DNA of 64,000 bases. Source: a virus. Every line of letters starts with the position of its first letter. The stretch's first letter is position 1. A model generated the notes under the pieces. It was not told the origin of the DNA. It made no database searches and saw only the letters and a list, made by a program, of their open reading frames with translations. The translations under genes and the position numbers were made by a program. Of the stretch, positions 1-64,000 are shown one piece after another. The DNA is taken from the IMG/VR virus record IMGVR_UViG_3300029951_000015; one strand, 5' to 3'.

Positions 1-328
1 GGTCGGACTTGATCTTGCTGTAGCCAGGGCCGGTATTCAAACCCTTTTGATCTTCACCGGTCCAACGGAACGGAACGCCCATCGAATTGGTGATGGTGAT
101 TGCCGTATTGCCGATGATCTGATCGCCCGTATTCGGAGCGGTCACACCAGGGGTGATGTTCACGGCCTGCGACGCGGGCGTGATCGGCACCAAGATTTGT
201 TGATTCAGCGCTGCCCGTTCAGCGCTGGCGTCCATCGCGACCGAGGGGATAAAACCCACCATTTCACGAGAGACGGTGTCCATCGCCTCGTACAGAGTCG
301 GGAGAAGACCGATGAGAGAGTTTGCCAC
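1..328 (-). CDS. major capsid protein, N-terminal fragment (gene runs off left edge)
   Basis: GTG at 328-326 follows AAGGA. Frame stays open to nt 1 (VANSLIGLLPTLYEAMDTVSREMVGF...). Absent from ORF track because no stop lies in the window. Sits directly after the scaffold gene in the head-gene order. Confidence 0.5.
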   Translation of the reverse strand, partial: MANSLIGLLPTLYEAMDTVSREMVGFIPSVAMDASAERAALNQQILVPITPASQAVNITPGVTAPNTGDQIIGNTAITITNSMGVPFRWTGEDQKGLNTGPGYSKIKSD

Positions 329-352
329 GGTGGGTATATCCTTTTAAAGTTT

Positions 353-1165
353 TTATTCAGTGATCGCGAGTCCGGCCTGTACATGCGCCATCTTCGCCTT
401 CGGTGCAAGTGCATCGAAATCTGCGCGGGAAAGACCTTTGCCTGCCTCTGCCGCAATCCGAGCGGCAGAGGCATTTGCGCCAGAGCCGTTCGCACCCGAG
501 GGTTTCAAAATGTGATCCTTGTTCGCGTAGTTGCCGACCAGCTCCGACAGTGCTTCATCGAAATTAGCCACTTCGCCTGGCCGGGCGCGCGAATAAATCA
601 TGTTGCCGCTGGCGTCGGTGGCCACAACCTTTCCGCCATCCAGCTTGAAATGCTGCCCAAACTTCGCTTGAACCATGTCGGCCGGAATCGCCAGCGACTC
701 AGCTGCGTACTTCGAGCGGGCGAAACTACCGCCAATCATTTCGTTGTGCAGCGTGCCGGTCAGCTGCTCATTCGCCGCTTTCATGGCCGCCAGCTCAGTG
801 GTGTAGCCGGTCTGCGCCGTGGTCAAACGTCCTTCGTATTCTTTCGCCACCGCTGCGCGGACTTCGTCCACGCGGCCGGCGTCGATCAGCTTGCCAGCGT
901 CGATATCCTTCAACGTTGCCAAGGCTTTGCGGCTCGCTACTGGGTCGATACCCTCGAAAGCTGCCAGCTGTTCCGCTGTGGCCTTCAGACTCTGCTCAGC
1001 GGTCTGCTTACCTTCCCGATGCGTCTTGGCTTCTGCGTTGAGACGGGCAATGGTCGCGGCGGTGCCCGGCGCATCGAATGCGATGTCCTTGCCGTGCTCG
1101 TCCACATAAACCGGCTTGCCGTTCTCAACAACCACATGACCATCTGCATCGAGTTTCAAAATCAT
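353..1165 (-). CDS. head scaffolding protein
   Basis: Track ORF 353..1231 trimmed to ATG 1165, which has AAGGA 7-8 nt upstream. MILKLDADGHVVVENGKPVYVDEHGKDI N-terminus, then a long Ala/Glu/Lys-rich helical region. Lies between the MuF-like and capsid genes. Confidence 0.55.
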   Translation of the reverse strand: MILKLDADGHVVVENGKPVYVDEHGKDIAFDAPGTAATIARLNAEAKTHREGKQTAEQSLKATAEQLAAFEGIDPVASRKALATLKDIDAGKLIDAGRVDEVRAAVAKEYEGRLTTAQTGYTTELAAMKAANEQLTGTLHNEMIGGSFARSKYAAESLAIPADMVQAKFGQHFKLDGGKVVATDASGNMIYSRARPGEVANFDEALSELVGNYANKDHILKPSGANGSGANASAARIAAEAGKGLSRADFDALAPKAKMAHVQAGLAITE

Positions 1166-1277
1166 TTTGGAATCCTTACTATTGTTCGGGCAGTCCTGCC
1201 CAGGCACTGTTGCGCATCCGCGCTCCAGCAATTTGACATAATGCGTTCGCCCGCATCATATACCAGCTATTGCACGA

Positions 1278-2276
1278 TCAGGTGTAAATATCGTTCAGCT
1301 TTCCTAACGATATTTGTTTTCCGGTTCGTGACACGAGGTCACGCAGCGTTATTTTCCCTGCTCTGTACAGCGCCGCGCGCCCCACTCCCAGGATCTCGTC
1401 CTGCTCAGTTTTGCTCTTACCATCCAACCACTTCTCGGCGCTAAGGCCGCTCGATGGTTTTCCGTCCATGCTGTTTTCTTCTAGACCCACTTCGGAATAG
1501 TGCCGCATGATCGGAACAGTTGCGCACCTGCATCCGAAGTGAAACGGCGCTCCGCCATTGAACGGCAGGGTCGTTGCGCCCATTGGCGTGCCGTCCACAT
1601 CATACGTTGACCCGTCGTAAGCCAGGCACTGCGCACACGTCCCTGAATCGAGCGTGGCCACTATCTCCAGCCCGAACACGACTGCGCTGTTGGCCTTGAG
1701 CACAGCGTTGCGCGCATCCATCGCGGTGCGTTGCGCGCCCGAGTGGACCAGCGACTCTGCATTATTCAGCGCCGCGGTGAACGGGCTTGTTGGCGCTAAC
1801 AACCTGGCCACCAGCTGCTCCACATCCTCGCCAGCGGTCATGCCGGCGCGAACCGTTGCAACCACCTTAGCCGAAGTGTCGGCCGCCTGAGCAGCCCACC
1901 AATCAGGCACAGCGTGGCCGCCGATCTCCGGGTCGGTCACCGTCAACCGCGGCGTGCGGACCAACTGAGACCCCATCTCTTCGTTGATGGTGGTGACCAC
2001 GAATTTGGCCTCGATCTGCGCCAGCTCCTGCGTCGCGTCTTTCGATGCTGCCGCCAGCTCGGCATACGTGGCGTCTATCTCCGCTCGTGCGGCGGCTATC
2101 ATCTTTGCGTACTCGGCTTTACTGGTTAAGTTCGTGGCCGTGATCAGTGCCACTACGAAAGCCGCCAGTCGGCGCAGCCGGTCTTTGGCGTCGTCCGACA
2201 GGCCGTCCGCGGTCTGGACCAGACGAACTCCGTGGTCAACAAACAGCGCGGCGAGCGCGTCTGATGCGTTAGTCAT
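1278..2276 (-). CDS. head morphogenesis protein (Mu gpF / SPP1 gp7-like)
   Basis: C-terminal CAQCLAYDG...PFHFGCRCATVP motif is typical of the Mu F-like family. Overlaps the portal stop by 8 nt. Confidence 0.7.
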   Translation of the reverse strand: MTNASDALAALFVDHGVRLVQTADGLSDDAKDRLRRLAAFVVALITATNLTSKAEYAKMIAAARAEIDATYAELAAASKDATQELAQIEAKFVVTTINEEMGSQLVRTPRLTVTDPEIGGHAVPDWWAAQAADTSAKVVATVRAGMTAGEDVEQLVARLLAPTSPFTAALNNAESLVHSGAQRTAMDARNAVLKANSAVVFGLEIVATLDSGTCAQCLAYDGSTYDVDGTPMGATTLPFNGGAPFHFGCRCATVPIMRHYSEVGLEENSMDGKPSSGLSAEKWLDGKSKTEQDEILGVGRAALYRAGKITLRDLVSRTGKQISLGKLNDIYT

Positions 2277-3777
2277 TCAGCTGCGCCGCTACCGAGCTTG
2301 GTGGCGTCCTTGGCGGGTTCACTTGCGGAGGTGGCATGAGTGCCGCTTGCGGTAGCGGCTGCGATTTGATCCGTTCCTGCTCCATTTCCCACGTCACGTT
2401 GGTGTCGTACACGTCGCGGCGCTGCATTGCTTCGTAGAACGACTGCTGGGACAGCATGCCTGTCGTCGTGATCTGGAACAGCAGCGCTTCCTGGACTGCG
2501 TCGTCGGCCGCCAGCAAGAAGTCCTTGTAGACGATCATCGTACCCGGCTTTCCTGCGACCGTTCCCCAACGGGCCATGACTCCAATGACCTGATTCAGCG
2601 TGTCCTCGAAAACGCCCGTCAGCGACTGCAGCTCCGAGCGCTGCTGGCTCGTATCGAGCGTGGCCTGCGTGGCCGTAGCCTGCCCTGGCTTCTTCACGAG
2701 CATCTCTGCACCGAGTAAGCGCATTTGCTCTTCAAGGTGATCTATCTGCGTCTGGCCAGATCCGACCGCCTTGCCTGAGTGCTCAACAAACTTGGCTTCC
2801 GCTCCTGACGGCAGCATTAACGCAGACTTCGCCGCTACCGTGAGGGGAGCCGTTCCGTCATCGTTTTTCTCAACCCCAGTAACTGTGAGGATCGGCACGG
2901 AAGCCGTATGGAGTACTGAATAAAGATCAGACGAAACTTGCCAGTGTTGGATGTTGATGTCGGCTATATCGATCAGCGGCGACTCGGCGGTCATAAACCC
3001 CGTGCGCCCCGTGTAGAACGTGATGATCGGAATCGCCTTCATCGAAGTTACGCCCGAATTCACCTGCTTCCAGACTTCGTTCTCGGTGTCGAACTGCCAG
3101 ATTGACCATTTCCCTGGTTCAAGCACTCGCACCTGTTCAATCGTCTTTACGGCAAACGGACCTACATTGACTTCGACGTGCTCCAAGATCCGCAACTGGG
3201 TCAGCGTCTCGACTCCGTTGCTCTTGTCCGAGCGCCACCCCAGAATCATTTCCGGATGGACATGAATCAAGTACGGCCGAGCGTTGATCGCTTTTTCCTG
3301 CGCGAGCGTCTGGATACCTTCCGTTGTCGGGTAGTCAGTCAATACGTGAGTCAGGCCATACCCGAGCGCCGTGGTGAAAAGCTCCTGCGCGAAAACGTGC
3401 ATACTGCGGCCGGTTAAGTCGATGTTCTCGAACCACTCGACAATCTCCGCCGGCATATCATTCGACCAGGACACAGGCCGCGTGAACGGCTTTCCGCCGA
3501 GGCCAGACACCGTATGAGCAAACGCATTGAACAGCACCGAGGTCTTTACCCGATACTGGTAATCGTCCGGCTCTTCCAGCCGCCATTTCGGCAAATACGT
3601 CACGCCCGCATTCCGCATGGCATTCGTGCCGCCGAGCAGCGTGGTGACCTTGTGCCAATTGGTCCGCATGTCCATGACGGCTTGCGACGGTGTACGCACG
3701 TCGTTGACATTGCTCTCCAGCTGCCCCTGAATCTCTGGAGTTACGCCTTCCGCGCTTGTGGGTCCGATCAACGGCAT
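2269..3777 (-). CDS. portal protein
   Basis: 502 aa, immediately after terL with a 1-nt TAATG overlap. Size and position between terminase and the MuF-like gene fit a portal. Confidence 0.65.
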   Translation of the reverse strand: MPLIGPTSAEGVTPEIQGQLESNVNDVRTPSQAVMDMRTNWHKVTTLLGGTNAMRNAGVTYLPKWRLEEPDDYQYRVKTSVLFNAFAHTVSGLGGKPFTRPVSWSNDMPAEIVEWFENIDLTGRSMHVFAQELFTTALGYGLTHVLTDYPTTEGIQTLAQEKAINARPYLIHVHPEMILGWRSDKSNGVETLTQLRILEHVEVNVGPFAVKTIEQVRVLEPGKWSIWQFDTENEVWKQVNSGVTSMKAIPIITFYTGRTGFMTAESPLIDIADINIQHWQVSSDLYSVLHTASVPILTVTGVEKNDDGTAPLTVAAKSALMLPSGAEAKFVEHSGKAVGSGQTQIDHLEEQMRLLGAEMLVKKPGQATATQATLDTSQQRSELQSLTGVFEDTLNQVIGVMARWGTVAGKPGTMIVYKDFLLAADDAVQEALLFQITTTGMLSQQSFYEAMQRRDVYDTNVTWEMEQERIKSQPLPQAALMPPPQVNPPRTPPSSVAAQLND

Positions 3778-5186
3778 TAGATATTCAGTCCTGTGACAAC
3801 CATTGTTTTGCGCTTGGTGCTGCAGCGATATCGCAGCACATCAGCGATGTGGTCCTCGGCTTCTGTGTCGAGGTCACCATCTTTTGCTTCGTTCCGGGGC
3901 AGGACTGGCAACGTGCGGATTGTATGCCCGCACGTAGCAAAAACATAGAGTCCTGGCAGTTCATTTCCTTTACCTTGCTGCAACATCTTTCGGAGTACTT
4001 CCCAACCATTCTTGCGACTGCCGGGCGACTTGTCCGATTTCGTCCAACGGATATAGTTCGGCGCACGCGCCATGTCGTCCGCAATGCTCGTGTTGTTGAT
4101 CACGTCGCTGATCGCGTTGTCGGCCGGCCCCGGATGCACGATGCGACGCATCTCCACGTCCCGCTGCCGAACACCGCGAGCAATCTCGGTGTTGATCATG
4201 CGGCAACCCTCGTTCGGCTTCCCGTTCCAGCCGTACCATTCCGAGATAACGAAGATGGAGCCGCGCGGGAAGTGACGCATTGTGCCGTCAGCCAACACAG
4301 CAGGTGTGCCGTCCGACTCCGCGAACCAAAGGACAGCGAATGGCTTGGACGTGCCCCAGTCAAAGCCGCGGTCGATACGCCAGCTCTGAGGTATGGTGAA
4401 TGGCTCCAGAACGTGCTTTGCCCGCTCCCACACGTCATCAAACATCCCACCTGCTACGATGTCCCAGTCGCCGTCGCGCATGGCGCGGATCAGCGATTCG
4501 TTGCCCAGCCCTTCCAAACGCTCTATGTAATCCGGATCGGTCTCAGCCAGCGTCGGGTTATCTGACAGTTTCGCGGGGATGTACTGGCGCAGCAGGCCGC
4601 CCTCCTTCTTTGTCTGCTTGCGGATTGTCATGGGCGAAGCCATGTCGACGAATGCCGCCTTTACCCAGTTGTGGCCCATGCCGCCTGGGTTCGAGCCACT
4701 AATCACGCGAGGGAACCTGCCCTTGTACTCGTCCGGCACGCGCAGCGCTCCGAGCCGCATCCGGCCGCGCAGGTAGCGATAGATCGACTCGGTAAAGTGA
4801 GTCAGCTCGTCAATCATGAGGACGTGTATTTCCGCACCTTGGTACTTGTATTTGTCTTTCTCGTACTGGCAGTGACATAGGAAAATCTTCGCGCCGTTCC
4901 AAAACTCGATGTAGTTCTTGCCGTAGTTGATCTTGCAGTGCTTGCTATCCACCAGCTCTTTGAGCAGCATCGGAAAGCCGGTCACGCCTTCCATGTGGTT
5001 CTTAGCCAAGTCGTCCGACAGCCTGCGGAAGATGTAGACCTGCAAGCCCGGAATGCCGAAGCACCAGATGATCGCGGCGCAGCGCATCAGGTGCGACTTT
5101 CCACCTCCGGCCGCTCCACCGTAAAGAATCTCCGTGGCGATGCTGAGAAACGCGTCTGTCTGCCGCTTGTGGAGATTTAAGTCCAA
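3777..5186 (-). CDS. terL: terminase large subunit
   Basis: TTG start with AAGGA upstream. Walker A GGAAGGGKSH, Walker B-like VLMIDELTH, and a C-terminal nuclease-like half. 469 aa. Confidence 0.85.
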   Translation of the reverse strand: MDLNLHKRQTDAFLSIATEILYGGAAGGGKSHLMRCAAIIWCFGIPGLQVYIFRRLSDDLAKNHMEGVTGFPMLLKELVDSKHCKINYGKNYIEFWNGAKIFLCHCQYEKDKYKYQGAEIHVLMIDELTHFTESIYRYLRGRMRLGALRVPDEYKGRFPRVISGSNPGGMGHNWVKAAFVDMASPMTIRKQTKKEGGLLRQYIPAKLSDNPTLAETDPDYIERLEGLGNESLIRAMRDGDWDIVAGGMFDDVWERAKHVLEPFTIPQSWRIDRGFDWGTSKPFAVLWFAESDGTPAVLADGTMRHFPRGSIFVISEWYGWNGKPNEGCRMINTEIARGVRQRDVEMRRIVHPGPADNAISDVINNTSIADDMARAPNYIRWTKSDKSPGSRKNGWEVLRKMLQQGKGNELPGLYVFATCGHTIRTLPVLPRNEAKDGDLDTEAEDHIADVLRYRCSTKRKTMVVTGLNI

Positions 5187-5214
5187 AGTTCCTTAAGTAT
5201 TTGTTAAATATGTT

Positions 5215-5272
5215 TAGGATTACTATGTTTAGCATTCCTGATGAATAGTAGTGCTACTTTTCAGTAATCCTA
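5215..5272. promoter_or_regulatory. 10-bp inverted repeat pair in the AT-rich terL leader
   Basis: TAGGATTACT (5215-5224) and its exact complement AGTAATCCTA (5263-5272) lie in the ~100-bp AT-rich gap upstream of terL. Confidence 0.3.
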
Positions 5273-5285
5273 TTTGTTCGTGATC

Positions 5286-5711
5286 CTAATTATTTTTATC
5301 GTGAATTTTTTGCTTGAGCAAATAACCTTCCAACGCCCAAATCTTTTCGCGCGCATTCTTGCGAGCGATGTCGCGGCCAATCTGCGGGTCGAAGTTCTCC
5401 GGACTCGCACAGGCGCTCTCCCCGGTCACGGTGAACCCGTTGCGGAGCACGATGACGCAGAAGGTGAGCAAGTGCAGTGGGCTTGCTGGACACGCGTGAC
5501 CGGCAAGCGTGTCCACGTCAGAATACCTCTGGTGCAATTCGAGTCTCGCCATTGCACCTTCAACACCGTGCTCAGCCGTGAAGAAATGCTCGCTGAAAAT
5601 CACCGCATCGATATGGGCCGGCGTAACGCGCGGCGCAATCTTCCCTGCTTGTACGATTGCGGCTTCGGTCAGCTGCTCACCGGTGCGCGACGTGGTGGCG
5701 ACCATGTTCAT
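5286..5711 (-). CDS. Gp49-like phage protein (N15 gp49 family-like)
   Basis: LTFCVIVLRNGFTVTGESACASPENFDPQIGRDIARKNAREKIWALEGY resembles the remembered hallmark of that family. ATGA overlap with the upstream gene. Confidence 0.45.
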   Translation of the reverse strand: MNMVATTSRTGEQLTEAAIVQAGKIAPRVTPAHIDAVIFSEHFFTAEHGVEGAMARLELHQRYSDVDTLAGHACPASPLHLLTFCVIVLRNGFTVTGESACASPENFDPQIGRDIARKNAREKIWALEGYLLKQKIHDKNN

Positions 5712-6124
5712 GCTTCGGCTCCGGCCGGCAGCTCACCGGTCTCGATGTACTTGGCGAGCTTGTTGACGCTGACCATGTAGTCCTGAAGGGCGCGGCCTGT
5801 CGGACTCAGGATGGACAGCGCTTGATTGCGAGCTAAGCGGCTAACTTCGGATTTTGTTTCTTGTTTTTCCGCCTGACCTTTTTGGAACGACATCCACTCT
5901 GCGTATGGGCCGCAGGGAGCGATAGCGTCGTCTTGCAGTAGCAATACGCTGGTCCGCTCGTGCTGGCGTCCGTTCTGGTTGAAGACGCTGAGATTGACCA
6001 TGTTGTCGCTCCACACGTACGTGACAATGGCTGCGAGCGGTTGGGTAGCGTCGTGACGAAACAAGTCAGCATCGCCCTCGTGCGGAGTGTAGAGGACGAC
6101 ACGGCCTGGGGTCGGTTTGATCAT
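5708..6124 (-). CDS. hypothetical protein
   Basis: 138-aa ORF co-oriented in the terS-terL block. Its stop overlaps the next start (ATGA). Confidence 0.5.
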   Translation of the reverse strand: MIKPTPGRVVLYTPHEGDADLFRHDATQPLAAIVTYVWSDNMVNLSVFNQNGRQHERTSVLLLQDDAIAPCGPYAEWMSFQKGQAEKQETKSEVSRLARNQALSILSPTGRALQDYMVSVNKLAKYIETGELPAGAEA

Positions 6125-6151
6125 TTGGGTTCCTGGGTGATTAAGTGTTTG

Positions 6152-6403
6152 TTAAGTCGGTATGGCCTGCATGTAGTTCATCCGAATCAGCAGCAATTTC
6201 TGCTGCGCGCACGCCAGTAGTTCGCTCGCATTCTTGGGATCTGCGCCACCAAAGCCGAAAATCGGTAGCGTCATTGCTTCGAGCACAACGACTGCGGCAG
6301 CGACCTCGCCATAGTTCTCTGCCTCGATATCGTCGGCCAGCTTGCGCAGCTGCCCCGGCACGTCTGTTACGGGCGGCTTGTCGCGGATAGCATGAACGGA
6401 CAT
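6152..6403 (-). CDS. hypothetical protein
   Basis: Track ORF 6152..6511 trimmed to ATG 6403, which overlaps the upstream stop by 1 nt (TGATG). Confidence 0.4.
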   Translation of the reverse strand: MSVHAIRDKPPVTDVPGQLRKLADDIEAENYGEVAAAVVVLEAMTLPIFGFGGADPKNASELLACAQQKLLLIRMNYMQAIPT

Positions 6404-6630
6404 CAAAAATCTCCTGGAGCGTTGACAGGCTTGGTTTTCGGCTGCAACTCGAACTCTTCGAACGCCGCGGCGAAGTTGCCGGTTTCCTTGTCGAGCAGCA
6501 TGAAGTCGCACTTGACGCGCGCCGGCTCGCCTGCCTCCAGGACGATCTCCAACTTGGAGACCAGGGGCGGCAAGCCGAGCGCTTTGATAAGTGTTTGTGA
6601 AATAGCTTCGGACGTGGCGAGATTACGCAC
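6403..6630 (-). CDS. hypothetical protein
   Basis: 75-aa ORF overlapping the terS stop by 8 nt, co-oriented. Confidence 0.45.
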   Translation of the reverse strand: MRNLATSEAISQTLIKALGLPPLVSKLEIVLEAGEPARVKCDFMLLDKETGNFAAAFEEFELQPKTKPVNAPGDF

Positions 6631-7348
6631 CTTGTGGGTCCTGCACGACCTGCTGCGGAGTAGCCGTCGCGCCGGCCAGCGTCACGTTCAGCGTCGGTCC
6701 GTTGCTGGCGATCTCGCCTGAATGCTCGACCTTATCCTTGAACATGCCGAGATGACGGCCCAACAGCTCCAACACCTTGACCTGGTCGTGGGTCTTCATC
6801 TCCAGGCCATCGCGCCCGGCCTTGACGCCGGCATAGAGCATTTTCGCGCCCTCCCCCATCTTGCGGGTGTCTTGCGCGTGGATCTCGCCCTTACCCTCGC
6901 CTTTGCACTCCGGGCACGCGGGATTGGGGTCTCGGTCCCTGCTGTAACCGACGCCGCCCGATTGCACCGGCTGCGGCCAGCTGCGCTTCGCCGCCTCTTC
7001 GCAGGCGCGCTCGTACTCGGCGTCAGTCCATTGGTAGCGATAATTGGTGCCGTAGCAGTACCGGCACGCGGTGCGGCGGTACTGTACGACCTCATTGACA
7101 TCAGTGGTGGCGATGGCCCACAGCCGGGCTACAACCTCGTCCTGCGTAGGCTCAAGACGCTTGGCGCGCTTCTCGACCAGGTGGTTGATGTAGCTCTGGA
7201 CATGCTCCAGAACAATCGTCGTGCAGGCGGCCGAAGACGGGTCCGCGTAGCCGGCGCGGCGCGCCGCGGCGGTCATGTTCAGGTCGAGGACGTATTCCTC
7301 GGCAAACTTCCGCTGCTTCCCCGTGAACAGTCTAAAATCGTAGCCCAC
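6623..7348 (-). CDS. terS: terminase small subunit with internal zinc-ribbon insertion
   Basis: N-terminus FTGKQRKFAEEYVLDLNMTAAARRAGYADPSSA and C-terminal KVLELLGRHLGMF match the Terminase_2-type small subunit. The middle carries CRYCYG...CPECKGEG. Confidence 0.75.
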   Translation of the reverse strand: MGYDFRLFTGKQRKFAEEYVLDLNMTAAARRAGYADPSSAACTTIVLEHVQSYINHLVEKRAKRLEPTQDEVVARLWAIATTDVNEVVQYRRTACRYCYGTNYRYQWTDAEYERACEEAAKRSWPQPVQSGGVGYSRDRDPNPACPECKGEGKGEIHAQDTRKMGEGAKMLYAGVKAGRDGLEMKTHDQVKVLELLGRHLGMFKDKVEHSGEIASNGPTLNVTLAGATATPQQVVQDPQGA

Positions 7349-7383
7349 TCTGCACGTCCCTTTGTGTATACTTGCTAGTCACA

Positions 7384-7402
7384 TAGTTCGGACTCCGAAC
7401 TA
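7384..7402. promoter_or_regulatory. 19-bp perfect palindrome upstream of terS
   Basis: TAGTTCGGA-C-TCCGAACTA lies 36-54 nt upstream of the terS start. Confidence 0.3.
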
Positions 7403-7534
7403 ATACAGGCGCGACGGTATCACGCGCCAGCCAGAACAAAAAGGGGGTGTAGGGGGTGCCGGAACGGCGAGGACAGCTACACGGTCACCATCCAAGCCAG
7501 CATTCCAGCCGTGTAAGCATTTTGTTTATTTATT

Positions 7535-7687
7535 TTATTTCTTTCGATCGTCTGTACCATAGTGGTCTTTCGTGTCACTCTTTAGCTTATCAGCACGACT
7601 GTATGACGAGCTATCACCCGAGCTGTGACCTCGTGGATATGCTTGTGTGGCATACACTATCAGCAATGCAGCTATGAGGTATCGCAT
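7535..7687 (-). CDS. small secreted peptide (putative)
   Basis: ATG 7687 with AAGGAACAAAGG upstream. MRYLIAALLIVYATQAYP looks like a signal peptide, followed by a Ser/Asp/Lys-rich tail. 50 aa. Confidence 0.35.
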   Translation of the reverse strand: MRYLIAALLIVYATQAYPRGHSSGDSSSYSRADKLKSDTKDHYGTDDRKK

Positions 7688-7716
7688 GGCCTTTGTTCCT
7701 TTGTGGGTGAAAACAC

Positions 7717-7775
7717 AGAATAGCATATTTATAGTTTTTTGTTGCACGAAAACGCTTTGTACAGCACTATTTGTT
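7717..7775 (-). promoter_or_regulatory. minus-strand copy of the family promoter box with a degenerate palindrome
   Basis: Minus strand reads ACAAAGCGTTTTCG-TGCAAC-AAAAAACTATAAATATGC-TATTCT. It points toward the small ORF, terS and the head genes. Confidence 0.4.
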
Positions 7776-7916
7776 CGATAACTTTCATTATGTAAACGAT
7801 ATTTTACACACACTTATCGAGCATATAAACGTTATTAATCAATGTGTTATGTGTTATATAGTGTCATTCTTAACAAGTAATTCACTGCAAAACTTACACA
7901 TACAAGGTTATCAATC

Positions 7917-8405
7917 ATGGAAATCTGGCGCGACGTTCCCGACTACATCGGCCTGTATCAAGTAAGCGACGATGGCAATGTGCGCAGTCTCAAGCGATTG
8001 AGTAATGCAGCGACCGCGGAAGGTATCAGGACTACTAAACACCTATTGAAGATTGGATCAAACAACAAAGGACGATTGCAGGTAACGCTATGCAAGCTAG
8101 GCGTCACCAGGCGGTTTCTGCTGCATCGTCTGGTGCTCGCAGCGTTTGCCGGGCCTTGTCCTGAGGGTTACGAGGGCTTATTCAAATCCGGCGATGTGAC
8201 CGACTGCAAAATCAGTAATTTGCATTGGGGAATTCGCACGGCTCGCGATGCTGGCGAAACGTCACCCCGCGCCAAGCTTGCCGAACAGGACGTTCGAGAC
8301 ATCCGCATATCGACGGACAGCGGCCGTGACCTTGCAGCGCGCTACGGCGTGTCGCAGGTGTCGATCCACCACATCAAAACCCGCGTCACGTGGAAACACA
8401 TTTAG
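7917..8405 (+). CDS. HNH homing endonuclease (NUMOD4 N-terminus)
   Basis: WRDVPDYIGLYQVSDDGNVRSL is a NUMOD4-type motif. RFLLHRLVLAAF is an HNH_3-like core. Locally lower GC. Confidence 0.8.
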   Translation: MEIWRDVPDYIGLYQVSDDGNVRSLKRLSNAATAEGIRTTKHLLKIGSNNKGRLQVTLCKLGVTRRFLLHRLVLAAFAGPCPEGYEGLFKSGDVTDCKISNLHWGIRTARDAGETSPRAKLAEQDVRDIRISTDSGRDLAARYGVSQVSIHHIKTRVTWKHI

Positions 8406-8443
8406 GGGTTTATACTTACTTGTTAGCAAGTATAGAATTATGG
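8405..8443 (+). promoter_or_regulatory. early promoter box, copy 1 (divergent spacer)
   Basis: GGGTTTATACTTACTTGTTAGCAAGTATAGAAT shares its first 22 nt with the boxes at 8949 and 10415. Starts right after the HNH stop. Confidence 0.4.
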
Positions 8444-8579
8444 TCAAATTTGGGCGATTTCCTGGATTTGTACGCTCCCTTGCAGCTCACTAATACCGGC
8501 TACTTGCGACAGGCCAGGATTTTACTGGCCTCGCGAGACACGGTTTTTAACGATTTTTTCATCTTTTGGAATCCTAAAA

Positions 8580-8765
8580 ATGAGTGGAAAGGAAAGAAGC
8601 AAAACTCAGCGGGCACTAGACCTGCTAAGGGCTAACCCCGGAGTTTCGCAATACGCAGCGGCTAAGGCTATTGGCATTCACGAATCCGTAGTGTCCCGCG
8701 CTGTAAGGCGCGAAGCTGAGAAATTGAAATCAAAAGACGAGGATTCAAAGAATGAGCAAAACTAA
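8580..8765 (+). CDS. small HTH DNA-binding protein
   Basis: 61 aa. QRALDLLRANPGVSQYAAAKAIGIHESVVSRAV has a helix-turn-helix pattern. Confidence 0.5.
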   Translation: MSGKERSKTQRALDLLRANPGVSQYAAAKAIGIHESVVSRAVRREAEKLKSKDEDSKNEQN

Positions 8766-8949
8766 ACAGGCACTCGCAATCCTCAAGAGCGAGCCGGATA
8801 GGTCCGTCGCATCTGTCGCAGACCAATTAAAAATCTCTAAGCGAGTGATCTACACGGCTCTAAAGGTGCGTCGGGATACCGCGCACCTGCGCTGCCTGAC
8901 GTGCGATCAGATTTTGCCTTACATGACGCACGCGGCACAGAAAGACTAG
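8752..8949 (+). CDS. small HTH DNA-binding protein (paralog of 8580..8765)
   Basis: KQALAILKSEPDRSVASVADQLKISKRVIYTAL aligns with the neighbouring gene. The two overlap by 14 nt. Confidence 0.5.
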   Translation: MSKTKQALAILKSEPDRSVASVADQLKISKRVIYTALKVRRDTAHLRCLTCDQILPYMTHAAQKD

Positions 8950-8996
8950 GGTTTATACTTACTTGCTAGTAAAACTATAAATACGGTATTATTAGT
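8949..8996 (+). promoter_or_regulatory. family promoter box, copy 2
   Basis: TTGCTA (8963-8968), 18 nt containing AAAACTATAAATACGG, then TATTAT (8987-8992) and TAG. Confidence 0.55.
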
Positions 8997-9027
8997 TCTG
9001 TTAGCAACCAACCCCTGAGACCCGAAA

Positions 9028-9330
9028 ATGACAACCAGCACCGCCCCCGGAATCAAATTTACCGTAGTCGCACGCCGCTGGTTCCAACCGACCTACGGCA
9101 ACACGTATCATTCGGTTCGAATTTACGACGCGGAAAACAAGGAAATAGCGCATATCCCGTTTGAGTACGGGTACGGCGATCAGGCGCTTGGCACCGCTGG
9201 CGATTGGTTAGTTAGTCAAGGTCTTGTTGCAGCGCCCAAGTCAGGTAGCACTCAATCGACCCTTTGGGCGCGGGAAGAAGCTGGGATTGCGTATCATGTA
9301 TCAGACGTATCGCGCAAAAAAGACCTGTGA
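9028..9330 (+). CDS. hypothetical protein
   Basis: 100-aa ORF, first gene after promoter copy 2. RRWFQPTYGNTYHSVRIY motif; function unknown. Confidence 0.5.
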   Translation: MTTSTAPGIKFTVVARRWFQPTYGNTYHSVRIYDAENKEIAHIPFEYGYGDQALGTAGDWLVSQGLVAAPKSGSTQSTLWAREEAGIAYHVSDVSRKKDL

Positions 9331-9342
9331 GCGTCAGAACTA

Positions 9343-9381
9343 AAACCAAGCCCGGTATATCCGGGCTTAGGGCATTAGGAA
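9343..9381 (+). promoter_or_regulatory. 39-nt intergenic hairpin element, copy 1
   Basis: AAACCAAGCCCGGTATATCCGGGCTTAGGGCATTAGGAA has an 8-bp stem and no U-tract. Near-identical copy at 9749. Confidence 0.5.
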
Positions 9382-9407
9382 ACCCCTAAATTACTGGATG
9401 CTACGAA

Positions 9408-9734
9408 ATGACCGATTCACGATATAACGGATTCAAAAATTACGAAACGTGGAATGTGAACCTGTGGATTGCGAATGAGGAAAGTTCGTATCGGCGCTGG
9501 ACGGATCGCGCCGAGACGTTGGTAAAGGAAAGCGCGCTTACCGAAACTAACGACGAGTTAGCACGCACAGCAGCTATTAGCACGCTCGCCGACGAGTTGA
9601 AAGACGCGCATACGGAAGAAATGCCGGAAGTAACGGGCGTCTACTCTGATCTACTGACAGCGGCATTGCAATCCGTCGATTGGCATGAAGTCGCGGCAGA
9701 CTTGGCCGGTGATGTGAAAATAGACCGCGACTAG
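9408..9734 (+). CDS. hypothetical acidic protein
   Basis: 108-aa ORF. N-terminal FKNYETWNVNLWIANEE motif, acidic C-terminal half. Confidence 0.5.
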   Translation: MTDSRYNGFKNYETWNVNLWIANEESSYRRWTDRAETLVKESALTETNDELARTAAISTLADELKDAHTEEMPEVTGVYSDLLTAALQSVDWHEVAADLAGDVKIDRD

Positions 9735-9748
9735 CGCCCTACCCGCTC

Positions 9749-9787
9749 AAACCAAGCCCGCTATACGCGGGCTTAGGGCATTAGGAA
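9749..9787 (+). promoter_or_regulatory. 39-nt intergenic hairpin element, copy 2
   Basis: AAACCAAGCCCGCTATACGCGGGCTTAGGGCATTAGGAA. The stem differs from copy 1 by a compensatory G/C to C/G swap. Confidence 0.5.
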
Positions 9788-9810
9788 GTCACCGAACAGG
9801 AACAGAGAAA

Positions 9811-10107
9811 ATGCAGACCTTTCAAATGCACCTTATAGACGGAACCAAGGTTAAGACCGAGTGCCGCAGATTCTCGCATTACGTAGGCGCATACCGGTAC
9901 TGGTTCGCGCTACATCAGGAAAGAGGCGATGCTGTGCCTACAGTCTCTCACTTCGAATCCGGGAAACGCGTTTGTCTGTCTAAAATCGGCGCTATCGTCA
10001 ATTATTCTAGAACCGATGAACTCACTGCGGCGCGTCAGGCTATCGACGCCCTGGTTGATAAGGTCGGCGCTCAGAAAGTCCGCAGCGTCTTGGCTGCGTC
10101 GTCATGA
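9811..10107 (+). CDS. hypothetical protein
   Basis: 98-aa ORF with AGGAA upstream. Its stop overlaps the next start (ATGA). Confidence 0.5.
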   Translation: MQTFQMHLIDGTKVKTECRRFSHYVGAYRYWFALHQERGDAVPTVSHFESGKRVCLSKIGAIVNYSRTDELTAARQAIDALVDKVGAQKVRSVLAASS

Positions 10108-10409
10108 CCATGTACCGCACCTTGGAAGAACGTATTAAGTTTGATGCGGGCCTGACAATCGGCGTGCATCCTGTGACATTCCAGCATGGCGAGAGGTATC
10201 TGCGCGCCCTGGTCGATATCGGTGCGCGCGGTAAAGTTTCCGCACTGATCGAACCCGACGAATCCGACATGTACTCATCTTGGTGGCAGGTTAAAGGCGA
10301 TACGACGCTCCCTAAAGGTGCCGTGATTGTGTGGGGCGCACGTGATCCCGAATTGATTAAGCAGTTCGACAGCCCGGTGGCGACTATTTCGATAGTGCGC
10401 GGAGTTTAA
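10104..10409 (+). CDS. hypothetical protein
   Basis: 101-aa ORF, ATGA-coupled to the upstream gene. Confidence 0.5.
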   Translation: MTMYRTLEERIKFDAGLTIGVHPVTFQHGERYLRALVDIGARGKVSALIEPDESDMYSSWWQVKGDTTLPKGAVIVWGARDPELIKQFDSPVATISIVRGV

Positions 10410-10414
10410 TGTAA

Positions 10415-10466
10415 GGGTTTATACTTACTTGCTAGTAAACTATAAATACGGCATTATTAGTTTTAT
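10415..10466 (+). promoter_or_regulatory. family promoter box, copy 3
   Basis: GGGTTTATACTTAC-TTGCTA-GTAAACTATAAATACGG-CATTAT-TAG. Confidence 0.5.
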
Positions 10467-10520
10467 AGTCCCGCACACGTAAGCGCGCTATGATAAGCCC
10501 GTGCCTTTTAGGACATGGCA

Positions 10521-10856
10521 ATGAACCCTAACCTGAGATTTACTATGTCTACAATGGTTTTTGATACCCTGAGCTACGCTGACGCCCTGGAGGAGTCGGG
10601 ATTTACCCCGCAACAGGCCAAGGGCCAAGCGCACGCAATGAAGGTTCTGATTGAGGATCAGATTGCGAGCAAGTCCGACCTTGCATCGACCGAGGGAACC
10701 CTTAAACTCGCCCTATCCGCAAGCGAAGGCGCTCTGAAACTCGCGATTGCCGAAAGCAAAAACGAGACGATTAAGTGGGTTGTGGGGATCGTGTTAAGCG
10801 CAGCGGCTGTGCAGCTATCCGTCATTACCGGGCTTCTGTTGCACTTGGCGAAGTAG
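10521..10856 (+). CDS. DUF1640-like coiled-coil protein with C-terminal TM helix
   Basis: ATG 10521 has better spacing from AGGA than ATG 10515. VFDTLSYADALEESGFTPQQAKGQAHAM resembles DUF1640. The tail WVVGIVLSAAAVQLSVITGLLLHL is hydrophobic. Confidence 0.45.
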   Translation: MNPNLRFTMSTMVFDTLSYADALEESGFTPQQAKGQAHAMKVLIEDQIASKSDLASTEGTLKLALSASEGALKLAIAESKNETIKWVVGIVLSAAAVQLSVITGLLLHLAK

Positions 10857-10898
10857 GCACACCGAAGGGTAACGCGTGCACGCGTTACCTCAGTCCTG

Positions 10899-11168
10899 CT
10901 AGAACCGGTCAGGAACACTGCGCAGCGACAAGCGCCGGGTCGCAGGTACTTCGATGGTGCGCGACGTGTTGGACGGAAGCGGACGCACACAGCCCTTACG
11001 CTCAAGCGTGTAAAAAGTACCGAAGCCGCGAATCATTACAGTACCTTCTGCGGCTTCCTCTTTGATTGTCTCAAACGCAATCGTTAAAGCCCGCTTAATC
11101 AGCTCTTCGTCAGCGCCCGTTTCCTGGACTATCTTGTCAATAAGTCTGCGCGGCGGTGATGTGATCAT
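10899..11168 (-). CDS. HU/IHF-like DNA-bending protein
   Basis: Trimmed to ATG 11168, which has GGGAG 7 nt upstream. 89 aa. IRGFGTFYTLERKGCVRPLPSNTSRTIEVPATRRLSLR resembles the HU/IHF beta-arm. One of only two minus-strand genes in the right arm. Confidence 0.6.
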   Translation of the reverse strand: MITSPPRRLIDKIVQETGADEELIKRALTIAFETIKEEAAEGTVMIRGFGTFYTLERKGCVRPLPSNTSRTIEVPATRRLSLRSVPDRF

Positions 11169-11264
11169 TGCTAAACTCCCTAAGCCTAATTTCCCGGATT
11201 GTAGCATTGAAAGCCCTCTATTGTGCCGGTTTCGTTTCTAAAGGGCACCAAGTTTATAGATTTG

Positions 11265-11305
11265 AAAGGTTGCTGTAAAACTATAAATACGGTATTGTTA
11301 GTGTA
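11265..11305 (+). promoter_or_regulatory. family promoter box, copy 4
   Basis: TTGCTG (11270-11275), TAAAACTATAAATACGG, TATTGT (11293-11298), TAG. Confidence 0.5.
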
Positions 11306-11363
11306 CACGTTTTGCCTTAAATCTAGAAGATTTTTCTACGCACACCCACCTGAGCGAGAACAA

Positions 11364-11555
11364 ATGCCAAGCAATGCCGAAATACGCGAAAACGGCCGGA
11401 AACTCGCAGCGATGCCTGACACCTTGGCTGAGGTGCGGCGAGCGCTAAAACTGTGCGTCAAGGATATGCGCGCCGCTTTGCGCACCCAATCCACTACATC
11501 GATCAGTGCCCCAACTCTGCGGGCCGCAGTCGCAGCGCTCGCCGCTTCGAAGTGA
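11364..11555 (+). CDS. hypothetical protein
   Basis: Track ORF 11223..11555 trimmed to ATG 11364, because the long form would read through the promoter box. 63 aa. Confidence 0.35.
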   Translation: MPSNAEIRENGRKLAAMPDTLAEVRRALKLCVKDMRAALRTQSTTSISAPTLRAAVAALAASK

Positions 11556-11619
11556 CAAAAGATACCCAAATCGGACCGCACCAACATTACATTAAGCTTA
11601 CAGCGTATTACGGCCGTTT

Positions 11620-12114
11620 AACTGATCGGTTTTCCTACCAGTACGATAAACACCCTATTTATAGGCCCTAACTGATCGGTTTTCCTACCAGTTGGTGCCT
11701 AATATTTGAGCACAAAACACCAACTGGTAGGTTTTCCTACCAGTTAGACACTCGATTTCTCCTAACTGATCGGTTTTCCTACCAGTTGGTGCTTAAATTT
11801 TAGGCAGAAAACACTAACTGATCGGTTTTCCTACCAGTTCGCAGCACTTTTCCCCTCCCTCCCAACTGATCGGTTTTCCTACCAGTTCGTTAATTCGGCC
11901 TCCTAACTGATCGGTTTTCCTACCAGTTAGCTAATTTTAGGGCACCAACTGATCGGTTTTCCTACCAGTTAGCTCGTTTCGCCCTCCTAACTGATCGGTT
12001 TTCCTACCAGTTAGCGTCATCTGCCTAAATTTTAAGCACCAACTGATCGGTTTTCCTACCAGTTCGCAGCGATATATACGCTATTTATGGTACTGATCGG
12101 TTTTCCTACCAGTT
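11620..12114 (+). repeat. array of 11 direct 24-bp repeats (iteron or centromere-like), helically phased
   Basis: AACTGATCGGTTTTCCTACCAGTT starts at 11620, 11670, 11722, 11764, 11816, 11864, 11905, 11947, 11989, 12041 and 12091. Spacings are 41-42, 48, 50 or 52 bp. Non-coding. Confidence 0.9.
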
Positions 12115-12326
12115 CAAATAGCCCGCAAAGCCTTACCCCATATAGAAAGTGAGCTTTTCTGTTACTTATTTAAAGGTACACTTTTATGGATACCCTGGAA
12201 AAATACACAAAAAGAGGTTTCTAAATCACCTATTTTTGTCTCTAATCGTCTTTTCTAGGACGGCCACCCCCTTTACGTACCTTTCCGACCGCTGCGAACT
12301 CCCCGGCAAGCTTACAAACTGTAAGA

Positions 12327-12357
12327 AACGAAAAGCGCTTTACAAAGCGTTTTCGTT
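12327..12357. promoter_or_regulatory. dispersed 31-bp palindrome, copy a
   Basis: AACGAAAAGCGCTTTACAAAGCGTTTTCGTT. A-tract, GC core, loop, GC core, T-tract. Confidence 0.6.
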
Positions 12358-12399
12358 AATTTACAGTCCAAACCTGCCCAATCTTCTTGCACCCAAAAT

Positions 12400-12948
12400 A
12401 TGCAGCCTTACCACTCAGACGGCATTGATTATGTGTTCACTTACACCGACCCCAATAGCCGCGATCATTTCATTGTCGCAGAGGTCGCAAACGCGGAAAT
12501 CGTCTTCGCTTTTGCCGAGATCGCTGCGGCTCTTGGCTATGCACATACCGGCCGCATGTCACCGCACGAGTCCGAGCATGCGCGTATCGTCAAGATGCAG
12601 CGCCGCGAGCGGCCGGTAAAGGCCGTCACCCTGGCAGGTGTTCTAACCTGCACACCGCGAAGTGCAACCGCTGTGCACTTCGCCGACTGGATGCGCGCTG
12701 TTGTATTCCCTGTGCTTGACCTGCCCGAGTTCCCGGAAAACGACAGCCATGTGGCCAAGTTCCAGCTGGCCTATATCAACACCCAGCTGGAACAGCTGCA
12801 GAACCGCGCAGAAGCCGCTCGCAGCGTCATAGCAGCCTACGCGCCGCACACTGACGCCGAAGCCGCCCAGGAGCCGCCAAGCGATCCGCAATCCCCCGAG
12901 CGCGTCAATGCTTTGCTTGATGTCGCTTTCGGCGTGAAACGTGCCTAG
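12400..12948 (+). CDS. Bro-N-like domain protein (antirepressor-like)
   Basis: IVFAFAEIAAALGYAHTG ... AVHFADWMRAVVFPVL resembles the Bro-N pattern (DVa.aLGY ... F..Wv...VlP). 182 aa. Confidence 0.45.
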   Translation: MQPYHSDGIDYVFTYTDPNSRDHFIVAEVANAEIVFAFAEIAAALGYAHTGRMSPHESEHARIVKMQRRERPVKAVTLAGVLTCTPRSATAVHFADWMRAVVFPVLDLPEFPENDSHVAKFQLAYINTQLEQLQNRAEAARSVIAAYAPHTDAEAAQEPPSDPQSPERVNALLDVAFGVKRA

Positions 12949-13234
12949 ACGCCGTCTAGTCCTCGAAACCGTGCCTGGCACGCGGATTCGCTACATCACC
13001 CACGGCGGTAAGCCGCTATTCGTCGCCTCAGACGTTGCACGCGAAGCCGGATACAAAACCCCGGCCGCAGCGACTAGCACCTGGACCGGCTCGCTAGTCC
13101 AGTTGACCGAGACTGGCAAACAGTGGCGCTTTGTTGACGCGGACCAGGCCGCCGTAGCGCTCTACCGTTCGAAAGCCCCTGCAGCACATGCTGTTTCCGC
13201 TACGTTACAACTTTTTAACGAAAACGCTCTGTAA
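12941..13234 (+). CDS. Bro-N-like domain protein (short)
   Basis: GTG start overlapping the upstream gene by 8 nt. IRYITHGGKPLFVASDVAREAGYKTP matches the Bro-N N-terminal pattern. Its stop lies inside palindrome copy b. Confidence 0.4.
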   Translation: MPRRRLVLETVPGTRIRYITHGGKPLFVASDVAREAGYKTPAAATSTWTGSLVQLTETGKQWRFVDADQAAVALYRSKAPAAHAVSATLQLFNENAL

Positions 13235-13245
13235 AGCGCTTTTCG
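13217..13245. promoter_or_regulatory. dispersed palindrome, copy b (opposite orientation)
   Basis: AACGAAAACGCTCTGTAAAGCGCTTTTCG ends 3 nt before the -35 of promoter copy 5. Confidence 0.6.
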
Positions 13246-13248
13246 ATG

Positions 13249-13289
13249 TTGCACAAAACTATAAATGCTGTATTATTAGTTTTGTGCAA
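13249..13289 (+). promoter_or_regulatory. family promoter box, copy 5, inside an 11-bp inverted repeat
   Basis: TTGCAC-AAAACTATAAATGCTG-TATTAT-TAG. TTGCACAAAAC (13249-13259) is the exact complement of GTTTTGTGCAA (13279-13289). Confidence 0.55.
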
Positions 13290-13327
13290 GGCAGTCACCT
13301 TAAGTAGTCCTAACGGAGCGGAACGAA

Positions 13328-13564
13328 ATGTCCACCAAGCAGCTAACCAGTCTGAAATTGCGTATGTTCTCCAGCCCTCAAGAGGTTATTGACTATATCC
13401 AGTCTGAGATTGCCGCCACGCTGGAGCAGGACTTGCTCAACATGGAAGGCAGCGAACGCAGTCACTACACGTCAGCGGACCGCCGGGAAATGAAGAACCG
13501 CATCTCTGACGTGAACGCTGTTATCGCTGCGCACGCCTGGACCGCTGCAGGTGGATCGAAATGA
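13328..13564 (+). CDS. hypothetical protein
   Basis: 78 aa with GGAG upstream. First gene of a long ATGA-coupled chain. Confidence 0.5.
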   Translation: MSTKQLTSLKLRMFSSPQEVIDYIQSEIAATLEQDLLNMEGSERSHYTSADRREMKNRISDVNAVIAAHAWTAAGGSK

Positions 13565-13797
13565 GCAACCTTCAGCGCCACCCCGCCGGAACAATGGTTG
13601 TGCCTCCGAGCTACGAAGCGGTTATTTACGGTTTCGACTACGCCCTGCTGTCGGCGCGTAAGGTGATCTTGTTCCGGGCGGGTGAGCGGGCCGCGGAGCG
13701 TACCTATAACGCTGCGCATGCCGTAGCAGGTAAAAGTTTCGCTGGCCTTGTCCAGTTCGTCACCTCTGACGTGACCGCTGCGGGTGAATCGAAATGA
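13561..13797 (+). CDS. hypothetical protein
   Basis: 78 aa, ATGA overlap. The C-terminus TAAGESK mirrors TAAGGSK of the upstream gene. Confidence 0.5.
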   Translation: MSNLQRHPAGTMVVPPSYEAVIYGFDYALLSARKVILFRAGERAAERTYNAAHAVAGKSFAGLVQFVTSDVTAAGESK

Positions 13798-14060
13798 GCG
13801 TACTTCATCGAATTGCCTTAGCAGCCGCCGCGACCCGCAACCAAGTCGACTTTTTCGCACAGGCCCACCCTGCGAAATCCGGCGAACAGATCGTTAAAGA
13901 TGTCGTGGAACGCAAGATGCAGATTTATTTACGGAGTCTGCGCAATCACGAAGTTTCCCTTTTCGCACTCCAAGCTGACTTAACGGAAAAATCGGACAGC
14001 CGGGGCGTGACCGATAACGCAGCGATGGCAATTGCAATTGCCATCTACCAGTGCGAGTGA
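13794..14060 (+). CDS. hypothetical protein
   Basis: 88 aa, ATGA overlap with the upstream stop. Confidence 0.5.
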   Translation: MSVLHRIALAAAATRNQVDFFAQAHPAKSGEQIVKDVVERKMQIYLRSLRNHEVSLFALQADLTEKSDSRGVTDNAAMAIAIAIYQCE

Positions 14061-14062
14061 GC

Positions 14063-14284
14063 ATGAGAACCTTAACTAAAGAGCAAAAACTCAAGGCGCT
14101 TGAGAAGTCGGGTTACAAGCTTATGGCGCGCGATCCGGAGGTAAAGCCGTTGTTTGCGGGCGCGTGGATGGTCATTGACCTCTTGGATGACGACAAAGAA
14201 GATGCTTACTCGATTGTGGGTGACGATCCCGACGCATTGGTTAATGAAGCTCATGAATTTACGCAATGGGCGTTTCGGCCATGA
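14063..14284 (+). CDS. hypothetical acidic protein
   Basis: ATG lies 2 nt after the upstream stop (track start 14051 is a GTG inside the previous gene). Asp/Glu-rich. Confidence 0.45.
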   Translation: MRTLTKEQKLKALEKSGYKLMARDPEVKPLFAGAWMVIDLLDDDKEDAYSIVGDDPDALVNEAHEFTQWAFRP

Positions 14285-14445
14285 CCGCCACCCAAATCTA
14301 CGCCCAAGGCTGGAACGACAAAGCCCGCGGTCGAGTTTCCCGCACCGCTGCGGAGTTCTCAAACGATCTGATGTACCGCGCGTATGTCGACGGCTACACC
14401 GACTACACCAGTTTGCCACTTGCCCGCCGGAGTAACGCAGCATGA
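14281..14445 (+). CDS. hypothetical protein (54 aa, below ORF-track cutoff)
   Basis: ATGA overlap at both ends fills an otherwise empty 160-nt gap. MTATQIYAQGWNDKARGRVS... Confidence 0.4.
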   Translation: MTATQIYAQGWNDKARGRVSRTAAEFSNDLMYRAYVDGYTDYTSLPLARRSNAA

Positions 14446-14666
14446 AAGATACCTCACACCTGGTGGCCCTGAGTGAGCGTCTTGGCCGCGAATTGGCCGC
14501 CTTAGCCGCGTCGAAGTCACCGCTGGAAACAGAGCACCGCGAAGTATGGGTGCGTCAAATCGAGCGCGAGATGGCTGACGAGTACGAATTCTTGGGCTTG
14601 CCAGCCCATATCAATATGGCCGCTGAAATCAGCGATGACGAATTGTTTGAACTGCTGAGCGCCTGA
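14442..14666 (+). CDS. hypothetical protein
   Basis: 74 aa, ATGA overlap. Confidence 0.5.
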   Translation: MKDTSHLVALSERLGRELAALAASKSPLETEHREVWVRQIEREMADEYEFLGLPAHINMAAEISDDELFELLSA

Positions 14667-14668
14667 GC

Positions 14669-14884
14669 ATGAAAACACAGAGGAACAAAATGAACAACGC
14701 AGAATGGAAAGCAACGCCACATCCATTCAACAGCGGACTTTGGGCTGTTTCCTCCGTGAACGACAAAGGGCAACGCAATCACGTTCATGAAGGCGTTGGG
14801 ATCGTGCCGTTAGTCCGTGCGTTTTCTACCCGCGATTCTGCCCGTGCTTACGCGGACGGTATAAACAAAGCCGCACAGGAGTAA
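14669..14884 (+). CDS. hypothetical protein
   Basis: 71 aa. Starts 2 nt after the upstream stop. Confidence 0.45.
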   Translation: MKTQRNKMNNAEWKATPHPFNSGLWAVSSVNDKGQRNHVHEGVGIVPLVRAFSTRDSARAYADGINKAAQE

Positions 14885-14889
14885 ATGCC

Positions 14890-15117
14890 ATGTCAGTCGT
14901 CATAGAAGAATCAGGCTTGCCAAGACCTACGCTGGATCGCGCAGTCGAGTGGCAACTTAAGCTTGCCGATTTGCTCGATGCAGCCGAAGCCGACGGCTTC
15001 GTCGTTACCGTAAAACAGCGCCCGCTCAAGATGCTCGCTATGGGTAACTACGAAACGGTCATCGGCATTCGTGAAGTGCGGATGCAATCATTGACAACCG
15101 CTACCGCACAGGAATAA
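14890..15117 (+). CDS. hypothetical protein
   Basis: 75 aa. Its 3' end forms the first copy of the 30-bp repeat. Confidence 0.45.
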   Translation: MSVVIEESGLPRPTLDRAVEWQLKLADLLDAAEADGFVVTVKQRPLKMLAMGNYETVIGIREVRMQSLTTATAQE

Positions 15118-15125
15118 AGACCATG
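15096..15125 (+). repeat. 30-bp perfect direct repeat, copy 1
   Basis: AACCGCTACCGCACAGGAATAAAGACCATG, identical to 15505-15534. Ends on the ATG of the next gene. Confidence 0.9.
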
Positions 15126-15488
15126 AACACCCAACACGAAATAGCAGATATCCCTTCGCTTACGAACAAGGAATTTTTCCGCATGTTCGGTTCGCTGACC
15201 GGCGCACGGATTGAGAGTGTGCTGGATAAAGAAATGATTCTGGATGACGTTTGCTCGATTGGCCCGTGGATCAGCGAGGGCATGAGCCAGTTTCCCGAAG
15301 AGGATTTCTTGAGCGATATCCTTAAGCGTCTCGACGCCCTGGCAAAGCGTATGCGCGGCGGCACCAAAGCCGAAATGCTGGAGATCATTGAGGAACTTCG
15401 GGACGTGGAAACGAAGGAGACGAGCGCGGCTGAATACGGACGCGGCGAGTTGGAAAAGGCACTAGACGCAATAAAGGAATCAGCATGA
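15123..15488 (+). CDS. hypothetical protein
   Basis: 121-aa ORF that starts on the ATG closing repeat copy 1. Confidence 0.5.
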   Translation: MNTQHEIADIPSLTNKEFFRMFGSLTGARIESVLDKEMILDDVCSIGPWISEGMSQFPEEDFLSDILKRLDALAKRMRGGTKAEMLEIIEELRDVETKETSAAEYGRGELEKALDAIKESA

Positions 15489-15504
15489 GCCGCTGCGCAT
15501 ACCA

Positions 15505-15534
15505 AACCGCTACCGCACAGGAATAAAGACCATG
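15505..15534 (+). repeat. 30-bp perfect direct repeat, copy 2
   Basis: Same 30-mer. Here it is fully intergenic and ends on the ATG of 15532..15942. Confidence 0.9.
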
Positions 15535-15942
15535 CAAACGCCCCTCACCTGGATTGTCCGTTTCGACATTGACCCCGTATGGGTCGCAGACGGTTTCGTT
15601 ATGTCCGACACGCAAGCCATCGATATGCTGTCGTATAAGCTGGAATTTGCAAACGTCGATACCGAACTGGCTGCGCAAGTCATCGCAGGCCCCTCCCCGC
15701 TTCGCATCGCCAAAGAACAAGGGTATGACGCACAGAACCCAGGCGGTAAGACTATCGTGCGGGAAATTATCAAAGCATCGCCTGCAGCGTATTCGAGTCA
15801 CGCCAAGCTTGACCGCGCATTGATCGATGCAATCACCCTGCTCGATTCCGTGGCTTTTGTTCGTGACGAGAAGGACAACACACAGCAGGTGTTGGACGAC
15901 CTTCGGAAAGCGCTCGCTCAGGTGCGAGGGGCATCAGCATGA
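15532..15942 (+). CDS. hypothetical protein
   Basis: 136-aa ORF that starts on the ATG closing repeat copy 2. Confidence 0.5.
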   Translation: MQTPLTWIVRFDIDPVWVADGFVMSDTQAIDMLSYKLEFANVDTELAAQVIAGPSPLRIAKEQGYDAQNPGGKTIVREIIKASPAAYSSHAKLDRALIDAITLLDSVAFVRDEKDNTQQVLDDLRKALAQVRGASA

Positions 15943-16178
15943 GCCGCGCAACGGAATTCCGCATCACGGTCATGGTCGACGGGGTGGTGGCTATCAGGGT
16001 AAGCGGCGTAGGCAGCATCACCAAGTATATCGAGTTCCGCGACGTAATGATGACGATGGACCGTCGCAATCTCAATGGCGAAATCTGGATGACAGAGGCA
16101 GGCGCTGAAAACTGGGACGTTTTCACCTACAAGGCTGGCGACGGAGAGGCAGTTTTGGTGCGGAGTGAACCGAAATGA
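15939..16178 (+). CDS. hypothetical protein
   Basis: 79 aa, ATGA overlap. Confidence 0.5.
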   Translation: MSRATEFRITVMVDGVVAIRVSGVGSITKYIEFRDVMMTMDRRNLNGEIWMTEAGAENWDVFTYKAGDGEAVLVRSEPK

Positions 16179-16441
16179 CCGACGCTCGCACCCTCTCCCC
16201 GCGCGAACGCACCGCAAACGGTTTCGTTTGGGTTTTCGATGAAGCTGGCGCGCACTTCTACCAGAAGGTGATACCGGAGACGCGCGAGCGCATCAGTGCG
16301 ACCGAAACGCGCATCAAGCCGCTCGGTTACAAGCTGATGCGCGTGTTGCCCAATGACCTTGTGAACGGTAATTTCGAATTCCTGTGCCGTCACGAAATGA
16401 CTAACTTGAATGCGGTTCGCACTGCCGGCAACGGGGAGTAA
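16175..16441 (+). CDS. hypothetical protein
   Basis: 88 aa, GAAATGA junction with the upstream gene. Confidence 0.5.
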   Translation: MTDARTLSPRERTANGFVWVFDEAGAHFYQKVIPETRERISATETRIKPLGYKLMRVLPNDLVNGNFEFLCRHEMTNLNAVRTAGNGE

Positions 16442-16447
16442 AGCAGC

Positions 16448-16792
16448 ATGACTACCGAGATTACCAAAGTCCGCACGATACGCGGCGGTTATGTCCACGT
16501 CGCAGTCTCAGCCCTAGCCAGCGACTGTACGCTATTGCGCAGGTTCACCGCTGACGGAAGCCCTGTCACGGGTGCTGTAGTGCATATCCATCGTGGCAAC
16601 ATAGACGGCGGAGGTACGGCGATCGCTGCGATAAACAAGGGCCACAGCATGTATGGCCGGGACATGACCGGCTACGCTACGGAAGCCGCAGCTAAAGCAG
16701 CAGTGACGCGCGCCAAGCAGAGCCTAGCTGATTACATCCTAAAGCAAGTAGGCGCTCGCTGGTGCGCCATTCATAAGGATGCCGCAGCATGA
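16448..16792 (+). CDS. hypothetical protein
   Basis: 114-aa ORF, tightly packed with its neighbours. Confidence 0.5.
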   Translation: MTTEITKVRTIRGGYVHVAVSALASDCTLLRRFTADGSPVTGAVVHIHRGNIDGGGTAIAAINKGHSMYGRDMTGYATEAAAKAAVTRAKQSLADYILKQVGARWCAIHKDAAA

Positions 16793-16977
16793 CCGACGCT
16801 CTCGAATGGCTCTGCGCAATCGCTCTCCTCCTGGTCTGTGCCGCTGTCATCTCGCTCGCCTGGGTCGCAGTCTTGGACCTTCTGTTCAACAAAGCGGCGG
16901 GCACGCGCAAATGGTTCGCAGTCTGCACAGCAGCTATGACCGGGCCGCACGCGGTCGATCTGGAAAAAGGTAGCTGA
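16789..16977 (+). CDS. small membrane protein
   Basis: 62 aa, ATGA overlap. Hydrophobic stretch WLCAIALLLVCAAVISLAWVAVLDLLF. Confidence 0.45.
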   Translation: MTDALEWLCAIALLLVCAAVISLAWVAVLDLLFNKAAGTRKWFAVCTAAMTGPHAVDLEKGS

Positions 16978-17044
16978 AATGTTCCTCCCGTCACGCACTG
17001 TCACATCGGTAATAGAGCTGAAATACACTTTAGGACTCCAAAAT

Positions 17045-17428
17045 ATGACCAAACCGTTCAATCTTGAAGCCGCCAAGCGCGGCGATCCGGTCGTAACCCG
17101 TGAGGGTCTACCCGTTCGATTCCTGGCTCACGAGCCAACGTTCTTATACACGAGCCGCGTCCTTACCGTGGTCAAAGGCAGAACCAATGTCTTGTTTACC
17201 GGCGAGGACGGCACCTACAGAACAGACAAGGTCAAGCACCCTGACGACCTGTACATGGCGACTGTCAAGCGCACCGTCTACGTGAACGTGATCCGCTCAG
17301 CCCGTGGAGAGCTGATTGCGGAAGTGCGCGAGAAAGAAGCCGAAGCGCACCGAGTAGCGCTCGACGGCTTCATGCAGGAAGGCAGTACGTATATCGCAAC
17401 CGCCGCACCCGTCGAGATCGAAGAATAA
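17045..17428 (+). CDS. hypothetical protein
   Basis: ATG 17045 gives an MTKPFNLEAAKRGDPVVTREG N-terminus. The track start at 16979 is also possible. Confidence 0.45.
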   Translation: MTKPFNLEAAKRGDPVVTREGLPVRFLAHEPTFLYTSRVLTVVKGRTNVLFTGEDGTYRTDKVKHPDDLYMATVKRTVYVNVIRSARGELIAEVREKEAEAHRVALDGFMQEGSTYIATAAPVEIEE

Positions 17429-17706
17429 TGGCCCTCACCTACACCGAGCGTGATTTGTTAATGCGAGCGCGAGAAGCCATTGTAGCGGGTGCAACTCCAT
17501 TCATCTGTACAGCGCTGGGCGACGCCGTGAGGACCGCTGAGGACCGTGTCGCTAAAAAACGTCTTTGCGCCTGGATTCAAGCGGCACTCTCTCCGACTTA
17601 TTGCCTAGCAGTTTGGCAGGATCGCTGCGGGCGGTATGTTGATGGATCGCAAACGCATCGTGACCGTATCGCCTGGATTGATTGGATGCTCGAAACACCT
17701 GTGTAA
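17428..17706 (+). CDS. hypothetical protein
   Basis: 92 aa, TAATG 1-nt overlap. Confidence 0.5.
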   Translation: MALTYTERDLLMRAREAIVAGATPFICTALGDAVRTAEDRVAKKRLCAWIQAALSPTYCLAVWQDRCGRYVDGSQTHRDRIAWIDWMLETPV

Positions 17707-17722
17707 CCCGATAAGGACCGAC

Positions 17723-18232
17723 ATGATTACCTCTTCCGAACCCATTGCCGAAGCTCAAGCAAGTGACGGCACAGATATTCATCGCGGGCAGGCTTGGCAG
17801 GACAAGGCCGAAGCGCCTGACCAGATGTTTTTGATTTTGAACGTGCAAGTGCGCAGCTACTCAGACGGCGGCAAGCGGTTTCGAGTTGCGGGCGTATCGG
17901 TAGGTGATCGCGCAGTGCAAGAAGGTCGCAGCATGGACTTGGAATCGTTGCGCAAGCTGTTTCCCGTACTGATGTTTGAACCCAACAAAAAGAGGATTGA
18001 AACGATGCCTGACGAAGCCGAAGCTGTGGAGGAATTGACGATGCAGTACACGGGATTCAACCCGCCAGGCGATTGGGAAACTGGCCGCTATTACTTCGTG
18101 GTCGCGGTCAACCCGCTCACGGGCGAGGATTGCGAAGTTGCGCATTTCCCCTATACCGACGACTTCACCAGGCAGCTCGCTTACAAGCTGGCGGTCGCAT
18201 TCGTCGAAGCGATGAACCGGTCGACACCATGA
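17723..18232 (+). CDS. hypothetical protein
   Basis: Trimmed to ATG 17723, which has AAGGA upstream. 169 aa. Confidence 0.5.
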   Translation: MITSSEPIAEAQASDGTDIHRGQAWQDKAEAPDQMFLILNVQVRSYSDGGKRFRVAGVSVGDRAVQEGRSMDLESLRKLFPVLMFEPNKKRIETMPDEAEAVEELTMQYTGFNPPGDWETGRYYFVVAVNPLTGEDCEVAHFPYTDDFTRQLAYKLAVAFVEAMNRSTP

Positions 18233-18426
18233 AATTCCAGCTACTGATCGGCAGCGCCAAAGGCGGTTCCCATTGGGAATCGTATAACGACGAGCGTATC
18301 AAGACGTTATACGAGGCGAAAGCCTGGGGCGTCGAGATCGTGGCCAGCTGGAACGCCACGCTCAGGCCGCACGAGGTAACTCGCACTTTACTGGTCGTCT
18401 GTGAGACTCAAGGAGAATTGAAATGA
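18229..18426 (+). CDS. hypothetical protein
   Basis: ATGA overlap, 65 aa (track ORF 18073 trimmed). Confidence 0.45.
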   Translation: MKFQLLIGSAKGGSHWESYNDERIKTLYEAKAWGVEIVASWNATLRPHEVTRTLLVVCETQGELK

Positions 18427-18806
18427 CACCCGAACAAAAACTGAAACACCTGATTCTGTACAAAATATCTGCGGATTCCGGTGAGCCGCTGGTCGAAGTC
18501 ACAGCTGAAAACGTCGACGGCCTGTATGACGAAGCCGATGAGGAGGACATCGGCGAAGCTGCTGCGGAACTGCGCGAAGGCGAGCACGCCACAGGCTTGA
18601 CAGCGCCGTCTTCGCGCTATTACGAGGCTAAGGAAGTCGCTGCGCAGGCCCCGGACGGTTCATGGATAGGTTGGACTTACTGGTATGGGGGCGGTAAGCA
18701 CGGTGAGCCCGAGGCTATCGATTGGATGGCCTCGGCCTACGCGCTGGACTGTGTAGCCGAGGAAAAGATGACGACCGTGCGGACATTCACGAAGGCGGCA
18801 GCGTGA
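18423..18806 (+). CDS. hypothetical acidic protein
   Basis: 127 aa, GAAATGA junction. Contains an Asp/Glu run, DGLYDEADEEDIGEAAAELREGE. Confidence 0.5.
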   Translation: MTPEQKLKHLILYKISADSGEPLVEVTAENVDGLYDEADEEDIGEAAAELREGEHATGLTAPSSRYYEAKEVAAQAPDGSWIGWTYWYGGGKHGEPEAIDWMASAYALDCVAEEKMTTVRTFTKAAA

Positions 18807-18940
18807 CCGAAACCCAACTCAAAGAAGCCATCCAAGATTTCTATGGCGACACGTCGCGCAGCCGAGAGGCAACCAAGGAGGGCCTGGAGAAAGCCCTGGA
18901 CGTTATCGAGTTGCTTATTGAAAGCTTGAAGGACGATTGA
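18803..18940 (+). CDS. hypothetical protein (45 aa)
   Basis: GTGA overlap with the upstream stop and GAAGG upstream. Confidence 0.3.
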   Translation: MTETQLKEAIQDFYGDTSRSREATKEGLEKALDVIELLIESLKDD

Positions 18941-18941
18941 A

Positions 18942-19238
18942 GTGAAAACAGAACCGAAATTCCTGCTCTACCAGGCGGAAGGCGACGATGACGAATGCGA
19001 GGGGCTGACCAAGCGCGACATGGCTGAGATGTTAGCCGCCGAGCTGGGCATGCGTCTGACCAAAGTACCCGCCAAGTGGCGTTTTAAATATGGCATCGGC
19101 TTCACGGTGACGGTAAGCGCTGTCACTTGCGAACAAGCCGCGATGAAAGCACGCGGGGTGCTGGACAAGCGTTATGAAAAGGCCGGCAAAGAACCGCCCG
19201 TAGCCTGGTCGCTGTGCCTAATCGAAGGACCGAAATGA
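18942..19238 (+). CDS. hypothetical protein
   Basis: GTG start 1 nt after the upstream stop. 98 aa. Confidence 0.45.
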   Translation: MKTEPKFLLYQAEGDDDECEGLTKRDMAEMLAAELGMRLTKVPAKWRFKYGIGFTVTVSAVTCEQAAMKARGVLDKRYEKAGKEPPVAWSLCLIEGPK

Positions 19239-19567
19239 CCAAGGCATTCAACAGACCCTTTGTAACCCCAACGCTCGACAAGAGTTCCGAAATGACCACG
19301 GGAGCCGTCGATCCGATTCCCATGCTGCTGTTTTGTCCGGAGTGCGGTAGGAAGCACATCGACGAATCCGAGTCGGACGAGGCGTATCGCAAATATCTGG
19401 CGCTAGGCGGCATGGACGACCAATGGCTTAACCCGCCCCACCGTTCGCACCTTTGTCATACGTGTGGGTGCGTGTGGCGGCCGGCGGATGTCGCTACCAC
19501 GGGTGTCGCGTCGCTTTCTACGCAGGGCAGCGCAGACACTTGGCCTGTTAGAGGACAGGGTACGTGA
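19235..19567 (+). CDS. zinc-ribbon protein
   Basis: GAAATGA junction. CPECGRKH ... HLCHTCGC gives four Cys ligands. 110 aa. Confidence 0.5.
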   Translation: MTKAFNRPFVTPTLDKSSEMTTGAVDPIPMLLFCPECGRKHIDESESDEAYRKYLALGGMDDQWLNPPHRSHLCHTCGCVWRPADVATTGVASLSTQGSADTWPVRGQGT

Positions 19568-19651
19568 CGCAAGCTCACGAGTTCCTTACGGCAGTGCAGG
19601 AAGAGATGGGAATGCTCGGATGAAACACCACGTCGCCCTCTGGATTGAATA

Positions 19652-19906
19652 ATGAATACGAAATACCAACCAGGAATCCCGACACTCGACGACTTCAAGA
19701 CCGAGGTCGCTGAGTGCGTAGCAGGTACGCGTAGCGCGGTCGTTTGCACCAAGGCGCGTGCCGAGCAAATGGGCGTAGCTTGGGCCGAACTACTTTCTGT
19801 ATGCAATGCGCAAGGACTGCGCATCGATCGGCAGGCGCGCGGTTATGTTGCATACCGCAAATCAGTGCCGAGTCCAGCGGTTTACGGCCGGAATGGTTAT
19901 AAATAG
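19652..19906 (+). CDS. hypothetical protein
   Basis: 84 aa. Last gene before palindrome copy c. Confidence 0.5.
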   Translation: MNTKYQPGIPTLDDFKTEVAECVAGTRSAVVCTKARAEQMGVAWAELLSVCNAQGLRIDRQARGYVAYRKSVPSPAVYGRNGYK

Positions 19907-19912
19907 AATTTC

Positions 19913-19943
19913 AACGAAAACGCTCTGTAAAGCGCATTTCGTT
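19913..19943. promoter_or_regulatory. dispersed palindrome, copy c
   Basis: AACGAAAACGCTCTGTAAAGCGCATTTCGTT abuts the -35 of promoter copy 6. Confidence 0.6.
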
Positions 19944-19971
19944 TTGTACAAAACTATAAAACTGGTATAGT
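19944..19971 (+). promoter_or_regulatory. family promoter box, copy 6
   Basis: TTGTAC-AAAACTATAAAACTGG-TATAGT-TAG. Confidence 0.5.
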
Positions 19972-20136
19972 TAGTCCGCAGTAAGCAGTCCTTAAAATTG
20001 CTTGATGCGGGCGCGCAACGCACAGCGCGTGACTCTAAAATTTTCCTAACAGACCTTTCTGTATCGGCCTCATAATCGCGTTTCTTTTCGAAACGACAGT
20101 TGTGAGATTGCGAAGTTCCCTAGCAATTTGACTACC

Positions 20137-20310
20137 ATGAAAACGCAGACTTTCACAGAGAACGAAAACAAAGTGGACACCCGAGACGATAGCCGCCATA
20201 GCGCGGCTGACGCACCGCGTACTTGGGCGAAAGCATCTGCACGGGCACAGCGCCGCGCAGTGCGTCACGAAGCCCGGCAGCAACTGCGTCAATTCGTGCT
20301 GGGGCGCTGA
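20137..20310 (+). CDS. hypothetical basic protein
   Basis: 57 aa from ATG 20137. Weak RBS and Arg-rich, so a weak call. Confidence 0.3.
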   Translation: MKTQTFTENENKVDTRDDSRHSAADAPRTWAKASARAQRRAVRHEARQQLRQFVLGR

Positions 20311-20312
20311 GC

Positions 20313-20555
20313 ATGGCAATGTCAAAGAAACAGATAGTCTCTCGCCTTAACGAAATCACATCGCTGATCAATGGCCTGGATGCAAACCTCAAGGAGGAGT
20401 ACGGCGATCAGGCAAACATTTTCTTCGAAGCTGATGGGACGTTTCACGCGATGGACGGTGACGATTATTCGGATCGCGGCAGCACCCGCGACCGCCAAAA
20501 ACACATCATCGCGTCCAGTTCGACTTACTGCCAGCTCGGCGCTGGCGCTTGGTAA
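20313..20555 (+). CDS. hypothetical protein
   Basis: Track ORF 20223 trimmed to ATG 20313, 2 nt after the upstream stop. 80 aa. Confidence 0.45.
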   Translation: MAMSKKQIVSRLNEITSLINGLDANLKEEYGDQANIFFEADGTFHAMDGDDYSDRGSTRDRQKHIIASSSTYCQLGAGAW

Positions 20556-20577
20556 TCCCCTTATCTCAGGATCGACA

Positions 20578-21042
20578 ATGTTTTCCGAATTCCTCACCCG
20601 TATCAAATCTGCGTGGCGCGCGCTCTGGATGCCGACGAGGCACGAGTCCACAGCTGACATGCTGGCCCGCGCGCCTGAGATTGATCAAGCATATTACGAG
20701 GACAGAGAGCGCTACGCACAAGCAGCTGCCCTAACGGGTACGCAAACCGCTGCCAGTCCTACCGGCCGCACTCAACCGCCCCGCCCTACCTCCTGGGATG
20801 CGAAGATTACCGATAGCGACCGCGGGTTTGCCGGCTATATGTCTGAGTTCGATTTCGCTCGGGCTGAGCAGAGGGTGCTGGCCTTTTACGTGGACGGCGT
20901 GCCAATAGATGAGTTTTTGGCGAGCCGAGATTACCGCAAACCCGTATTGGCGTTACTGGCTAACAGAGACTCGCTCACACCCGCGAACTGGTTAACCGAC
21001 CCCGAGCTGATAGCAGAACTCGACAAGCGCGCGAAGCCATGA
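20578..21042 (+). CDS. hypothetical protein
   Basis: Trimmed to ATG 20578, which has AGGA upstream. 154 aa. Confidence 0.5.
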   Translation: MFSEFLTRIKSAWRALWMPTRHESTADMLARAPEIDQAYYEDRERYAQAAALTGTQTAASPTGRTQPPRPTSWDAKITDSDRGFAGYMSEFDFARAEQRVLAFYVDGVPIDEFLASRDYRKPVLALLANRDSLTPANWLTDPELIAELDKRAKP

Positions 21043-21623
21043 GCCGTCATAGCGTCTATATGGACGGCGACGAAGGTATCCCGGAACAGCTTCTCGGCCG
21101 TAACGGCGAAGTAGCTTTGGATATGTGCAGGCACTGCGGAAAGGCTGAGTCAGAGCTGAGCGGTCCGTGCTTGAAAGCCCCTCCCCTCTCTCGCGAGCAG
21201 CGCCGCGCGCCGAATTACATGGAGCAGGCGTATGCGGCAACCAGCGCGCTGGTTGCCGCGCAGATCCAAGGCATTCGTCCGGCGATTGTGCCACCTTTCG
21301 TAGCAGAAATTCGCAGGCGAAGAGACAGGGCGCGAGAGGTAGAGCAAGTAGCTGCAAGGGAAGCGGCATTGCTGTCCGGGTCTCCCTCTACAGGACGTTA
21401 CGGCTCAGATCGTAGTGACGCTACCCAACAAGCCGAATTCGAAGCATTCCGAGAGTCAGTTAAATCGAACGGCACTCGCCAGCAGCCGACCACGTTCGAG
21501 CAGCTGCACAAGAAAATCCACCTACTCACTACCGCGATGCGCAAGATTGCGGCCGAAGGTGACGAAAGCATCTACGACCTGCGAACGATAGCGCGGGCTG
21601 TGTTGGAGGAAGCAGGCGAATGA
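21039..21623 (+). CDS. hypothetical protein
   Basis: 194 aa, ATGA overlap. Confidence 0.5.
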   Translation: MSRHSVYMDGDEGIPEQLLGRNGEVALDMCRHCGKAESELSGPCLKAPPLSREQRRAPNYMEQAYAATSALVAAQIQGIRPAIVPPFVAEIRRRRDRAREVEQVAAREAALLSGSPSTGRYGSDRSDATQQAEFEAFRESVKSNGTRQQPTTFEQLHKKIHLLTTAMRKIAAEGDESIYDLRTIARAVLEEAGE

Positions 21624-21808
21624 AGAATGGAGGTTCTGGAGGGCCATTTTTGTGTATGGGGCGTAAAGATCGATCAGACGGTACGCGCCTCGTGATTCGC
21701 TTGTATCACTGGGGCTTCAGCAAGACGATTTTAAAGAGAGGGGAAAACGGGGAGTGGGTGACGTTAAGTCACTCGGAATATCGATTCAATCAAGAACTCA
21801 GGGAATAG
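21620..21808 (+). CDS. hypothetical protein
   Basis: 62 aa, ATGA overlap. Confidence 0.4.
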   Translation: MKNGGSGGPFLCMGRKDRSDGTRLVIRLYHWGFSKTILKRGENGEWVTLSHSEYRFNQELRE

Positions 21809-21810
21809 AA

Positions 21811-22242
21811 ATGAACGCAGCACCTCACGAAGCATGTACGGCAGTACCGGTATCGCAGTTCGGCAAAGGTCATTGGTCATTGTTGGCATACGTGGAATCG
21901 CTCTGTGTCGACGGCAAGGACGGGAAAGGAAAGATTGATAATCGGCGCATGCGCGTGAACAAGCTACGCCACCCGAGTAAATCGCACTTGGCACGCTGGA
22001 AAGAAGAAGACAACACAGTTGCGCGTGACGGATTTGGTGAAACGGTTCAAATTGAAGGGCATGACGACTGGAACTGCCTCGCGGACTGCGCTGCCGCCGG
22101 ATACGTGGAAATCATCTCATTCGGTTCAGGTACGGTATCGATGACGGCTAAGGGAATGGACGTTGTCGCGGCAGTACGTAAGCATAAGGCGCTATGGGGC
22201 GGCGATTTTTATGATTTTGTCTGGTCTGAATCTCTGGCGTAA
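21811..22242 (+). CDS. hypothetical protein
   Basis: Trimmed to ATG 21811, which has AGGGAA upstream. 143 aa. Confidence 0.5.
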   Translation: MNAAPHEACTAVPVSQFGKGHWSLLAYVESLCVDGKDGKGKIDNRRMRVNKLRHPSKSHLARWKEEDNTVARDGFGETVQIEGHDDWNCLADCAAAGYVEIISFGSGTVSMTAKGMDVVAAVRKHKALWGGDFYDFVWSESLA

Positions 22243-22252
22243 CTCACACCAG

Positions 22253-22284
22253 CGGCCTGAGCCTCAAACGAGGCTCAGGCCGCG
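22253..22284 (+). terminator. GC-rich hairpin (14-bp stem), possible terminator or RNA stabiliser
   Basis: GCGGCCTGAGCCTC-AAAC-GAGGCTCAGGCCGC lies 10 nt after the stop. No U-tract follows. Confidence 0.4.
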
Positions 22285-22298
22285 ATAAAGGAACTTAA

Positions 22299-22697
22299 AT
22301 GACGACTAAATTACCGATCAACGCAGCCGCACGGACAGACGCTGCGGAATTCGCGACGTTGCAGACCTACCTCTCTCAGCATCACGCCGATGTTAAGCCG
22401 CCAAGCCCGGGAGGGTTAGCCGCATGGGCTTGGTTTGCGCTGGAGAAGAGCGCGCCTGCAGCGGAGCCCTATCAGGCACTCAGCAATCTCGGAACCGCGA
22501 TTGAGCTGGCTCTGGCTCAAGAGGCAGCATCCGATGTCCTGTCAGTCCTGACCGGTGCGTTCGTCGGCCTCACTACCGAATTGGTGCGTCGGCAGGGACA
22601 TGACGAGAGCAAAAAGATTAAGGTAAATAGCGGTGGCGGGCGCGGTATCACCATTCATGCGGTAGCGGACGATAGCCCCGTGAGCACACCCGCGTAA
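22299..22697 (+). CDS. hypothetical protein
   Basis: 132 aa with AAGGA upstream. Confidence 0.5.
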   Translation: MTTKLPINAAARTDAAEFATLQTYLSQHHADVKPPSPGGLAAWAWFALEKSAPAAEPYQALSNLGTAIELALAQEAASDVLSVLTGAFVGLTTELVRRQGHDESKKIKVNSGGGRGITIHAVADDSPVSTPA

Positions 22698-22769
22698 GAG
22701 CACAATAAACGACCGACATAAATCACAAAATAAAGATTAGTTATCCTACTCAAATCGGAGTCTTCCATC

Positions 22770-23327
22770 ATGAAATATTTACGCTGTTTCGCGCTGATAG
22801 TCGTGAATACGACGCGCTGGCTACTCGCGGCGACCCTGAACTTCGCCTTTACACTGATCGCCTACCCTGCCGCCCTGCTTCTCCCCGCTTTCGCCACGTC
22901 GACCGGCTATCTCCCGACATGGTTGTGGTGGTTTCAGACGCCCGACAACTCGCTCGACGGCGATACAGCGTTTCAAGCCTCACACGCGTGGTTTACGCCC
23001 CCTCAGACCGGCTGGCGACGTTACGTCAACCGGATATGGTGGTTGATGCGCAATCCCGCCTACGGCTTCGGTATCGACGTTGCAGGGGTGTCTGTAACGG
23101 CAACGCCCAAACTGTTCGGCACACTCCCTCTCGGCGGCGCATTGACGCAGAGCGGTTGGTACTTCGCCTGGACCTCAAACGCGTGGCAGTTTTACGGCGT
23201 GTGGATCTACAGCAGCACACGCTGCGCGCGCTTGAACCTGGGCTGGAAGCTCTGGCAAGTGCCCGGCGTATGCCAGCTAGTGCTGAGTCCCCTTCCGTTC
23301 GTCAGTCTGCCGGCGATCCCTGCGTAA
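22770..23327 (+). CDS. integral membrane protein
   Basis: 185 aa with GGAG upstream. Two N-terminal hydrophobic helices, then a Trp-rich WLWWFQTPDNSLDGD motif. Confidence 0.5.
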   Translation: MKYLRCFALIVVNTTRWLLAATLNFAFTLIAYPAALLLPAFATSTGYLPTWLWWFQTPDNSLDGDTAFQASHAWFTPPQTGWRRYVNRIWWLMRNPAYGFGIDVAGVSVTATPKLFGTLPLGGALTQSGWYFAWTSNAWQFYGVWIYSSTRCARLNLGWKLWQVPGVCQLVLSPLPFVSLPAIPA

Positions 23328-23370
23328 GTTGCGGCGATCCCTGCCTTTAACGAAAATTGGAGCATTAAAA

Positions 23371-23988
23371 ATGCCTACAGGTTACACAGCCACCATCGCG
23401 GACGGCATTACTTTCGAGCAGTTCGTGATGCGATGCGCCCGCGCAATGGGTGCGTGCATGAGTATGCGCGACGAACCGATGGGCAAGCCAATCCCGGAGC
23501 GTTTTGAGCCGTCTGAGTATTACGCGAGATCGCTTGCCGAGTCGCGAGTCAAGCTTGAGCAGTATCTGGCAATGTCGGTGAGCGATAGCGATGAGCAGTA
23601 CGAAGCCAGCTTTCAGCAGGATTCCGAGCAGTACGAAAAACGCGTGGCAGACAAAAATGCGCTGCGCGACAAGTATCGAGCAATGCTGGAGAGCGTGAAG
23701 TGCTGGACGCCGCCGACCGACGAGCACGCGCCATTCAAAAAATTCATGATCGAGCAGCTATCCATGTCGATGGACTCGGATTGCAGCACGGAATACGACA
23801 CCCCTCCGGAGCGTGTAACGCCCGCTGAGTGGCTTGTCGCGACTATCAAGAGGGTGCGTGAAAACGTTGTGTACCTCGACAGAGAGTACCGCAAGGGCGT
23901 TGAGCGCACAGAGTCAGGTAATCAGTGGCTCGCGTCGCTGCGGAAAAGTCTGCTTGCTCCTTCGTTGAAGGAACAAGTAAATGACTGA
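23371..23988 (+). CDS. hypothetical protein
   Basis: Trimmed to ATG 23371, which has GGAG upstream. 205 aa. Confidence 0.5.
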   Translation: MPTGYTATIADGITFEQFVMRCARAMGACMSMRDEPMGKPIPERFEPSEYYARSLAESRVKLEQYLAMSVSDSDEQYEASFQQDSEQYEKRVADKNALRDKYRAMLESVKCWTPPTDEHAPFKKFMIEQLSMSMDSDCSTEYDTPPERVTPAEWLVATIKRVRENVVYLDREYRKGVERTESGNQWLASLRKSLLAPSLKEQVND

Positions 23989-24490
23989 TCTAGCCTTTCG
24001 GGCCATGCAATTCGCCCGCGCCGCGCACAAGGGCCAGGTGCGCAAGTACACTGGCAATCCATATATCGATCATCTGGCCGAGGTCGCCGGGATTGTTGCG
24101 GCGGCTACGTCTGATCATTCCTGCGCCAATGGCACCGAGATTGCCATTGCATGGCTGCACGACTGCATGGAAGACCAGGGCGTCTCATTCGATGAGCTTA
24201 AGCAGAAATTCGGGAGCATCGTGGCTTTCGGTGTAGCGGATTTATCCGACCTTGAGACCGGCAACCGCGGCGTGCGAAACGCAAAGTCTCGCGCCCGCCT
24301 AGTGGCTGCGCCGCCCTGGGTCCAGACGATCAAATGCGCGGACTTGATCAGCAACATGAGCAGCATCGTGGAGCACGACCCCAAGTTCGCTGTGATTTAC
24401 TTGGAGGAAAAACGCCTCCTACTGGAAGTTCTCACAAAGGCAGATCCGCGACTCCGGGATATGGCCGTAACCTTGGCACACCAGCTATGA
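23981..24490 (+). CDS. small alarmone hydrolase (RelA/SpoT-type HD domain only)
   Basis: ARAAHKGQVRKYTGNPYIDHLAEVAGIV and AWLHDCMEDQG reproduce the SpoT hydrolase HD-domain motifs. At 169 aa it has no synthetase domain. Confidence 0.7.
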   Translation: MTDLAFRAMQFARAAHKGQVRKYTGNPYIDHLAEVAGIVAAATSDHSCANGTEIAIAWLHDCMEDQGVSFDELKQKFGSIVAFGVADLSDLETGNRGVRNAKSRARLVAAPPWVQTIKCADLISNMSSIVEHDPKFAVIYLEEKRLLLEVLTKADPRLRDMAVTLAHQL

Positions 24491-24921
24491 CCGAACAACC
24501 TAACACCGCATGTGACATGGGCGTCGGATGCGAAGAGCACGGCACTTGCTATGCAGCGGCTAACGGGGAACCCGATAGGTGCGGTAAAAGCGTACCCGTC
24601 GCGCAGCGCCCTGTACCTGTTACGGCCGACGACTTAGTCCGCGGCTTTGTGGCAGCGTTGAGCGCAGGCCACTCCCCTCTCGCGGTCGTTTTTACGGGGA
24701 AGATGGTCGATTACATTAACGACATCCCGGCGGGAACCTCAGCGGGCTACTACCCCGCTCTCGCAGAGCTGGAAAAACTAGGAATCGCTGAGGGGAGCAG
24801 TCTCGACTCCCTGAAAACGGACCAGATTGTGACCTACGCGATGGCGCACCACAAGACAGGTAACGACGAGCACCTGGCCGAGATCCTGACGTGGCTCGTG
24901 AGCGGGCGGAAATCCTCATGA
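24487..24921 (+). CDS. hypothetical protein
   Basis: ATGA overlap (track ORF 24334 trimmed). 144 aa with a Cys-rich N-terminus. Confidence 0.45.
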   Translation: MTEQPNTACDMGVGCEEHGTCYAAANGEPDRCGKSVPVAQRPVPVTADDLVRGFVAALSAGHSPLAVVFTGKMVDYINDIPAGTSAGYYPALAELEKLGIAEGSSLDSLKTDQIVTYAMAHHKTGNDEHLAEILTWLVSGRKSS

Positions 24922-25706
24922 TAACCGCCGACTCCGATAGAGGCACCGGCCGCACGACGAGGGCTATGGAGAGCGCACCCGTGGGCGCGGTATTCATCTG
25001 TCGGGACGGCTATTCAGCAGCATCAAATCGAAGGACGCTTAAAAGGAGGTGCGCAGTGACTGCAAAACCCGGTAACCCTGTCGAAATAACTCCGGATACC
25101 CTGACCGGATTCGAAGACATTTTTTATGCTATGCGCCGTCGCACGCCTACGAGCCAGGAGGTTTTCGACGCCGGAGTACGGTCAGGCCTGAGGCGCTCGA
25201 AAGAAACCATTGACTCGGCATTACTTGAAGAACGCGCCAAGACCGCGTACTGGGCACGCCGATGTCATGACGTTGAAATGACGGCGCAGCGTGTGGCCCC
25301 GATTCCCGCACGCCGCGACGGCGAGAAGTTCGCGGACTGGGCAGCGAGGGTCTACGCGGCCAAGGAAGCTGAGCCGGTTGACGATCACTCTGCCCTTCGC
25401 TTACGCCGGATCGTCAATCTACTGGGGTTGAATGACGCAGTGCCGAAGGGCGATAGTGAGCTGATGGGTTGCCTGTTTTCCGTTCTCGGCATGATTGCGC
25501 GCAAGATTGAACAGCCGGCCGAAACCTCAGTCGCGCCTAACCCGGCATTAGATGCCATCCAGTTCGCGCTCGAAACCGATGACGGATTGCAGTTCCTGAG
25601 ACGCTGGAATCAAGGAGATTTCGACGTAACGCGCCGCGAGTGGCCGGAAGCGCCAGAAAGCATCTACATCGGCGCTGATCAGTTTCATGGGGAGACCCCA
25701 GTATGA
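24918..25706 (+). CDS. hypothetical protein
   Basis: ATGA overlap. 262 aa. N-terminal DRGTGRTTRAM resembles a degenerate P-loop. Confidence 0.45.
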   Translation: MITADSDRGTGRTTRAMESAPVGAVFICRDGYSAASNRRTLKRRCAVTAKPGNPVEITPDTLTGFEDIFYAMRRRTPTSQEVFDAGVRSGLRRSKETIDSALLEERAKTAYWARRCHDVEMTAQRVAPIPARRDGEKFADWAARVYAAKEAEPVDDHSALRLRRIVNLLGLNDAVPKGDSELMGCLFSVLGMIARKIEQPAETSVAPNPALDAIQFALETDDGLQFLRRWNQGDFDVTRREWPEAPESIYIGADQFHGETPV

Positions 25707-26068
25707 AAGCCCAACGCCGCGATTACGGCTACGAGCGTGTCGGCGCGTCACGGAAGATAAGGCATACTAAGCACCGCAGGAGCAGGCGAGGCAGGAATTG
25801 CTTGAATGCGGACAACAGACACAAGTCGCACGCACGGCATAGCGCGGCCTGGGCGAGTGACAGGTGCCGTCCGAAAGCGTCTCGGCCTGGCGCGTTCCAG
25901 GAGTCCGTGCAGGCTGCACTTGAGCCGAAGGCCTCTACTCCGGTCTTCGAACACGATCCGCACAGCCCATTTGTGGGGATGGACGAGTGGCGGGAATATA
26001 TCAGAGGGGGCGATTACCCAGGCCACTGCGGAATGGACACCTGCGCGCGGAACGGAGCAACGGGATGA
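25703..26068 (+). CDS. hypothetical very basic protein
   Basis: ATGA overlaps on both sides support translation, but the Arg/His-rich composition makes this a weak call. Confidence 0.3.
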   Translation: MKAQRRDYGYERVGASRKIRHTKHRRSRRGRNCLNADNRHKSHARHSAAWASDRCRPKASRPGAFQESVQAALEPKASTPVFEHDPHSPFVGMDEWREYIRGGDYPGHCGMDTCARNGATG

Positions 26069-26511
26069 AAGAGCTGCTGACGGAAATTGCAGGCTTGAAA
26101 CGGCACAATGCGAATGCGGCGCGACCGCATTTGGTTCCTAAAAGTCTAGTTCTTACAGTTCCTGTGGAGCTACTAAGTCGGATCGACGCTGCGTTGGAGG
26201 TAGAAGCTCCTGCGGAGCCGCTGTACTACCTGCAGGACTCTCGCAGCTTCACAGGCAACTGCCCTCTGTGGTGGAAAGCAGGCGGAAACGGCTACACAAC
26301 GAGTTTAGAGAAGGCGCACCGATACACCCTGGCCGACGCCATGAAGCAGCACCAATGCAGACACACCGACGTTCCCTGGCCTTGCGAGCGGATCAACGCC
26401 CTGCGTCGGCTCACGGTGGATAGTCAGGACATGGGCAGCGTTAAAAAGCAGGCAGCGCAGATCCGCGCTGAGTACGCTGCGATTCAGATAGTAAAAGGAC
26501 TAGAAGCATGA
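26065..26511 (+). CDS. hypothetical protein
   Basis: ATGA overlap (track ORF 25987 trimmed). 148 aa. Confidence 0.5.
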   Translation: MKELLTEIAGLKRHNANAARPHLVPKSLVLTVPVELLSRIDAALEVEAPAEPLYYLQDSRSFTGNCPLWWKAGGNGYTTSLEKAHRYTLADAMKQHQCRHTDVPWPCERINALRRLTVDSQDMGSVKKQAAQIRAEYAAIQIVKGLEA

Positions 26512-27068
26512 AATTCGAACCAACAGAAGAAAATATCACCCTTCACGGCCTTGGATTTGTCCAGGTCAAGCTCGCCGGCAATCAACGGATGCATGTTTGG
26601 CACCCGGAGCTGCCGCGCCGCTCCTGTTTTGAGCATTCAGCGATCCATGACCATCGGTTCAGCTTTACGTCCCGTGTCCTGGTTGGCCAGCAGATAAACG
26701 TGCGCTATACGGCCACCAGGCAGGTTTCCGACCTTTCTACGCATATGGCCTACCTGCACGAAGGGAAACGCACCAAACGCGGCAATAGGCCCTGGAAACC
26801 GGACTTTACGCTGGCAGTGCACCAGCAAGCTGCAGATGTGATCGAAGCCGGCCAGGAATACCGGTTTATGGCATATTGCTACCACTCGACGCAACCGGGC
26901 GGCGACGGCAAGGTGGCGACCATCATGAAGAAGACCGACGAAGGCACCCGCGGTGCCCATTCCCTATGTGCGTTGGGTGTAGACCCCGATGTGGACTTTG
27001 ATCGCAAGCAATGGGCACCTGAGGCTCTGTGGGCTATCGTTACTGATGTGCTGGGATCTGTAAAATGA
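26508..27068 (+). CDS. hypothetical protein, possible cupin-like metal-binding fold
   Basis: 186 aa. HSAIHDHRFSFTSRVLVGQ and EAGQEYRFMAYCYHST loosely fit the two cupin motifs. Confidence 0.45.
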   Translation: MKFEPTEENITLHGLGFVQVKLAGNQRMHVWHPELPRRSCFEHSAIHDHRFSFTSRVLVGQQINVRYTATRQVSDLSTHMAYLHEGKRTKRGNRPWKPDFTLAVHQQAADVIEAGQEYRFMAYCYHSTQPGGDGKVATIMKKTDEGTRGAHSLCALGVDPDVDFDRKQWAPEALWAIVTDVLGSVK

Positions 27069-27124
27069 AGATGGCCGCCGTGGTAGTGTCCTGCTGATCG
27101 CCCTCCCCTCACCTATGCTCAAAT

Positions 27125-27155
27125 AGCCCCTTCCTTGCCGAAGGGGCTTTTATTT
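27125..27155 (+). terminator. rho-independent terminator
   Basis: AGCCCCTTC-CTTGCC-GAAGGGGCT followed by TTTTATTT. Confidence 0.7.
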
Positions 27156-27416
27156 ATGACTAAACCTGTATGGCACGAAGGCCCTCCCCCGTTCATTGGC
27201 TGGTGGATTGCGTCGCGCTTCAATAACCTATCTGCGTGGCGCTGGTGGAATGGCTATGAGTGGTCAAGCCCAGCACCCTCCGACTGCACACGCAAGGAAG
27301 CAGCCGAAGCAGCGAGCAAGCCCGCAAACATCCGAGCAACTATCTATTGGACCGACCATTGGCCTGATGACGCACCCGTACCGCGCCCCACTCCGCCGAC
27401 TGATCAACTGTTTTAA
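27156..27416 (+). CDS. hypothetical Trp-rich protein
   Basis: ATG 27156 chosen because the track TTG start at 27135 lies inside the terminator stem. 86 aa. Confidence 0.35.
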   Translation: MTKPVWHEGPPPFIGWWIASRFNNLSAWRWWNGYEWSSPAPSDCTRKEAAEAASKPANIRATIYWTDHWPDDAPVPRPTPPTDQLF

Positions 27417-27422
27417 TCAACA

Positions 27423-27486
27423 CATATAGCGTCAGTGCTATATAGCGTGCTATATGCAATGCTACACATACACGGTGCTATATAGC
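27423..27486. repeat. cluster of GCTATATAGC palindromes upstream of parA
   Basis: Perfect 10-bp palindromes at 27437-27446 and 27477-27486. Degenerate copies at 27423-27430, 27449-27458 and 27461-27470. Confidence 0.6.
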
Positions 27487-27510
27487 ATGATGTATCAGCG
27501 TAGTGGAATG

Positions 27511-27545
27511 CCAACACAAAACTATAAATACGGCATTTATCACTT
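27511..27545 (+). promoter_or_regulatory. family promoter box, copy 7 (weak -35)
   Basis: CAACAC-AAAACTATAAATACGG-CATTTA, about 70 nt upstream of parA. Confidence 0.4.
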
Positions 27546-27609
27546 AAACGTTTGACTCGCCGAACTGACGCCGCTAATCTGGTAGATGGGTTAATCACAT
27601 GGAGCGGTG

Positions 27610-28260
27610 ATGCTATATACGTTTGGTGCAGAGAAGGGTGGAGTGGGTAAGTCCACGCTCGCGGAAGAGATGGCCGTGGAGCGTGCGAGTAGGGGATTTG
27701 AGACCCTACTGGTCGACCTAGACCCGCAGCGCACGACAACTGAGTGGGCCGCCGCGCGAGTCTATAACGAGGTGGTTCCACAGATCGTGTGTGTGTCGAA
27801 GGGTAAGAGCCTTACGAAAGAGCTTATCAAGATGCGCGAGGCGTTCGACACAGTGATCGTGGATATTGGCGGTAAAGACACACGGGACTTGCGCGAGGCT
27901 ATTGTCATTGCAGACAAGACCATCGTACCGATCAAGCCGTCGCCGGCAGACCTACGCACGTTCCCGGACTTCGCAGACTTTATCCGGCGCATCAACGCTG
28001 AGATTGAGACGCCCAAAGACGTGTGCGTGGTGCTCAACATGGTCAACGGGTCGAGCAACCAGTTCAAACGGTTCACGGACGGATTCGCGGAGTTCAGCGA
28101 CTGTATGAAGCTGCTGGATTCGCGTGTTTGCGAGCGCGTCGCGTATCAGAACGCATATGAGGCAGGGAAGGGCGTTCGTGAGCTGTCTCGTAGCGAGTAT
28201 GACCCCAAAGCCGCAGCTGAAATTGAGAGCCTTTATCTGGAGATTTTCGGAAATGAGTAA
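27610..28260 (+). CDS. parA: ParA-type partition ATPase (small, type Ib-like)
   Basis: Deviant Walker A GAEKGGVGKST and LLVDLDPQ. About 216 aa with no N-terminal HTH. GGAG lies 5 nt before ATG 27610. Confidence 0.8.
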   Translation: MLYTFGAEKGGVGKSTLAEEMAVERASRGFETLLVDLDPQRTTTEWAAARVYNEVVPQIVCVSKGKSLTKELIKMREAFDTVIVDIGGKDTRDLREAIVIADKTIVPIKPSPADLRTFPDFADFIRRINAEIETPKDVCVVLNMVNGSSNQFKRFTDGFAEFSDCMKLLDSRVCERVAYQNAYEAGKGVRELSRSEYDPKAAAEIESLYLEIFGNE

Positions 28261-28633
28261 GCCCATGACCGCGCGCCCCAGGGCCGCAACGCCGGAAGAG
28301 ACCTTGGCCAAAGTCCAGGGGATTATCAACGAGGTCCCGCCGGCAGCTGAGGCGCTGCCAGCCCCCGCACCTGTAGCAGCCACGCAACAGCAGGAAGCGC
28401 CGCCGGCCGCGGCTCTTGAAGCAGAAACCGCAGCACCGGCAACTGATTGGCGCGTGTTGCCGAAGAAGGTGCCGACGACGCAGTTCAACGTTCGCATTCG
28501 CTCTGATCTGCACGAAGTTTTGAACGAGCTGGCGACATACACGCCAGGCGAAAGCATGACTAAGATAGCTGCGCGTGGAATCGAGACGGAAATCCGGCGG
28601 ATGATGGCAGAACGGGGCATAGAGCTAAAGTGA
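28253..28633 (+). CDS. ribbon-helix-helix centromere-binding partner (ParG-like)
   Basis: ATG 28253 overlaps the parA stop. Pro/Ala-rich linker, then TTQFNVRIRSDLHEVLNELA...SMTKIAARGIETEIRRM, which fits a strand-helix-helix layout. Confidence 0.5.
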   Translation: MSKPMTARPRAATPEETLAKVQGIINEVPPAAEALPAPAPVAATQQQEAPPAAALEAETAAPATDWRVLPKKVPTTQFNVRIRSDLHEVLNELATYTPGESMTKIAARGIETEIRRMMAERGIELK

Positions 28634-28677
28634 GTGCTCACTAACAAAGGTTTTGCCCCTTTTCTGCTAAACCGGTT

Positions 28678-28831
28678 TTCGTCTTTAGAGTGATCGTGAT
28701 ATTCGCCTTTTGACTGATGGTTTACAAGAGCAGAATCGCTGGTTTTCGTCTTTTGACTGATGGCTCTTTTAAAGTAGTTTCGAGGTTTGAGAGAAGGGCG
28801 CGGACGCTGCGAATATCGCCTTTAGGCTGAT
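28678..28831 (-). repeat. four inverted-orientation iterons
   Basis: TTCGYCTTTWGRSTGAT at 28678, 28702, 28745 and 28816 is the complement of the direct iterons downstream. Confidence 0.7.
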
Positions 28832-28850
28832 GATTCAAGGGGTAAACCAT

Positions 28851-28910
28851 TTATAAACATTAAAGACGATTAGGGGGCTTTCAGAAATTCTGGAAGCCCT
28901 TTGTTTATAA
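28851..28910. promoter_or_regulatory. AT-rich nested dyad between the iteron blocks
   Basis: TTATAAACA (28851-28859) pairs with TGTTTATAA (28902-28910). These enclose GGGCTTTCAG-AAATT-CTGGAAGCCC. Confidence 0.5.
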
Positions 28911-28930
28911 GGCTTTACAGGAAATGCGTT

Positions 28931-29159
28931 GTCAGGCTAAAGGCGAATATGGATGCGCCTAAAGGCGAGTTTTTGTCAGGCTAAAGGCGACATTGATCAG
29001 TCTTCAGACGAAAACCGTCAGTCATAGGGCGAATGCAGCGATCAGCCTAAAGGCGAGGTTACTCGGATCAGTCAAAAGACGAATCTAGACATCAGCCATA
29101 AGGCGAAAGAGTGCATCAGTCAAAAGGCGAACATCAAGTGCCATCAGTCTTAAGGCGAA
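28931..29159 (+). repeat. ten direct 17-bp iterons (oriV-like)
   Basis: RTCAGYCWWAAGGCGAA-like units start at 28931, 28953, 28976, 28996, 29017, 29041, 29067, 29091, 29115 and 29143. Spacing is 20-28 bp. The array ends 69 nt before the initiator gene. Confidence 0.8.
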
Positions 29160-29227
29160 CATTTCCGCTTTAATTTGATTTGGACCCCGTGCTAGAGTCC
29201 TGAAAACCAACACGCAAGAGGCCAGCG

Positions 29228-30160
29228 ATGGAAGACGCACGGCAGTTTATGGACAGGGTACACGAGGTTGCTCAGCGGGCTTCGAAGTCGGTAAAAGCTA
29301 AGCCTGAGAAAGCCTTGAAACTAAAGGTGATCCAGCAGTTGATGCTCTGGTCTGACAAGGTGAGGGGGCTTCCTAACTCGCTGGCTCGATGCGCCTTGTT
29401 CACTGTGGGAAACCGCAATGAACCGCGCCGCATGTACGCACGAGAGGTCATAGCGTCGCTGCAGGGAATCGTGATCCAGTACACGGGTGAGGAGCTGCGG
29501 CAGGACGACGAGGACGTGTTCCTTCAGATCGTCCACTTGGGTCGGATGGTTGATGTCGGAGAGCCGTTCGTCGTCACGGGCCACATGGTTCTGACGGCGC
29601 TAGGGTGGGGCAGGTCGTCGGACAAGTACAAACGCCTCCTGGAATCCATCGGCAGACTCTCTGAGGGCACCATATGGGTCACGTACACCAACGAGGACGA
29701 AGTGGAGGCGAGCGTCGCTGCCGGCGCGGCAGCGCCTAAGAGAAAACGGAACGGTTACAACGGCCGCTTGATCGCTAAGTTGAAATGGCGAGAAGAGGGC
29801 GAAGAGTCCGAACAGGGGAAACACGTCAAATGGCAGTTCCGTCTTGACCCCGACATCATTAATCTGTTCGGCAAGGATGAATTCACGCTAGTTGACTGGG
29901 AGCAGCGCCTGTCGCTCACGTCGCTGGAGAAGTGGCTGCACAGTTTTTATTTCACACATCGCGAGCCTTACGCCTACAAGACATCGACGCTGTACACGCT
30001 CTGTGGCAGCAGCTGCGCCACACTGGCCAAGTTTCGCTACATGCTCAAGGGCGCACTCAGGAACCTGGAAGAGTCCGGCTTCTTCGAGTCGGCTTCGATA
30101 GACCCGCGGACGGATTTAGTGCAGGTTAAACGTAGGCGTCAGACCGCAATCGCAGCCTGA
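29228..30160 (+). CDS. trfA: plasmid replication initiator, TrfA-like
   Basis: VRGLPNSLARCALFTVGN, IVIQYTGEELRQDDEDVFLQIVHL and WLHSFYFTHREPYAYKTSTLYTLCGS match my memory of TrfA-family blocks. Immediately downstream of the iterons. Confidence 0.6.
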   Translation: MEDARQFMDRVHEVAQRASKSVKAKPEKALKLKVIQQLMLWSDKVRGLPNSLARCALFTVGNRNEPRRMYAREVIASLQGIVIQYTGEELRQDDEDVFLQIVHLGRMVDVGEPFVVTGHMVLTALGWGRSSDKYKRLLESIGRLSEGTIWVTYTNEDEVEASVAAGAAAPKRKRNGYNGRLIAKLKWREEGEESEQGKHVKWQFRLDPDIINLFGKDEFTLVDWEQRLSLTSLEKWLHSFYFTHREPYAYKTSTLYTLCGSSCATLAKFRYMLKGALRNLEESGFFESASIDPRTDLVQVKRRRQTAIAA

Positions 30161-30177
30161 CAATCGAGAGGTATGGA

Positions 30178-30399
30178 ATGACTCAAACGCTAAAGCAGTT
30201 GAAGGACGAACTTCAGGTGCTCCAGGAACGTATTTCGCTGTTAGCTCCCGAGGCGGAGCAGCAGGCGCTCGCCGTAATCCGTGATGACGTGCGGATGTAC
30301 GGCTTCACCGTGGCGCAGGTGTTCGGCATGATTCGAGTGAAGCGTCCGCGTCGCTCGCGCGAGCAGATTGACGCGGATAACGCCGCGGCCGGCAAATAA
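30178..30399 (+). CDS. small coiled-coil protein, possibly like the H-NS N-terminal domain
   Basis: 73 aa. LKQLKDELQVLQERISLL...AVIRDDVRMYGFTVAQVF, then a basic tail. No C-terminal DNA-binding domain. Confidence 0.5.
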   Translation: MTQTLKQLKDELQVLQERISLLAPEAEQQALAVIRDDVRMYGFTVAQVFGMIRVKRPRRSREQIDADNAAAGK

Positions 30400-30692
30400 T
30401 GCTCCGCCGTAGCTATACGCTCGACCCGAGCTACGAGCTTGGAGGCGGATGGCGTCTCAAGCTGTTTGAGGACGGCGTCGAAGCCGGCGGCGGTGTGTTT
30501 CCTGTCACAGTAGACCCGGTCGCCGGGATTGCTTGGTTCAACGGGCTTTCAGAGCAGGATCGGGCGCTGTGGCTGAAAATTGCGGACAGCGCACGTCCGG
30601 TCGAGGCGTGGGTAGCTTACCTAAGCGCCGCGGCTTTCCAAGAAGCAAAGGACGAGGCCGAGTCGTTTGTAGGTTATCAGGTTAACCCTTGA
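30399..30692 (+). CDS. hypothetical protein
   Basis: 97 aa, TAATG 1-nt overlap. Confidence 0.5.
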   Translation: MLRRSYTLDPSYELGGGWRLKLFEDGVEAGGGVFPVTVDPVAGIAWFNGLSEQDRALWLKIADSARPVEAWVAYLSAAAFQEAKDEAESFVGYQVNP

Positions 30693-30726
30693 TAAGTTCG
30701 ATAATTAAGATTATGTAAAATACGAG

Positions 30727-30750
30727 AGCCCCGCCAAGAGCGGGGCTTTT
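30727..30750 (+). terminator. rho-independent terminator
   Basis: AGCCCCGC-CAAGA-GCGGGGCT running into TTTT. Confidence 0.7.
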
Positions 30751-30869
30751 CATAGAGCGCTGAGGACCCTATGAAAAATTATAAGGTGCAATAAATTATA
30801 CGATACGGACGGTTACGTATCCACCCAGCAGCTGTGTACCGATCGATAGCAGAAATGCGTGACAAATAA

Positions 30870-30900
30870 AACGAAAAGCGCTCTACAAAGCGTTTTCGTT
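30870..30900. promoter_or_regulatory. dispersed palindrome, copy d (upstream of parB-like gene)
   Basis: AACGAAAAGCGCTCTACAAAGCGTTTTCGTT, followed by TGTG-TATTAT. Lies 40 nt before the parB-like start. Confidence 0.6.
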
Positions 30901-30939
30901 TGTGTATTATTCGGATACACCCAACCCCAAGGTATCCGA

Positions 30940-31878
30940 ATGGCACAAATACTTTCGATGAAACAGCGCGCCGAAGGGCACGAACCTGGCGTCAAAAAAC
31001 ACTCAAAGTACTACAAGCTGAACCCAGCGCTGCTCCTGATCGAGGAGGGCTTCAATGTGCGAATCGATACGCCGGAGGCGCGCGAGAAAATCGGTAAGAT
31101 GAAGCTAGACATCTTAGCCGGTGCGAGCATGCCGGCAATCGACGTGCGTAACGATGTAGGCGGTTCGTTCGTCGTCGACGGCCATCGGCGCACTACCGCG
31201 TTCCAAGAGCTGATCGCTGAGGGTCACATAATTCTCGAAGTGGACGTGCGCGAGCTTAATGGCAACGCCACTGGTCGCAAGCTCGGCACCGCAGTACCCC
31301 TTTCGCCGGAAGCGCAAGCTTTGGCAGACCGCGTGTTCCATATGCTCGGCACCGCGGAAGGCTCGGAACCCATATCGACGCTGGAACAAGGCATCGGCTA
31401 CCTCAAGCTCGTTAAGATCGGTATATCGCGCGCAGTGATTGCGGCCGAAGAGCACAAGTCGCAGTCGCACGTCGATCAGGCGCTGACGCTCGCCATGTCC
31501 AGTCCAGACGTACATATGCTGGTAGCCCTAGGCAAGGTTCCGGGCCGGGTAGCAATCAAAGCGATCAAGGAGCATGGCAGCGACGCAGGACCGTTCCTGC
31601 AGTCGCTGCTCGATAGATCGAAGAAAGGTAAGCTGACGCAGAAGTCTATCTCTGGAACAGCCCTTCCCCGCAAACTGGCCGACCGCTGCGAAAACACCAT
31701 CCGAACGATTTTCACGCAGTCGTTCGAAATCGCAGCGCGCGTTGCGATTCAAGACGCAAAAGATGAGGATTTCGTGAACGTGCAGATGCCCAAGGCGCAG
31801 CTCCGCGCCCTGCTGGACGCGAACGAAGAAATCGCCAAGGTTCGCACGAAAGCCGGCAGCAGTGCAGCTCCCGCGTGA
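30940..31878 (+). CDS. parB: ParB/KorB-like (ParB N-terminal domain) protein
   Basis: Trimmed to ATG 30940, which has AAGG upstream; the track start at 30859 would read through the palindrome. IDVRNDVGGSFVVDGHRRTTAFQEL matches the ParB/Srx box. Confidence 0.65.
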   Translation: MAQILSMKQRAEGHEPGVKKHSKYYKLNPALLLIEEGFNVRIDTPEAREKIGKMKLDILAGASMPAIDVRNDVGGSFVVDGHRRTTAFQELIAEGHIILEVDVRELNGNATGRKLGTAVPLSPEAQALADRVFHMLGTAEGSEPISTLEQGIGYLKLVKIGISRAVIAAEEHKSQSHVDQALTLAMSSPDVHMLVALGKVPGRVAIKAIKEHGSDAGPFLQSLLDRSKKGKLTQKSISGTALPRKLADRCENTIRTIFTQSFEIAARVAIQDAKDEDFVNVQMPKAQLRALLDANEEIAKVRTKAGSSAAPA

Positions 31879-32123
31879 TTCGCGTTTACGGGTGGACTGC
31901 ATCGCAGTGGCAGAAGGCGTTCGACTATAGAGACCAACTCTGTGCCCGTCTACCCACCCAACGTGATTTCTACGCGACCTTTATCCAGATGGGCAGCTCA
32001 CGCAAACTTGACGAGCTTATAGAAATGCTCGAAGTCCAGCGATTCTGGAATAACCGGCGCGTTGATCAACCAGGCGAGAGCACCCTAATTTACTCGACTA
32101 CTTACAGGGCAAGAACAGCATGA
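31875..32123 (+). CDS. hypothetical protein
   Basis: GTGA overlap. 82 aa. The N-terminus VIRVYGWTASQWQKAF is echoed at 60291. Confidence 0.4.
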   Translation: MIRVYGWTASQWQKAFDYRDQLCARLPTQRDFYATFIQMGSSRKLDELIEMLEVQRFWNNRRVDQPGESTLIYSTTYRARTA

Positions 32124-32491
32124 CCTTTCACGCGAAGTTGACGCGCCTGCGGGAAGCTTGTGTGGGGCGCTCTCCAGCGAAACGGGGCAATCCGCACGAA
32201 GCTCTGATTCTGGTCAGGGACCTACAGGAGTTGCTGCATCACTTCGACCGGCTCGACTCAGAGGCACGCATCCGAGAGGCGCATAAAGGGAATCGATTAA
32301 TCACCAGCCAAGAGCTAGATCGTGAAATGGCTACGTTCTGCCGGAGCTTGAGTGTCGTCGCTGATCTGCTCAAGGCGACAAGAGAGCTGTGCAACAAGCT
32401 GCCCAAGATGCCTTCCAATTTGGAAGGATGGCACGCGCGTAAAGAATTGCAGGCCGTGCGCGATCTGATGGAGAAATTCAATGAAAATTAA
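32120..32491 (+). CDS. hypothetical protein
   Basis: 123 aa, ATGA overlap. Confidence 0.5.
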   Translation: MTFHAKLTRLREACVGRSPAKRGNPHEALILVRDLQELLHHFDRLDSEARIREAHKGNRLITSQELDREMATFCRSLSVVADLLKATRELCNKLPKMPSNLEGWHARKELQAVRDLMEKFNEN

Positions 32492-32795
32492 ACGAGGCAG
32501 CTTCTTACTGCTTCCCGCCTGGCGCTGCAAGGACGGCCGGGTGCTTCTGATTCAAGACATGGAAACAAGCCATCTGACCAATACCGTCGCCATGTTGCGT
32601 CGTAAAGGCTATGTCAGCGAACAGGAGGCAGTAGACGCTCCGAGGCCTATGTCTTTCGGCGGAGAGTACGCGCAGATGTTTGCAGACGCGCAGTTTGATG
32701 TGGAAATGAACGACTGGTTGCGGCAGAAGATCCATCTCGGCCTGGGGCACCTTGAACGAGAGTTGGCGCAGCGGGCAGTAGCGCATGTGCATTGA
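32481..32795 (+). CDS. hypothetical protein
   Basis: 104 aa, 11-nt overlap with the upstream gene. Confidence 0.45.
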   Translation: MKIKRGSFLLLPAWRCKDGRVLLIQDMETSHLTNTVAMLRRKGYVSEQEAVDAPRPMSFGGEYAQMFADAQFDVEMNDWLRQKIHLGLGHLERELAQRAVAHVH

Positions 32796-32830
32796 AAAGC
32801 CCGCGCTAGACTGAACCAGCGCGGGCTTTT
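32795..32830. terminator. bidirectional rho-independent terminator
   Basis: AAAAGCCCGCGCT-loop-AGCGCGGGCTTTT has an A-tract and a T-tract. It sits between convergent genes. Confidence 0.75.
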
Positions 32831-32846
32831 GGACCAGGCGTATTGC

Positions 32847-33032
32847 TTACAGGTACAGCAGGGTTTTCAGCTTTTCGAGGTCGGCTTCCACGGCCGTAAT
32901 GACTTCATGATCGAGGTCTTGGAGCTTGGCCAAGATGCCGGCATGTACGGCCTTGGCTTCGGTATGTGCTTCGGGCGTGATGACTACGGCGGTCGGCAAA
33001 GTGGTGTTGGATGCTGCGGTCGGATCGGACAT
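32847..33032 (-). CDS. small minus-strand protein
   Basis: 61 aa, ATG 33032 with AAGGA upstream. It converges on the bidirectional terminator. Confidence 0.5.
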   Translation of the reverse strand: MSDPTAASNTTLPTAVVITPEAHTEAKAVHAGILAKLQDLDHEVITAVEADLEKLKTLLYL

Positions 33033-33134
33033 GATTTTCCTTAGTTGTACTGATTAGGTTGTAGTGCCAGCGCATACTACCGCCGTCACGAGTTTAGCGC
33101 CACAAAAACATCAATCGTGGGAGCGTATATTTAA

Positions 33135-33165
33135 AACGAAAGGGCTTTGTAGAGCGCTTTTCGAG
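33135..33165. promoter_or_regulatory. dispersed palindrome, copy e (degenerate)
   Basis: AACGAAAGGGCTTTGTAGAGCGCTTTTCGAG, 11 nt before the -35 of promoter copy 8. Confidence 0.5.
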
Positions 33166-33176
33166 TGAAAAATAGC

Positions 33177-33204
33177 TTGCAGGAAACTATAAAACGCGTA
33201 TATT
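33177..33204 (+). promoter_or_regulatory. family promoter box, copy 8
   Basis: TTGCAG-GAAACTATAAAACGCG-TATATT-TAG. Confidence 0.5.
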
Positions 33205-33234
33205 TAGCGTCTCCCTACCCCAAGGAAATTTGAG

Positions 33235-34833
33235 ATGGAATCGACAACTTGCACCCTCGATCACGACACGGACTACGGCCCACTGTTGGAAAGCGTGGCG
33301 AACAGCTTCGCAAAGCTTACCCAAGAGCCTGGCACGAAACTCTTCACCACTGACGTAACCGGCCTGTTCACGGCGTATCTGGACGAGCTGCCGCAAGAGC
33401 TGCGTCAAGAACACACCTGCAACTGCTGCCGAAATTTCGTCGAACGGTTCGGCGGTCTCGTTCGGATTAACGAGCAAGGCCAGATACGCACGGTGATGTG
33501 GGATAACGTTCCTCCCGGCATCTACCAGTCGTCGTTCGAACGCATGCAGAAGCTTGTTGAACGTGCCAAGGTGACCGGCGTATTCCACAGCGACGAGAAG
33601 ACCTGGGGCACCGCGAAGACCGGCGCTTGGTCTCACCTGTCGATCACGCCTGCCAAGCACCTGCTGCATGACTCCCGAGCACTGCTACCGCACCAGGCCG
33701 AAGCTGAACGCGCCGAAGACTTCAAGACGATGGTGAAGGCGCTGAAGGAATTTGACCTGCAGACAGTAACGACCGCAGTAACGCTGCTGGAAAGCGAAGC
33801 TCTGTATCGTTCAGAAAAGACGCTAGGCGTCGCCAAATGGCTACAGGAGCTGATCACGCGCCGCAACGCTACCAAGGACAGTCGAAGCCGTGCGAACCAG
33901 CTATGGCTCGCTGTAGCCACAGCGCCCGCCGGTTTTGCGCATCCACGGTCGTCAATGATCGGTACGTTACTGGAAGACATTGCAGACGGCCTAGCCTACG
34001 AGGACGTGCGCAACAAGTTTTCTGCCAAGATGAACCCGACAAAGTACATGCGACCGCAGTCAGATCCCACAGCAGGTGCGACTGCTTCGGCGGAAAGGCT
34101 GGTCGAAAAACTCGGCGTAGCCGCGGCGTTTGAACGCCGGTTCGCTCGCCTGGAAGAGTTACAGACGATTTGGAAGCCTGCGGCAGTCAAGTCGGTTTCA
34201 GGTACAGGCGTATTTACGGCTGTCAAGCCGAAGGGTGCCGAGGCACGCGCCTTGGTGAACGGCCGCGCGTCGCAAGCCCTGACCTGGGCAAAGTTCGCCC
34301 GTACCATCATGCCGCAGGCCGACAAGATCGAGCTGTACGTGCCCGAAGTCGGCAGCTTCTCAGCGTTCTTGACCGCTGTGGACGGCGCTGCCCCTCCGAT
34401 CATCCAATGGGACAGCGAGGAAGCGCGCAATCCTCTGACTTGGTATGTCTATCGCAACGGATCTCCTGCGTCTCGTTGGGGCCTCATTCCGGGCACTTGG
34501 ACCAACGTTACGGCGCTTAGTGAGCAGCCTAATCTGTGGCAGGCAGGCTTCAAGCATCAAGGTGAAGGCGTTTTGTTCGTGCTGGACGGCGCAAAGGACG
34601 ACCGCAGCGTTGGTGCCGGTAATAACCTATTCCCGGAGTTACTGAAGTCGGAGCTACACGGTGCTCGGAAAGTGATCGAAGCCTTTTCCAAAACGGCGAA
34701 GGTCCACGGGTTCACTAACGCGTCGGCGTGCGGATATCTTTTCCAGAAAAATATTTCCAGTTTCAGCAGAAACCGGATTCGCGTAACTACTCAAGGCACT
34801 GCGATTGAATACAGCCTGGACCGCTGGGATTAA
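33235..34833 (+). CDS. large hypothetical protein with an N-terminal Cys cluster
   Basis: 532 aa with AAGGAA upstream and its own promoter. HTCNCCRNFVERFGG motif. I recognise no domain. Confidence 0.6.
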   Translation: MESTTCTLDHDTDYGPLLESVANSFAKLTQEPGTKLFTTDVTGLFTAYLDELPQELRQEHTCNCCRNFVERFGGLVRINEQGQIRTVMWDNVPPGIYQSSFERMQKLVERAKVTGVFHSDEKTWGTAKTGAWSHLSITPAKHLLHDSRALLPHQAEAERAEDFKTMVKALKEFDLQTVTTAVTLLESEALYRSEKTLGVAKWLQELITRRNATKDSRSRANQLWLAVATAPAGFAHPRSSMIGTLLEDIADGLAYEDVRNKFSAKMNPTKYMRPQSDPTAGATASAERLVEKLGVAAAFERRFARLEELQTIWKPAAVKSVSGTGVFTAVKPKGAEARALVNGRASQALTWAKFARTIMPQADKIELYVPEVGSFSAFLTAVDGAAPPIIQWDSEEARNPLTWYVYRNGSPASRWGLIPGTWTNVTALSEQPNLWQAGFKHQGEGVLFVLDGAKDDRSVGAGNNLFPELLKSELHGARKVIEAFSKTAKVHGFTNASACGYLFQKNISSFSRNRIRVTTQGTAIEYSLDRWD

Positions 34834-34881
34834 AGCGCAACTTAGCAGGTAAGTAGACTCACTAATTCAAGGAAGTAACTG

Positions 34882-35214
34882 ATGACAAAATTTCAAGTAG
34901 TCCTAAGCGTTATAGCCGGTTTGCTCGCGATTGCAGCGCTCGGATTCTACTTCAACGCCCTGGACTTGGCACTGCTCGCAACGTTTGCCCCGAGGACCGA
35001 AGCTGTACGCCAAAACACGTTCGAGCAGAGCAGGGCTTATAACGACGGCATGATCCGCGATCTGGAGAATATCCAGATGGATTATGTCGCGGCGACGACA
35101 GACCAGCAGCGCGCAGTGTTGCGTGCGACGGCCCTCCACCGCTTTTCGGTCTACCCAGCTTCAAAGCTGCCGCCCGACTTACAAGCGTTTTACCAACAAT
35201 TGAAAAACAACTAA
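34882..35214 (+). CDS. single-pass membrane protein
   Basis: 110 aa with AAGGAA upstream. N-terminal TM VVLSVIAGLLAIAALGFYF. Confidence 0.55.
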   Translation: MTKFQVVLSVIAGLLAIAALGFYFNALDLALLATFAPRTEAVRQNTFEQSRAYNDGMIRDLENIQMDYVAATTDQQRAVLRATALHRFSVYPASKLPPDLQAFYQQLKNN

Positions 35215-35225
35215 GGACCAAAACC

Positions 35226-35738
35226 ATGAAGAAGCTTACTTATGTTCTTATCGCGCTGCTCAGCGCGCTCATGCTCGCGGGTTGTCCGGTAGACCTGCCT
35301 ACATCGGACCAAGTCGCGCACCAGCAACAAGAGCAGATGTCGGCAGAAGGCAACCAATCGGTAGGCATGCCGGCGATCACGAATTTCGCGCAGAAGCGCG
35401 AATTCAAGATGATTCTGGAACTGGCTGACCAGGAGAAGCCGACCATCACATACCAGAAGGACATGAACGGCCGCTTCCATAAAATTTGCGACTCGATTGG
35501 CTTTCCAATTCCGGCCGCGACGCAGTACACGAACCCGCAGTACATTGCGTATAAAGGAAGTCAAGTCGGCGTGATTACGCTACCGCAAGCCGACCCGAGC
35601 GGGCTGTATTCGCCGGCATCGGCCGATGCGACCTGGGTGCTGTGTCTCGATCCGACCACGAAGAAGATCGCACCGTTTTACGCAGAAGACCGCGTGGAAG
35701 CGTCGCTGTTCCCACTCCCCGGAGCGCTGCCCAATTGA
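35226..35738 (+). CDS. lipoprotein
   Basis: 170 aa with AAGGA upstream. Lipobox LSALMLAGC. Confidence 0.6.
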   Translation: MKKLTYVLIALLSALMLAGCPVDLPTSDQVAHQQQEQMSAEGNQSVGMPAITNFAQKREFKMILELADQEKPTITYQKDMNGRFHKICDSIGFPIPAATQYTNPQYIAYKGSQVGVITLPQADPSGLYSPASADATWVLCLDPTTKKIAPFYAEDRVEASLFPLPGALPN

Positions 35739-36121
35739 ACCCCAGCGTCTTCGACGGTGATCGTGACGGGCAGTACGTCATTCCCGCCAACAGTCCCTTA
35801 GGGATCAGATTTCCGATGCCTATCTCGAAGGGATACGCGCGAGAGATGAATGGCGATTTCGTCAAAACAGGGAGAAGCCAGCACTCAAAGGAGGGCAACC
35901 TCGTGTGGGTGAATGTTACTCATGCCATAGAGCAGAACATTCCCTACAGAGTGATTACGCATAAGAACCCGCTCGACGGGCAGGTAATTGGGTATGAGGT
36001 GCTTATGATGAGCTTTCACTGCTTGATATGCAGCCGAAAACTCGACCAGCCCGAAGATCCGCTCAGCCTCGATTGTGGTGGTGACTGCCTAGGTTGTATG
36101 AACAGAATTGAAAAGGAATGA
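35735..36121 (+). CDS. hypothetical protein with C-terminal zinc-ribbon
   Basis: TTGA-coupled TTG start (uncertain; first ATG is at 35816). CLICSRKL...DCGGDCLGC. Confidence 0.4.
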   Translation: MNPSVFDGDRDGQYVIPANSPLGIRFPMPISKGYAREMNGDFVKTGRSQHSKEGNLVWVNVTHAIEQNIPYRVITHKNPLDGQVIGYEVLMMSFHCLICSRKLDQPEDPLSLDCGGDCLGCMNRIEKE

Positions 36122-36122
36122 A

Positions 36123-37340
36123 ATGACACAAGCATGGAACATTAGAAACCCGATCGGTGGCGCAGGTGAGCCTTATGCGACCGGACCTGCAGGAATCGTC
36201 ATCAGGCCAGGAGTCACTAACTCCCCTGAGTTTTTCGAGGCGGTGATCGCTACGCTGAACCGCGAGTTTCCACAACATTCCGCTGATGCCTCCGTCGAAC
36301 CGGCGCCAGGCGAGTTTGTATTAGGTTCGCCGGCGATCCCCGTCACGCATTCCGCGCAAATCGGAGATGCAGTAGTCGTGATCTCCGCGGCGACCGCTGA
36401 GGAAGTGCTTGAAGTACTGAACGGCTCGCAGCGTCCCGCAAGCTACGGCGCTCCTGTCGCTATCACGAACATCACCACAAGCGCTGAAAACCTTATAGAC
36501 TTCGCGGCTTTGGGACCTATTTGCGGTCTTGCCTCTGACGGAGTCGATGGTCGCCCCCAGGTCTATATCACTCTGCCGAATGTGTTGGATGCTAAGGGCG
36601 GTGCTACGACTATCGATTTCACTGGGCATCTTACCAATTTAAGTACCGGCGATCACTGGAGCGTCCGCACCATCTTCAAGGGTAAATCGAGGAGTCCGTA
36701 CAGTCGACGCGTGTTTATGACGGCTGGGTGCGACAACGAAAATGAGATGTTATCCGAGCGCATAAAGCAGCTGGAAGCCGCTAATCTCGACCAGGACCGC
36801 CGCATGCAGGAGTTGGCAGCTGAGCGCGACGACTTTAAGGGTAGGGTCGACCAGCGGACCCGCGACGTAGATTATTACCAGGACATTATGGAACGGTGCT
36901 GTCAGTATCTCGATATCAAGTATGACGAGAGCGAGGCACTGAACCGCAGATACGAGACGTTGTTCGACAAAATCAAGCAAGGAATCGACGTTGGCCCCGG
37001 CTTGCAAGTTCACGGGACAGCCGGAGCAGTTTCGGCGGTGTACGAACTGCTCGCGCGTTACGCGAAGGTGCAACGCAGAGAGGGTTACCTCACCGCGCGC
37101 ACAGCCAACTCACTGCTCATAGGTAGAGATCACCAGGTGTACGGGAGCGCCGAAGCCTTGAAAGCAACAAGTGCTTTGATGCGGTGGCCCCGCGTAGACC
37201 GCATGTTTCGAGCAGCCGTAAGTACACCGTTCTGGAATAACTCTATTCGTCTCGATTTCGAGAACGAGGAGCAGCGGCAGCTGGCGCTCCAAGAATGGCG
37301 TAACGCAGTCGCTGCACACTACTTGCGAGGCAAATCATGA
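36123..37340 (+). CDS. hypothetical protein with central coiled coil
   Basis: ATG 36123 has AAGGA 6 nt upstream. 405 aa. I recognise no domain. Confidence 0.55.
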   Translation: MTQAWNIRNPIGGAGEPYATGPAGIVIRPGVTNSPEFFEAVIATLNREFPQHSADASVEPAPGEFVLGSPAIPVTHSAQIGDAVVVISAATAEEVLEVLNGSQRPASYGAPVAITNITTSAENLIDFAALGPICGLASDGVDGRPQVYITLPNVLDAKGGATTIDFTGHLTNLSTGDHWSVRTIFKGKSRSPYSRRVFMTAGCDNENEMLSERIKQLEAANLDQDRRMQELAAERDDFKGRVDQRTRDVDYYQDIMERCCQYLDIKYDESEALNRRYETLFDKIKQGIDVGPGLQVHGTAGAVSAVYELLARYAKVQRREGYLTARTANSLLIGRDHQVYGSAEALKATSALMRWPRVDRMFRAAVSTPFWNNSIRLDFENEEQRQLALQEWRNAVAAHYLRGKS

Positions 37341-37780
37341 ACGAAGTCCGCCCACGCCCGGCGGCGGGACAGCAGTGGAAGCACCGCAAAGGCCACGTCT
37401 ATACCGTTATCGGCGTCACGAACGAGCCGAGCGAAGAGAAGGCGCACAAGTTCCCAGTAACGGTCTTCTACCGCGCGCCGGACGGCCGCGTCTGGTCACG
37501 TAAGCTCGATAGCTGGATGCGCAGCTTCACGCTGATTCCTGGAGGCGTTAAGTCGACCTGGGATGGAGACGGACTGCCTCCGATTGACTGCGATGTGATG
37601 GTCAAGACACTGAACGGCAGCGACGCTCAAGGCAGCGTAACCGGTTATCACCTTCTCGGCGCGCTGAGCGGGGTTGGTGCGGATTACTACCGCGTCTTTG
37701 TGGATCTTGTAGACAGAGGTTCCGGGAAGCAGGAAACGCGCCTGCTGCGCGACGTATCCCCGGTAAAGGCATCCTCATGA
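37337..37780 (+). CDS. DUF1653-like protein
   Basis: GQQWKHRKGHVYTVIGV...VFYRAPDGRVWSRKLDSWMRSF fits the DUF1653 pattern. ATGA overlap. Confidence 0.5.
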   Translation: MNEVRPRPAAGQQWKHRKGHVYTVIGVTNEPSEEKAHKFPVTVFYRAPDGRVWSRKLDSWMRSFTLIPGGVKSTWDGDGLPPIDCDVMVKTLNGSDAQGSVTGYHLLGALSGVGADYYRVFVDLVDRGSGKQETRLLRDVSPVKASS

Positions 37781-37992
37781 CCAGAGTCGCTTGCTCAGGA
37801 GTCATCAAGCGAATCCTCGCCGGCACGCCAAACAAGGATGGCTGGTCATTCCGTGGTGGCGGCCAAGACGTGACCTCAGACGTTTTGAAAGCCGTCAAGG
37901 AATTCGTGGGAGTCGGATGCACTCAGGTTGTCACTGAGGACGGCAAGCCCGTGTTTGAAATCGAAGTCCGTGCCATTGGAGTGCCGAAATGA
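37777..37992 (+). CDS. hypothetical protein
   Basis: 71 aa, ATGA overlap. Confidence 0.45.
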   Translation: MTRVACSGVIKRILAGTPNKDGWSFRGGGQDVTSDVLKAVKEFVGVGCTQVVTEDGKPVFEIEVRAIGVPK

Positions 37993-38240
37993 GTTGTACC
38001 TGTGTGTGTGACAACGAAAAACGCCTCGCGGAGCATTACAGCAAACAATTAGGCGTCCCTGCGAGTGCCGAAGCAAAGAATGTGGCGATAGTGTTTGGCG
38101 CAAAAGTAGAAAGCCGCCCCTTCTTGTTCTATGCGATTAAGGCAGACAAGCCGGGCTACCGCAGCGTAAACGGAAAAAATATCCACATGTTCTTTAATTT
38201 TTGCCCGTTCTGTGGCGTCAAGACTGAGGAAGTCAAATGA
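37989..38240 (+). CDS. hypothetical Cys-rich protein
   Basis: 83 aa, GAAATGA junction. CTCVC ... CPFCG. Confidence 0.45.
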   Translation: MSCTCVCDNEKRLAEHYSKQLGVPASAEAKNVAIVFGAKVESRPFLFYAIKADKPGYRSVNGKNIHMFFNFCPFCGVKTEEVK

Positions 38241-38455
38241 CCGCCGACACCTACGTTGCAGCCGTCTTAACCGGCTGGGTCTATGCCAAGCCCAAGCACG
38301 GCAACGCCAAGACCCTACTTCTGACGATTGGAGGTATCGCCATCGTCGGCAGCTGGACCGGAGAAGTCGGCCAGAGCTTCTTAGCCTGGGCACCGCTGCC
38401 CAAGCGGGACAAAGCTCTTGAAGCGGAGCTGTTGGCCAAGGGTCGGGCGGCATGA
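38237..38455 (+). CDS. hypothetical protein
   Basis: 72 aa, AAATGA junction. Confidence 0.45.
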   Translation: MTADTYVAAVLTGWVYAKPKHGNAKTLLLTIGGIAIVGSWTGEVGQSFLAWAPLPKRDKALEAELLAKGRAA

Positions 38456-38796
38456 CACACCAAGCTAATTGGACGGCCCTGTTTCGATCTGTCGAGCGCA
38501 GCGAATTCTTCGCGAGCTTCGCAGAAACCGCTGCGGAGTGCTTGGCGCGCGAGTATTACCACAGCGTTGAGCGCTACGACCGCAGCGTCTGCACAGGGCG
38601 TATCTATGCCGGTTGCATTATGCCGGCGACGCCTGCGGAATCGCGCTTGATCAACCGAAACGCCACAGCGACGCTTCGACGGATCGAAGACAAGGGCTTG
38701 CAGCTGGGTATCAGCGCGCAGGATCTGTACGACGCGCGGATTCGCTTACTTAAGGCCGGCCGTGAGATGGAGGGTTTCGAATGCTATACGCCGTGA
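38452..38796 (+). CDS. hypothetical protein
   Basis: 114 aa, ATGA overlap. Confidence 0.5.
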   Translation: MTHQANWTALFRSVERSEFFASFAETAAECLAREYYHSVERYDRSVCTGRIYAGCIMPATPAESRLINRNATATLRRIEDKGLQLGISAQDLYDARIRLLKAGREMEGFECYTP

Positions 38797-39092
38797 TTCT
38801 CGGGTTGCTTCAAGAGGGTCGGATACGGAGCGCGCGGCCGACTTCCTTTGCTGGCATTTTCGATCAAGGACGCGACGCCTGGACCTGGGCTTTCCCCTGG
38901 GAGCTTGTGGAGCATGAAGGCGTGCGTTTCCATATACCGGCAACGAGAAAGACCTACGCAGGAGGTCGGACTGGCGGAAAGTCTCACTTTGCGAGGCAGA
39001 TGCAGAAAACGACAGGAAGCCGCCCTGACACGATGATCTGGCTCGACGAGGCGAGTACGTTCACGGCGCGGCAGTGGGGATTGCTCAAATGA
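38781..39092 (+). CDS. miniature P-loop protein
   Basis: 103 aa. GGRTGGKSH looks like a Walker A and MIWLDEAS like a Walker B. Confidence 0.4.
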   Translation: MLYAVILGLLQEGRIRSARPTSFAGIFDQGRDAWTWAFPWELVEHEGVRFHIPATRKTYAGGRTGGKSHFARQMQKTTGSRPDTMIWLDEASTFTARQWGLLK

Positions 39093-39316
39093 TCCACGGC
39101 CCTTTCCCCACGTTCAAATCCATGCTCGACGACGCGATCAGCCGGGCAACGTATGTAGCGCCGGCCGTGGATCACGCATTGGCGGAAGCTGGCCTGCAGG
39201 AGCCTTTCGACGGCGACGTTTTTCTTGACGCGTTGGCTAAGCAGTGCGGGATGGTGATCAGCCTCGACTCTATCGCAGACCTGACATTTTCGTATGAATT
39301 AACGGAGGAAGAATGA
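39089..39316 (+). CDS. hypothetical protein
   Basis: ATGA overlap (track ORF 39074 trimmed). 75 aa. Confidence 0.45.
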   Translation: MIHGPFPTFKSMLDDAISRATYVAPAVDHALAEAGLQEPFDGDVFLDALAKQCGMVISLDSIADLTFSYELTEEE

Positions 39317-39594
39317 CAGATCTTGCCGCAGAAAACGTCAAGTTCACGAACGCGCTGCGCTATGCGGCCAAGATCCTAGGCCATGACAAGCTCGCAGTCG
39401 GGCCTAAGCCGGCCAGCGAGGCGCAGCAGCACTTACGGTTGCGCCAGGCGTTGCGTGAAGCGGTGCGGCAGATGCGGGCTATCGCTGAGCCTGTTGGGAG
39501 CATGCACGGTTACTGGGACGACATAGGCGACTTTGAGGCCCTGTTAAGCGGCGGTCAGCCGCGGCTAGACTGGTCGGTTGACCATACGAAATAA
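39313..39594 (+). CDS. hypothetical protein
   Basis: 93 aa, ATGA overlap. Confidence 0.5.
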   Translation: MTDLAAENVKFTNALRYAAKILGHDKLAVGPKPASEAQQHLRLRQALREAVRQMRAIAEPVGSMHGYWDDIGDFEALLSGGQPRLDWSVDHTK

Positions 39595-39620
39595 GCACAG
39601 CAGCTACGGCAACATTTTCA

Positions 39621-39653
39621 ATCGAAAAGCGCTCTATAGAGCGCTTTCGTTTT
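39621..39653. promoter_or_regulatory. dispersed palindrome, copy f (most symmetric)
   Basis: Contains the perfect 22-bp palindrome AAAGCGCTCTATAGAGCGCTTT (39626-39647). Confidence 0.6.
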
Positions 39654-39679
39654 ATTTAAAGCGATAAAAGGTGTATATT
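39651..39679 (+). promoter_or_regulatory. promoter, copy 9 (divergent spacer)
   Basis: TTTATT, 17 nt, then TATATT-TAGC. The GTATATTTAGC segment is shared with copy 8. Confidence 0.35.
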
Positions 39680-39706
39680 TAGCTCCACGGAATCAGGAGT
39701 TAGAAA

Positions 39707-39934
39707 ATGTGTTTCACAGTAGTTGTATCGCCGGCTCAGCCTGGCAAGTTCCGCAGCGTTCTGATCCAGGACGAGCAGAAGCGGATGGTCGCAGTGATGA
39801 ACACGCATGACACAGGCTGGGAGCATGCCGTAGCCACCGCCGTTGCGTTTTCGGAAGCGGCGAACACGCGGGAGAAGCTGGAAGAGGCGGAAGAAACGAT
39901 CAAGGGCCTGCGCTTGCAGCTGTCCAACATTTAG
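39707..39934 (+). CDS. hypothetical protein
   Basis: 75 aa with AGGAG upstream. Confidence 0.5.
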   Translation: MCFTVVVSPAQPGKFRSVLIQDEQKRMVAVMNTHDTGWEHAVATAVAFSEAANTREKLEEAEETIKGLRLQLSNI

Positions 39935-39947
39935 ACCAGGAGAACCA

Positions 39948-40571
39948 GTGTCTGATAACGTAATTTTTATGATCGAGAGCGGCAAAATGCTTGCTCTGGT
40001 CAAAGACCACCTCAAGCAACGCGCGCGAGCGCACCGGGAGGGTATCTCCCTGGTTAAAGAGTTAGGTGCAGATCAGTACCGTGTTTTCGACGACGACGGA
40101 AAGGTGTTTGAAGTCATATTCAGCAGCTGCCCGCGTCACCCTGACTTTACGGTGCCTAAGAAGTCAGGCTCACGTCCCAAGCGAGGGACTGAATGGGCTA
40201 AGCGTTTCGCCGCGCAGGTGGGGTTCAAGCCTGTGTCCGGGCTTATTGCCGAAGCGCTTGGAATTCCCCTATCGATAGCCTCTAACAGCACTGACGTGGG
40301 TATGGGGCGTTGGCGCGTCCTGGGCTACCCGCTGCGGGAGTGCGGTTTCATCTACCCAAGTTTGAAAGGCCCTTATGCGTTTTACACCCCTAACGTTCCG
40401 GCCGAAGTAGCCTGTGAAGTAGCACTAGGCCAGAGCGTCGAAGAGCCAGCCGCATCGTTCAAGCTCGAATTCGAGGGGTGTCGACGCATTACGGAAGAGG
40501 AATGGAACTTCATCGTGGCCCGGCACAAGTTCAAAAAACAGAAAGCATACAAACAGGGAGAAGCGAGTTGA
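39948..40571 (+). CDS. hypothetical protein
   Basis: GTG 39948 has AGGAG 6 nt upstream (track ORF 39843 trimmed). 207 aa. Confidence 0.45.
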   Translation: MSDNVIFMIESGKMLALVKDHLKQRARAHREGISLVKELGADQYRVFDDDGKVFEVIFSSCPRHPDFTVPKKSGSRPKRGTEWAKRFAAQVGFKPVSGLIAEALGIPLSIASNSTDVGMGRWRVLGYPLRECGFIYPSLKGPYAFYTPNVPAEVACEVALGQSVEEPAASFKLEFEGCRRITEEEWNFIVARHKFKKQKAYKQGEAS

Positions 40572-41011
40572 GCAAGATACTGCCGTTAGTGTCGACCGAT
40601 GAGATGCGGCAGGCGATGGAAGGTGAGACGCCTTACTTCTGCAGGAGAGCACTCGACAAGTCATGTTACGTAGTGGGCATCCGCAAGAACGTCGATTGGG
40701 CGGACGTGATTTCTGATGACCAAGAAATTCTGGAAACGTTTCCCCACGAGGATCTAGCTCACGATAAGTACGGCGAGCTGGAGTTCCAGTGGCGCTACGC
40801 AGAGATGCTGCGTGTAGCCCCGACGCTGCCGAATCCGCTGCTCGCCAATTGCTGGGAGTTCAATACCGAATACGACAAGAACAACGAGCCGAGCCAGATC
40901 AAAGCCACGTTCCGCGTCACAACGCTCGTCGACCAAGGATTGCAAGAAAAGGCGCAGGAGCACATTAATGCGTTTATTGCGAACGCGATCACCAAGGGAA
41001 ACGCAACGTGA
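40568..41011 (+). CDS. hypothetical protein
   Basis: TTGA-coupled TTG start with GGGAGAAG upstream. An alternative ATG lies at 40604. Confidence 0.4.
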   Translation: MSKILPLVSTDEMRQAMEGETPYFCRRALDKSCYVVGIRKNVDWADVISDDQEILETFPHEDLAHDKYGELEFQWRYAEMLRVAPTLPNPLLANCWEFNTEYDKNNEPSQIKATFRVTTLVDQGLQEKAQEHINAFIANAITKGNAT

Positions 41012-41262
41012 AGAAGCCCTATTTTGTAACTCTCACCACCGTAGCCGTCGTGATGGCGCGGGACGCTGCGGACGCCGCACAGGTTGCTCGTGACGTGCGT
41101 CGCGATATTTTTTCCGAAACGCCGCCGGAACACATCAGTTTTGAAGTCGGAAATTCCCTGACGCTTCAAGCGCAGCATGCTTGGCCCGCAGGCTGGAGTC
41201 TTGACCTCATTCCCTACGGCGGCGATGGCAATACCCCGCTCTGCGACATCCTGCGCGCCTAA
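41008..41262 (+). CDS. hypothetical protein
   Basis: GTGA overlap. 84 aa. Confidence 0.45.
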   Translation: MKKPYFVTLTTVAVVMARDAADAAQVARDVRRDIFSETPPEHISFEVGNSLTLQAQHAWPAGWSLDLIPYGGDGNTPLCDILRA

Positions 41263-41290
41263 GCAATAAGTATACCAACCTGAGACAAAA

Positions 41291-41905
41291 ATGAATCATT
41301 TCGCTGAAGTAGTACGTTTTAACGAAGCCGCACGCGGCGCGCTGCCGCACCGCCCAACTAAGCTGACACTCGACGAGACAAAGCTCTGCCTGCGTTTGAT
41401 CATCGAAGAGTCGTTCGAGACCGTCGAAGCGTGCCTCAGGCCCGAAAGCGCGGCGCTCGTCCTGATGACGACTTATAAGAACAAAATTCAGGCGGTCATT
41501 GCTCACCTGATCGACCACTCGGATGTAGAACAGGACAGCGCAGCCCTGTTGGACGGTCTGTGCGATACAATCGTGGTTACTATGGGGATGGCTGCGCTCG
41601 CCGGGTTGCCGCTGAATGAAGGCATGGGTGAGGTCAATGGTAGCAACTTGGCCAAGATCGACCCAGCCACAGGCCTGTGCATCAAGGATGCCGGCGGAAA
41701 GATCCAAAAACCGCCGGGTTGGAAGAAGCCGGACCTCGAATCGATCATCAGCTGGTCTCGGTTGCACGGCAACCGCGGCGACGTGCATTACGAGAAGATT
41801 AAGCCAGTCTCGGCTGCACTCGAAACCGCGTTAAGCAGCTGCGGTCAGTTCCCCGAGAACTTAGCAGCGCACAAGAAAGCTGGGGGTGTAGGTCAGCATG
41901 AGTAG
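41291..41905 (+). CDS. all-alpha NTP pyrophosphohydrolase-like protein (MazG / HisE-like)
   Basis: RLIIEESFETVEA (EExxE) and a later DGLCDTIVV fit the MazG-type metal-binding helices. 204 aa. Confidence 0.45.
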   Translation: MNHFAEVVRFNEAARGALPHRPTKLTLDETKLCLRLIIEESFETVEACLRPESAALVLMTTYKNKIQAVIAHLIDHSDVEQDSAALLDGLCDTIVVTMGMAALAGLPLNEGMGEVNGSNLAKIDPATGLCIKDAGGKIQKPPGWKKPDLESIISWSRLHGNRGDVHYEKIKPVSAALETALSSCGQFPENLAAHKKAGGVGQHE

Positions 41906-42068
41906 AGAAGAAGTTGAGGCGCTCCTGAGAGCTAAGAGGGAGTCGGATGGAATCGACACGGGGCTTTACGACTGCGGATTACAGTACGTGGTCATGGACG
42001 AAGTGGACGGCGTAGGTTTGACGTTCACTTGGTTCTCTCAGATGAATGATTTAGACGATCTGGTTTAA
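41898..42068 (+). CDS. hypothetical protein (56 aa, below ORF-track cutoff)
   Basis: The ATG overlaps the upstream stop region by 8 nt. The ORF fills the gap to the next gene. Confidence 0.35.
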   Translation: MSREEVEALLRAKRESDGIDTGLYDCGLQYVVMDEVDGVGLTFTWFSQMNDLDDLV

Positions 42069-42078
42069 GGAAAACGTA

Positions 42079-42501
42079 ATGGATTGGTTCAACCTCAAAG
42101 ACATCTACACCGACAAAGAAATGCGCGATACCTACTCCAGCTACCGCAGCCGTGTAGCTGGTGCTCAGGCGCGACACGTACGCCATCTGGACATCCCGCG
42201 GGAAGCTGGAGCCGGAGCTGGACGGCCCGCGCGTGTCACGCTGATCACGCGGGAAGGTGTAGATGCGCTGTACGCGCCGGCCGCCGCGCCTGCAAAGCTG
42301 AAGCCTTACGTCTGCCCGATGCGCCTGACCGATAAAGCGCGTCAGCACATAGCGGTTACGGACAAGTACACGCTTGGGCTTCGGTTCTCCACGGAAGGGC
42401 TTGAGAAGCGTGCCCGAATTCTCGACACGGATCAATTCATCGCGTTCCTTGTGAAGATCGGCAACGTGGATTTGATCGAGCCGGATTTTATCAACCTCTA
42501 G
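42079..42501 (+). CDS. hypothetical protein
   Basis: 140 aa with AAGGAAA upstream. Confidence 0.5.
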   Translation: MDWFNLKDIYTDKEMRDTYSSYRSRVAGAQARHVRHLDIPREAGAGAGRPARVTLITREGVDALYAPAAAPAKLKPYVCPMRLTDKARQHIAVTDKYTLGLRFSTEGLEKRARILDTDQFIAFLVKIGNVDLIEPDFINL

Positions 42502-42562
42502 TCTTTACAGCGGGTTAGTGTCATCTTTGGCATTTTATAGATAATAATATTTAGGATTCCTA

Positions 42563-43507
42563 ATGAAACAGGTCTACGTTGAAAAGAAGCTGAACAAGGC
42601 CAACACCGTGTTGGTCGGCATCATGGAATCCATCTCGCGCGAGTACTCTGCAGCGGGATACACCATGACCACTCGACAGCTCTATTACCAGCTCGTTGCG
42701 CGCGACTACATCCCGAACACGCTGCAGGAATACAAGCGCGTCGCATCGATTATCAACGACGCCAAGCTCGCCGGCCTGCTCGACTGGGACGCGTTTGAAG
42801 ATCGCACGCGGGCATTCGAGCGTCGTGGTCACTGGGATAACCCGGAAGACATGGTGCAGGCATGCGCCAACCAGTTCTACGTTGATATGTGGGAAGGACA
42901 GGACCGTCGCGTGTTCGTGATCGTCGAGAAAGAGGCGCTGGTAGGCGTCCTGAATCGCGTCTGCGAACGATTCGACGTTCCGCTGCTCGCAGCTCGTGGC
43001 TACCCCTCTGCAACAGTGCTGCGCGAGTTCGCCGTCTCCGACATGCGAAAGGCCGAACAAGCGGGTCAAGACTGCTTGATCTTGCACCTGGGCGATCATG
43101 ATCCGAGTGGTATTGATATGACGCGCGACTTGCAGGAACGCCTGTCCTTGTTCACCAACTCGCACGTCGACCTGCGGCGCATCGCTTTGAACATGCAGCA
43201 GGTCGAAGCCGAAGACCCGCCGGAAAATCCGGCCAAGATCAGCGACTCGCGCTTTGCAGACTACCAACGCAACTTTGGTGACAGTAGCTGGGAACTTGAC
43301 GCGTTGCCGCCCGAGTTCTTGGACTCGCTGCTAACTGAGCAGATCCGCGAAAACATAGACGAGCCGGTTTGGCGTGAACGCGAAGATGAAATCATTGACG
43401 GCCGCCAGGCGTTGAACGAGGCAGTCGACTACATCGCGAACGGGCTACCTCACTACAAAGACAAGATGACCGGTCGCACGGGTAAGTTTGAATCGGCGCT
43501 GGACTGA
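42563..43507 (+). CDS. Spo11 / topoisomerase VI subunit A-like protein (stand-alone)
   Basis: TTRQLYYQLV resembles the 5Y-CAP R-x-x-Y-Y element. VIVEKEALVGVL, ARGYPS and LGDHDPSGIDM resemble the Toprim E, GxP and DxDPxG elements, in the canonical order. 314 aa. Confidence 0.7.
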   Translation: MKQVYVEKKLNKANTVLVGIMESISREYSAAGYTMTTRQLYYQLVARDYIPNTLQEYKRVASIINDAKLAGLLDWDAFEDRTRAFERRGHWDNPEDMVQACANQFYVDMWEGQDRRVFVIVEKEALVGVLNRVCERFDVPLLAARGYPSATVLREFAVSDMRKAEQAGQDCLILHLGDHDPSGIDMTRDLQERLSLFTNSHVDLRRIALNMQQVEAEDPPENPAKISDSRFADYQRNFGDSSWELDALPPEFLDSLLTEQIRENIDEPVWREREDEIIDGRQALNEAVDYIANGLPHYKDKMTGRTGKFESALD

Positions 43508-43510
43508 GCG

Positions 43511-43912
43511 GTGAGCAAGCAGCCGAGGAAACGGACCAAGAAGTATGTCCCGAAGCGCGTCAGCTCACCGGTCATGCCGGAGCTGCACGACATCATTGCG
43601 ATGGGCATGCACACGTCGTTCTCAACGCTGAAAAGCCGGCCGGATGAAAATGCGTTCTCAATGCTGGCCAGGATTGTAGGAATGGTCGGCCGCGCTATCG
43701 AGGGCGACCCGAGGTTTGCAGCGGAACGGCTGCAGATCAACTCGGCCGGCGCAGCGCTCAACCAGATCGGGGCCAAGGTGGGTCCGTTGCGCGCGACGGC
43801 GCTGGAGCTGCTGCCTGTCTTGAACGCAGTGCGAATGATCGATGTTATCTTGCCGCGCCTCGATGTCGCGAAGTTGCATCAGGCTAATTTGGATATGGCC
43901 TGCCTCAAATAG
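43511..43912 (+). CDS. hypothetical protein with basic N-terminus
   Basis: GTG start 3 nt after the upstream stop. 133 aa. KQPRKRTKKYVPKR. Confidence 0.45.
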   Translation: MSKQPRKRTKKYVPKRVSSPVMPELHDIIAMGMHTSFSTLKSRPDENAFSMLARIVGMVGRAIEGDPRFAAERLQINSAGAALNQIGAKVGPLRATALELLPVLNAVRMIDVILPRLDVAKLHQANLDMACLK

Positions 43913-43914
43913 AA

Positions 43915-43936
43915 AAGCCGGGCTTTCGCCCGGCTT
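43915..43936. terminator. hairpin, possible terminator
   Basis: AAGCCGGG-CTTTCG-CCCGGCTT has an A-tract upstream but no T-tract downstream. Confidence 0.4.
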
Positions 43937-44014
43937 CCCCCTCTACGCACCACCCCTGGATCACCCTATGAATCATCGCAGCGCGAAGATATCACAGTTC
44001 TATTGGGAACTGTG

Positions 44015-44776
44015 ATGGAGACCATACTGTTTCCGTACGTTATTGAAGGAAAGTCGAAAAATCTAGCGATCCGAGTGAGTGGTGAAGTCATTGGCGTCTT
44101 ACCCATTCTGGCGATTCTTGGCTTGAAATGGCAGTTAGAGCGTGTCCATCTCAAGCCAAAGTACGACATAAACGTTGCCGGCCGCGTCGAACCAGCAGTA
44201 GGCCTTTCAGCATTGGAAAATTGGTTAGGACTACTTAAGCCATCAGCATCAAAAGAAGGCGTTTTGACGCAGCATTTCAGGGACCACCTGTGCGCAGCGC
44301 TCGTGTCCAAGTCCAGTTCACTTGGCGCTCGGGCGCGTGAGCAAAGCGCTGCAGTCACAGCTGCTAAGGGTGCGGTCGCTCTCATCGGCGCACCTCTTGA
44401 AGCGATTGACCACTTCCGCAGAGACGCCAGTCTAGGTTCCGAACGTATTCAGCCGGATCTGATCGCCAAAGTGGCCCACAGAGGCGTGCTCGATCTGTTC
44501 GTCCGGCCGCCTCCTTCAATGTGGGACGACTCACTTGCCGCAATCCAGCGTGTGACCGTCAGCCTGGCAGACGACGCCTACCGGCCGCGCCTGCTTCAAG
44601 ACTACCGCAGAGCGAATCAAGAGGTCTTGGTCGGGCCGCAGATGCTTGAGAGGTATCCAGACAACCCTCTAGTCCACCGACGCCTCCTGCCGGCGCGTAA
44701 CACGGTGGAGACCGTAGGTGGCGAGACGCAGGTGACCACCGTGCCGGAGCACCTACAGAAATTCCCCTGGGAATAA
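44015..44776 (+). CDS. hypothetical protein
   Basis: ATG 44015 (the track TTG at 44003 is possible). 253 aa. Confidence 0.5.
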   Translation: METILFPYVIEGKSKNLAIRVSGEVIGVLPILAILGLKWQLERVHLKPKYDINVAGRVEPAVGLSALENWLGLLKPSASKEGVLTQHFRDHLCAALVSKSSSLGARAREQSAAVTAAKGAVALIGAPLEAIDHFRRDASLGSERIQPDLIAKVAHRGVLDLFVRPPPSMWDDSLAAIQRVTVSLADDAYRPRLLQDYRRANQEVLVGPQMLERYPDNPLVHRRLLPARNTVETVGGETQVTTVPEHLQKFPWE

Positions 44777-44803
44777 GCAACTAACGATCTAGGAGTAAAA
44801 CGG

Positions 44804-46207
44804 ATGTCTGCAGTAGCGAATATTTGCAAAAAAATAAACTTCCCACTTACGCCCCTCGGCTACCAGGTAGAGAACGTCGACGCGAGCATTGCGGAAAGCA
44901 TCGATCACCACGGCATGTATTGGGACATGGGCGCAGGCAAGACGTTCGGATCGACACTGCGAAACATGATCTACCGAGACGAGACTGGAGCGCAAATCAT
45001 CCAGGTCGTACCCCCCATTCTCATTAGGCAATGGGCGCGATGGCTGGACAGCTGCGGGATATCGAACACGGTCTACGTCGGAACCAAGAAGCAGCGATCA
45101 AAACTCACGCTAGGTCGCGACACGAGCTACCTGCTGATTCCGCTTGGCATCCTCAAGAACGACTACGATCGAATCTATGAGACCTACAGTGCGCGCAAGA
45201 TATCCGTGGCTGTCGACGAGGCTACCTGCATCAAAAACTACGACTCAGGCAATTTCAGGGCGATCCTGCAGCTGCAGTCCGGCCAAGCCATCATGCCCAT
45301 GACCGGTACTCCCCTCGCAACACCTAGTGACGCCTACGCATACATCAAGCTGATTAGCCCGGAAATTTACCGAAGCTTCTCCCAGTTCGAGAACATCCAC
45401 GTCGGGTCGAAGGATTACTTCGACACGGTCACAGAGTGGAAAAATCTTGACGTTTTGAAGAAAAACTTAGGACTCCGATCTTCTTTTATATCGACGCCAG
45501 AGGTTCATCCTGACATGCCGCGCGCGCGAATCTCGGATATCGAGTACGACTTGGCCAAGTCACATGAGAAGCTGTACCGGACGCTGGTAGACCAACAGCT
45601 GCTCGTGTTCGACAACGGCGGCGCTATCGATGCGTCAACGCCATCTAAACTCTACCATGCGGTCCAGCAGATCGTGCTGAACTACGGCTACTTCGCGCAG
45701 CAGAACGATCTAGTCCCCGCAGGCTTTGAAGTGCTTGATGAAATGGTCGCAGAGGTCGGCCGAGCAAAGCTGCTGGTGTTTGCGAACTACAAGATGTCCG
45801 TGCGCGCCATCGTGGAGCATTTGCGTAAGACGGGCGTAGCAGCTGTGCAAGTGAACGGCGAGATATCCGCCAAGGAGAAGTTCGACAACATCGAGATGTT
45901 CTTGAAAAACCCGCTGTGTCAGGTTCTCGTTGTCAACACGATATCCGCCGGCAAAGGTCTCGACGGCCTGCAGCATGTCTGCCACTACATGCTGTTTATG
46001 GAGGTGCCAACCGTAGCTCTGACATTTTGGCAGGCTGTCAAGCGTCTTGAGCGACCTGGACAGAAGTTTATCACGGACGTACGGATCGCCACGGCGCTCG
46101 GAACCGTACAGGTGCGGATGCGCAAAAACCTGATTCAGAACGATGGCCTCGTAAATTCCCTAGTTCCGTCTGCAAACGATCTCCGAAATGCGCTCTACGG
46201 GAAGTAG
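44804..46207 (+). CDS. SNF2-family helicase
   Basis: AGGAG upstream. MYWDMGAGKTF (motif I), VAVDEATCIKN (II), PMTGTPL (III), QAVKRLERPGQ (VI). Confidence 0.8.
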   Translation: MSAVANICKKINFPLTPLGYQVENVDASIAESIDHHGMYWDMGAGKTFGSTLRNMIYRDETGAQIIQVVPPILIRQWARWLDSCGISNTVYVGTKKQRSKLTLGRDTSYLLIPLGILKNDYDRIYETYSARKISVAVDEATCIKNYDSGNFRAILQLQSGQAIMPMTGTPLATPSDAYAYIKLISPEIYRSFSQFENIHVGSKDYFDTVTEWKNLDVLKKNLGLRSSFISTPEVHPDMPRARISDIEYDLAKSHEKLYRTLVDQQLLVFDNGGAIDASTPSKLYHAVQQIVLNYGYFAQQNDLVPAGFEVLDEMVAEVGRAKLLVFANYKMSVRAIVEHLRKTGVAAVQVNGEISAKEKFDNIEMFLKNPLCQVLVVNTISAGKGLDGLQHVCHYMLFMEVPTVALTFWQAVKRLERPGQKFITDVRIATALGTVQVRMRKNLIQNDGLVNSLVPSANDLRNALYGK

Positions 46208-49086
46208 TGCGGTTAGAATCCTCCCTTCCCCTTAGCACCCACAACCAAAGACACCACCCCATGTCTGACACATTTTTTTACCACACATCAAATAAGACAT
46301 CTGGTTGGACAGCAGCGCCGTCGTCGTCGCGCGAAGCCGTCATTGCGGCCAAGAAACCGAAGTACGTCACGGTCTTAGACCTGGACACACTGGTCAACGA
46401 CGAAACACCTCTCGAAGACACGTTGAAGATCCGTTACTCCGGTCCGTTCTACGCTGACTGGGATTGCCCGGACATTATGGAAGGCGCAGCATCCGTTAAT
46501 CGTTATCTTGACCTACTTAGTCAGGACTACGATGTAAATGTTGAGTGCGTCGCACTGTACGCCACGGGCGGCCGGGGATTTCACGCGGAGATTCCGTTCG
46601 CTGTGATGTCGGCTTCCAAAGCAGGTGTGATGTACTTGCCGTCGATCTACAAGGAAATCGCAAACGAGACGTTCGTCGAGTTCTTGGACTTGGCCGTCTA
46701 CTCAGCCAAGCGCGGCCGGATGTGGCGCACACCGAACGTCGAGCGGGAAACACCCGGTAAGTTTAAAGTGCCTATCTCGCTCGATCAAATGCGCAACATG
46801 ACGCAAGCGCTGTACGACGAGCTTTGCAGCGAGCCTCAGCCAACCCCTGAGCGCGCCGAGCCTACCCTAGCGCCGGCTTTCGCTGCCCTCTTCGCTGACC
46901 TGAAAAAGAAGGTCGAGCAGAAGTTCCGTGAGCGCAAGAACAAGAAGGGAGACGACAGCGCCGTCAAGCGCTTCAAAGGCGAGTGGCCCGAGTCGGTCTT
47001 AACGCTGATGCGCGGCGAGAACCTGAGCAAGGACGTAGGCCTGAACAAGGTAGCGCTGCAGATCGGCATCTTGTCCTGTGCTCTTGGGAAAACGCTCGAT
47101 CAGCATCTGGAAGCCTGCGAGGGGCTGATATCCACTTATAAGGGCGATGGCCACAACACGCGGTCGTCAGTACGCAATGAGCTGAAGCGCATGTACGGGT
47201 ACGCGAACGGCAACGTCGCCTACGCCTACTCGCCCGCGGCGATGGCACACATCATGGACGTGCCCCAGCTGGCCAAGGATCTGCGAGGCACAGCTGCTCA
47301 AGTGGGCGGCGACTCTAACCCTGACGATTTGAGCGACCTATCGCGCGGCCTGATCAACGGATCGAACGGCATCTACAGCATCAAAGAAGACACGCTGTAC
47401 CGCGAGACCAATTGGCACTTCGATTCCGACTCCGTTCTGGAGATCACGGACGCGGAGACTGGCGTGTCACGCGGATTCATCCTGCAGAGCCGTGACAGTG
47501 GTCGGCCGACCCAGGAAATCAACGTCGACCACGGTACGTTCGTGTCCGGCGACAAGCTAAAGGGCTTTCTGGCGTCTAAAGGCGCAGTTGCGCCGAACAT
47601 GGACACTCTCAAGGCCGGCCGCCTGCTGGCCTTGATCATGCAAAGCGCCAAGGCCAACGGCCAGATCAAGGCTCTTCCCAAGGAAGGATTCAACCTCATA
47701 GGCGATCACATGGTGTGGTGCAGCCCGAGTGGATGCTGGGCGCACAATTCGCCCGACAACTATCGCTTCAGGGCCTGTGCGGGCGGCGAAAGCGGCAATT
47801 TCAGGTCCGACGTAATGGCAGCGCCTCAGTTGAAGGATCTGGCGAGCGCGGGCGACGTGATAGACGCCCTGCTCGCCTTCAACTTGAACGATTTCACTGT
47901 GGCCGCGACCCTCGGCTGGTTCGTAGCCTGCTGGCACAAGCCGCTGCACATCGCGCTGGGCCAGTCGTTCCCAATCCTTCAAGCTTACGGCGAGTCGGGC
48001 GCGGGCAAGACCCTGCTCTGTATGCAGCTGCTCCGCATGTTCTATTTCAACGAAGCGCCTAAGGCGATGAATGCCTCACAGGGAACGGCTTACGGCCGGC
48101 GCGTCATGTTCGGCGGCGCTACCTCGATCCCGATCCTGGTCGACGAGTTCAAGCCTACGCGGATGTCGATTGAAGCAGCACGTGACTTCCGCATGACAAT
48201 CCATGAGATGTACACCCCGGCATTTCAGTCGCCGCGGGGCGGTGGTGACGCCAGGTCGAGCGCACCAGGTAACTGGGCCGAGCTGTCGCAGGACACCAAA
48301 ACCACGCCGCTGTGCTTCACAACAGAGACGGCCGAGTCCGAGACCGCGATCCAGGAACGCACGATTTCGGTGCCGTTCAGCAAGGCAGCGCGCGGCGGCA
48401 CAGCAGACGCAGCGTTCCAGAAGCTGACCGGCAACCCCGAAGTACTCGCAGCCGTTGGCAAGCTACTTCTGCAAGGCACAGCAGCTGCGAAGAGAGATAC
48501 CCTCAAAAGCCTGATCGAGCGCGGACACACAGTTGCTAAGGAGAACTTGAACCGCTCGGGCAACAGCCGGATCGTCTACAACGCGGGCGTCGCCATATCG
48601 GGCTTGGGCTTCCTCGGTATGGTTCTGCGGCACCAGATGCCTGAAGAGTTTTCCGAGCGCTTTGAGGCGCGTCTGGAGACCTTGCGCGCGGCGCTTCTTG
48701 ACGCTACCAACTACACGACCCTACAAGCCGCGCCGGAAATCGTAAAGCTGCTACGTTTCATGATCACTATTTCGCACCAGGACGAAGCGGATGCGGACCA
48801 CAACGTGCGTCTTGGCAAAGAGTACGCATACTTCGGCAAGGGTCTAGACCTCGACTTGGACGTGGATGCTTTCTACCTGCGTTACCGGACAGCGGCGACA
48901 CGGCGCAGCCAGGTTCCGGCGTTCGCAGACCCGGATACTTTCCTCGCAGCGTTGGGTTCGTCGTCGCTGCTGAAGGAGAACTCACCGCCCGATTCCGGGC
49001 TGATTAACGGCACGAATGCGCCTCGCGTTGTGCGTCTTAGCGCGATTGCACTCGAAGAGTACAAATTAGGAGCGTTTATGGCATGA
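46207..49086 (+). CDS. DNA primase-helicase fusion (AEP prim-pol N-terminus, SF3/D5-like P-loop C-terminus)
   Basis: VTVLDLDT, YATGGRGFHAEIPF and FLDLAVYSAKRGRMWRTPN match AEP motifs I-III. AYGESGAGKTL and PILVDEFK are Walker A and B. The start may instead be ATG 46261. Confidence 0.75.
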   Translation: MRLESSLPLSTHNQRHHPMSDTFFYHTSNKTSGWTAAPSSSREAVIAAKKPKYVTVLDLDTLVNDETPLEDTLKIRYSGPFYADWDCPDIMEGAASVNRYLDLLSQDYDVNVECVALYATGGRGFHAEIPFAVMSASKAGVMYLPSIYKEIANETFVEFLDLAVYSAKRGRMWRTPNVERETPGKFKVPISLDQMRNMTQALYDELCSEPQPTPERAEPTLAPAFAALFADLKKKVEQKFRERKNKKGDDSAVKRFKGEWPESVLTLMRGENLSKDVGLNKVALQIGILSCALGKTLDQHLEACEGLISTYKGDGHNTRSSVRNELKRMYGYANGNVAYAYSPAAMAHIMDVPQLAKDLRGTAAQVGGDSNPDDLSDLSRGLINGSNGIYSIKEDTLYRETNWHFDSDSVLEITDAETGVSRGFILQSRDSGRPTQEINVDHGTFVSGDKLKGFLASKGAVAPNMDTLKAGRLLALIMQSAKANGQIKALPKEGFNLIGDHMVWCSPSGCWAHNSPDNYRFRACAGGESGNFRSDVMAAPQLKDLASAGDVIDALLAFNLNDFTVAATLGWFVACWHKPLHIALGQSFPILQAYGESGAGKTLLCMQLLRMFYFNEAPKAMNASQGTAYGRRVMFGGATSIPILVDEFKPTRMSIEAARDFRMTIHEMYTPAFQSPRGGGDARSSAPGNWAELSQDTKTTPLCFTTETAESETAIQERTISVPFSKAARGGTADAAFQKLTGNPEVLAAVGKLLLQGTAAAKRDTLKSLIERGHTVAKENLNRSGNSRIVYNAGVAISGLGFLGMVLRHQMPEEFSERFEARLETLRAALLDATNYTTLQAAPEIVKLLRFMITISHQDEADADHNVRLGKEYAYFGKGLDLDLDVDAFYLRYRTAATRRSQVPAFADPDTFLAALGSSSLLKENSPPDSGLINGTNAPRVVRLSAIALEEYKLGAFMA

Positions 49087-49113
49087 AAAGCGTTGTACAA
49101 AGCGTTTTCGTTT
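49084..49113. promoter_or_regulatory. dispersed palindrome, copy g
   Basis: TGAAAAGCGTTGTACAAAGCGTTTTCGTTT overlaps the primase stop codon. Confidence 0.55.
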
Positions 49114-49182
49114 AGTACAGTTCGTCTGCGCTGAGATGAATCAGACACATAAAACACCGTTCATAAAACAGGAAAATAAATC

Positions 49183-50124
49183 ATGGCCATCGTTAAAAAC
49201 AAAAATGTCAAAGCAGCCGACGCAGCACCCGTGTTCGAACAAGAAAGCGAAACTGCGGCGGCCGAAACGGTCGCTGCAGTTACTCGCGCTGATGTGGCCG
49301 ATCTGAAGCCTGCGGAAACCGCAAAGGCCGAAGTTACGGCAAAAGTCACGTCGGAAGTGGTCGTTGAAGTTAAGTCTGAACCGGTGATTAATGACGCACA
49401 AAATGCTCAGGAGTCCGAAGTAACTGAGCCGGTCGAGGTAAAGAAAACGGCCGTCATTGCGCGCAATCAGAGCGGTGCGATGAAGACGATCTTGAATAGC
49501 AGCTCGGGTGCTCCCAGCCCCCTGGATGACTTGGAAAATGCGTTCGCCAAGGCCGGTATTGAAACCGACTACGGCACCTTCCCGCGCCTGCGTCTCGATG
49601 CCGGCGTGATCGCTTCGACGGAAGGCAACGAAGCCGGCACGTTCATCGAACTGCAGGTGATCAGCTACAGCCCGAGTTGGACCGTGGCCACGGGCACCGA
49701 AGGCAAGGAGGGCAAAGAGCACGTTCGTTTCTCCGACGACGGCAAGGTTACCAACAGTGCCGGCGAAAAGGACGAATACGCCGGTACGCCTTTGGAGGAG
49801 TATCGCCAGATCCTTGTCGATAAGGGTTTCGAAAAGGCTTCCATCAAGGAATACACGGCAGTCTTCGGCATCGCTTTGGACGCGCAGCTTCCGGACTTTG
49901 CGCACATGAACGAAGTCGTTTCCGTGAGCCTTGCGCCTGAGTCGCGGAAGAAGTTCGACAGCTATAAGGTCAACCGCAAGATCGCTGCTCGTATGGGCAA
50001 AGTGCAAGAAACGTCGGGCAATCCGGTTGTGCGTTTCACGTCCGTTCGCGTTACGGGCAAGGAACGCAGCTACTTCAACTTGCTTGCCTCACACGGCGTT
50101 ACCGCACCGGTCGATTTGGCTTAA
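49183..50124 (+). CDS. hypothetical protein with acidic low-complexity N-terminus (possible ssDNA-binding role, unproven)
   Basis: 313 aa with AGGAAA upstream. The location between primase and exonuclease is the only functional hint. Confidence 0.5.
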   Translation: MAIVKNKNVKAADAAPVFEQESETAAAETVAAVTRADVADLKPAETAKAEVTAKVTSEVVVEVKSEPVINDAQNAQESEVTEPVEVKKTAVIARNQSGAMKTILNSSSGAPSPLDDLENAFAKAGIETDYGTFPRLRLDAGVIASTEGNEAGTFIELQVISYSPSWTVATGTEGKEGKEHVRFSDDGKVTNSAGEKDEYAGTPLEEYRQILVDKGFEKASIKEYTAVFGIALDAQLPDFAHMNEVVSVSLAPESRKKFDSYKVNRKIAARMGKVQETSGNPVVRFTSVRVTGKERSYFNLLASHGVTAPVDLA

Positions 50125-50182
50125 TCAGTATCAGTAGAACAAGCAGCCGGCCGCGAGGTCGGTTGTTTCACATGGAGTCGTA

Positions 50183-50854
50183 ATGACACGAATTTTTGTG
50201 GCTGATACCGAAACGACGGGCCTGAAGTCGTCTGACCGCGTTGTCGAGTATGCCCACCTTGAATGCCGACTGCAGGCTAACCGACTGGTAGTCGTAAAGC
50301 AGTTTGAGACACTGACCAACCCAGGCATACCCATTCCCGAAGGGGCGATGAAAGTGCATGGCGTGAACGACGCGATGATCGCTAAGGCTCCGTATCTGCG
50401 CGATGTACTGCCCGCGGCCCTCGGCGTGGCCAAGAACGAATACGCGAAGATGTTTGGCCATAACTTCACAGCCTACGATATGCAGTTCCTTGACGGCCTG
50501 ATCCCGGACAGCTTCGATATTGGATGCACGCTGAAAGCAGCCCGCATGTTTATCGACGCACCCCGACACTCGCTCGACTTCTTGCGAGAGCATCTTGACC
50601 TACCTGAAGCACTGGCACACAGCGCGCTTGGCGACTGCTGCTCGACGTTTCATTTGATCAATCACATGCTCGCTGCAGGCACCCCTTGGGATGCACTGTC
50701 GAGCTGCATGCTGTCAAAGCCTACTGCGATCACGTTCGGCAAGCACAAAGGGACGCTGCTGCAGGATCTGCCGGACGACTACGTTCGCTGGTTGCTGGAG
50801 AAGTGCGACAACACGTCGTGGGAACTGCGCCGCGCGCTGAAGGAGTTGGCATGA
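50183..50854 (+). CDS. DnaQ-like 3'-5' exonuclease (DEDDh)
   Basis: IFVADTETTGL (Exo I), FGHNFTAYDMQFL (Exo II), HSALGDC (Exo III). Confidence 0.75.
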   Translation: MTRIFVADTETTGLKSSDRVVEYAHLECRLQANRLVVVKQFETLTNPGIPIPEGAMKVHGVNDAMIAKAPYLRDVLPAALGVAKNEYAKMFGHNFTAYDMQFLDGLIPDSFDIGCTLKAARMFIDAPRHSLDFLREHLDLPEALAHSALGDCCSTFHLINHMLAAGTPWDALSSCMLSKPTAITFGKHKGTLLQDLPDDYVRWLLEKCDNTSWELRRALKELA

Positions 50855-51339
50855 CTACCCGCTGCGGTGCCCCTGTCACGGGGGAGACCTACTTCACTTC
50901 GACATCTGGCGTCAAGAATCCCAACCCGAAAGACTCGATAGGCAGCTCGAAGATCCCGATGCACCTCTGGCCAGAAGCCGCGACTGTCCTAGGCTCCTTA
51001 GCGCTGCTCGACGGGGCGCTGAAGTACGGTCGCAGCAACTTCCGCGCCTCGCCGGTCCGCGCCTCTGTCTACTACGACGCAGCGAAGCGCCACCTCAACG
51101 CCTGGTTCGAAGGTAGGTCTTGCGACCCTGATTCCGGCCTACCCGATCTGGCGCATGCACTCGCCTGTTTGGCAATCCTCGTGGATGCAGAAGCGGCCTG
51201 CACGCTGATAGACGACCGCATGGTTTCTGGCGGCTACCTAACGTTGCTCGAAGGAATGACGCCGCACGTAAAACGACTGCAGGAACTGCACGCGGACAAG
51301 ACCCCGAAACACTACACCATCGCGGACCAGATGCCATGA
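50851..51339 (+). CDS. protein like the dATP/dGTP diphosphohydrolase N-terminal domain
   Basis: ATGA overlap with AAGGAG upstream. KIPMHLWPEAATVLGSLALLDGALKYGRSNFR and AKRHLNAWFEG...DPDSGLPDLAHALACLAILVD match the remembered family pattern. Confidence 0.55.
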   Translation: MTTRCGAPVTGETYFTSTSGVKNPNPKDSIGSSKIPMHLWPEAATVLGSLALLDGALKYGRSNFRASPVRASVYYDAAKRHLNAWFEGRSCDPDSGLPDLAHALACLAILVDAEAACTLIDDRMVSGGYLTLLEGMTPHVKRLQELHADKTPKHYTIADQMP

Positions 51340-51641
51340 GCCAATTCACTCCCCTCACCCCCGCTCAACGAGAGCGCATGACCAAGCTCGTCCAAGAACT
51401 GATGGAGTCTGGCGTAGCGGCCACCAAGATTCTGGAGCATGGCTTCGTGGCCACTGACGGCAACGGTGTGACCTATGACAACCGCGCCGACCTACAGCGT
51501 GAGCTTGGCGACATCCTTGCAGCTGCCCACCTGATGTTCGCTAACGGCGACATTGACGGAGACGCGGTGCTCGCGGCCGGCGAAGTAAAGAAGTTGACTG
51601 TCACTCGGTACATGCACTTCCAAGGGGAACCTCATGCGTAA
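51336..51641 (+). CDS. small MazG-like NTP pyrophosphohydrolase
   Basis: 101 aa, ATGA overlap. LVQELMESG ... LQRELGDILAAAHLM fits the MazG helix pair. Confidence 0.4.
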   Translation: MSQFTPLTPAQRERMTKLVQELMESGVAATKILEHGFVATDGNGVTYDNRADLQRELGDILAAAHLMFANGDIDGDAVLAAGEVKKLTVTRYMHFQGEPHA

Positions 51642-54600
51642 GCGCCGTCACTTGATCATGGACGTGTCGAGCATCCTTAAAGCCTGCTATTTCGCAGGGA
51701 AAGACAAGGAGTTCGGCTTCGAAGTCTTGCACAACGAGAGGCCTGTTTGGGTCAATGGTTGGCAACACGGCCGTGAGTCCTTCATGAACTACATGCACGC
51801 AGCTCTCCGCGACCTCGACGCCCGACCGATGGACGTGATCTTCGTCCTGGAAGGCGCTCACGGCACGACGATTCGCCGCAACATGTACTCCGGCTACAAA
51901 CAGCGCGAGGACCGTCATCCGGACCAGATATCTCAGTACAACCTGTTGGAGTCCTGGCTGCAGGCGTATTTCTCTCGCATGGGGTCGACGTTCGTTAAAC
52001 AAGATGGTCTAGAAGCCGATGACGTTTTCGCTTACCTGTGCAAGAACCTGAAGGGCGAAATTGTCGGCTTGATCAACGATGGCGACGGTTTAGCCCTGAT
52101 GGACGGTGAGCGCGTCAAGATCCGCTATCAGTCAAAAATTGCGGCGGCCGACGAAAACCCTCTCGGACCTTTCCCGTTCGAGTTTAACCGGCTCTACAAG
52201 GCTATTGTAGGCGACAAGAGCGACACGCTGCCCGGAGCTAAAGGCGTAGGCGAGGCAGGCTTCCTGGATCTCTACGTGGCCTGCGAAGAAGATGGATTGC
52301 GCGCACTCGAAGACGTGATCAACCGCGGCGCGTGGGTTGAGCTGGAAGACGAAGTGCAGCATCTGAAGGTCCTGCAGAAGATCCTGGACTCGGCGGACAC
52401 CGTTCGGCGCTGCTACAAGTGCGCGGGCTTCCTCGACGCCTTAGTCAACGTGCCTGGCAAGAAGCTGATCTGGATGCCGGGTATGACGCTCGAAAAGCCG
52501 GAAGGCGAGCACAAGGATGACCGCTTCGACGGCTACTACCAAACGCGCCGTTTAATTCATTCGGATAACTTCGCACAACTAATGGCTTCGGACGTTTGGG
52601 CGAAGTTTCGTCAGTCGCCCTGGGTGTCGATCGACCTTGAAACGTCGACGCCGCCCGAGTCCGATGATTGGTTGCGTGAAGTCAACTCGATGGAAGACGA
52701 GGAAGATGAAGAAGGCAACCTGAAGAAAGCTCCAGGCGTTGATTTTGTCGCTTCGAAGATATCGGGAATGGGCGTCACGTTTGGCGACAACCAGCAGTAC
52801 ACACTGTACCTGACGGTCGACCACAAGACGGACAAGAACCTAACGCCAGAGCAGCTGTTGGCGTTCATTAACAAGATGCTTGACGCTGACAAGGACATTC
52901 GTTTCAACGTCCACAACAGCGCGTTTGAGCTGCCGGTCTTCTTCCTGAATCTAATCGATCTGATCGGCGACGATCCGCGCTGGGATTGCGGATTTTTCCC
53001 GCGCATCGACGACACCATTTTCATGGCGTCGTATGTAGACGAAAACGTGAAAGTAGGCCTCAAAGCCCAAGCATCTCTGCGTCTCGGATACGAACAGACC
53101 TCATACGATGAAGTGACGCAAGGCCGCAAGATGTGCGAGCTGACGCCCAAGGAAGTGTTCGCGTATGGCACCGACGACACGATTGTGACCTCGGCGCTGC
53201 GCACGCACTATCAGCACATCCTGGAGATCGAGAACACTTTCGAGATTTACCGTGACGTTGAAGTCGATGCGGCGTACTTAGTCGCAGCGGGCATGGTCAC
53301 GGGTATAAATTTCGACCGCGAGGCCATGCGTAAGCAGGAACGCAGCGATGACGTTCGCCGGGAAGCTGCGTGGCAGATCGTGCGCAAGTATCTGTTCGAG
53401 AAGAAGTGGGAAGGCGTAGAGCTACCTGCCGTGACGCTTGAACCGTCGAGCATGAAGGCGATTTTCGAAATCGTGACGGGCGAAGAGCTGAAGACGCAGG
53501 TACGCAAGCCGGAAAAGGTCGCAGCGTTGATGGCCGATTTTGACGGCGGCGAAACGCTGGCTGAGCTGTACATCCAGGCCATCGCCAACAACGGCGATAC
53601 AAGCGACGTGGAAGCCTACGCCAGGAAGTATTTCAAGGGCGAGCCGACGCTGAACGTGGACAGTCCGAAGCAGATGCTGAAGTTGCTCTACGAAACGATG
53701 GCATTCCCGATCCGCGTTCGTAATCGCCCGACTGACGCAGCGAGAGAAGAGTTCGGCCGCAACGTGGCCGGGTCGCCCAAGTCGGACGCCCTCGCCTTCG
53801 CCAGCGCCAAGTTCTATGACAAGGAAACGCACCCGGAAGAGGTGGTGGTACTCGATGCACTGCACGCAATGCGTTCGGTGGCCACGAACCGGAAGATGTT
53901 CTACAAGCCGTACCGCACGCTGCGTCATTGGAAGACCGGGATGATTCACGGCAGCGAAGGTCAGTGTATGACGGTCACGCGCCGCTTCGCGCCAAAGAAG
54001 CCGAACAAGGCGCAGTGGCCCAAAACGAAGGGCGACTTCCGCGCCTGCATCGTCCCGCACCACAAAGATGCGGTAGTGGTCGCGCTCGACTTCAAGGCGC
54101 AAGAGCTGCGTGTGATCGCTGACAGTTCCGGCGATGAAGCCATGACCTCGTGCTTCGTAGGCGAGAACAAGCGTGACATGCACCACATGACCGGCGTGTC
54201 CATCGCTCAGAAGAAGATCGACCCGGAAATCAACTATGACTGGTTCGCCTCGGTGATCGAAGACGAATCGCACCCGATGTTCAAGGTGATCAAGGCCACG
54301 CGCGGCAAAGCCAAGACGACGAACTTTGCGTCTGAGTACGGCGCGCAGGGTCCGAAGATGGCCGAAACGCTGATGGTGCCGCTCGAAGAAGCCGAGTCGT
54401 ATCTGGACGCTAAGCACCAAACGTTCTGGCGTGCGGAAGAGTGGAAGAAGGACGAGGTCATTCCGGCCGCCAAGCAACGTGGATACGCCCTCACCCGCCT
54501 CGGCGCTCGCCGGCATCTGGCCGAAGCTTTCGCTTCGGATAGCTGGGGCACACGCGCACGCGCTGAACGCCAGGCAGTGAACTTTGAAATTCAGGGTTCA

Positions 54601-54927
54601 TGCGGAGAAATGACAAAGCTGGCTATGGGCCGTATCTGGCGCGCTCGCCTGCTGGAGCGTTTCGACGCGCAGCTGATCGCCGTGGTGCATGACGAGCTGG
54701 TGTTCTCTGTCGCCCGTGAGGACGTGGAGGCTTTCACCAAAGAGCTGCACGCCTTAATGACGCAGCGTTATGCGGACATGACCATTCCCGTCGAGTCGAG
54801 CATCGGCATCGGCCACAACTTCAAAGACTTGGTCGAGATTGGCGACCAGCCCTCACACGAAGCGATTTCTAAGGCACTGCGCGACCTGTTCCCGCAGCTG
54901 TACGAAGAAGCCGCTGAACACGCCTAA
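51634..54927 (+). CDS. polA: DNA polymerase I (5'-3' exo, 3'-5' exo and polymerase domains)
   Basis: GDKSDTLPGAKGVGEAG (FEN domain), VSIDLETS (Exo I), VVALDFKAQELRV (motif A), RGKAKTTNFASEYG (motif B), AVVHDELVF (motif C). 1097 aa. Confidence 0.9.
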   Translation: MRKRRHLIMDVSSILKACYFAGKDKEFGFEVLHNERPVWVNGWQHGRESFMNYMHAALRDLDARPMDVIFVLEGAHGTTIRRNMYSGYKQREDRHPDQISQYNLLESWLQAYFSRMGSTFVKQDGLEADDVFAYLCKNLKGEIVGLINDGDGLALMDGERVKIRYQSKIAAADENPLGPFPFEFNRLYKAIVGDKSDTLPGAKGVGEAGFLDLYVACEEDGLRALEDVINRGAWVELEDEVQHLKVLQKILDSADTVRRCYKCAGFLDALVNVPGKKLIWMPGMTLEKPEGEHKDDRFDGYYQTRRLIHSDNFAQLMASDVWAKFRQSPWVSIDLETSTPPESDDWLREVNSMEDEEDEEGNLKKAPGVDFVASKISGMGVTFGDNQQYTLYLTVDHKTDKNLTPEQLLAFINKMLDADKDIRFNVHNSAFELPVFFLNLIDLIGDDPRWDCGFFPRIDDTIFMASYVDENVKVGLKAQASLRLGYEQTSYDEVTQGRKMCELTPKEVFAYGTDDTIVTSALRTHYQHILEIENTFEIYRDVEVDAAYLVAAGMVTGINFDREAMRKQERSDDVRREAAWQIVRKYLFEKKWEGVELPAVTLEPSSMKAIFEIVTGEELKTQVRKPEKVAALMADFDGGETLAELYIQAIANNGDTSDVEAYARKYFKGEPTLNVDSPKQMLKLLYETMAFPIRVRNRPTDAAREEFGRNVAGSPKSDALAFASAKFYDKETHPEEVVVLDALHAMRSVATNRKMFYKPYRTLRHWKTGMIHGSEGQCMTVTRRFAPKKPNKAQWPKTKGDFRACIVPHHKDAVVVALDFKAQELRVIADSSGDEAMTSCFVGENKRDMHHMTGVSIAQKKIDPEINYDWFASVIEDESHPMFKVIKATRGKAKTTNFASEYGAQGPKMAETLMVPLEEAESYLDAKHQTFWRAEEWKKDEVIPAAKQRGYALTRLGARRHLAEAFASDSWGTRARAERQAVNFEIQGSCGEMTKLAMGRIWRARLLERFDAQLIAVVHDELVFSVAREDVEAFTKELHALMTQRYADMTIPVESSIGIGHNFKDLVEIGDQPSHEAISKALRDLFPQLYEEAAEHA

Positions 54928-54947
54928 CACATAACAGGACAAGAACA

Positions 54948-55178
54948 ATGCCCGACCTCGCAGACATGGCAGACGACAACATCGAGTTGGAGCTGCAATC
55001 GAACATTTACCTCGCCCGAAAGCGAGTGATCAAACCGCTGATGCCTAACAAGAAGTGCCACAACTGTGGCGACGGGGTCGCTAAAGACGAGCTGTTCTGC
55101 CCGAAGGTGGGCGAGAAAGCTTTGATGTCCGAGTGCCAAGCCGATTTCGAACGCAGGTCCACCAAAGGTCAAAAATGA
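54948..55178 (+). CDS. small zinc-finger protein (TraR/DksA-like, tentative)
   Basis: 76 aa. CHNCGDG ... C ... C. ATGA-coupled to the next gene. Confidence 0.4.
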   Translation: MPDLADMADDNIELELQSNIYLARKRVIKPLMPNKKCHNCGDGVAKDELFCPKVGEKALMSECQADFERRSTKGQK

Positions 55179-55663
55179 ACGACGCAACTGCATTTACCGA
55201 TCACAAAAAGCGCGCTGCAATCTCGAAGCGTGGGAAAGCGGCCGAGAACTCGGTCAAGCTCTACCTGGAGCGTGTACGCGAGCGTCTTGGCATCGCATTC
55301 GACGCTGAGCGGGTTCCTGACGCTCGCGCAGCTGGTGGCCGCTTCACACCCGTGACAGGCGATTTCCGGGCCTTCTACGCAGGCCGCAGCGCCAACATCG
55401 AGGTCAAGGAGGTGGACACGTCCGACCGTCTGCCGAAAAAGAACTTCTCGCGCGACCAGATCGCCCGCTGCTACACCCGCTCGCTGACCGGCGTCATCAC
55501 CATCGTGCTGATCCATCACACCAAGACCGGTGCGTGGGTCGTAGCCCCGATCAAAGATTTTTTCGACTACGACGGCCCGAGCTGGCTGACCGGTGGCTAC
55601 CCGAAATTCGTTTCTGCAGAAGCAGCTCTTGACTTTGCATTGAAGCCCCTGTTTAATGCGTGA
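55175..55663 (+). CDS. PD-(D/E)XK nuclease, possible Holliday junction resolvase
   Basis: Trimmed to ATG 55175. GDFRAFYAGRSANIEVKEV gives a D ... E-x-K arrangement. 162 aa. Confidence 0.4.
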   Translation: MNDATAFTDHKKRAAISKRGKAAENSVKLYLERVRERLGIAFDAERVPDARAAGGRFTPVTGDFRAFYAGRSANIEVKEVDTSDRLPKKNFSRDQIARCYTRSLTGVITIVLIHHTKTGAWVVAPIKDFFDYDGPSWLTGGYPKFVSAEAALDFALKPLFNA

Positions 55664-55668
55664 CGGAT

Positions 55669-55699
55669 AACGAAAAGCGCTCTACAAAGCGTTTTCGTT
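55669..55699. promoter_or_regulatory. dispersed palindrome, copy h
   Basis: AACGAAAAGCGCTCTACAAAGCGTTTTCGTT, identical to copy d. Confidence 0.6.
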
Positions 55700-55724
55700 A
55701 CGTAAATCCCCAAAATTCACCACG

Positions 55725-55746
55725 AGGGCGTTCCTAGGAACGCCCT
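55725..55746. promoter_or_regulatory. 22-bp perfect palindrome abutting the helicase RBS
   Basis: AGGGCGTTCCT/AGGAACGCCCT, immediately followed by GGAG. Confidence 0.35.
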
Positions 55747-55761
55747 GGAGATTGCCCCAAA

Positions 55762-57273
55762 ATGACCGAATCAATTACCGTCGAACAGGCGGGGGAAGCG
55801 CTCGTACTTACGGATGATCAGCAGACCTCGTATGACGAGGTCATGGCCTGGCTTACCGAGCGCGACCCATCTGTCAAACAGCCTGACGGCATCGACCTAC
55901 GCTACAGGCGCCCGAAGTTCGCACTGCCCGCGGGCGCTGAGGCTTGGTTCAAGGACAACCAGGACGATTACTTCGTTCTCAAAGGCTTCGCCGGCACCGG
56001 CAAGAGCACGCTCACGTCGAAGCTGATCAAAGACCTGAGCGCCCAAGACTGGAACATGGCAGTCTGCGCGCCGACGAACAAGGCCGTAGGCGTTATCCAG
56101 GAGAAGGTTCGAGACGCTATGGGTGACAGCGTACTCGCGGCGACCTTCTGCTCGCTGCACTCCGTGTGTGGTATCCGCATGATCGAGACCGACGACGGCC
56201 ACCACATCGCGTCGGACAGCGGTCTGTCTAACCTGAATCAGTACGACCTCGTAATCATCGACGAAGCATCTATGGTCGACACGGCGATGTTGTTGCGCTC
56301 CGTGCAGAGCGGCCGAGGCAGCTGCTTGGTGCTGTTCGTAGGCGACCCAGCGCAGCTGCCGCCGGTCATCGAGAAGTCTGTCGCCAAGCTGTTCCGGCTT
56401 CCTCGGGGCAGCATGCTTTCCGAAATCACGCGCGTGGCCGCCGGCAACCCGCTGATCGCAGCAGCTATGCACGTCCGAAAGAAGAATCGTTGTGACGAGC
56501 TGCTTTCGGAAGGCGCTGATGAAATCTTCGCCGGCATGGGGCCTGACGACCGCGTGAAGCCATCGGATTTGATGGAATGGCTTCCCGACTCGATGGTCCG
56601 TGGCAGTAGCGCGCTGGCTCAGATAGGTATTGACCTGCAGCGTGAAGGCCACGACGCACGGGTGATCGCATATCGGAACAGTACCGTCCTGCGGAACAAC
56701 GAAAACGCCCACTTCGCACTACACCCGAGCAGCGGATACACCTTGTTCTCTGTGGGCGAGCGCGTGATTGTGCAATCTGCCTGCAAGGCCGAAAGCCTGG
56801 ACACGGGCAAGACCGTCGATTTGGTAACGAGCGAAGAGCTGGTTGTCGAGTACGTCGAGCTGACCAAGCACCCGCTATACCCTACGATCAACGTGTACCA
56901 GCTGGCTCTGCGTGACTACCTGGGCAACAGCGTTGTGGTCTACGTGCCGAAGCTGATGACCGCTTTCAAGCACCACTGTGCCAAGCTTTTCGACGAAGTA
57001 CGAGACCTCAGCCAGCAGCTCAAGCGCCGGTACTCCATTCAGGTGTCCGACCAGCTCAGACGAGCGCGGGGCGAGGCTTGGGGTTTCAAAAACAGCTTCG
57101 CTGAGATCCGCCACACCTACTCCATTACGGCCCACAAGTCGCAAGGATCGACGTTTGACATCGTGTTGATCGACCTGCTGGATCTAATGACCATGCAGTC
57201 TGCGTTCGAATTCAACTGTGCGCTGTACGTGGCACTGACCCGCGCACGTCTTCGCGCTTACATTTCTTATTGA
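55762..57273 (+). CDS. RecD/Dda-like SF1 helicase
   Basis: LKGFAGTGKST (Walker A), LVIIDEASMV (Walker B), ITAHKSQGSTFD and LYVALTRAR (C-terminal SF1 motifs). Confidence 0.8.
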   Translation: MTESITVEQAGEALVLTDDQQTSYDEVMAWLTERDPSVKQPDGIDLRYRRPKFALPAGAEAWFKDNQDDYFVLKGFAGTGKSTLTSKLIKDLSAQDWNMAVCAPTNKAVGVIQEKVRDAMGDSVLAATFCSLHSVCGIRMIETDDGHHIASDSGLSNLNQYDLVIIDEASMVDTAMLLRSVQSGRGSCLVLFVGDPAQLPPVIEKSVAKLFRLPRGSMLSEITRVAAGNPLIAAAMHVRKKNRCDELLSEGADEIFAGMGPDDRVKPSDLMEWLPDSMVRGSSALAQIGIDLQREGHDARVIAYRNSTVLRNNENAHFALHPSSGYTLFSVGERVIVQSACKAESLDTGKTVDLVTSEELVVEYVELTKHPLYPTINVYQLALRDYLGNSVVVYVPKLMTAFKHHCAKLFDEVRDLSQQLKRRYSIQVSDQLRRARGEAWGFKNSFAEIRHTYSITAHKSQGSTFDIVLIDLLDLMTMQSAFEFNCALYVALTRARLRAYISY

Positions 57274-57281
57274 GGACTACT

Positions 57282-58682
57282 ATGAATTCACAACAAGTAT
57301 TTGATGTGATCGAAGCAATAGCTGAGACCGCAAGCAAGAAGGAAAAGCAGGCGCTGCTCGCAGCCAACATCGGACAGCCTTTGTTCAAGCGCGTGCTCGT
57401 CGCAGCTCTCGACCCGCTCATTAGCTATGGCATCAGCAAGCGCCCTCCGTCTGGAACGAACAGCGCGGGGCGGGGAGCACTGTTCGACGACGGTACTTGG
57501 GCAGTTATTGACGACTTGGCCGCGCGCCGGCTGACCGGCCACAACGCGATTGCCGTCTTGTGCGGCGAGATGGAACGCCTCGAACCTAAATCGGCCGAAC
57601 TGTTCTGGCGCATCGTTAAAAAAGACCTGCGCGCGGGCTTCGGCGCAGAGACGGTCAACAAGGCATCTAAAGGGCTGATTCAGGCGTCTCCCTATATGCG
57701 CTGCGTGCTGCCCGCAGACGCGAAGTTCGATGAATGGGATTGGGTCAAGGGTGCATTCAGCCAGCAAAAGGCAGACGGCGCATTCACGAACGTCGACCAC
57801 GACCACGCCGGCATCGTGCGTCTGACCACGCGGCAGGGTAATGAGTTGCCGATTGAGCAGTTTGCCGAAGTTGTCGACGCTGTTAAGGTGCGCCTGCAGC
57901 TTGGCACGCAAACGCATGGAGAAATCCTCGTGCTGGTCGACGGCAAGATCGCGGATCGCGCGACAGGTAACGGTATTCTCAACCGAGTGGCGGCAGGCGG
58001 CAGCTTTACTGAGCGCGAGGTTCCCCTATTTTTCGCGTGGGACCAGATCCCACTGGAGTGTGTGAAGCCGAAGGGCGAGTACACGGTGCCGTACCGCGAG
58101 CGCTGGTCGTCGCTGGTGGATCAGGTCGTGGGCGAAGGCAACTCGATAATGTCGGTGCGCCTGATCCCTACCGAACGTGTGCACTCGCTCAAGGACGGCT
58201 ACGCCCACTGCACAAGCCTGCAGGTCGAAGGCAAAGAAGGAACCGTCCTCAAGAACGGCAGCGGCTTCTGGAAAGACACCAAGAGCGGTAACAAGGATGT
58301 CGTGAAGCTCAAGCTCGAAGTGGATGTCGACCTGATTACGAGGGAAGTTCTGAACGGTGAAGACGGCACGAAAAACGACGGGCGCGCGGGCCGCGTACGG
58401 ATGGAAACGCGCGACGGGTTGCTGAGCGTGAACGTTGCAGTGAAAAACGAGAAGCTGCGCGACGCAATCGACGCGAACCGGGCCGACTTCACCGACCGTA
58501 TATGGACCGTGCGCTTCAATGAAATCACGGAACCGTCCGACAGCAACCCGCTGCACTCGTTGTTTCTGCCGCGCATGGTGGAAGACTGGTATCGCAGCGA
58601 TAAAAGTGACGCGGACTCGCTGCCCGAAGTCTACGCACAGCGTGACGCTAAAGTCCAGGGCACGCCCGAGGTGGTCGCATGA
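57282..58682 (+). CDS. lig: ATP-dependent DNA ligase
   Basis: ATG 57282 has GAGGA upstream. QQKADGAF (KxDG motif I), HGEILVLVDG, GKEGTVLKN. Confidence 0.75.
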   Translation: MNSQQVFDVIEAIAETASKKEKQALLAANIGQPLFKRVLVAALDPLISYGISKRPPSGTNSAGRGALFDDGTWAVIDDLAARRLTGHNAIAVLCGEMERLEPKSAELFWRIVKKDLRAGFGAETVNKASKGLIQASPYMRCVLPADAKFDEWDWVKGAFSQQKADGAFTNVDHDHAGIVRLTTRQGNELPIEQFAEVVDAVKVRLQLGTQTHGEILVLVDGKIADRATGNGILNRVAAGGSFTEREVPLFFAWDQIPLECVKPKGEYTVPYRERWSSLVDQVVGEGNSIMSVRLIPTERVHSLKDGYAHCTSLQVEGKEGTVLKNGSGFWKDTKSGNKDVVKLKLEVDVDLITREVLNGEDGTKNDGRAGRVRMETRDGLLSVNVAVKNEKLRDAIDANRADFTDRIWTVRFNEITEPSDSNPLHSLFLPRMVEDWYRSDKSDADSLPEVYAQRDAKVQGTPEVVA

Positions 58683-59233
58683 AGACCGACATCCCCACCT
58701 TCAGCGGCAACTACTTCAGCTTCACTGACGTGGTGTCTAACGTCGTCAGCATCGAAGACATTGCGCACGGCCTATCAAACGTATGCCGGTTCGCCGGCCA
58801 GTGCCCGCAATTTTACTCCGTCGCACAGCACAGCGTCATGGTCGCCTACATCCTTGAAGAGTTATACGGGATACACGATCCAGAAGTACTTCTTCAAGGT
58901 CTTTTCCACGACGCCTCCGAGGCTTTCCTGGGCGACATGACTACACCGCTGAAGAAGCTGATCCCCGAGTACATGGTGATCGAGGCACGCGTACAGGCTG
59001 ACCTTATGCGGCGCTTTGGTTTGCCATCCTCTCTGCATCGAATCGTAAGTCTCGCGGATCTCTCAGCGCTCCGGATGGAGAAAGAGCAACTGCTTAAGAA
59101 CCACGACGTGTGGGCGGTTTTAGAGGGCGTCGAGTGCCTTCAAGAATTTTTCGTTTTCTTCTACACCCCTGAGCAGGCGAAGGCTCAGTTCTTGAATACC
59201 TTTTACCGACTAATGAGCGCCCGCAGATGCTGA
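58679..59233 (+). CDS. HD-domain phosphohydrolase (YfbR-like 5'-deoxynucleotidase type)
   Basis: SVAQHSVMVAYIL and LFHDASEAFLGDMTTPLK. 184 aa. Confidence 0.6.
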   Translation: MKTDIPTFSGNYFSFTDVVSNVVSIEDIAHGLSNVCRFAGQCPQFYSVAQHSVMVAYILEELYGIHDPEVLLQGLFHDASEAFLGDMTTPLKKLIPEYMVIEARVQADLMRRFGLPSSLHRIVSLADLSALRMEKEQLLKNHDVWAVLEGVECLQEFFVFFYTPEQAKAQFLNTFYRLMSARRC

Positions 59234-60294
59234 TCATAAATGACCTTCACCTCGGCGTGAACCGCTCCGGCGGCACGACGCCGCTGACCCATGCCACCTT
59301 GACCGAATACACGCACGAGAAGTTCGAGTGGCTGCTTGACCAAACCGACCAAGACGGTTGCCTGCTGATTGACGGCGATCTATTCGACGGTTTCCTCGTG
59401 TCCAACAACGTGCTGTTGCGTACGTTCTCGGGGCTGTCCACACGGCTCTATTCAGGCGTCATCAAGAAGCTTCTCTTGGCGCGCGGAAACCACGATATAG
59501 CGAAAGACTCGACGAAGCTCAGCTCCTTCGATCTGCTCGGCGCGCTGCTGGTCGAGGCGTATCCGCAGCGTGTGGTGGTGATCACCGAACCTACCGTTAT
59601 CCGTTGGGGCGCAGAGAATGAATCATCTGCCTGGGTCATTCCCCACGCCGAGAACCAGGACATCTTCGACATGTGGATCGGCCAGGTGATCAACGATCCA
59701 CAAGACATCGTGTTCGTCCACGCCAATTACGACAACGGCTTTGCAGCTGAGTCGGACCACTCTCTGAACTTGACCAAAGAGTGGTGCAACGCGCTTGAAA
59801 CAGTCGGCGTTCAAAAGATCATCTTCGGTCACGAGCATCAGCAGGGCATCCGGCCGAACGGCGTGATCATCATCGGCAACCAGTTTCCCACATCTATTTC
59901 TGACTGCTTGAATAACGACAGCAAGCGCGCGCTGCAGATCAGCGAGACGGGCCACATCACCGAGTTGCAGACCTGGACGGACCGCGGTTCGTACTTCGAA
60001 TGCGACTGGGCGAAACTGGATCAAGTGCCGGAAGACGCCCAATTCGTGCGGATCAAGGGCGAAGCGACCGACGAGCAGGCCGCAGCGGTTCTCGACGCTG
60101 CGTCTGCCTTGCGCAAGAAGCACGGCGCGTTCGTCATCACCAACTCGGTCGTCGTGAACGGCCGCACGCTGGACATCTCCGCTCTCGACGCCGTCGAACA
60201 GGTCCAGACGTTCGACGTGACTGCCTTCTTATTCGACAACCTGTCGGCCGACCAGGTCGAATACTTGAAGCCGATGCTGAAGGAGCGCACGTGA
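59227..60294 (+). CDS. sbcD: SbcD/Mre11-like nuclease
   Basis: INDLHLG, LIDGDLFDG, LARGNHD, FVHANYDNG and IFGHEHQ are the calcineurin-like phosphoesterase motifs in order. Confidence 0.75.
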   Translation: MLIINDLHLGVNRSGGTTPLTHATLTEYTHEKFEWLLDQTDQDGCLLIDGDLFDGFLVSNNVLLRTFSGLSTRLYSGVIKKLLLARGNHDIAKDSTKLSSFDLLGALLVEAYPQRVVVITEPTVIRWGAENESSAWVIPHAENQDIFDMWIGQVINDPQDIVFVHANYDNGFAAESDHSLNLTKEWCNALETVGVQKIIFGHEHQQGIRPNGVIIIGNQFPTSISDCLNNDSKRALQISETGHITELQTWTDRGSYFECDWAKLDQVPEDAQFVRIKGEATDEQAAAVLDAASALRKKHGAFVITNSVVVNGRTLDISALDAVEQVQTFDVTAFLFDNLSADQVEYLKPMLKERT

Positions 60295-60416
60295 AGATAC
60301 TTGGATGGACCCGTGCGCAGTGGCGTGAAGCGCACAAGCATGCGAGTCGTGCAACCACGCTCGCGGAATACCTTGATCGTTTGAAAAACGCATTGGAGCG
60401 AAGCGCAAATGCTTAA
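60291..60416 (+). CDS. hypothetical protein (41 aa)
   Basis: GTGA overlap with sbcD, and its stop overlaps the sbcC start. VKILGWTRAQWREAH echoes 31875..32123. Confidence 0.3.
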   Translation: MKILGWTRAQWREAHKHASRATTLAEYLDRLKNALERSANA

Positions 60417-62547
60417 TGAAATCAGCCTCACCAACTTCCGGCAATTTACCGATCGTACAGTCGTCTTCGGTGCCGGCAACACGTCGCTGCGCGGTGCAAA
60501 CGAGGGCGGAAAGAGCACCATCATCGAAGGTTTCCTGTACTTGGTCGGCGGCGTCAAGGCTTGCCGCAACAATGACTTCGTTACTTGGGGCGCTAAAGCA
60601 TCAACCTGCAAAGTCGAAGGCTTGCTCACGCTGCAAGGCACGCAGATCCGCGCCACGCGCGGCAAGTCCGGCGCTGAAATCTACGTGCCGCACTCGGCTG
60701 ACAAACCGACCATCGTCGGCCAAAACGAGGTCACGGCCTGGTTCAGTGAGCAGCTGGGCGCATCGTTCGACGTGATCAAGAAAATGTGCTTCGCCGGACA
60801 GAAGGAAATCGGTGGTTTGCTCGATGAAGGCAATACTAAGGCTGTCGAGTTCATCGAAGACATGTCCGGTCTAGACATTGTCGAGTTCTTCATTGGTAAG
60901 ATCCAGGCAACCGGTAAAGTCGGCGTCACCACGGCATTGGTCGAGCGCGCGCACAACGACCGCGACCAGCTTGAGCTGAGCAAGGGTTACGGCTCCAGCG
61001 CCGAGCAAAACATCAAATCCTGCGAAGCGCAGATCGTGCCTCTTGAGAAAACATCGCAACTGCTTACTTCTCAGGTCGAGGAAGCCGAAGATGTCTTGAA
61101 AGCGGATCGCGAGCTACTGCGTATAGCCACGCGGCGTTCGTCCCTGCTCGAATCTGCAAAACAACGCAAAACAGCCGCAATTTTGGCTCTTGACAAGGCC
61201 ACAAACACGCGAGAAGGCACCGCCAGCGCCCTTGCGGAAGCTCGCCTTGATGCTGCCCTTGAGGCAGAGCTAGAAACGGCACAGGCGAGGCAACAAAATG
61301 TGGAAGATTCCACAATTCGCATAAAAATGAAGCAGGCTCTCGACGCGTGGCCAGCGCCCGAGGCGGAATGGGATGAAGGTCTCCCCGCGCTGCAGAAATT
61401 CGTCGCCGACAACCGAAACCTGGAAAACGACGCGAGCCGTCGAATCGCGTCATGCAGGAAAGACATCGCTGTTGCTGAAGCGAAAAAGGTTAATTCGAGT
61501 GCATGCGGTTTGTGCGGGAAGGATGTCAGTGAATTTCCGGAAGTCGCCAAGAAAAACGCAGCGTTGGACGCTGCGGCCGAAGCACTGCGGGCCGAAGTGG
61601 TAATCCTGCTGGCCCATTCGGAAGACTACGTAGCCAACATCGAGGCCGGCGCAGCGATCTTGGCTGCGCCGAGTTTCCCCCACGCGCACAAGCGCCCCGA
61701 TCTGTTCGAGATCGACTGCAAGTATGTGCCGTTCCGTGTCAAGTGGGTCGGCGGTGAAGTCGGAGCCGCTGCGCCGAGTCTGCTGTCACAAATCGCAGCG
61801 TTGAAGGCCGAGCGCCAGGCACGCGCAACGCTGGAACGCGCGGCGGCCACTGCGCAGGCCGCGTTCGACGCCGCTGATGCGGCCTTGACCGCATTGACGG
61901 GCGATCTGGTGGCGCTCGAAGCCGGGCCGGCGACGGTTGAGAGCGACATCGCTGAGCGGATCGCGATTGCCGAAGGTGTGCTGACGCAGCTCCGGGTGGA
62001 GCTTTCCCTTGTCGACAGGGAGTTGGCCGGTCTGCGGAGTCAGCTGACCAGTCTGCGGATCAGCTTCAGAGATTTGGCGGTGACCCTGGAGCGGCTTAAA
62101 TCTTCACTCGCCGTCACGGAAGCTGATCTGGCCACCTACGAGTTTCACAACAAGCTGATTGAGGATTTGCGTAAGGCGCGGCCGGTCGTTGCTAACCGGC
62201 TCTGGAACATGGTCTTGAAGGCGGTTTCAACCTATCTCACCCGGATGCGCAACGAGCCGTCCATCGTCGAGCGCCAGGACAAGACGTTCATTGTGAATGG
62301 CAAGCCCTATACCTCGTACTCAGGCAGCGCCATCGACTTGCTGGCGCTCGGCATCCGCATAGCTCTCACCAAAATCTTCGTGCCCGGCGCGGACATGCTA
62401 GTGCTCGACGAGCCGTTCGCAGCTTGCACGCCCGAGCGGACGCTTCAGTGCTTGGCTTTCGCGGTTGCGGCTGGCTTCTCGCAGACGATCATCATCACGC
62501 ACGAGGGCGGTACCGAGCAAGTTTTCGATCATATCGTGGAGGTGTGA
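60409..62547 (+). CDS. sbcC: SbcC/Rad50-like ATPase
   Basis: LRGANEGGKST (Walker A), a long Ala/Glu/Leu coiled coil, YSGSAIDLLALGIRIAL (signature-like), MLVLDEPF (Walker B). Confidence 0.75.
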   Translation: MLNEISLTNFRQFTDRTVVFGAGNTSLRGANEGGKSTIIEGFLYLVGGVKACRNNDFVTWGAKASTCKVEGLLTLQGTQIRATRGKSGAEIYVPHSADKPTIVGQNEVTAWFSEQLGASFDVIKKMCFAGQKEIGGLLDEGNTKAVEFIEDMSGLDIVEFFIGKIQATGKVGVTTALVERAHNDRDQLELSKGYGSSAEQNIKSCEAQIVPLEKTSQLLTSQVEEAEDVLKADRELLRIATRRSSLLESAKQRKTAAILALDKATNTREGTASALAEARLDAALEAELETAQARQQNVEDSTIRIKMKQALDAWPAPEAEWDEGLPALQKFVADNRNLENDASRRIASCRKDIAVAEAKKVNSSACGLCGKDVSEFPEVAKKNAALDAAAEALRAEVVILLAHSEDYVANIEAGAAILAAPSFPHAHKRPDLFEIDCKYVPFRVKWVGGEVGAAAPSLLSQIAALKAERQARATLERAAATAQAAFDAADAALTALTGDLVALEAGPATVESDIAERIAIAEGVLTQLRVELSLVDRELAGLRSQLTSLRISFRDLAVTLERLKSSLAVTEADLATYEFHNKLIEDLRKARPVVANRLWNMVLKAVSTYLTRMRNEPSIVERQDKTFIVNGKPYTSYSGSAIDLLALGIRIALTKIFVPGADMLVLDEPFAACTPERTLQCLAFAVAAGFSQTIIITHEGGTEQVFDHIVEV

Positions 62548-62698
62548 CGTGAGTGGCTACGCCAAGTCGCTGTTGAGGCTTATCGAAATGTCTAAAAGTC
62601 CCTTCGGCGTTGGCGTGTCCACGCGTGGAGATATGCGATTCATGGCCGACTGCATTATCAGCGGCACTTACTGTAAACCGTTTAGAGGAGTGTATTAA

Positions 62699-63574
62699 AT
62701 GAGCCTTACCTGGGAACACCAATATCTTGACCTCCTGGCCGAGCTGCTGCACAGCGGCAATCAGAAAGGCGACCGCACGGGAACGGGCACACGCAGCCTC
62801 TTTGGCCGCCAGATCCGCATCGACCTGCAGCGGGAATTTCCGCTGATGACGACCAAGTTTGTCCCGTTCAAGGCTGTGGACGGCGAACTCCGCTGGATGC
62901 TCAGCGGCTCGACGAGCGCCAAGGAGCTGGTCGAGAAGTATGGCACGACCATTTGGAACGAGTGGGCAGATGAATACGGCGATCTTGGGCCGGTATATGG
63001 CGCGCAGTGGCGCACCTGGTGCGGTGTGAACGTCAACACTGATGCCTGCAGCGACGTGGTGGTAGTCGACCAGATCGCAGAGGTGATCAAAAGTCTGCGG
63101 GAACGCCCGAATAGCCGGCGGCACGTCGTGAGCGCTTGGAACGTAACGGATCTGCCGGACGAGGCATTGACCCCACAAGAGAACGTCGCAGCGGGCAAGA
63201 TGGCGCTATCGCCGTGCCACTGTCTGTTCCAGTTCTACGTGAACGACGGCAAGCTGTCGTGCCTGCTCTATCAGCGCAGCTGCGATATCTTCCTTGGCGT
63301 ACCGTTCAATATCCCGAGCTACGCTCTGCTGACGCATATCATCGCCTCGCTCGTGGGTCTCGACGTGGGCGAGTTTATCTGGACCGGTGGAGATGTCCAT
63401 TTGTACAACAATCACGTCGACCAGGCGCGCACACAACTGGCTCGGCAACCCACCGCGGCACCTCAGCTGCAGTGGAGCCATGCCCCGGTATCGCTCGACC
63501 AGCTCGGCGCAGATTGTTTTGAGGTTGTAGACTACACGCCACAGGCGGCTATCAAGGCTGCGGTCTCAGTGTGA
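62699..63574 (+). CDS. thyA: thymidylate synthase (ThyA family)
   Basis: DRTGTGTRSLFG, SRRHVVSAWN, LSPCHCLFQFYV, LYQRSCDIFLGVPFNIPSYALL, GGDVHLYNNH. Confidence 0.85.
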   Translation: MSLTWEHQYLDLLAELLHSGNQKGDRTGTGTRSLFGRQIRIDLQREFPLMTTKFVPFKAVDGELRWMLSGSTSAKELVEKYGTTIWNEWADEYGDLGPVYGAQWRTWCGVNVNTDACSDVVVVDQIAEVIKSLRERPNSRRHVVSAWNVTDLPDEALTPQENVAAGKMALSPCHCLFQFYVNDGKLSCLLYQRSCDIFLGVPFNIPSYALLTHIIASLVGLDVGEFIWTGGDVHLYNNHVDQARTQLARQPTAAPQLQWSHAPVSLDQLGADCFEVVDYTPQAAIKAAVSV

Positions 63575-63625
63575 TATTCTGGCGGCTTGGTCTGCACGAC
63601 GGGCCGCCTACCTTGAGAACCTAGA

Positions 63626-64000
63626 ATGAAAATAAAATGGCTGCTTCTCGCGATGTCCGCAGCGGTCTTGGCCTCCGGCTGTGCGCCTACCGTGTATCCG
63701 TCAGCTTACGAACCGGTTCCTGATCCAGTCCACTGCAAGGCTGGGCGGCAGTGTGAGGCTGAGTGGGTTGCAGCGCAAGAGGCGGTCGAAAGCGCAAGCT
63801 TCATGAAGTTGCGTATGGTCACCGACACGCGCCTTGAAACATATCCGGAGGCTACATCCGGCCGCATGCAGGGAACAGTTACCAAGTTCCCTGCGCCGGA
63901 CGGAAGTTACGTCATAGCCGCACAATTCACCTGCTACACCCTGCCTGGATGTGACTCGGCCCAAGCGCTGATCAACTTCACAGCTCACATCAAGTACGCG
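63626..64000 (+). CDS. lipoprotein, N-terminal part (runs off right edge)
   Basis: ATG 63626. MKIKWLLLAMSAAVLASGC lipobox. Open to the window end, so not in the ORF track. Confidence 0.45.
   Translation, partial: MKIKWLLLAMSAAVLASGCAPTVYPSAYEPVPDPVHCKAGRQCEAEWVAAQEAVESASFMKLRMVTDTRLETYPEATSGRMQGTVTKFPAPDGSYVIAAQFTCYTLPGCDSAQALINFTAHIKYA

Follow-up and report, generated by a model that had tools for sequence, protein, structure and literature searches.

A Mini-A family gene in the DNA-metabolism module of a phage with a TrfA-family replication initiator

Gene, motifs and surroundings

The gene under study occupies positions 42563..43507 on the plus strand of a 64-kb stretch of phage DNA, which was analysed at its full length and is referred to here as the window. 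It is an open reading frame with an ATG start, preceded by an AGGA Shine-Dalgarno sequence 8-11 nt 5' of the start codon, and encodes a product of 314 aa whose MKQxY N-terminus is common to homologues. The product comprises a truncated 5Y-CAP domain, a Toprim domain and a T2BI box, as supported by the match to PHROG 6247, an AlphaFold2 model and fold matches in the PDB. A first-pass annotation, made from the sequence alone, had named four motifs in this protein, and all four were found at the residues that it gave; their conservation was counted in 101 diverse relatives, which are just 35-56% identical to the 314-aa protein.

The 5Y-CAP catalytic element RQLYY (residues 38-42; 42674..42688, plus strand) holds the predicted catalytic tyrosine Y42 and its predicted partner arginine R38. 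Both residues are kept in 101/101 relatives, and position 41 is Y or F in 100 of the 101. The element was aligned by hhalign with TLRE(M/L)YY of Top6A, for which an R99/Y103 spacing is given in M. jannaschii (PMC7671362). The first Toprim strand, VIVEKEAL (residues 119-126; 42917..42940, plus strand), corresponds to a Spo11 motif and carries the predicted metal-binding glutamate, E122; E122 and K123 are present in all relatives. The conserved Toprim loop RGYPS (residues 145-149; 42995..43009, plus strand) has its counterparts in KGQPA of Top6A (aligned as KGQPARS) and GKGFPD of Spo11, with G146 and S149 kept throughout (101/101). LGDHDPSGIDM (residues 176-186; 43088..43120, plus strand) represents the DxDxxG predicted metal-binding motif of the Toprim domain and aligns with FTDGDPWS of Top6A; D178, D180 and G183 are again found in every relative. 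An additional conserved Mini-A motif, PPENPAKISDSR (residues 219-230; 43217..43252, plus strand), emerged from the counts in the 101 relatives and from alignment A3, with K225 and D228 invariant. Finally, SWELDAL (residues 242-248; 43286..43306, plus strand) is a T2BI box, in which E244 and D246 are kept in 101/101 relatives and W243 and A247 in 99 of them; this family-specific signature was absent from the motif list of the first-pass annotation. The four motifs named in the first-pass annotation match those of yeast Spo11 (RDIFY, IVIVEKEAVF, GKGFPD, FTDADPYGISI; Spo11 sequence checked against PDB 8URQ_A), with the order unchanged.

The gene is preceded by a 61-nt AT-rich spacer (42502..42562, plus strand) of 31% G+C, compared with 56% for the window, which places it within the lowest 0.7% of 61-nt windows. 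It contains the AGGA ribosome-binding site and a weak sigma-70-like site (42518-42545, 9/12 positions matched), and on these features it is possibly a promoter. About 17 AT-rich islands occur in the window, the spacer among them; the next one lies after the primase gene. The AT-rich motif of the spacer is unique in the window. The spacer is confined to this phage lineage: L003 and L004, the two closest relatives, whose Mini-A proteins are 76-79% identical, have in its place a spacer of just 21-23 nt that is not AT-rich. The earlier statement that the gene has its own AT-rich upstream region is thus true of this phage and fails in the two closest relatives. The related proposal that the gene heads the replication operon is favoured by the AT-rich spacer with its weak sigma-70-like site and by the position of the next island after the primase gene; on the other hand, the spacer is not conserved, there is no terminator-like site 5' of the gene, and a MazG-like gene and other co-oriented genes lie directly 5' of it. 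Directly upstream of the spacer is a gene for a 140-aa protein (42079..42501, plus strand), the position of which is kept in the two closest relatives (53-55% identity) and which had no family match in Pfam, PHROG, NCBIfam or PADLOC.

The neighbours of the gene in the window encode MazG, SNF2, primase, Pol A, a Dda-like helicase, ligase and SbcCD, which confirms its location in the DNA-metabolism module of a phage. Related loci, 84 in number, most often place the gene near SNF2 and SF2 helicases, ATP-dependent ligase, ThyX, RNase H, Cas4-type exonuclease, primase and SSB. In this phage and its relatives alike, the surrounding genes serve replication, recombination and nucleotide metabolism. 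The neighbourhood is one of DNA metabolism, and as such does not discriminate among the possible roles of the protein.

Family membership and fold

The Mini-A proteins were described as a subfamily of type IIB topoisomerase-like proteins (Takahashi et al., NAR Genom Bioinform 2019/2020; PMC7671362), with a 5Y-CAP domain lacking the N-terminal part that binds the B subunit and with an xWELDAL box as the signature that sets them apart from Topo VI and Topo VIII; Chi-like Salmonella phages were cited among their carriers. The product of 42563..43507 is, with very little doubt, a Mini-A protein, an assignment that is based on its motif set, its length of about 300 aa, its phage origin and the lack of a GHKL subunit. 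At 314 aa it contains only the truncated 5Y-CAP and the Toprim domain; the R-x-x-(Y/F)-Y element reads R38-Q-L-Y41-Y42, the Toprim residues are E122 followed by D178-H-D180-P-S-G183, and the T2BI box, S242-W-E-L-D-A-L248, has the xWELDAL form. A viral origin is evident from genes in the window for a portal protein, the large and small terminase subunits and a head-morphogenesis protein.

Homology searches gave significant matches to PHROG 6247 'DNA topoisomerase' (E 1.6e-122), to proteins of Achromobacter phage JWF and the Chi-like Salmonella phages BP12C and SPN19 (58-59% identity, E 1e-119 to 4e-109; SPN19, 59%, E 4e-109), and to a homologue in HCIV-1 (27% identity, E 2e-12). The family profile matched 10,703 representatives of 50%-identity clusters (E<=1e-3), and 84 phage records carry homologues; the gene is a further copy of an already described and very common phage family. 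Some database records label the homologues 'DNA binding protein'.

In the AlphaFold2 model of the 314-aa protein (pLDDT 94.3, pTM 0.88), residues 12-104 form a helical N-terminal domain and residues 115-243 an alpha/beta Toprim domain, which is followed by helices at the C-terminus. A Foldseek search of 350,542 PDB chains returned matches at E<=1e-3 only for 1d3y_B (E 3.3e-6), 9o0g_A and 9o0g_C, all of them Topo VI-A; these top three matches had a probability of 1.0, and a first, poorer model had given the same top fold matches. Hence the structure prediction suggested for checking the first reading recovered the Top6A fold and not a different fold family, and the call of a stand-alone Spo11/Topo VI-A-like protein (5Y-CAP plus Toprim, B subunit absent) is borne out. 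The TM-scores against Top6A are just 0.30-0.36, meaning either that the two domains are arranged differently or that they cannot be superposed globally; a Top6A-like domain arrangement, and with it the dimer geometry, is accordingly tentative.

The sequence-profile links to Top6A are weak. The 314-aa protein matched neither Pfam TP6A_N (PF04406) nor Toprim (PF21180), its sole Pfam match being a sub-threshold one to DUF2399, and searches of PDB sequences with phmmer and the family HMM retrieved no Top6A sequence or other relevant match. The probabilities given by hhalign were 1.4-11% over all runs. The match to an archaeal Top6A alignment was weak; local hhalign with more diverse profiles reached E 0.0027, with the Tyr, Glu and DxD motifs co-aligned over 188 columns; this alignment begins at Top6A template residue 48, and many of the template sequences are themselves partial. 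The case for a relation to Top6A is therefore built on fold, motif order and literature.

Top6A (PDB 1D3Y, 2Q2E, 9O0G), the best and sole significant fold match, has the same two domains in the same order, and the same catalytic Arg/Tyr, Glu and DxD residues. Mini-A is about 60-90 residues shorter, has no Top6B and, according to PMC7671362, no N-terminal B-binding part, and its T2BI box reads WELDAL, compared with (R/K)xExx(A/S) in Top6A. Spo11 shares the catalytic motifs (RDIFY, VEKEA, DADPYG), but is eukaryotic and longer, and acts in vivo with TOP6BL and other accessory proteins.

The Toprim domain is also distantly related to that of JetD (Wadjet)/DUF2399, which raises the question of whether Mini-A might be a nuclease or a decoy in host takeover or counter-defence, cutting host DNA or hindering Toprim-based systems such as Wadjet, and not serving phage replication. 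An accessory function of this kind would accord with the occurrence of homologues on plasmids as well as in phages, and with the gene apparently moving between unrelated phage backbones, as accessory genes typically do. The similarity to JetD, however, is confined to the Toprim part and stays below the curated cut-offs (DUF2399, 19.1 bits vs a cut-off of 23.4, E 0.0012; PADLOC JetD, E 0.0012-0.04), the listed PDB fold matches, with Top6A in all of the first three places, include no JetD chain, and Mini-A differs from JetD in keeping an invariant Arg-Tyr element in a CAP-like domain. The gene also lies consistently inside replication and recombination modules, and not in early-takeover or accessory regions, and two Mini-A homologues contain an intein 3-4 residues N-terminal of the Toprim glutamate; inteins are typical of core replication enzymes. 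We consider a takeover or counter-defence role very unlikely. No JetABC genes are present in the window, in which the single SMC-like gene (60409-62547) is SbcC-like and paired with SbcD. NCBIfam returned nothing, and PADLOC no more than the sub-threshold matches to the JetD Toprim. The earlier opinion that the gene does not serve defence is reasonable, given that its JetD matches are sub-threshold and confined to the Toprim part.

Candidate partners and the replication origin

Archaeal Top6A needs Top6B for its function. Mini-A might correspondingly be the subunit that cuts DNA in a true type II topoisomerase, with a 'Mini-B' that is too divergent to be recognised or is supplied by the host. 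This possibility was left open in PMC7671362, and the window encodes several large proteins without a family match (among them 36108-37340, 410 aa; 30859-31878, 339 aa; 24891-25706, 271 aa). Against it, a Pfam scan of the 64-kb window that took in all ORFs from 150 aa upwards, antisense shadows excepted, gave no match to HATPase_c or Topo VI-B; a GHKL fold went undetected, and the missing GHKL ATPase of the first-pass annotation is thereby confirmed for ORFs of this size. Clustering of the ORFs at 84 loci also disclosed no gene family that accompanies Mini-A, the most frequent neighbour being present in just 17. A 532-aa ORF family occurs in a set of phages different from that of Mini-A, the 410-aa ORF lacks homologues in phages altogether, and the part of the 5Y-CAP domain that would bind a B subunit is the part missing in Mini-A (PMC7671362). 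A partner subunit of this kind is accordingly given little probability.

The next gene (43511..43912, plus strand; GTG start) encodes, as had been reported, a basic protein of 133 aa, for which a pI of 10.3 was computed. It had been put forward for assay together with Mini-A, but only 4 homologue clusters were found in 5.8 billion proteins, and there is no homologue beside Mini-A in L003 or in phage JWF; a homologue in L004 (66% identical) is not adjacent to Mini-A. The 133-aa protein is lineage-specific and hence not a general Mini-A partner.

A probable replication origin is located 13 kb upstream of the Mini-A gene, where an iteron array (28673..29162) comprises 14 copies of ATCAGYCWWWAGRCGA, 4 on the minus and 10 on the plus strand, with a spacing of about 22-28 nt. 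Chance alone would give 0.45 matches to this sequence in the window; there are 15, all but one of them inside the array. Directly downstream of the iterons lies a gene for a TrfA-family replication initiator of 310 aa (29228..30160, plus strand; Pfam TrfA, E 1.6e-30, 106.6 bits vs a cut-off of 22).

Rolling-circle replication is started by HUH Rep proteins through a nick and a covalent 5'-tyrosyl link. In an analogous manner, Mini-A might be the replication initiator of its phages, setting a site-specific nick and starting rolling-circle replication from a covalent 5'-tyrosyl link. This idea is in print for skuldviruses, which have no other replication gene (Medvedeva et al.), and would be in keeping with the invariant Tyr, Arg and metal ligands, and with the position of the gene at the front of the SNF2-primase block, after an AT-rich spacer. 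The phage examined here, however, possesses a TrfA-family initiator by 14 iterons, and its own primase, helicases and Pol A. Moreover, neither a cleavage site nor a target repeat for Mini-A was found, no conserved sites surround its gene, where origin-like repeats are limited to two-copy repeats at chance level, and the spacer is unconserved in relatives. The coexistence of Mini-A with a TrfA/iteron origin argues against a primary-initiator role, and the TrfA-like protein with its iterons is the better candidate for origin-specific initiation; the role in replication initiation suggested in the first-pass annotation is not supported, and Mini-A as the initiator is unlikely. Mini-A may still act secondarily, in switching replication from the theta to the rolling-circle mode, a reading that overlaps with the explanation that we prefer below.

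Predicted activity and possible role

Mini-A is among the most widespread phage replication-module proteins without a known activity. The statement in the first-pass annotation that small Topo VI-A homologues without a B subunit are carried by mobile elements, with their activity unknown, describes exactly the published Mini-A family. A literature search for experimental work after 2020 yielded nothing beyond reviews and the hypothesis of rolling-circle replication in Asgard viruses; no demonstrated activity is reported, and the function is still given as unknown in reviews as late as December 2024.

Given this silence of the literature searched, and the label 'DNA binding protein' on some homologue records, Mini-A might be conceived as a catalytically silent DNA-binding protein that merely retains the fold. 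However, R38, Y42, the three acidic metal ligands (E122, D178, D180) and the Glu and Asp of the T2BI box (E244, D246) are invariant in 101/101 relatives, which is hard to explain without catalysis, and makes catalytic competence likely; a silent protein is highly improbable. The inteins next to the Toprim glutamate in two homologues likewise speak for catalytic competence. On the strength of these residues, Mini-A is probably an active tyrosine transesterase.

The most likely reading is that Mini-A works as a dimer on phage DNA in replication or recombination, as an Mg-dependent tyrosine transesterase. A dimer would form as in Top6A and Spo11, with the WELDAL box of one protomer placed against the Arg/Tyr of the other. 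Mg2+ would be bound by E122, D178 and D180, and Y42 would attack the DNA backbone to give a covalent 5'-phosphotyrosyl link. With no ATP-operated gate, ATP-driven strand passage would not be expected, and the lack of such a gate suggests that Mini-A acts as a break-and-rejoin or a break-only enzyme. Its action would fall in middle or late replication, where it could, for example, open circles or replication intermediates for recombination-dependent or rolling-circle synthesis, or alternatively unlink daughter molecules. A break-and-rejoin or break-only enzyme in phage replication is the best explanation overall, to which we attach slightly better than even confidence; the specific biological role outlined here is more doubtful and is put forward tentatively.

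For breakage of DNA without a B subunit and without strand passage, Spo11 is the best precedent: mouse SPO11 cuts DNA in vitro without any partner (PMC11922746), which indicates that a B-less enzyme of this fold is able to cut DNA. A more far-reaching version of the preferred explanation, which we hold to be quite unlikely, is that Mini-A breaks DNA in the manner of Spo11, is self-sufficient in doing so, and starts the late phase of replication (recombination-dependent or rolling-circle). A protein-linked break would then be introduced by a Mini-A dimer into the phage genome, be it circular or in theta replication, the covalently bound Mini-A would be stripped off by a nuclease, and the freed 3' ends would prime concatemer synthesis. 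SbcCD is the homologue of Mre11-Rad50, and the phage's own SbcCD would be the candidate for the stripping nuclease here; in other Mini-A phages this could be the Cas4-type exonuclease. If this reading were true, the logic of meiotic Spo11 and Mre11-Rad50 would have a viral counterpart, and possibly its ancestor.

The Topo VI-A/Spo11 DNA-cleavage core has in Mini-A its simplest form in nature, and the function of Mini-A bears on how many siphophages manage their replication intermediates, and on the origin of type IIB topoisomerases and Spo11. Cultured carriers exist already (Chi-like phages, NP1, JWF, Sano), and the present copy opens this question no further. What the window does contribute is the presence of Mini-A together with a TrfA/iteron origin and a phage SbcCD, and the latter, beside Mini-A in the same genome, suggests a testable processing partner.

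The phage backbone is distantly related to PMBT3/Lana-like phages and is not Chi-like. Megablast of positions 42000-46500 against GenBank phages gave no match; the phage itself lies outside that collection. A slightly longer C-terminal tail (residues ~294-314, of lower model confidence) distinguishes this protein from other Mini-A proteins, from which it otherwise does not differ substantially. In a selection analysis, the near-identical contigs showed no substitution at all in the Mini-A gene, and four contigs of the same phage from JGI metagenomes have the Mini-A gene and the spacer in identical form.

Family membership and predicted fold

The Mini-A gene of the window (42563..43507, plus strand) starts with ATG, directly preceded by an AGGA ribosome-binding site, and encodes 314 amino acids. 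The four motifs reported in the first-pass annotation were confirmed (RQLYY, residues 38-42; VIVEKEAL, 119-126; RGYPS, 145-149; LGDHDPSGIDM, 176-186), and each has one counterpart in yeast Spo11, in the same order (RDIFY, IVIVEKEAVF, GKGFPD and FTDADPYGISI; Spo11 sequence per PDB 8URQ_A); a fifth element, SWELDAL (residues 242-248), was absent from that annotation. PHROG 6247 ('DNA topoisomerase') was matched over the full length of the protein (E 1.6e-122), and a family profile of the window protein and 32 relatives found 10,703 representatives of 50%-identity clusters at E<=1e-3, 2,204 of them at E<=1e-30; the gene is therefore not a chance ORF.

Mini-A was described by Takahashi et al. (NAR Genom Bioinform 2019, PMC7671362) from bacterial and archaeal viruses. 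According to that paper, the proteins have about 300 amino acids, consist only of truncated 5Y-CAP and Toprim domains, carry an RxxY/FY element, the Toprim Glu and DxDxxG, and lack a Bergerat-fold partner nearby; the form xWELDAL of the C-terminal T2BI box is stated to be sufficient to set them apart from Topo VI and Topo VIII. The window protein agrees with this description in size, domains, motifs, xWELDAL and the missing nearby partner, and is a Mini-A; family, motifs, missing B subunit and viral distribution were all published in 2019.

The relationship of Mini-A to Top6A is barely visible to sequence methods and clearer in structure. The sole Pfam match of the window protein was DUF2399 (JetD Toprim), below threshold; the family HMM did not find Top6A among PDB sequences, and hhalign against an archaeal Top6A alignment gave probabilities of 1.4-1.8%. 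Local hhalign of 101 Mini-A against 77 Top6A sequences gave E 0.0027 over 188 columns, with the pairs (Mini-A/Top6A) TLRQLYY/TLRE(M)YY, VEK(D/E)A/IETGG, RGYxS/KGQPARS and GDHDPSG/TDGDPWS. An AlphaFold2 model (mc9be9090f436), built on a diverse alignment (A3, 86 sequences), reached pLDDT 94.3 and pTM 0.88. When it was compared with 350,542 PDB chains using Foldseek, only three chains matched at E<=1e-3, all of them Topo VI-A (1d3y_B, E 3.3e-6; 9o0g_A; 9o0g_C), and no JetD chain was among the fold matches listed; the top matches of an earlier model of lower quality were the same. The Topo VI-A-like fold that had been proposed from motifs is thus borne out, and the matches do not place the protein in a different fold family. 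Global TM-scores against Top6A (1d3y, 9o0g) were low (0.30-0.36; rmsd 16-21 Å): both domains of the model match Top6A, and either their relative placement differs or rigid superposition misses it, so that the predicted monomer may have a CAP/Toprim orientation unlike that of Top6A.

Conservation and distribution of Mini-A

Among 101 representatives, which share only 35-56% identity with the window protein, R38, Y42, R83, E122, K123, G146, S149, D178, D180, G183, K225, D228, E244 and D246 are invariant (101/101), and all but one of the 101 have Y or F at the position of Y41. By analogy with the R99/Y103 spacing of M. jannaschii Top6A (PMC7671362), the predicted catalytic tyrosine is Y42. Strong conservation was also seen for PPxNPAKxxDSR (residues 219-230; window 43217-43252), which lies in the stretch linking the Toprim core to the WELDAL box and includes K225 and D228; no discussion of this motif was found in the accessible text of PMC7671362. 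The rival explanation that Mini-A is a non-catalytic DNA binder has to be weighed against this full set of catalytic residues. Inteins tend to occur at the catalytic sites of key replication enzymes, and two homologues from the profile search, P0383 (712 aa) and P0265 (677 aa), are interrupted by a Hint/LAGLIDADG intein between '...RVE' and 'CWVEKDA', 3-4 residues before the Toprim Glu matching E122; this position gives indirect support for functional importance of Mini-A. Other homologues carry an N-terminal DUF1643 domain (P0330), a C-terminal Cys-rich tail of the CxxCxGxG type (P0250), or a C-terminal extension of about 170 aa to which no domain was assigned (P0370).

With the window protein as tblastn query, matches were found in 84 phage records, the best in Achromobacter phage JWF (58%, E 1e-119) and in the Chi-like Salmonella phages BP12C and SPN19 (59%), a group cited as Mini-A carriers (PMC7671362). 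Further members are found in Xylella phages Sano and Salvo, Pseudomonas phages NP1 and PaMx25, cyanophage Pam3, actinophages, Bacteroides phages and the archaeal virus HCIV-1. Four JGI metagenome contigs carry an identical copy of the gene; among the matches listed, the nearest in metagenome contigs reached 79% identity, and the nearest in a cultured phage 58%. The primase (46207-49086) and SbcD (59227-60294) of the window are closest (23-34% identity) to Pseudomonas phages PMBT3, Lana and UAntarctica and to Vibrio SHOU24-like phages, unlike Mini-A, whose nearest counterparts are those of JWF and Chi-like phages; the Mini-A gene seems to have been exchanged between phage lineages.

Mini-A is presented as virus-associated in the 2019 paper (PMC7671362). 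A plasmid collection also contained homologues (26-45% identity), in 44 records; Streptomyces accounts for 35 of these, and at least one plasmid is linear (e.g. Streptomyces anulatus CP109415.1, linear, 53.5 kb, homologue at 8001-8861). The records may represent phage-plasmids, or else a branch of the family that resides on plasmids. In Parabacteroides phage PDS1, the annotation divides the homologue (4914-5800) between two adjoining CDS (gp28, 'DNA topoisomerase'; gp29, 'DNA primase') and its tblastn match falls into two pieces; the gene could be split or frameshifted, or the sequence could contain an error.

Gene neighbourhood

The window is phage DNA, with head-morphogenesis, portal and large-terminase genes on the minus strand (1278-5186). 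The structural genes are followed by a long co-oriented block on the plus strand, the end of which forms a DNA-metabolism module: genes for a MazG-like protein (start 41291), SNF2 helicase (start 44804), primase (46207-49086), RNase T-like exonuclease (start 50183), Pol A with 5'-3' exonuclease (start 51634), Dda-like helicase (55762-57273), ATP-dependent ligase (57270-58682), SbcD (59227-60294), SbcC (60409-62547) and ThyA (start 62699), all on the plus strand.

That Mini-A heads an operon, as suggested in the first-pass annotation, is plausible for this phage at most. The AT-rich upstream region is real: the 61-nt spacer has 31% G+C against 56% for the window (lowest 0.7% of 61-nt windows) and contains one weak sigma-70-like site (42518-42545, 9/12 positions); promoter-like sites in the whole scan were no more numerous than in shuffled sequence. 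The window has about 17 AT-rich islands, the spacer among them; the next one lies at about 49139, after the primase gene, which makes a unit Mini-A, 133-aa protein, 257-aa protein, SNF2 and primase plausible. The arrangement is not conserved, however: in the two loci with the closest relatives, L003 (Mini-A 79% identical) and L004 (76%), the upstream 134-139-aa gene is kept, and Mini-A follows after only 21-23 nt, with no AT-rich tract.

A true topoisomerase with a hidden partner is another rival explanation. No GHKL/Topo VI-B domain was found by Pfam in any window ORF of at least 150 aa, in agreement with the earlier reading of a missing B subunit. The next gene (43511..43912) does encode a 133-aa basic protein (pI 10.3), but it is a poor candidate for the partner: there is no homologue in L003 or JWF, the homologue in L004 is parted from Mini-A by a 161-aa gene, and only four homologue clusters exist in a collection of 5.8 billion proteins. 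When all ORFs of the 84 related loci were clustered, no constant companion family appeared (maximum 17 loci per family). Recurrent neighbours were SNF2 and SF2 helicases, ligase, ThyX, RNase H, Cas4-type exonuclease, primase and SSB, and in NP1 a Sak4-like annealing protein adjoins Mini-A. The context is consistently replication, recombination and nucleotide metabolism, and yields no 'Mini-B' candidate; it is also the context against which a host-takeover or anti-defence nuclease, a further rival explanation, has to be judged.

Probable replication origin and possible role of Mini-A

A TrfA-family replication initiator gene (29228-30160; Pfam E 1.6e-30) lies 13 kb upstream of Mini-A, and directly upstream of it are 14 copies of ATCAGYCWWWAGRCGA (28679-29158, in an array spanning 28673-29162), four on the minus strand and then ten on the plus strand, spaced by about 22-28 nt; ATCAGYCWWWAGRCGA has 15 matches in the whole window, where chance alone would give 0.45. 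The arrangement is that of a classical iteron origin, of the plasmid type, within a tailed-phage genome, and the phage thus has a dedicated primary initiator. The role in replication initiation put forward in the first-pass annotation, an idea already published for Mini-A of Asgard viruses in 2021, is therefore not upheld, the same evidence bears on the rival explanation of a primary rolling-circle initiator, and the action of Mini-A is placed after primary initiation. A ParA/MinD-like ATPase gene (27607-28260) is preceded by short repeats of the GTGCTATATAGC type (27421-27495), which could be an operator or a centromere; together with TrfA, the ATPase suggests that the prophage may be maintained as a plasmid.

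Given the established fold, catalytic residues, lack of an ATPase and DNA-metabolism context, Mini-A would form a dimer like Top6A/Spo11; the T2BI box of each Top6A protomer contacts the Arg and Tyr of the other (PMC7671362). Y42 would make the 5'-phosphotyrosyl link, aided by Mg2+ on E122, D178 and D180, and DNA would be broken and perhaps rejoined with no ATP-driven gate and no strand passage. By analogy, a B-less enzyme of this fold is credible, since mouse SPO11 cuts DNA in vitro without a partner (PMC11922746). Possible roles are the opening or unlinking of replication intermediates, or the making of ends for recombination-dependent or rolling-circle synthesis. MRX/MRN removes covalently bound Spo11, and the homologous SbcCD is encoded by the phage downstream of the polymerase gene; we speculate that it might, similarly, strip bound Mini-A from DNA ends. 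SbcCD was not seen in the Mini-A neighbourhoods of SPN19 and NP1, so the co-occurrence is not general.

No experimental characterisation of any Mini-A was found in the literature, and its function is still called unknown in reviews to December 2024; the functional question is of real interest, and better pursued in cultured carrier phages than in the window copy.

The pooled Pfam scan of window ORFs of at least 150 aa, in which TrfA, ParA, RNase T and dGTP_diPhyd_N were placed on specific ORFs, also found NUMOD4 and HNH_3 (homing-endonuclease type), HD_4/YfbR-like, DUF6651, DUF7338, a small terminase subunit and, weakly, RecU.
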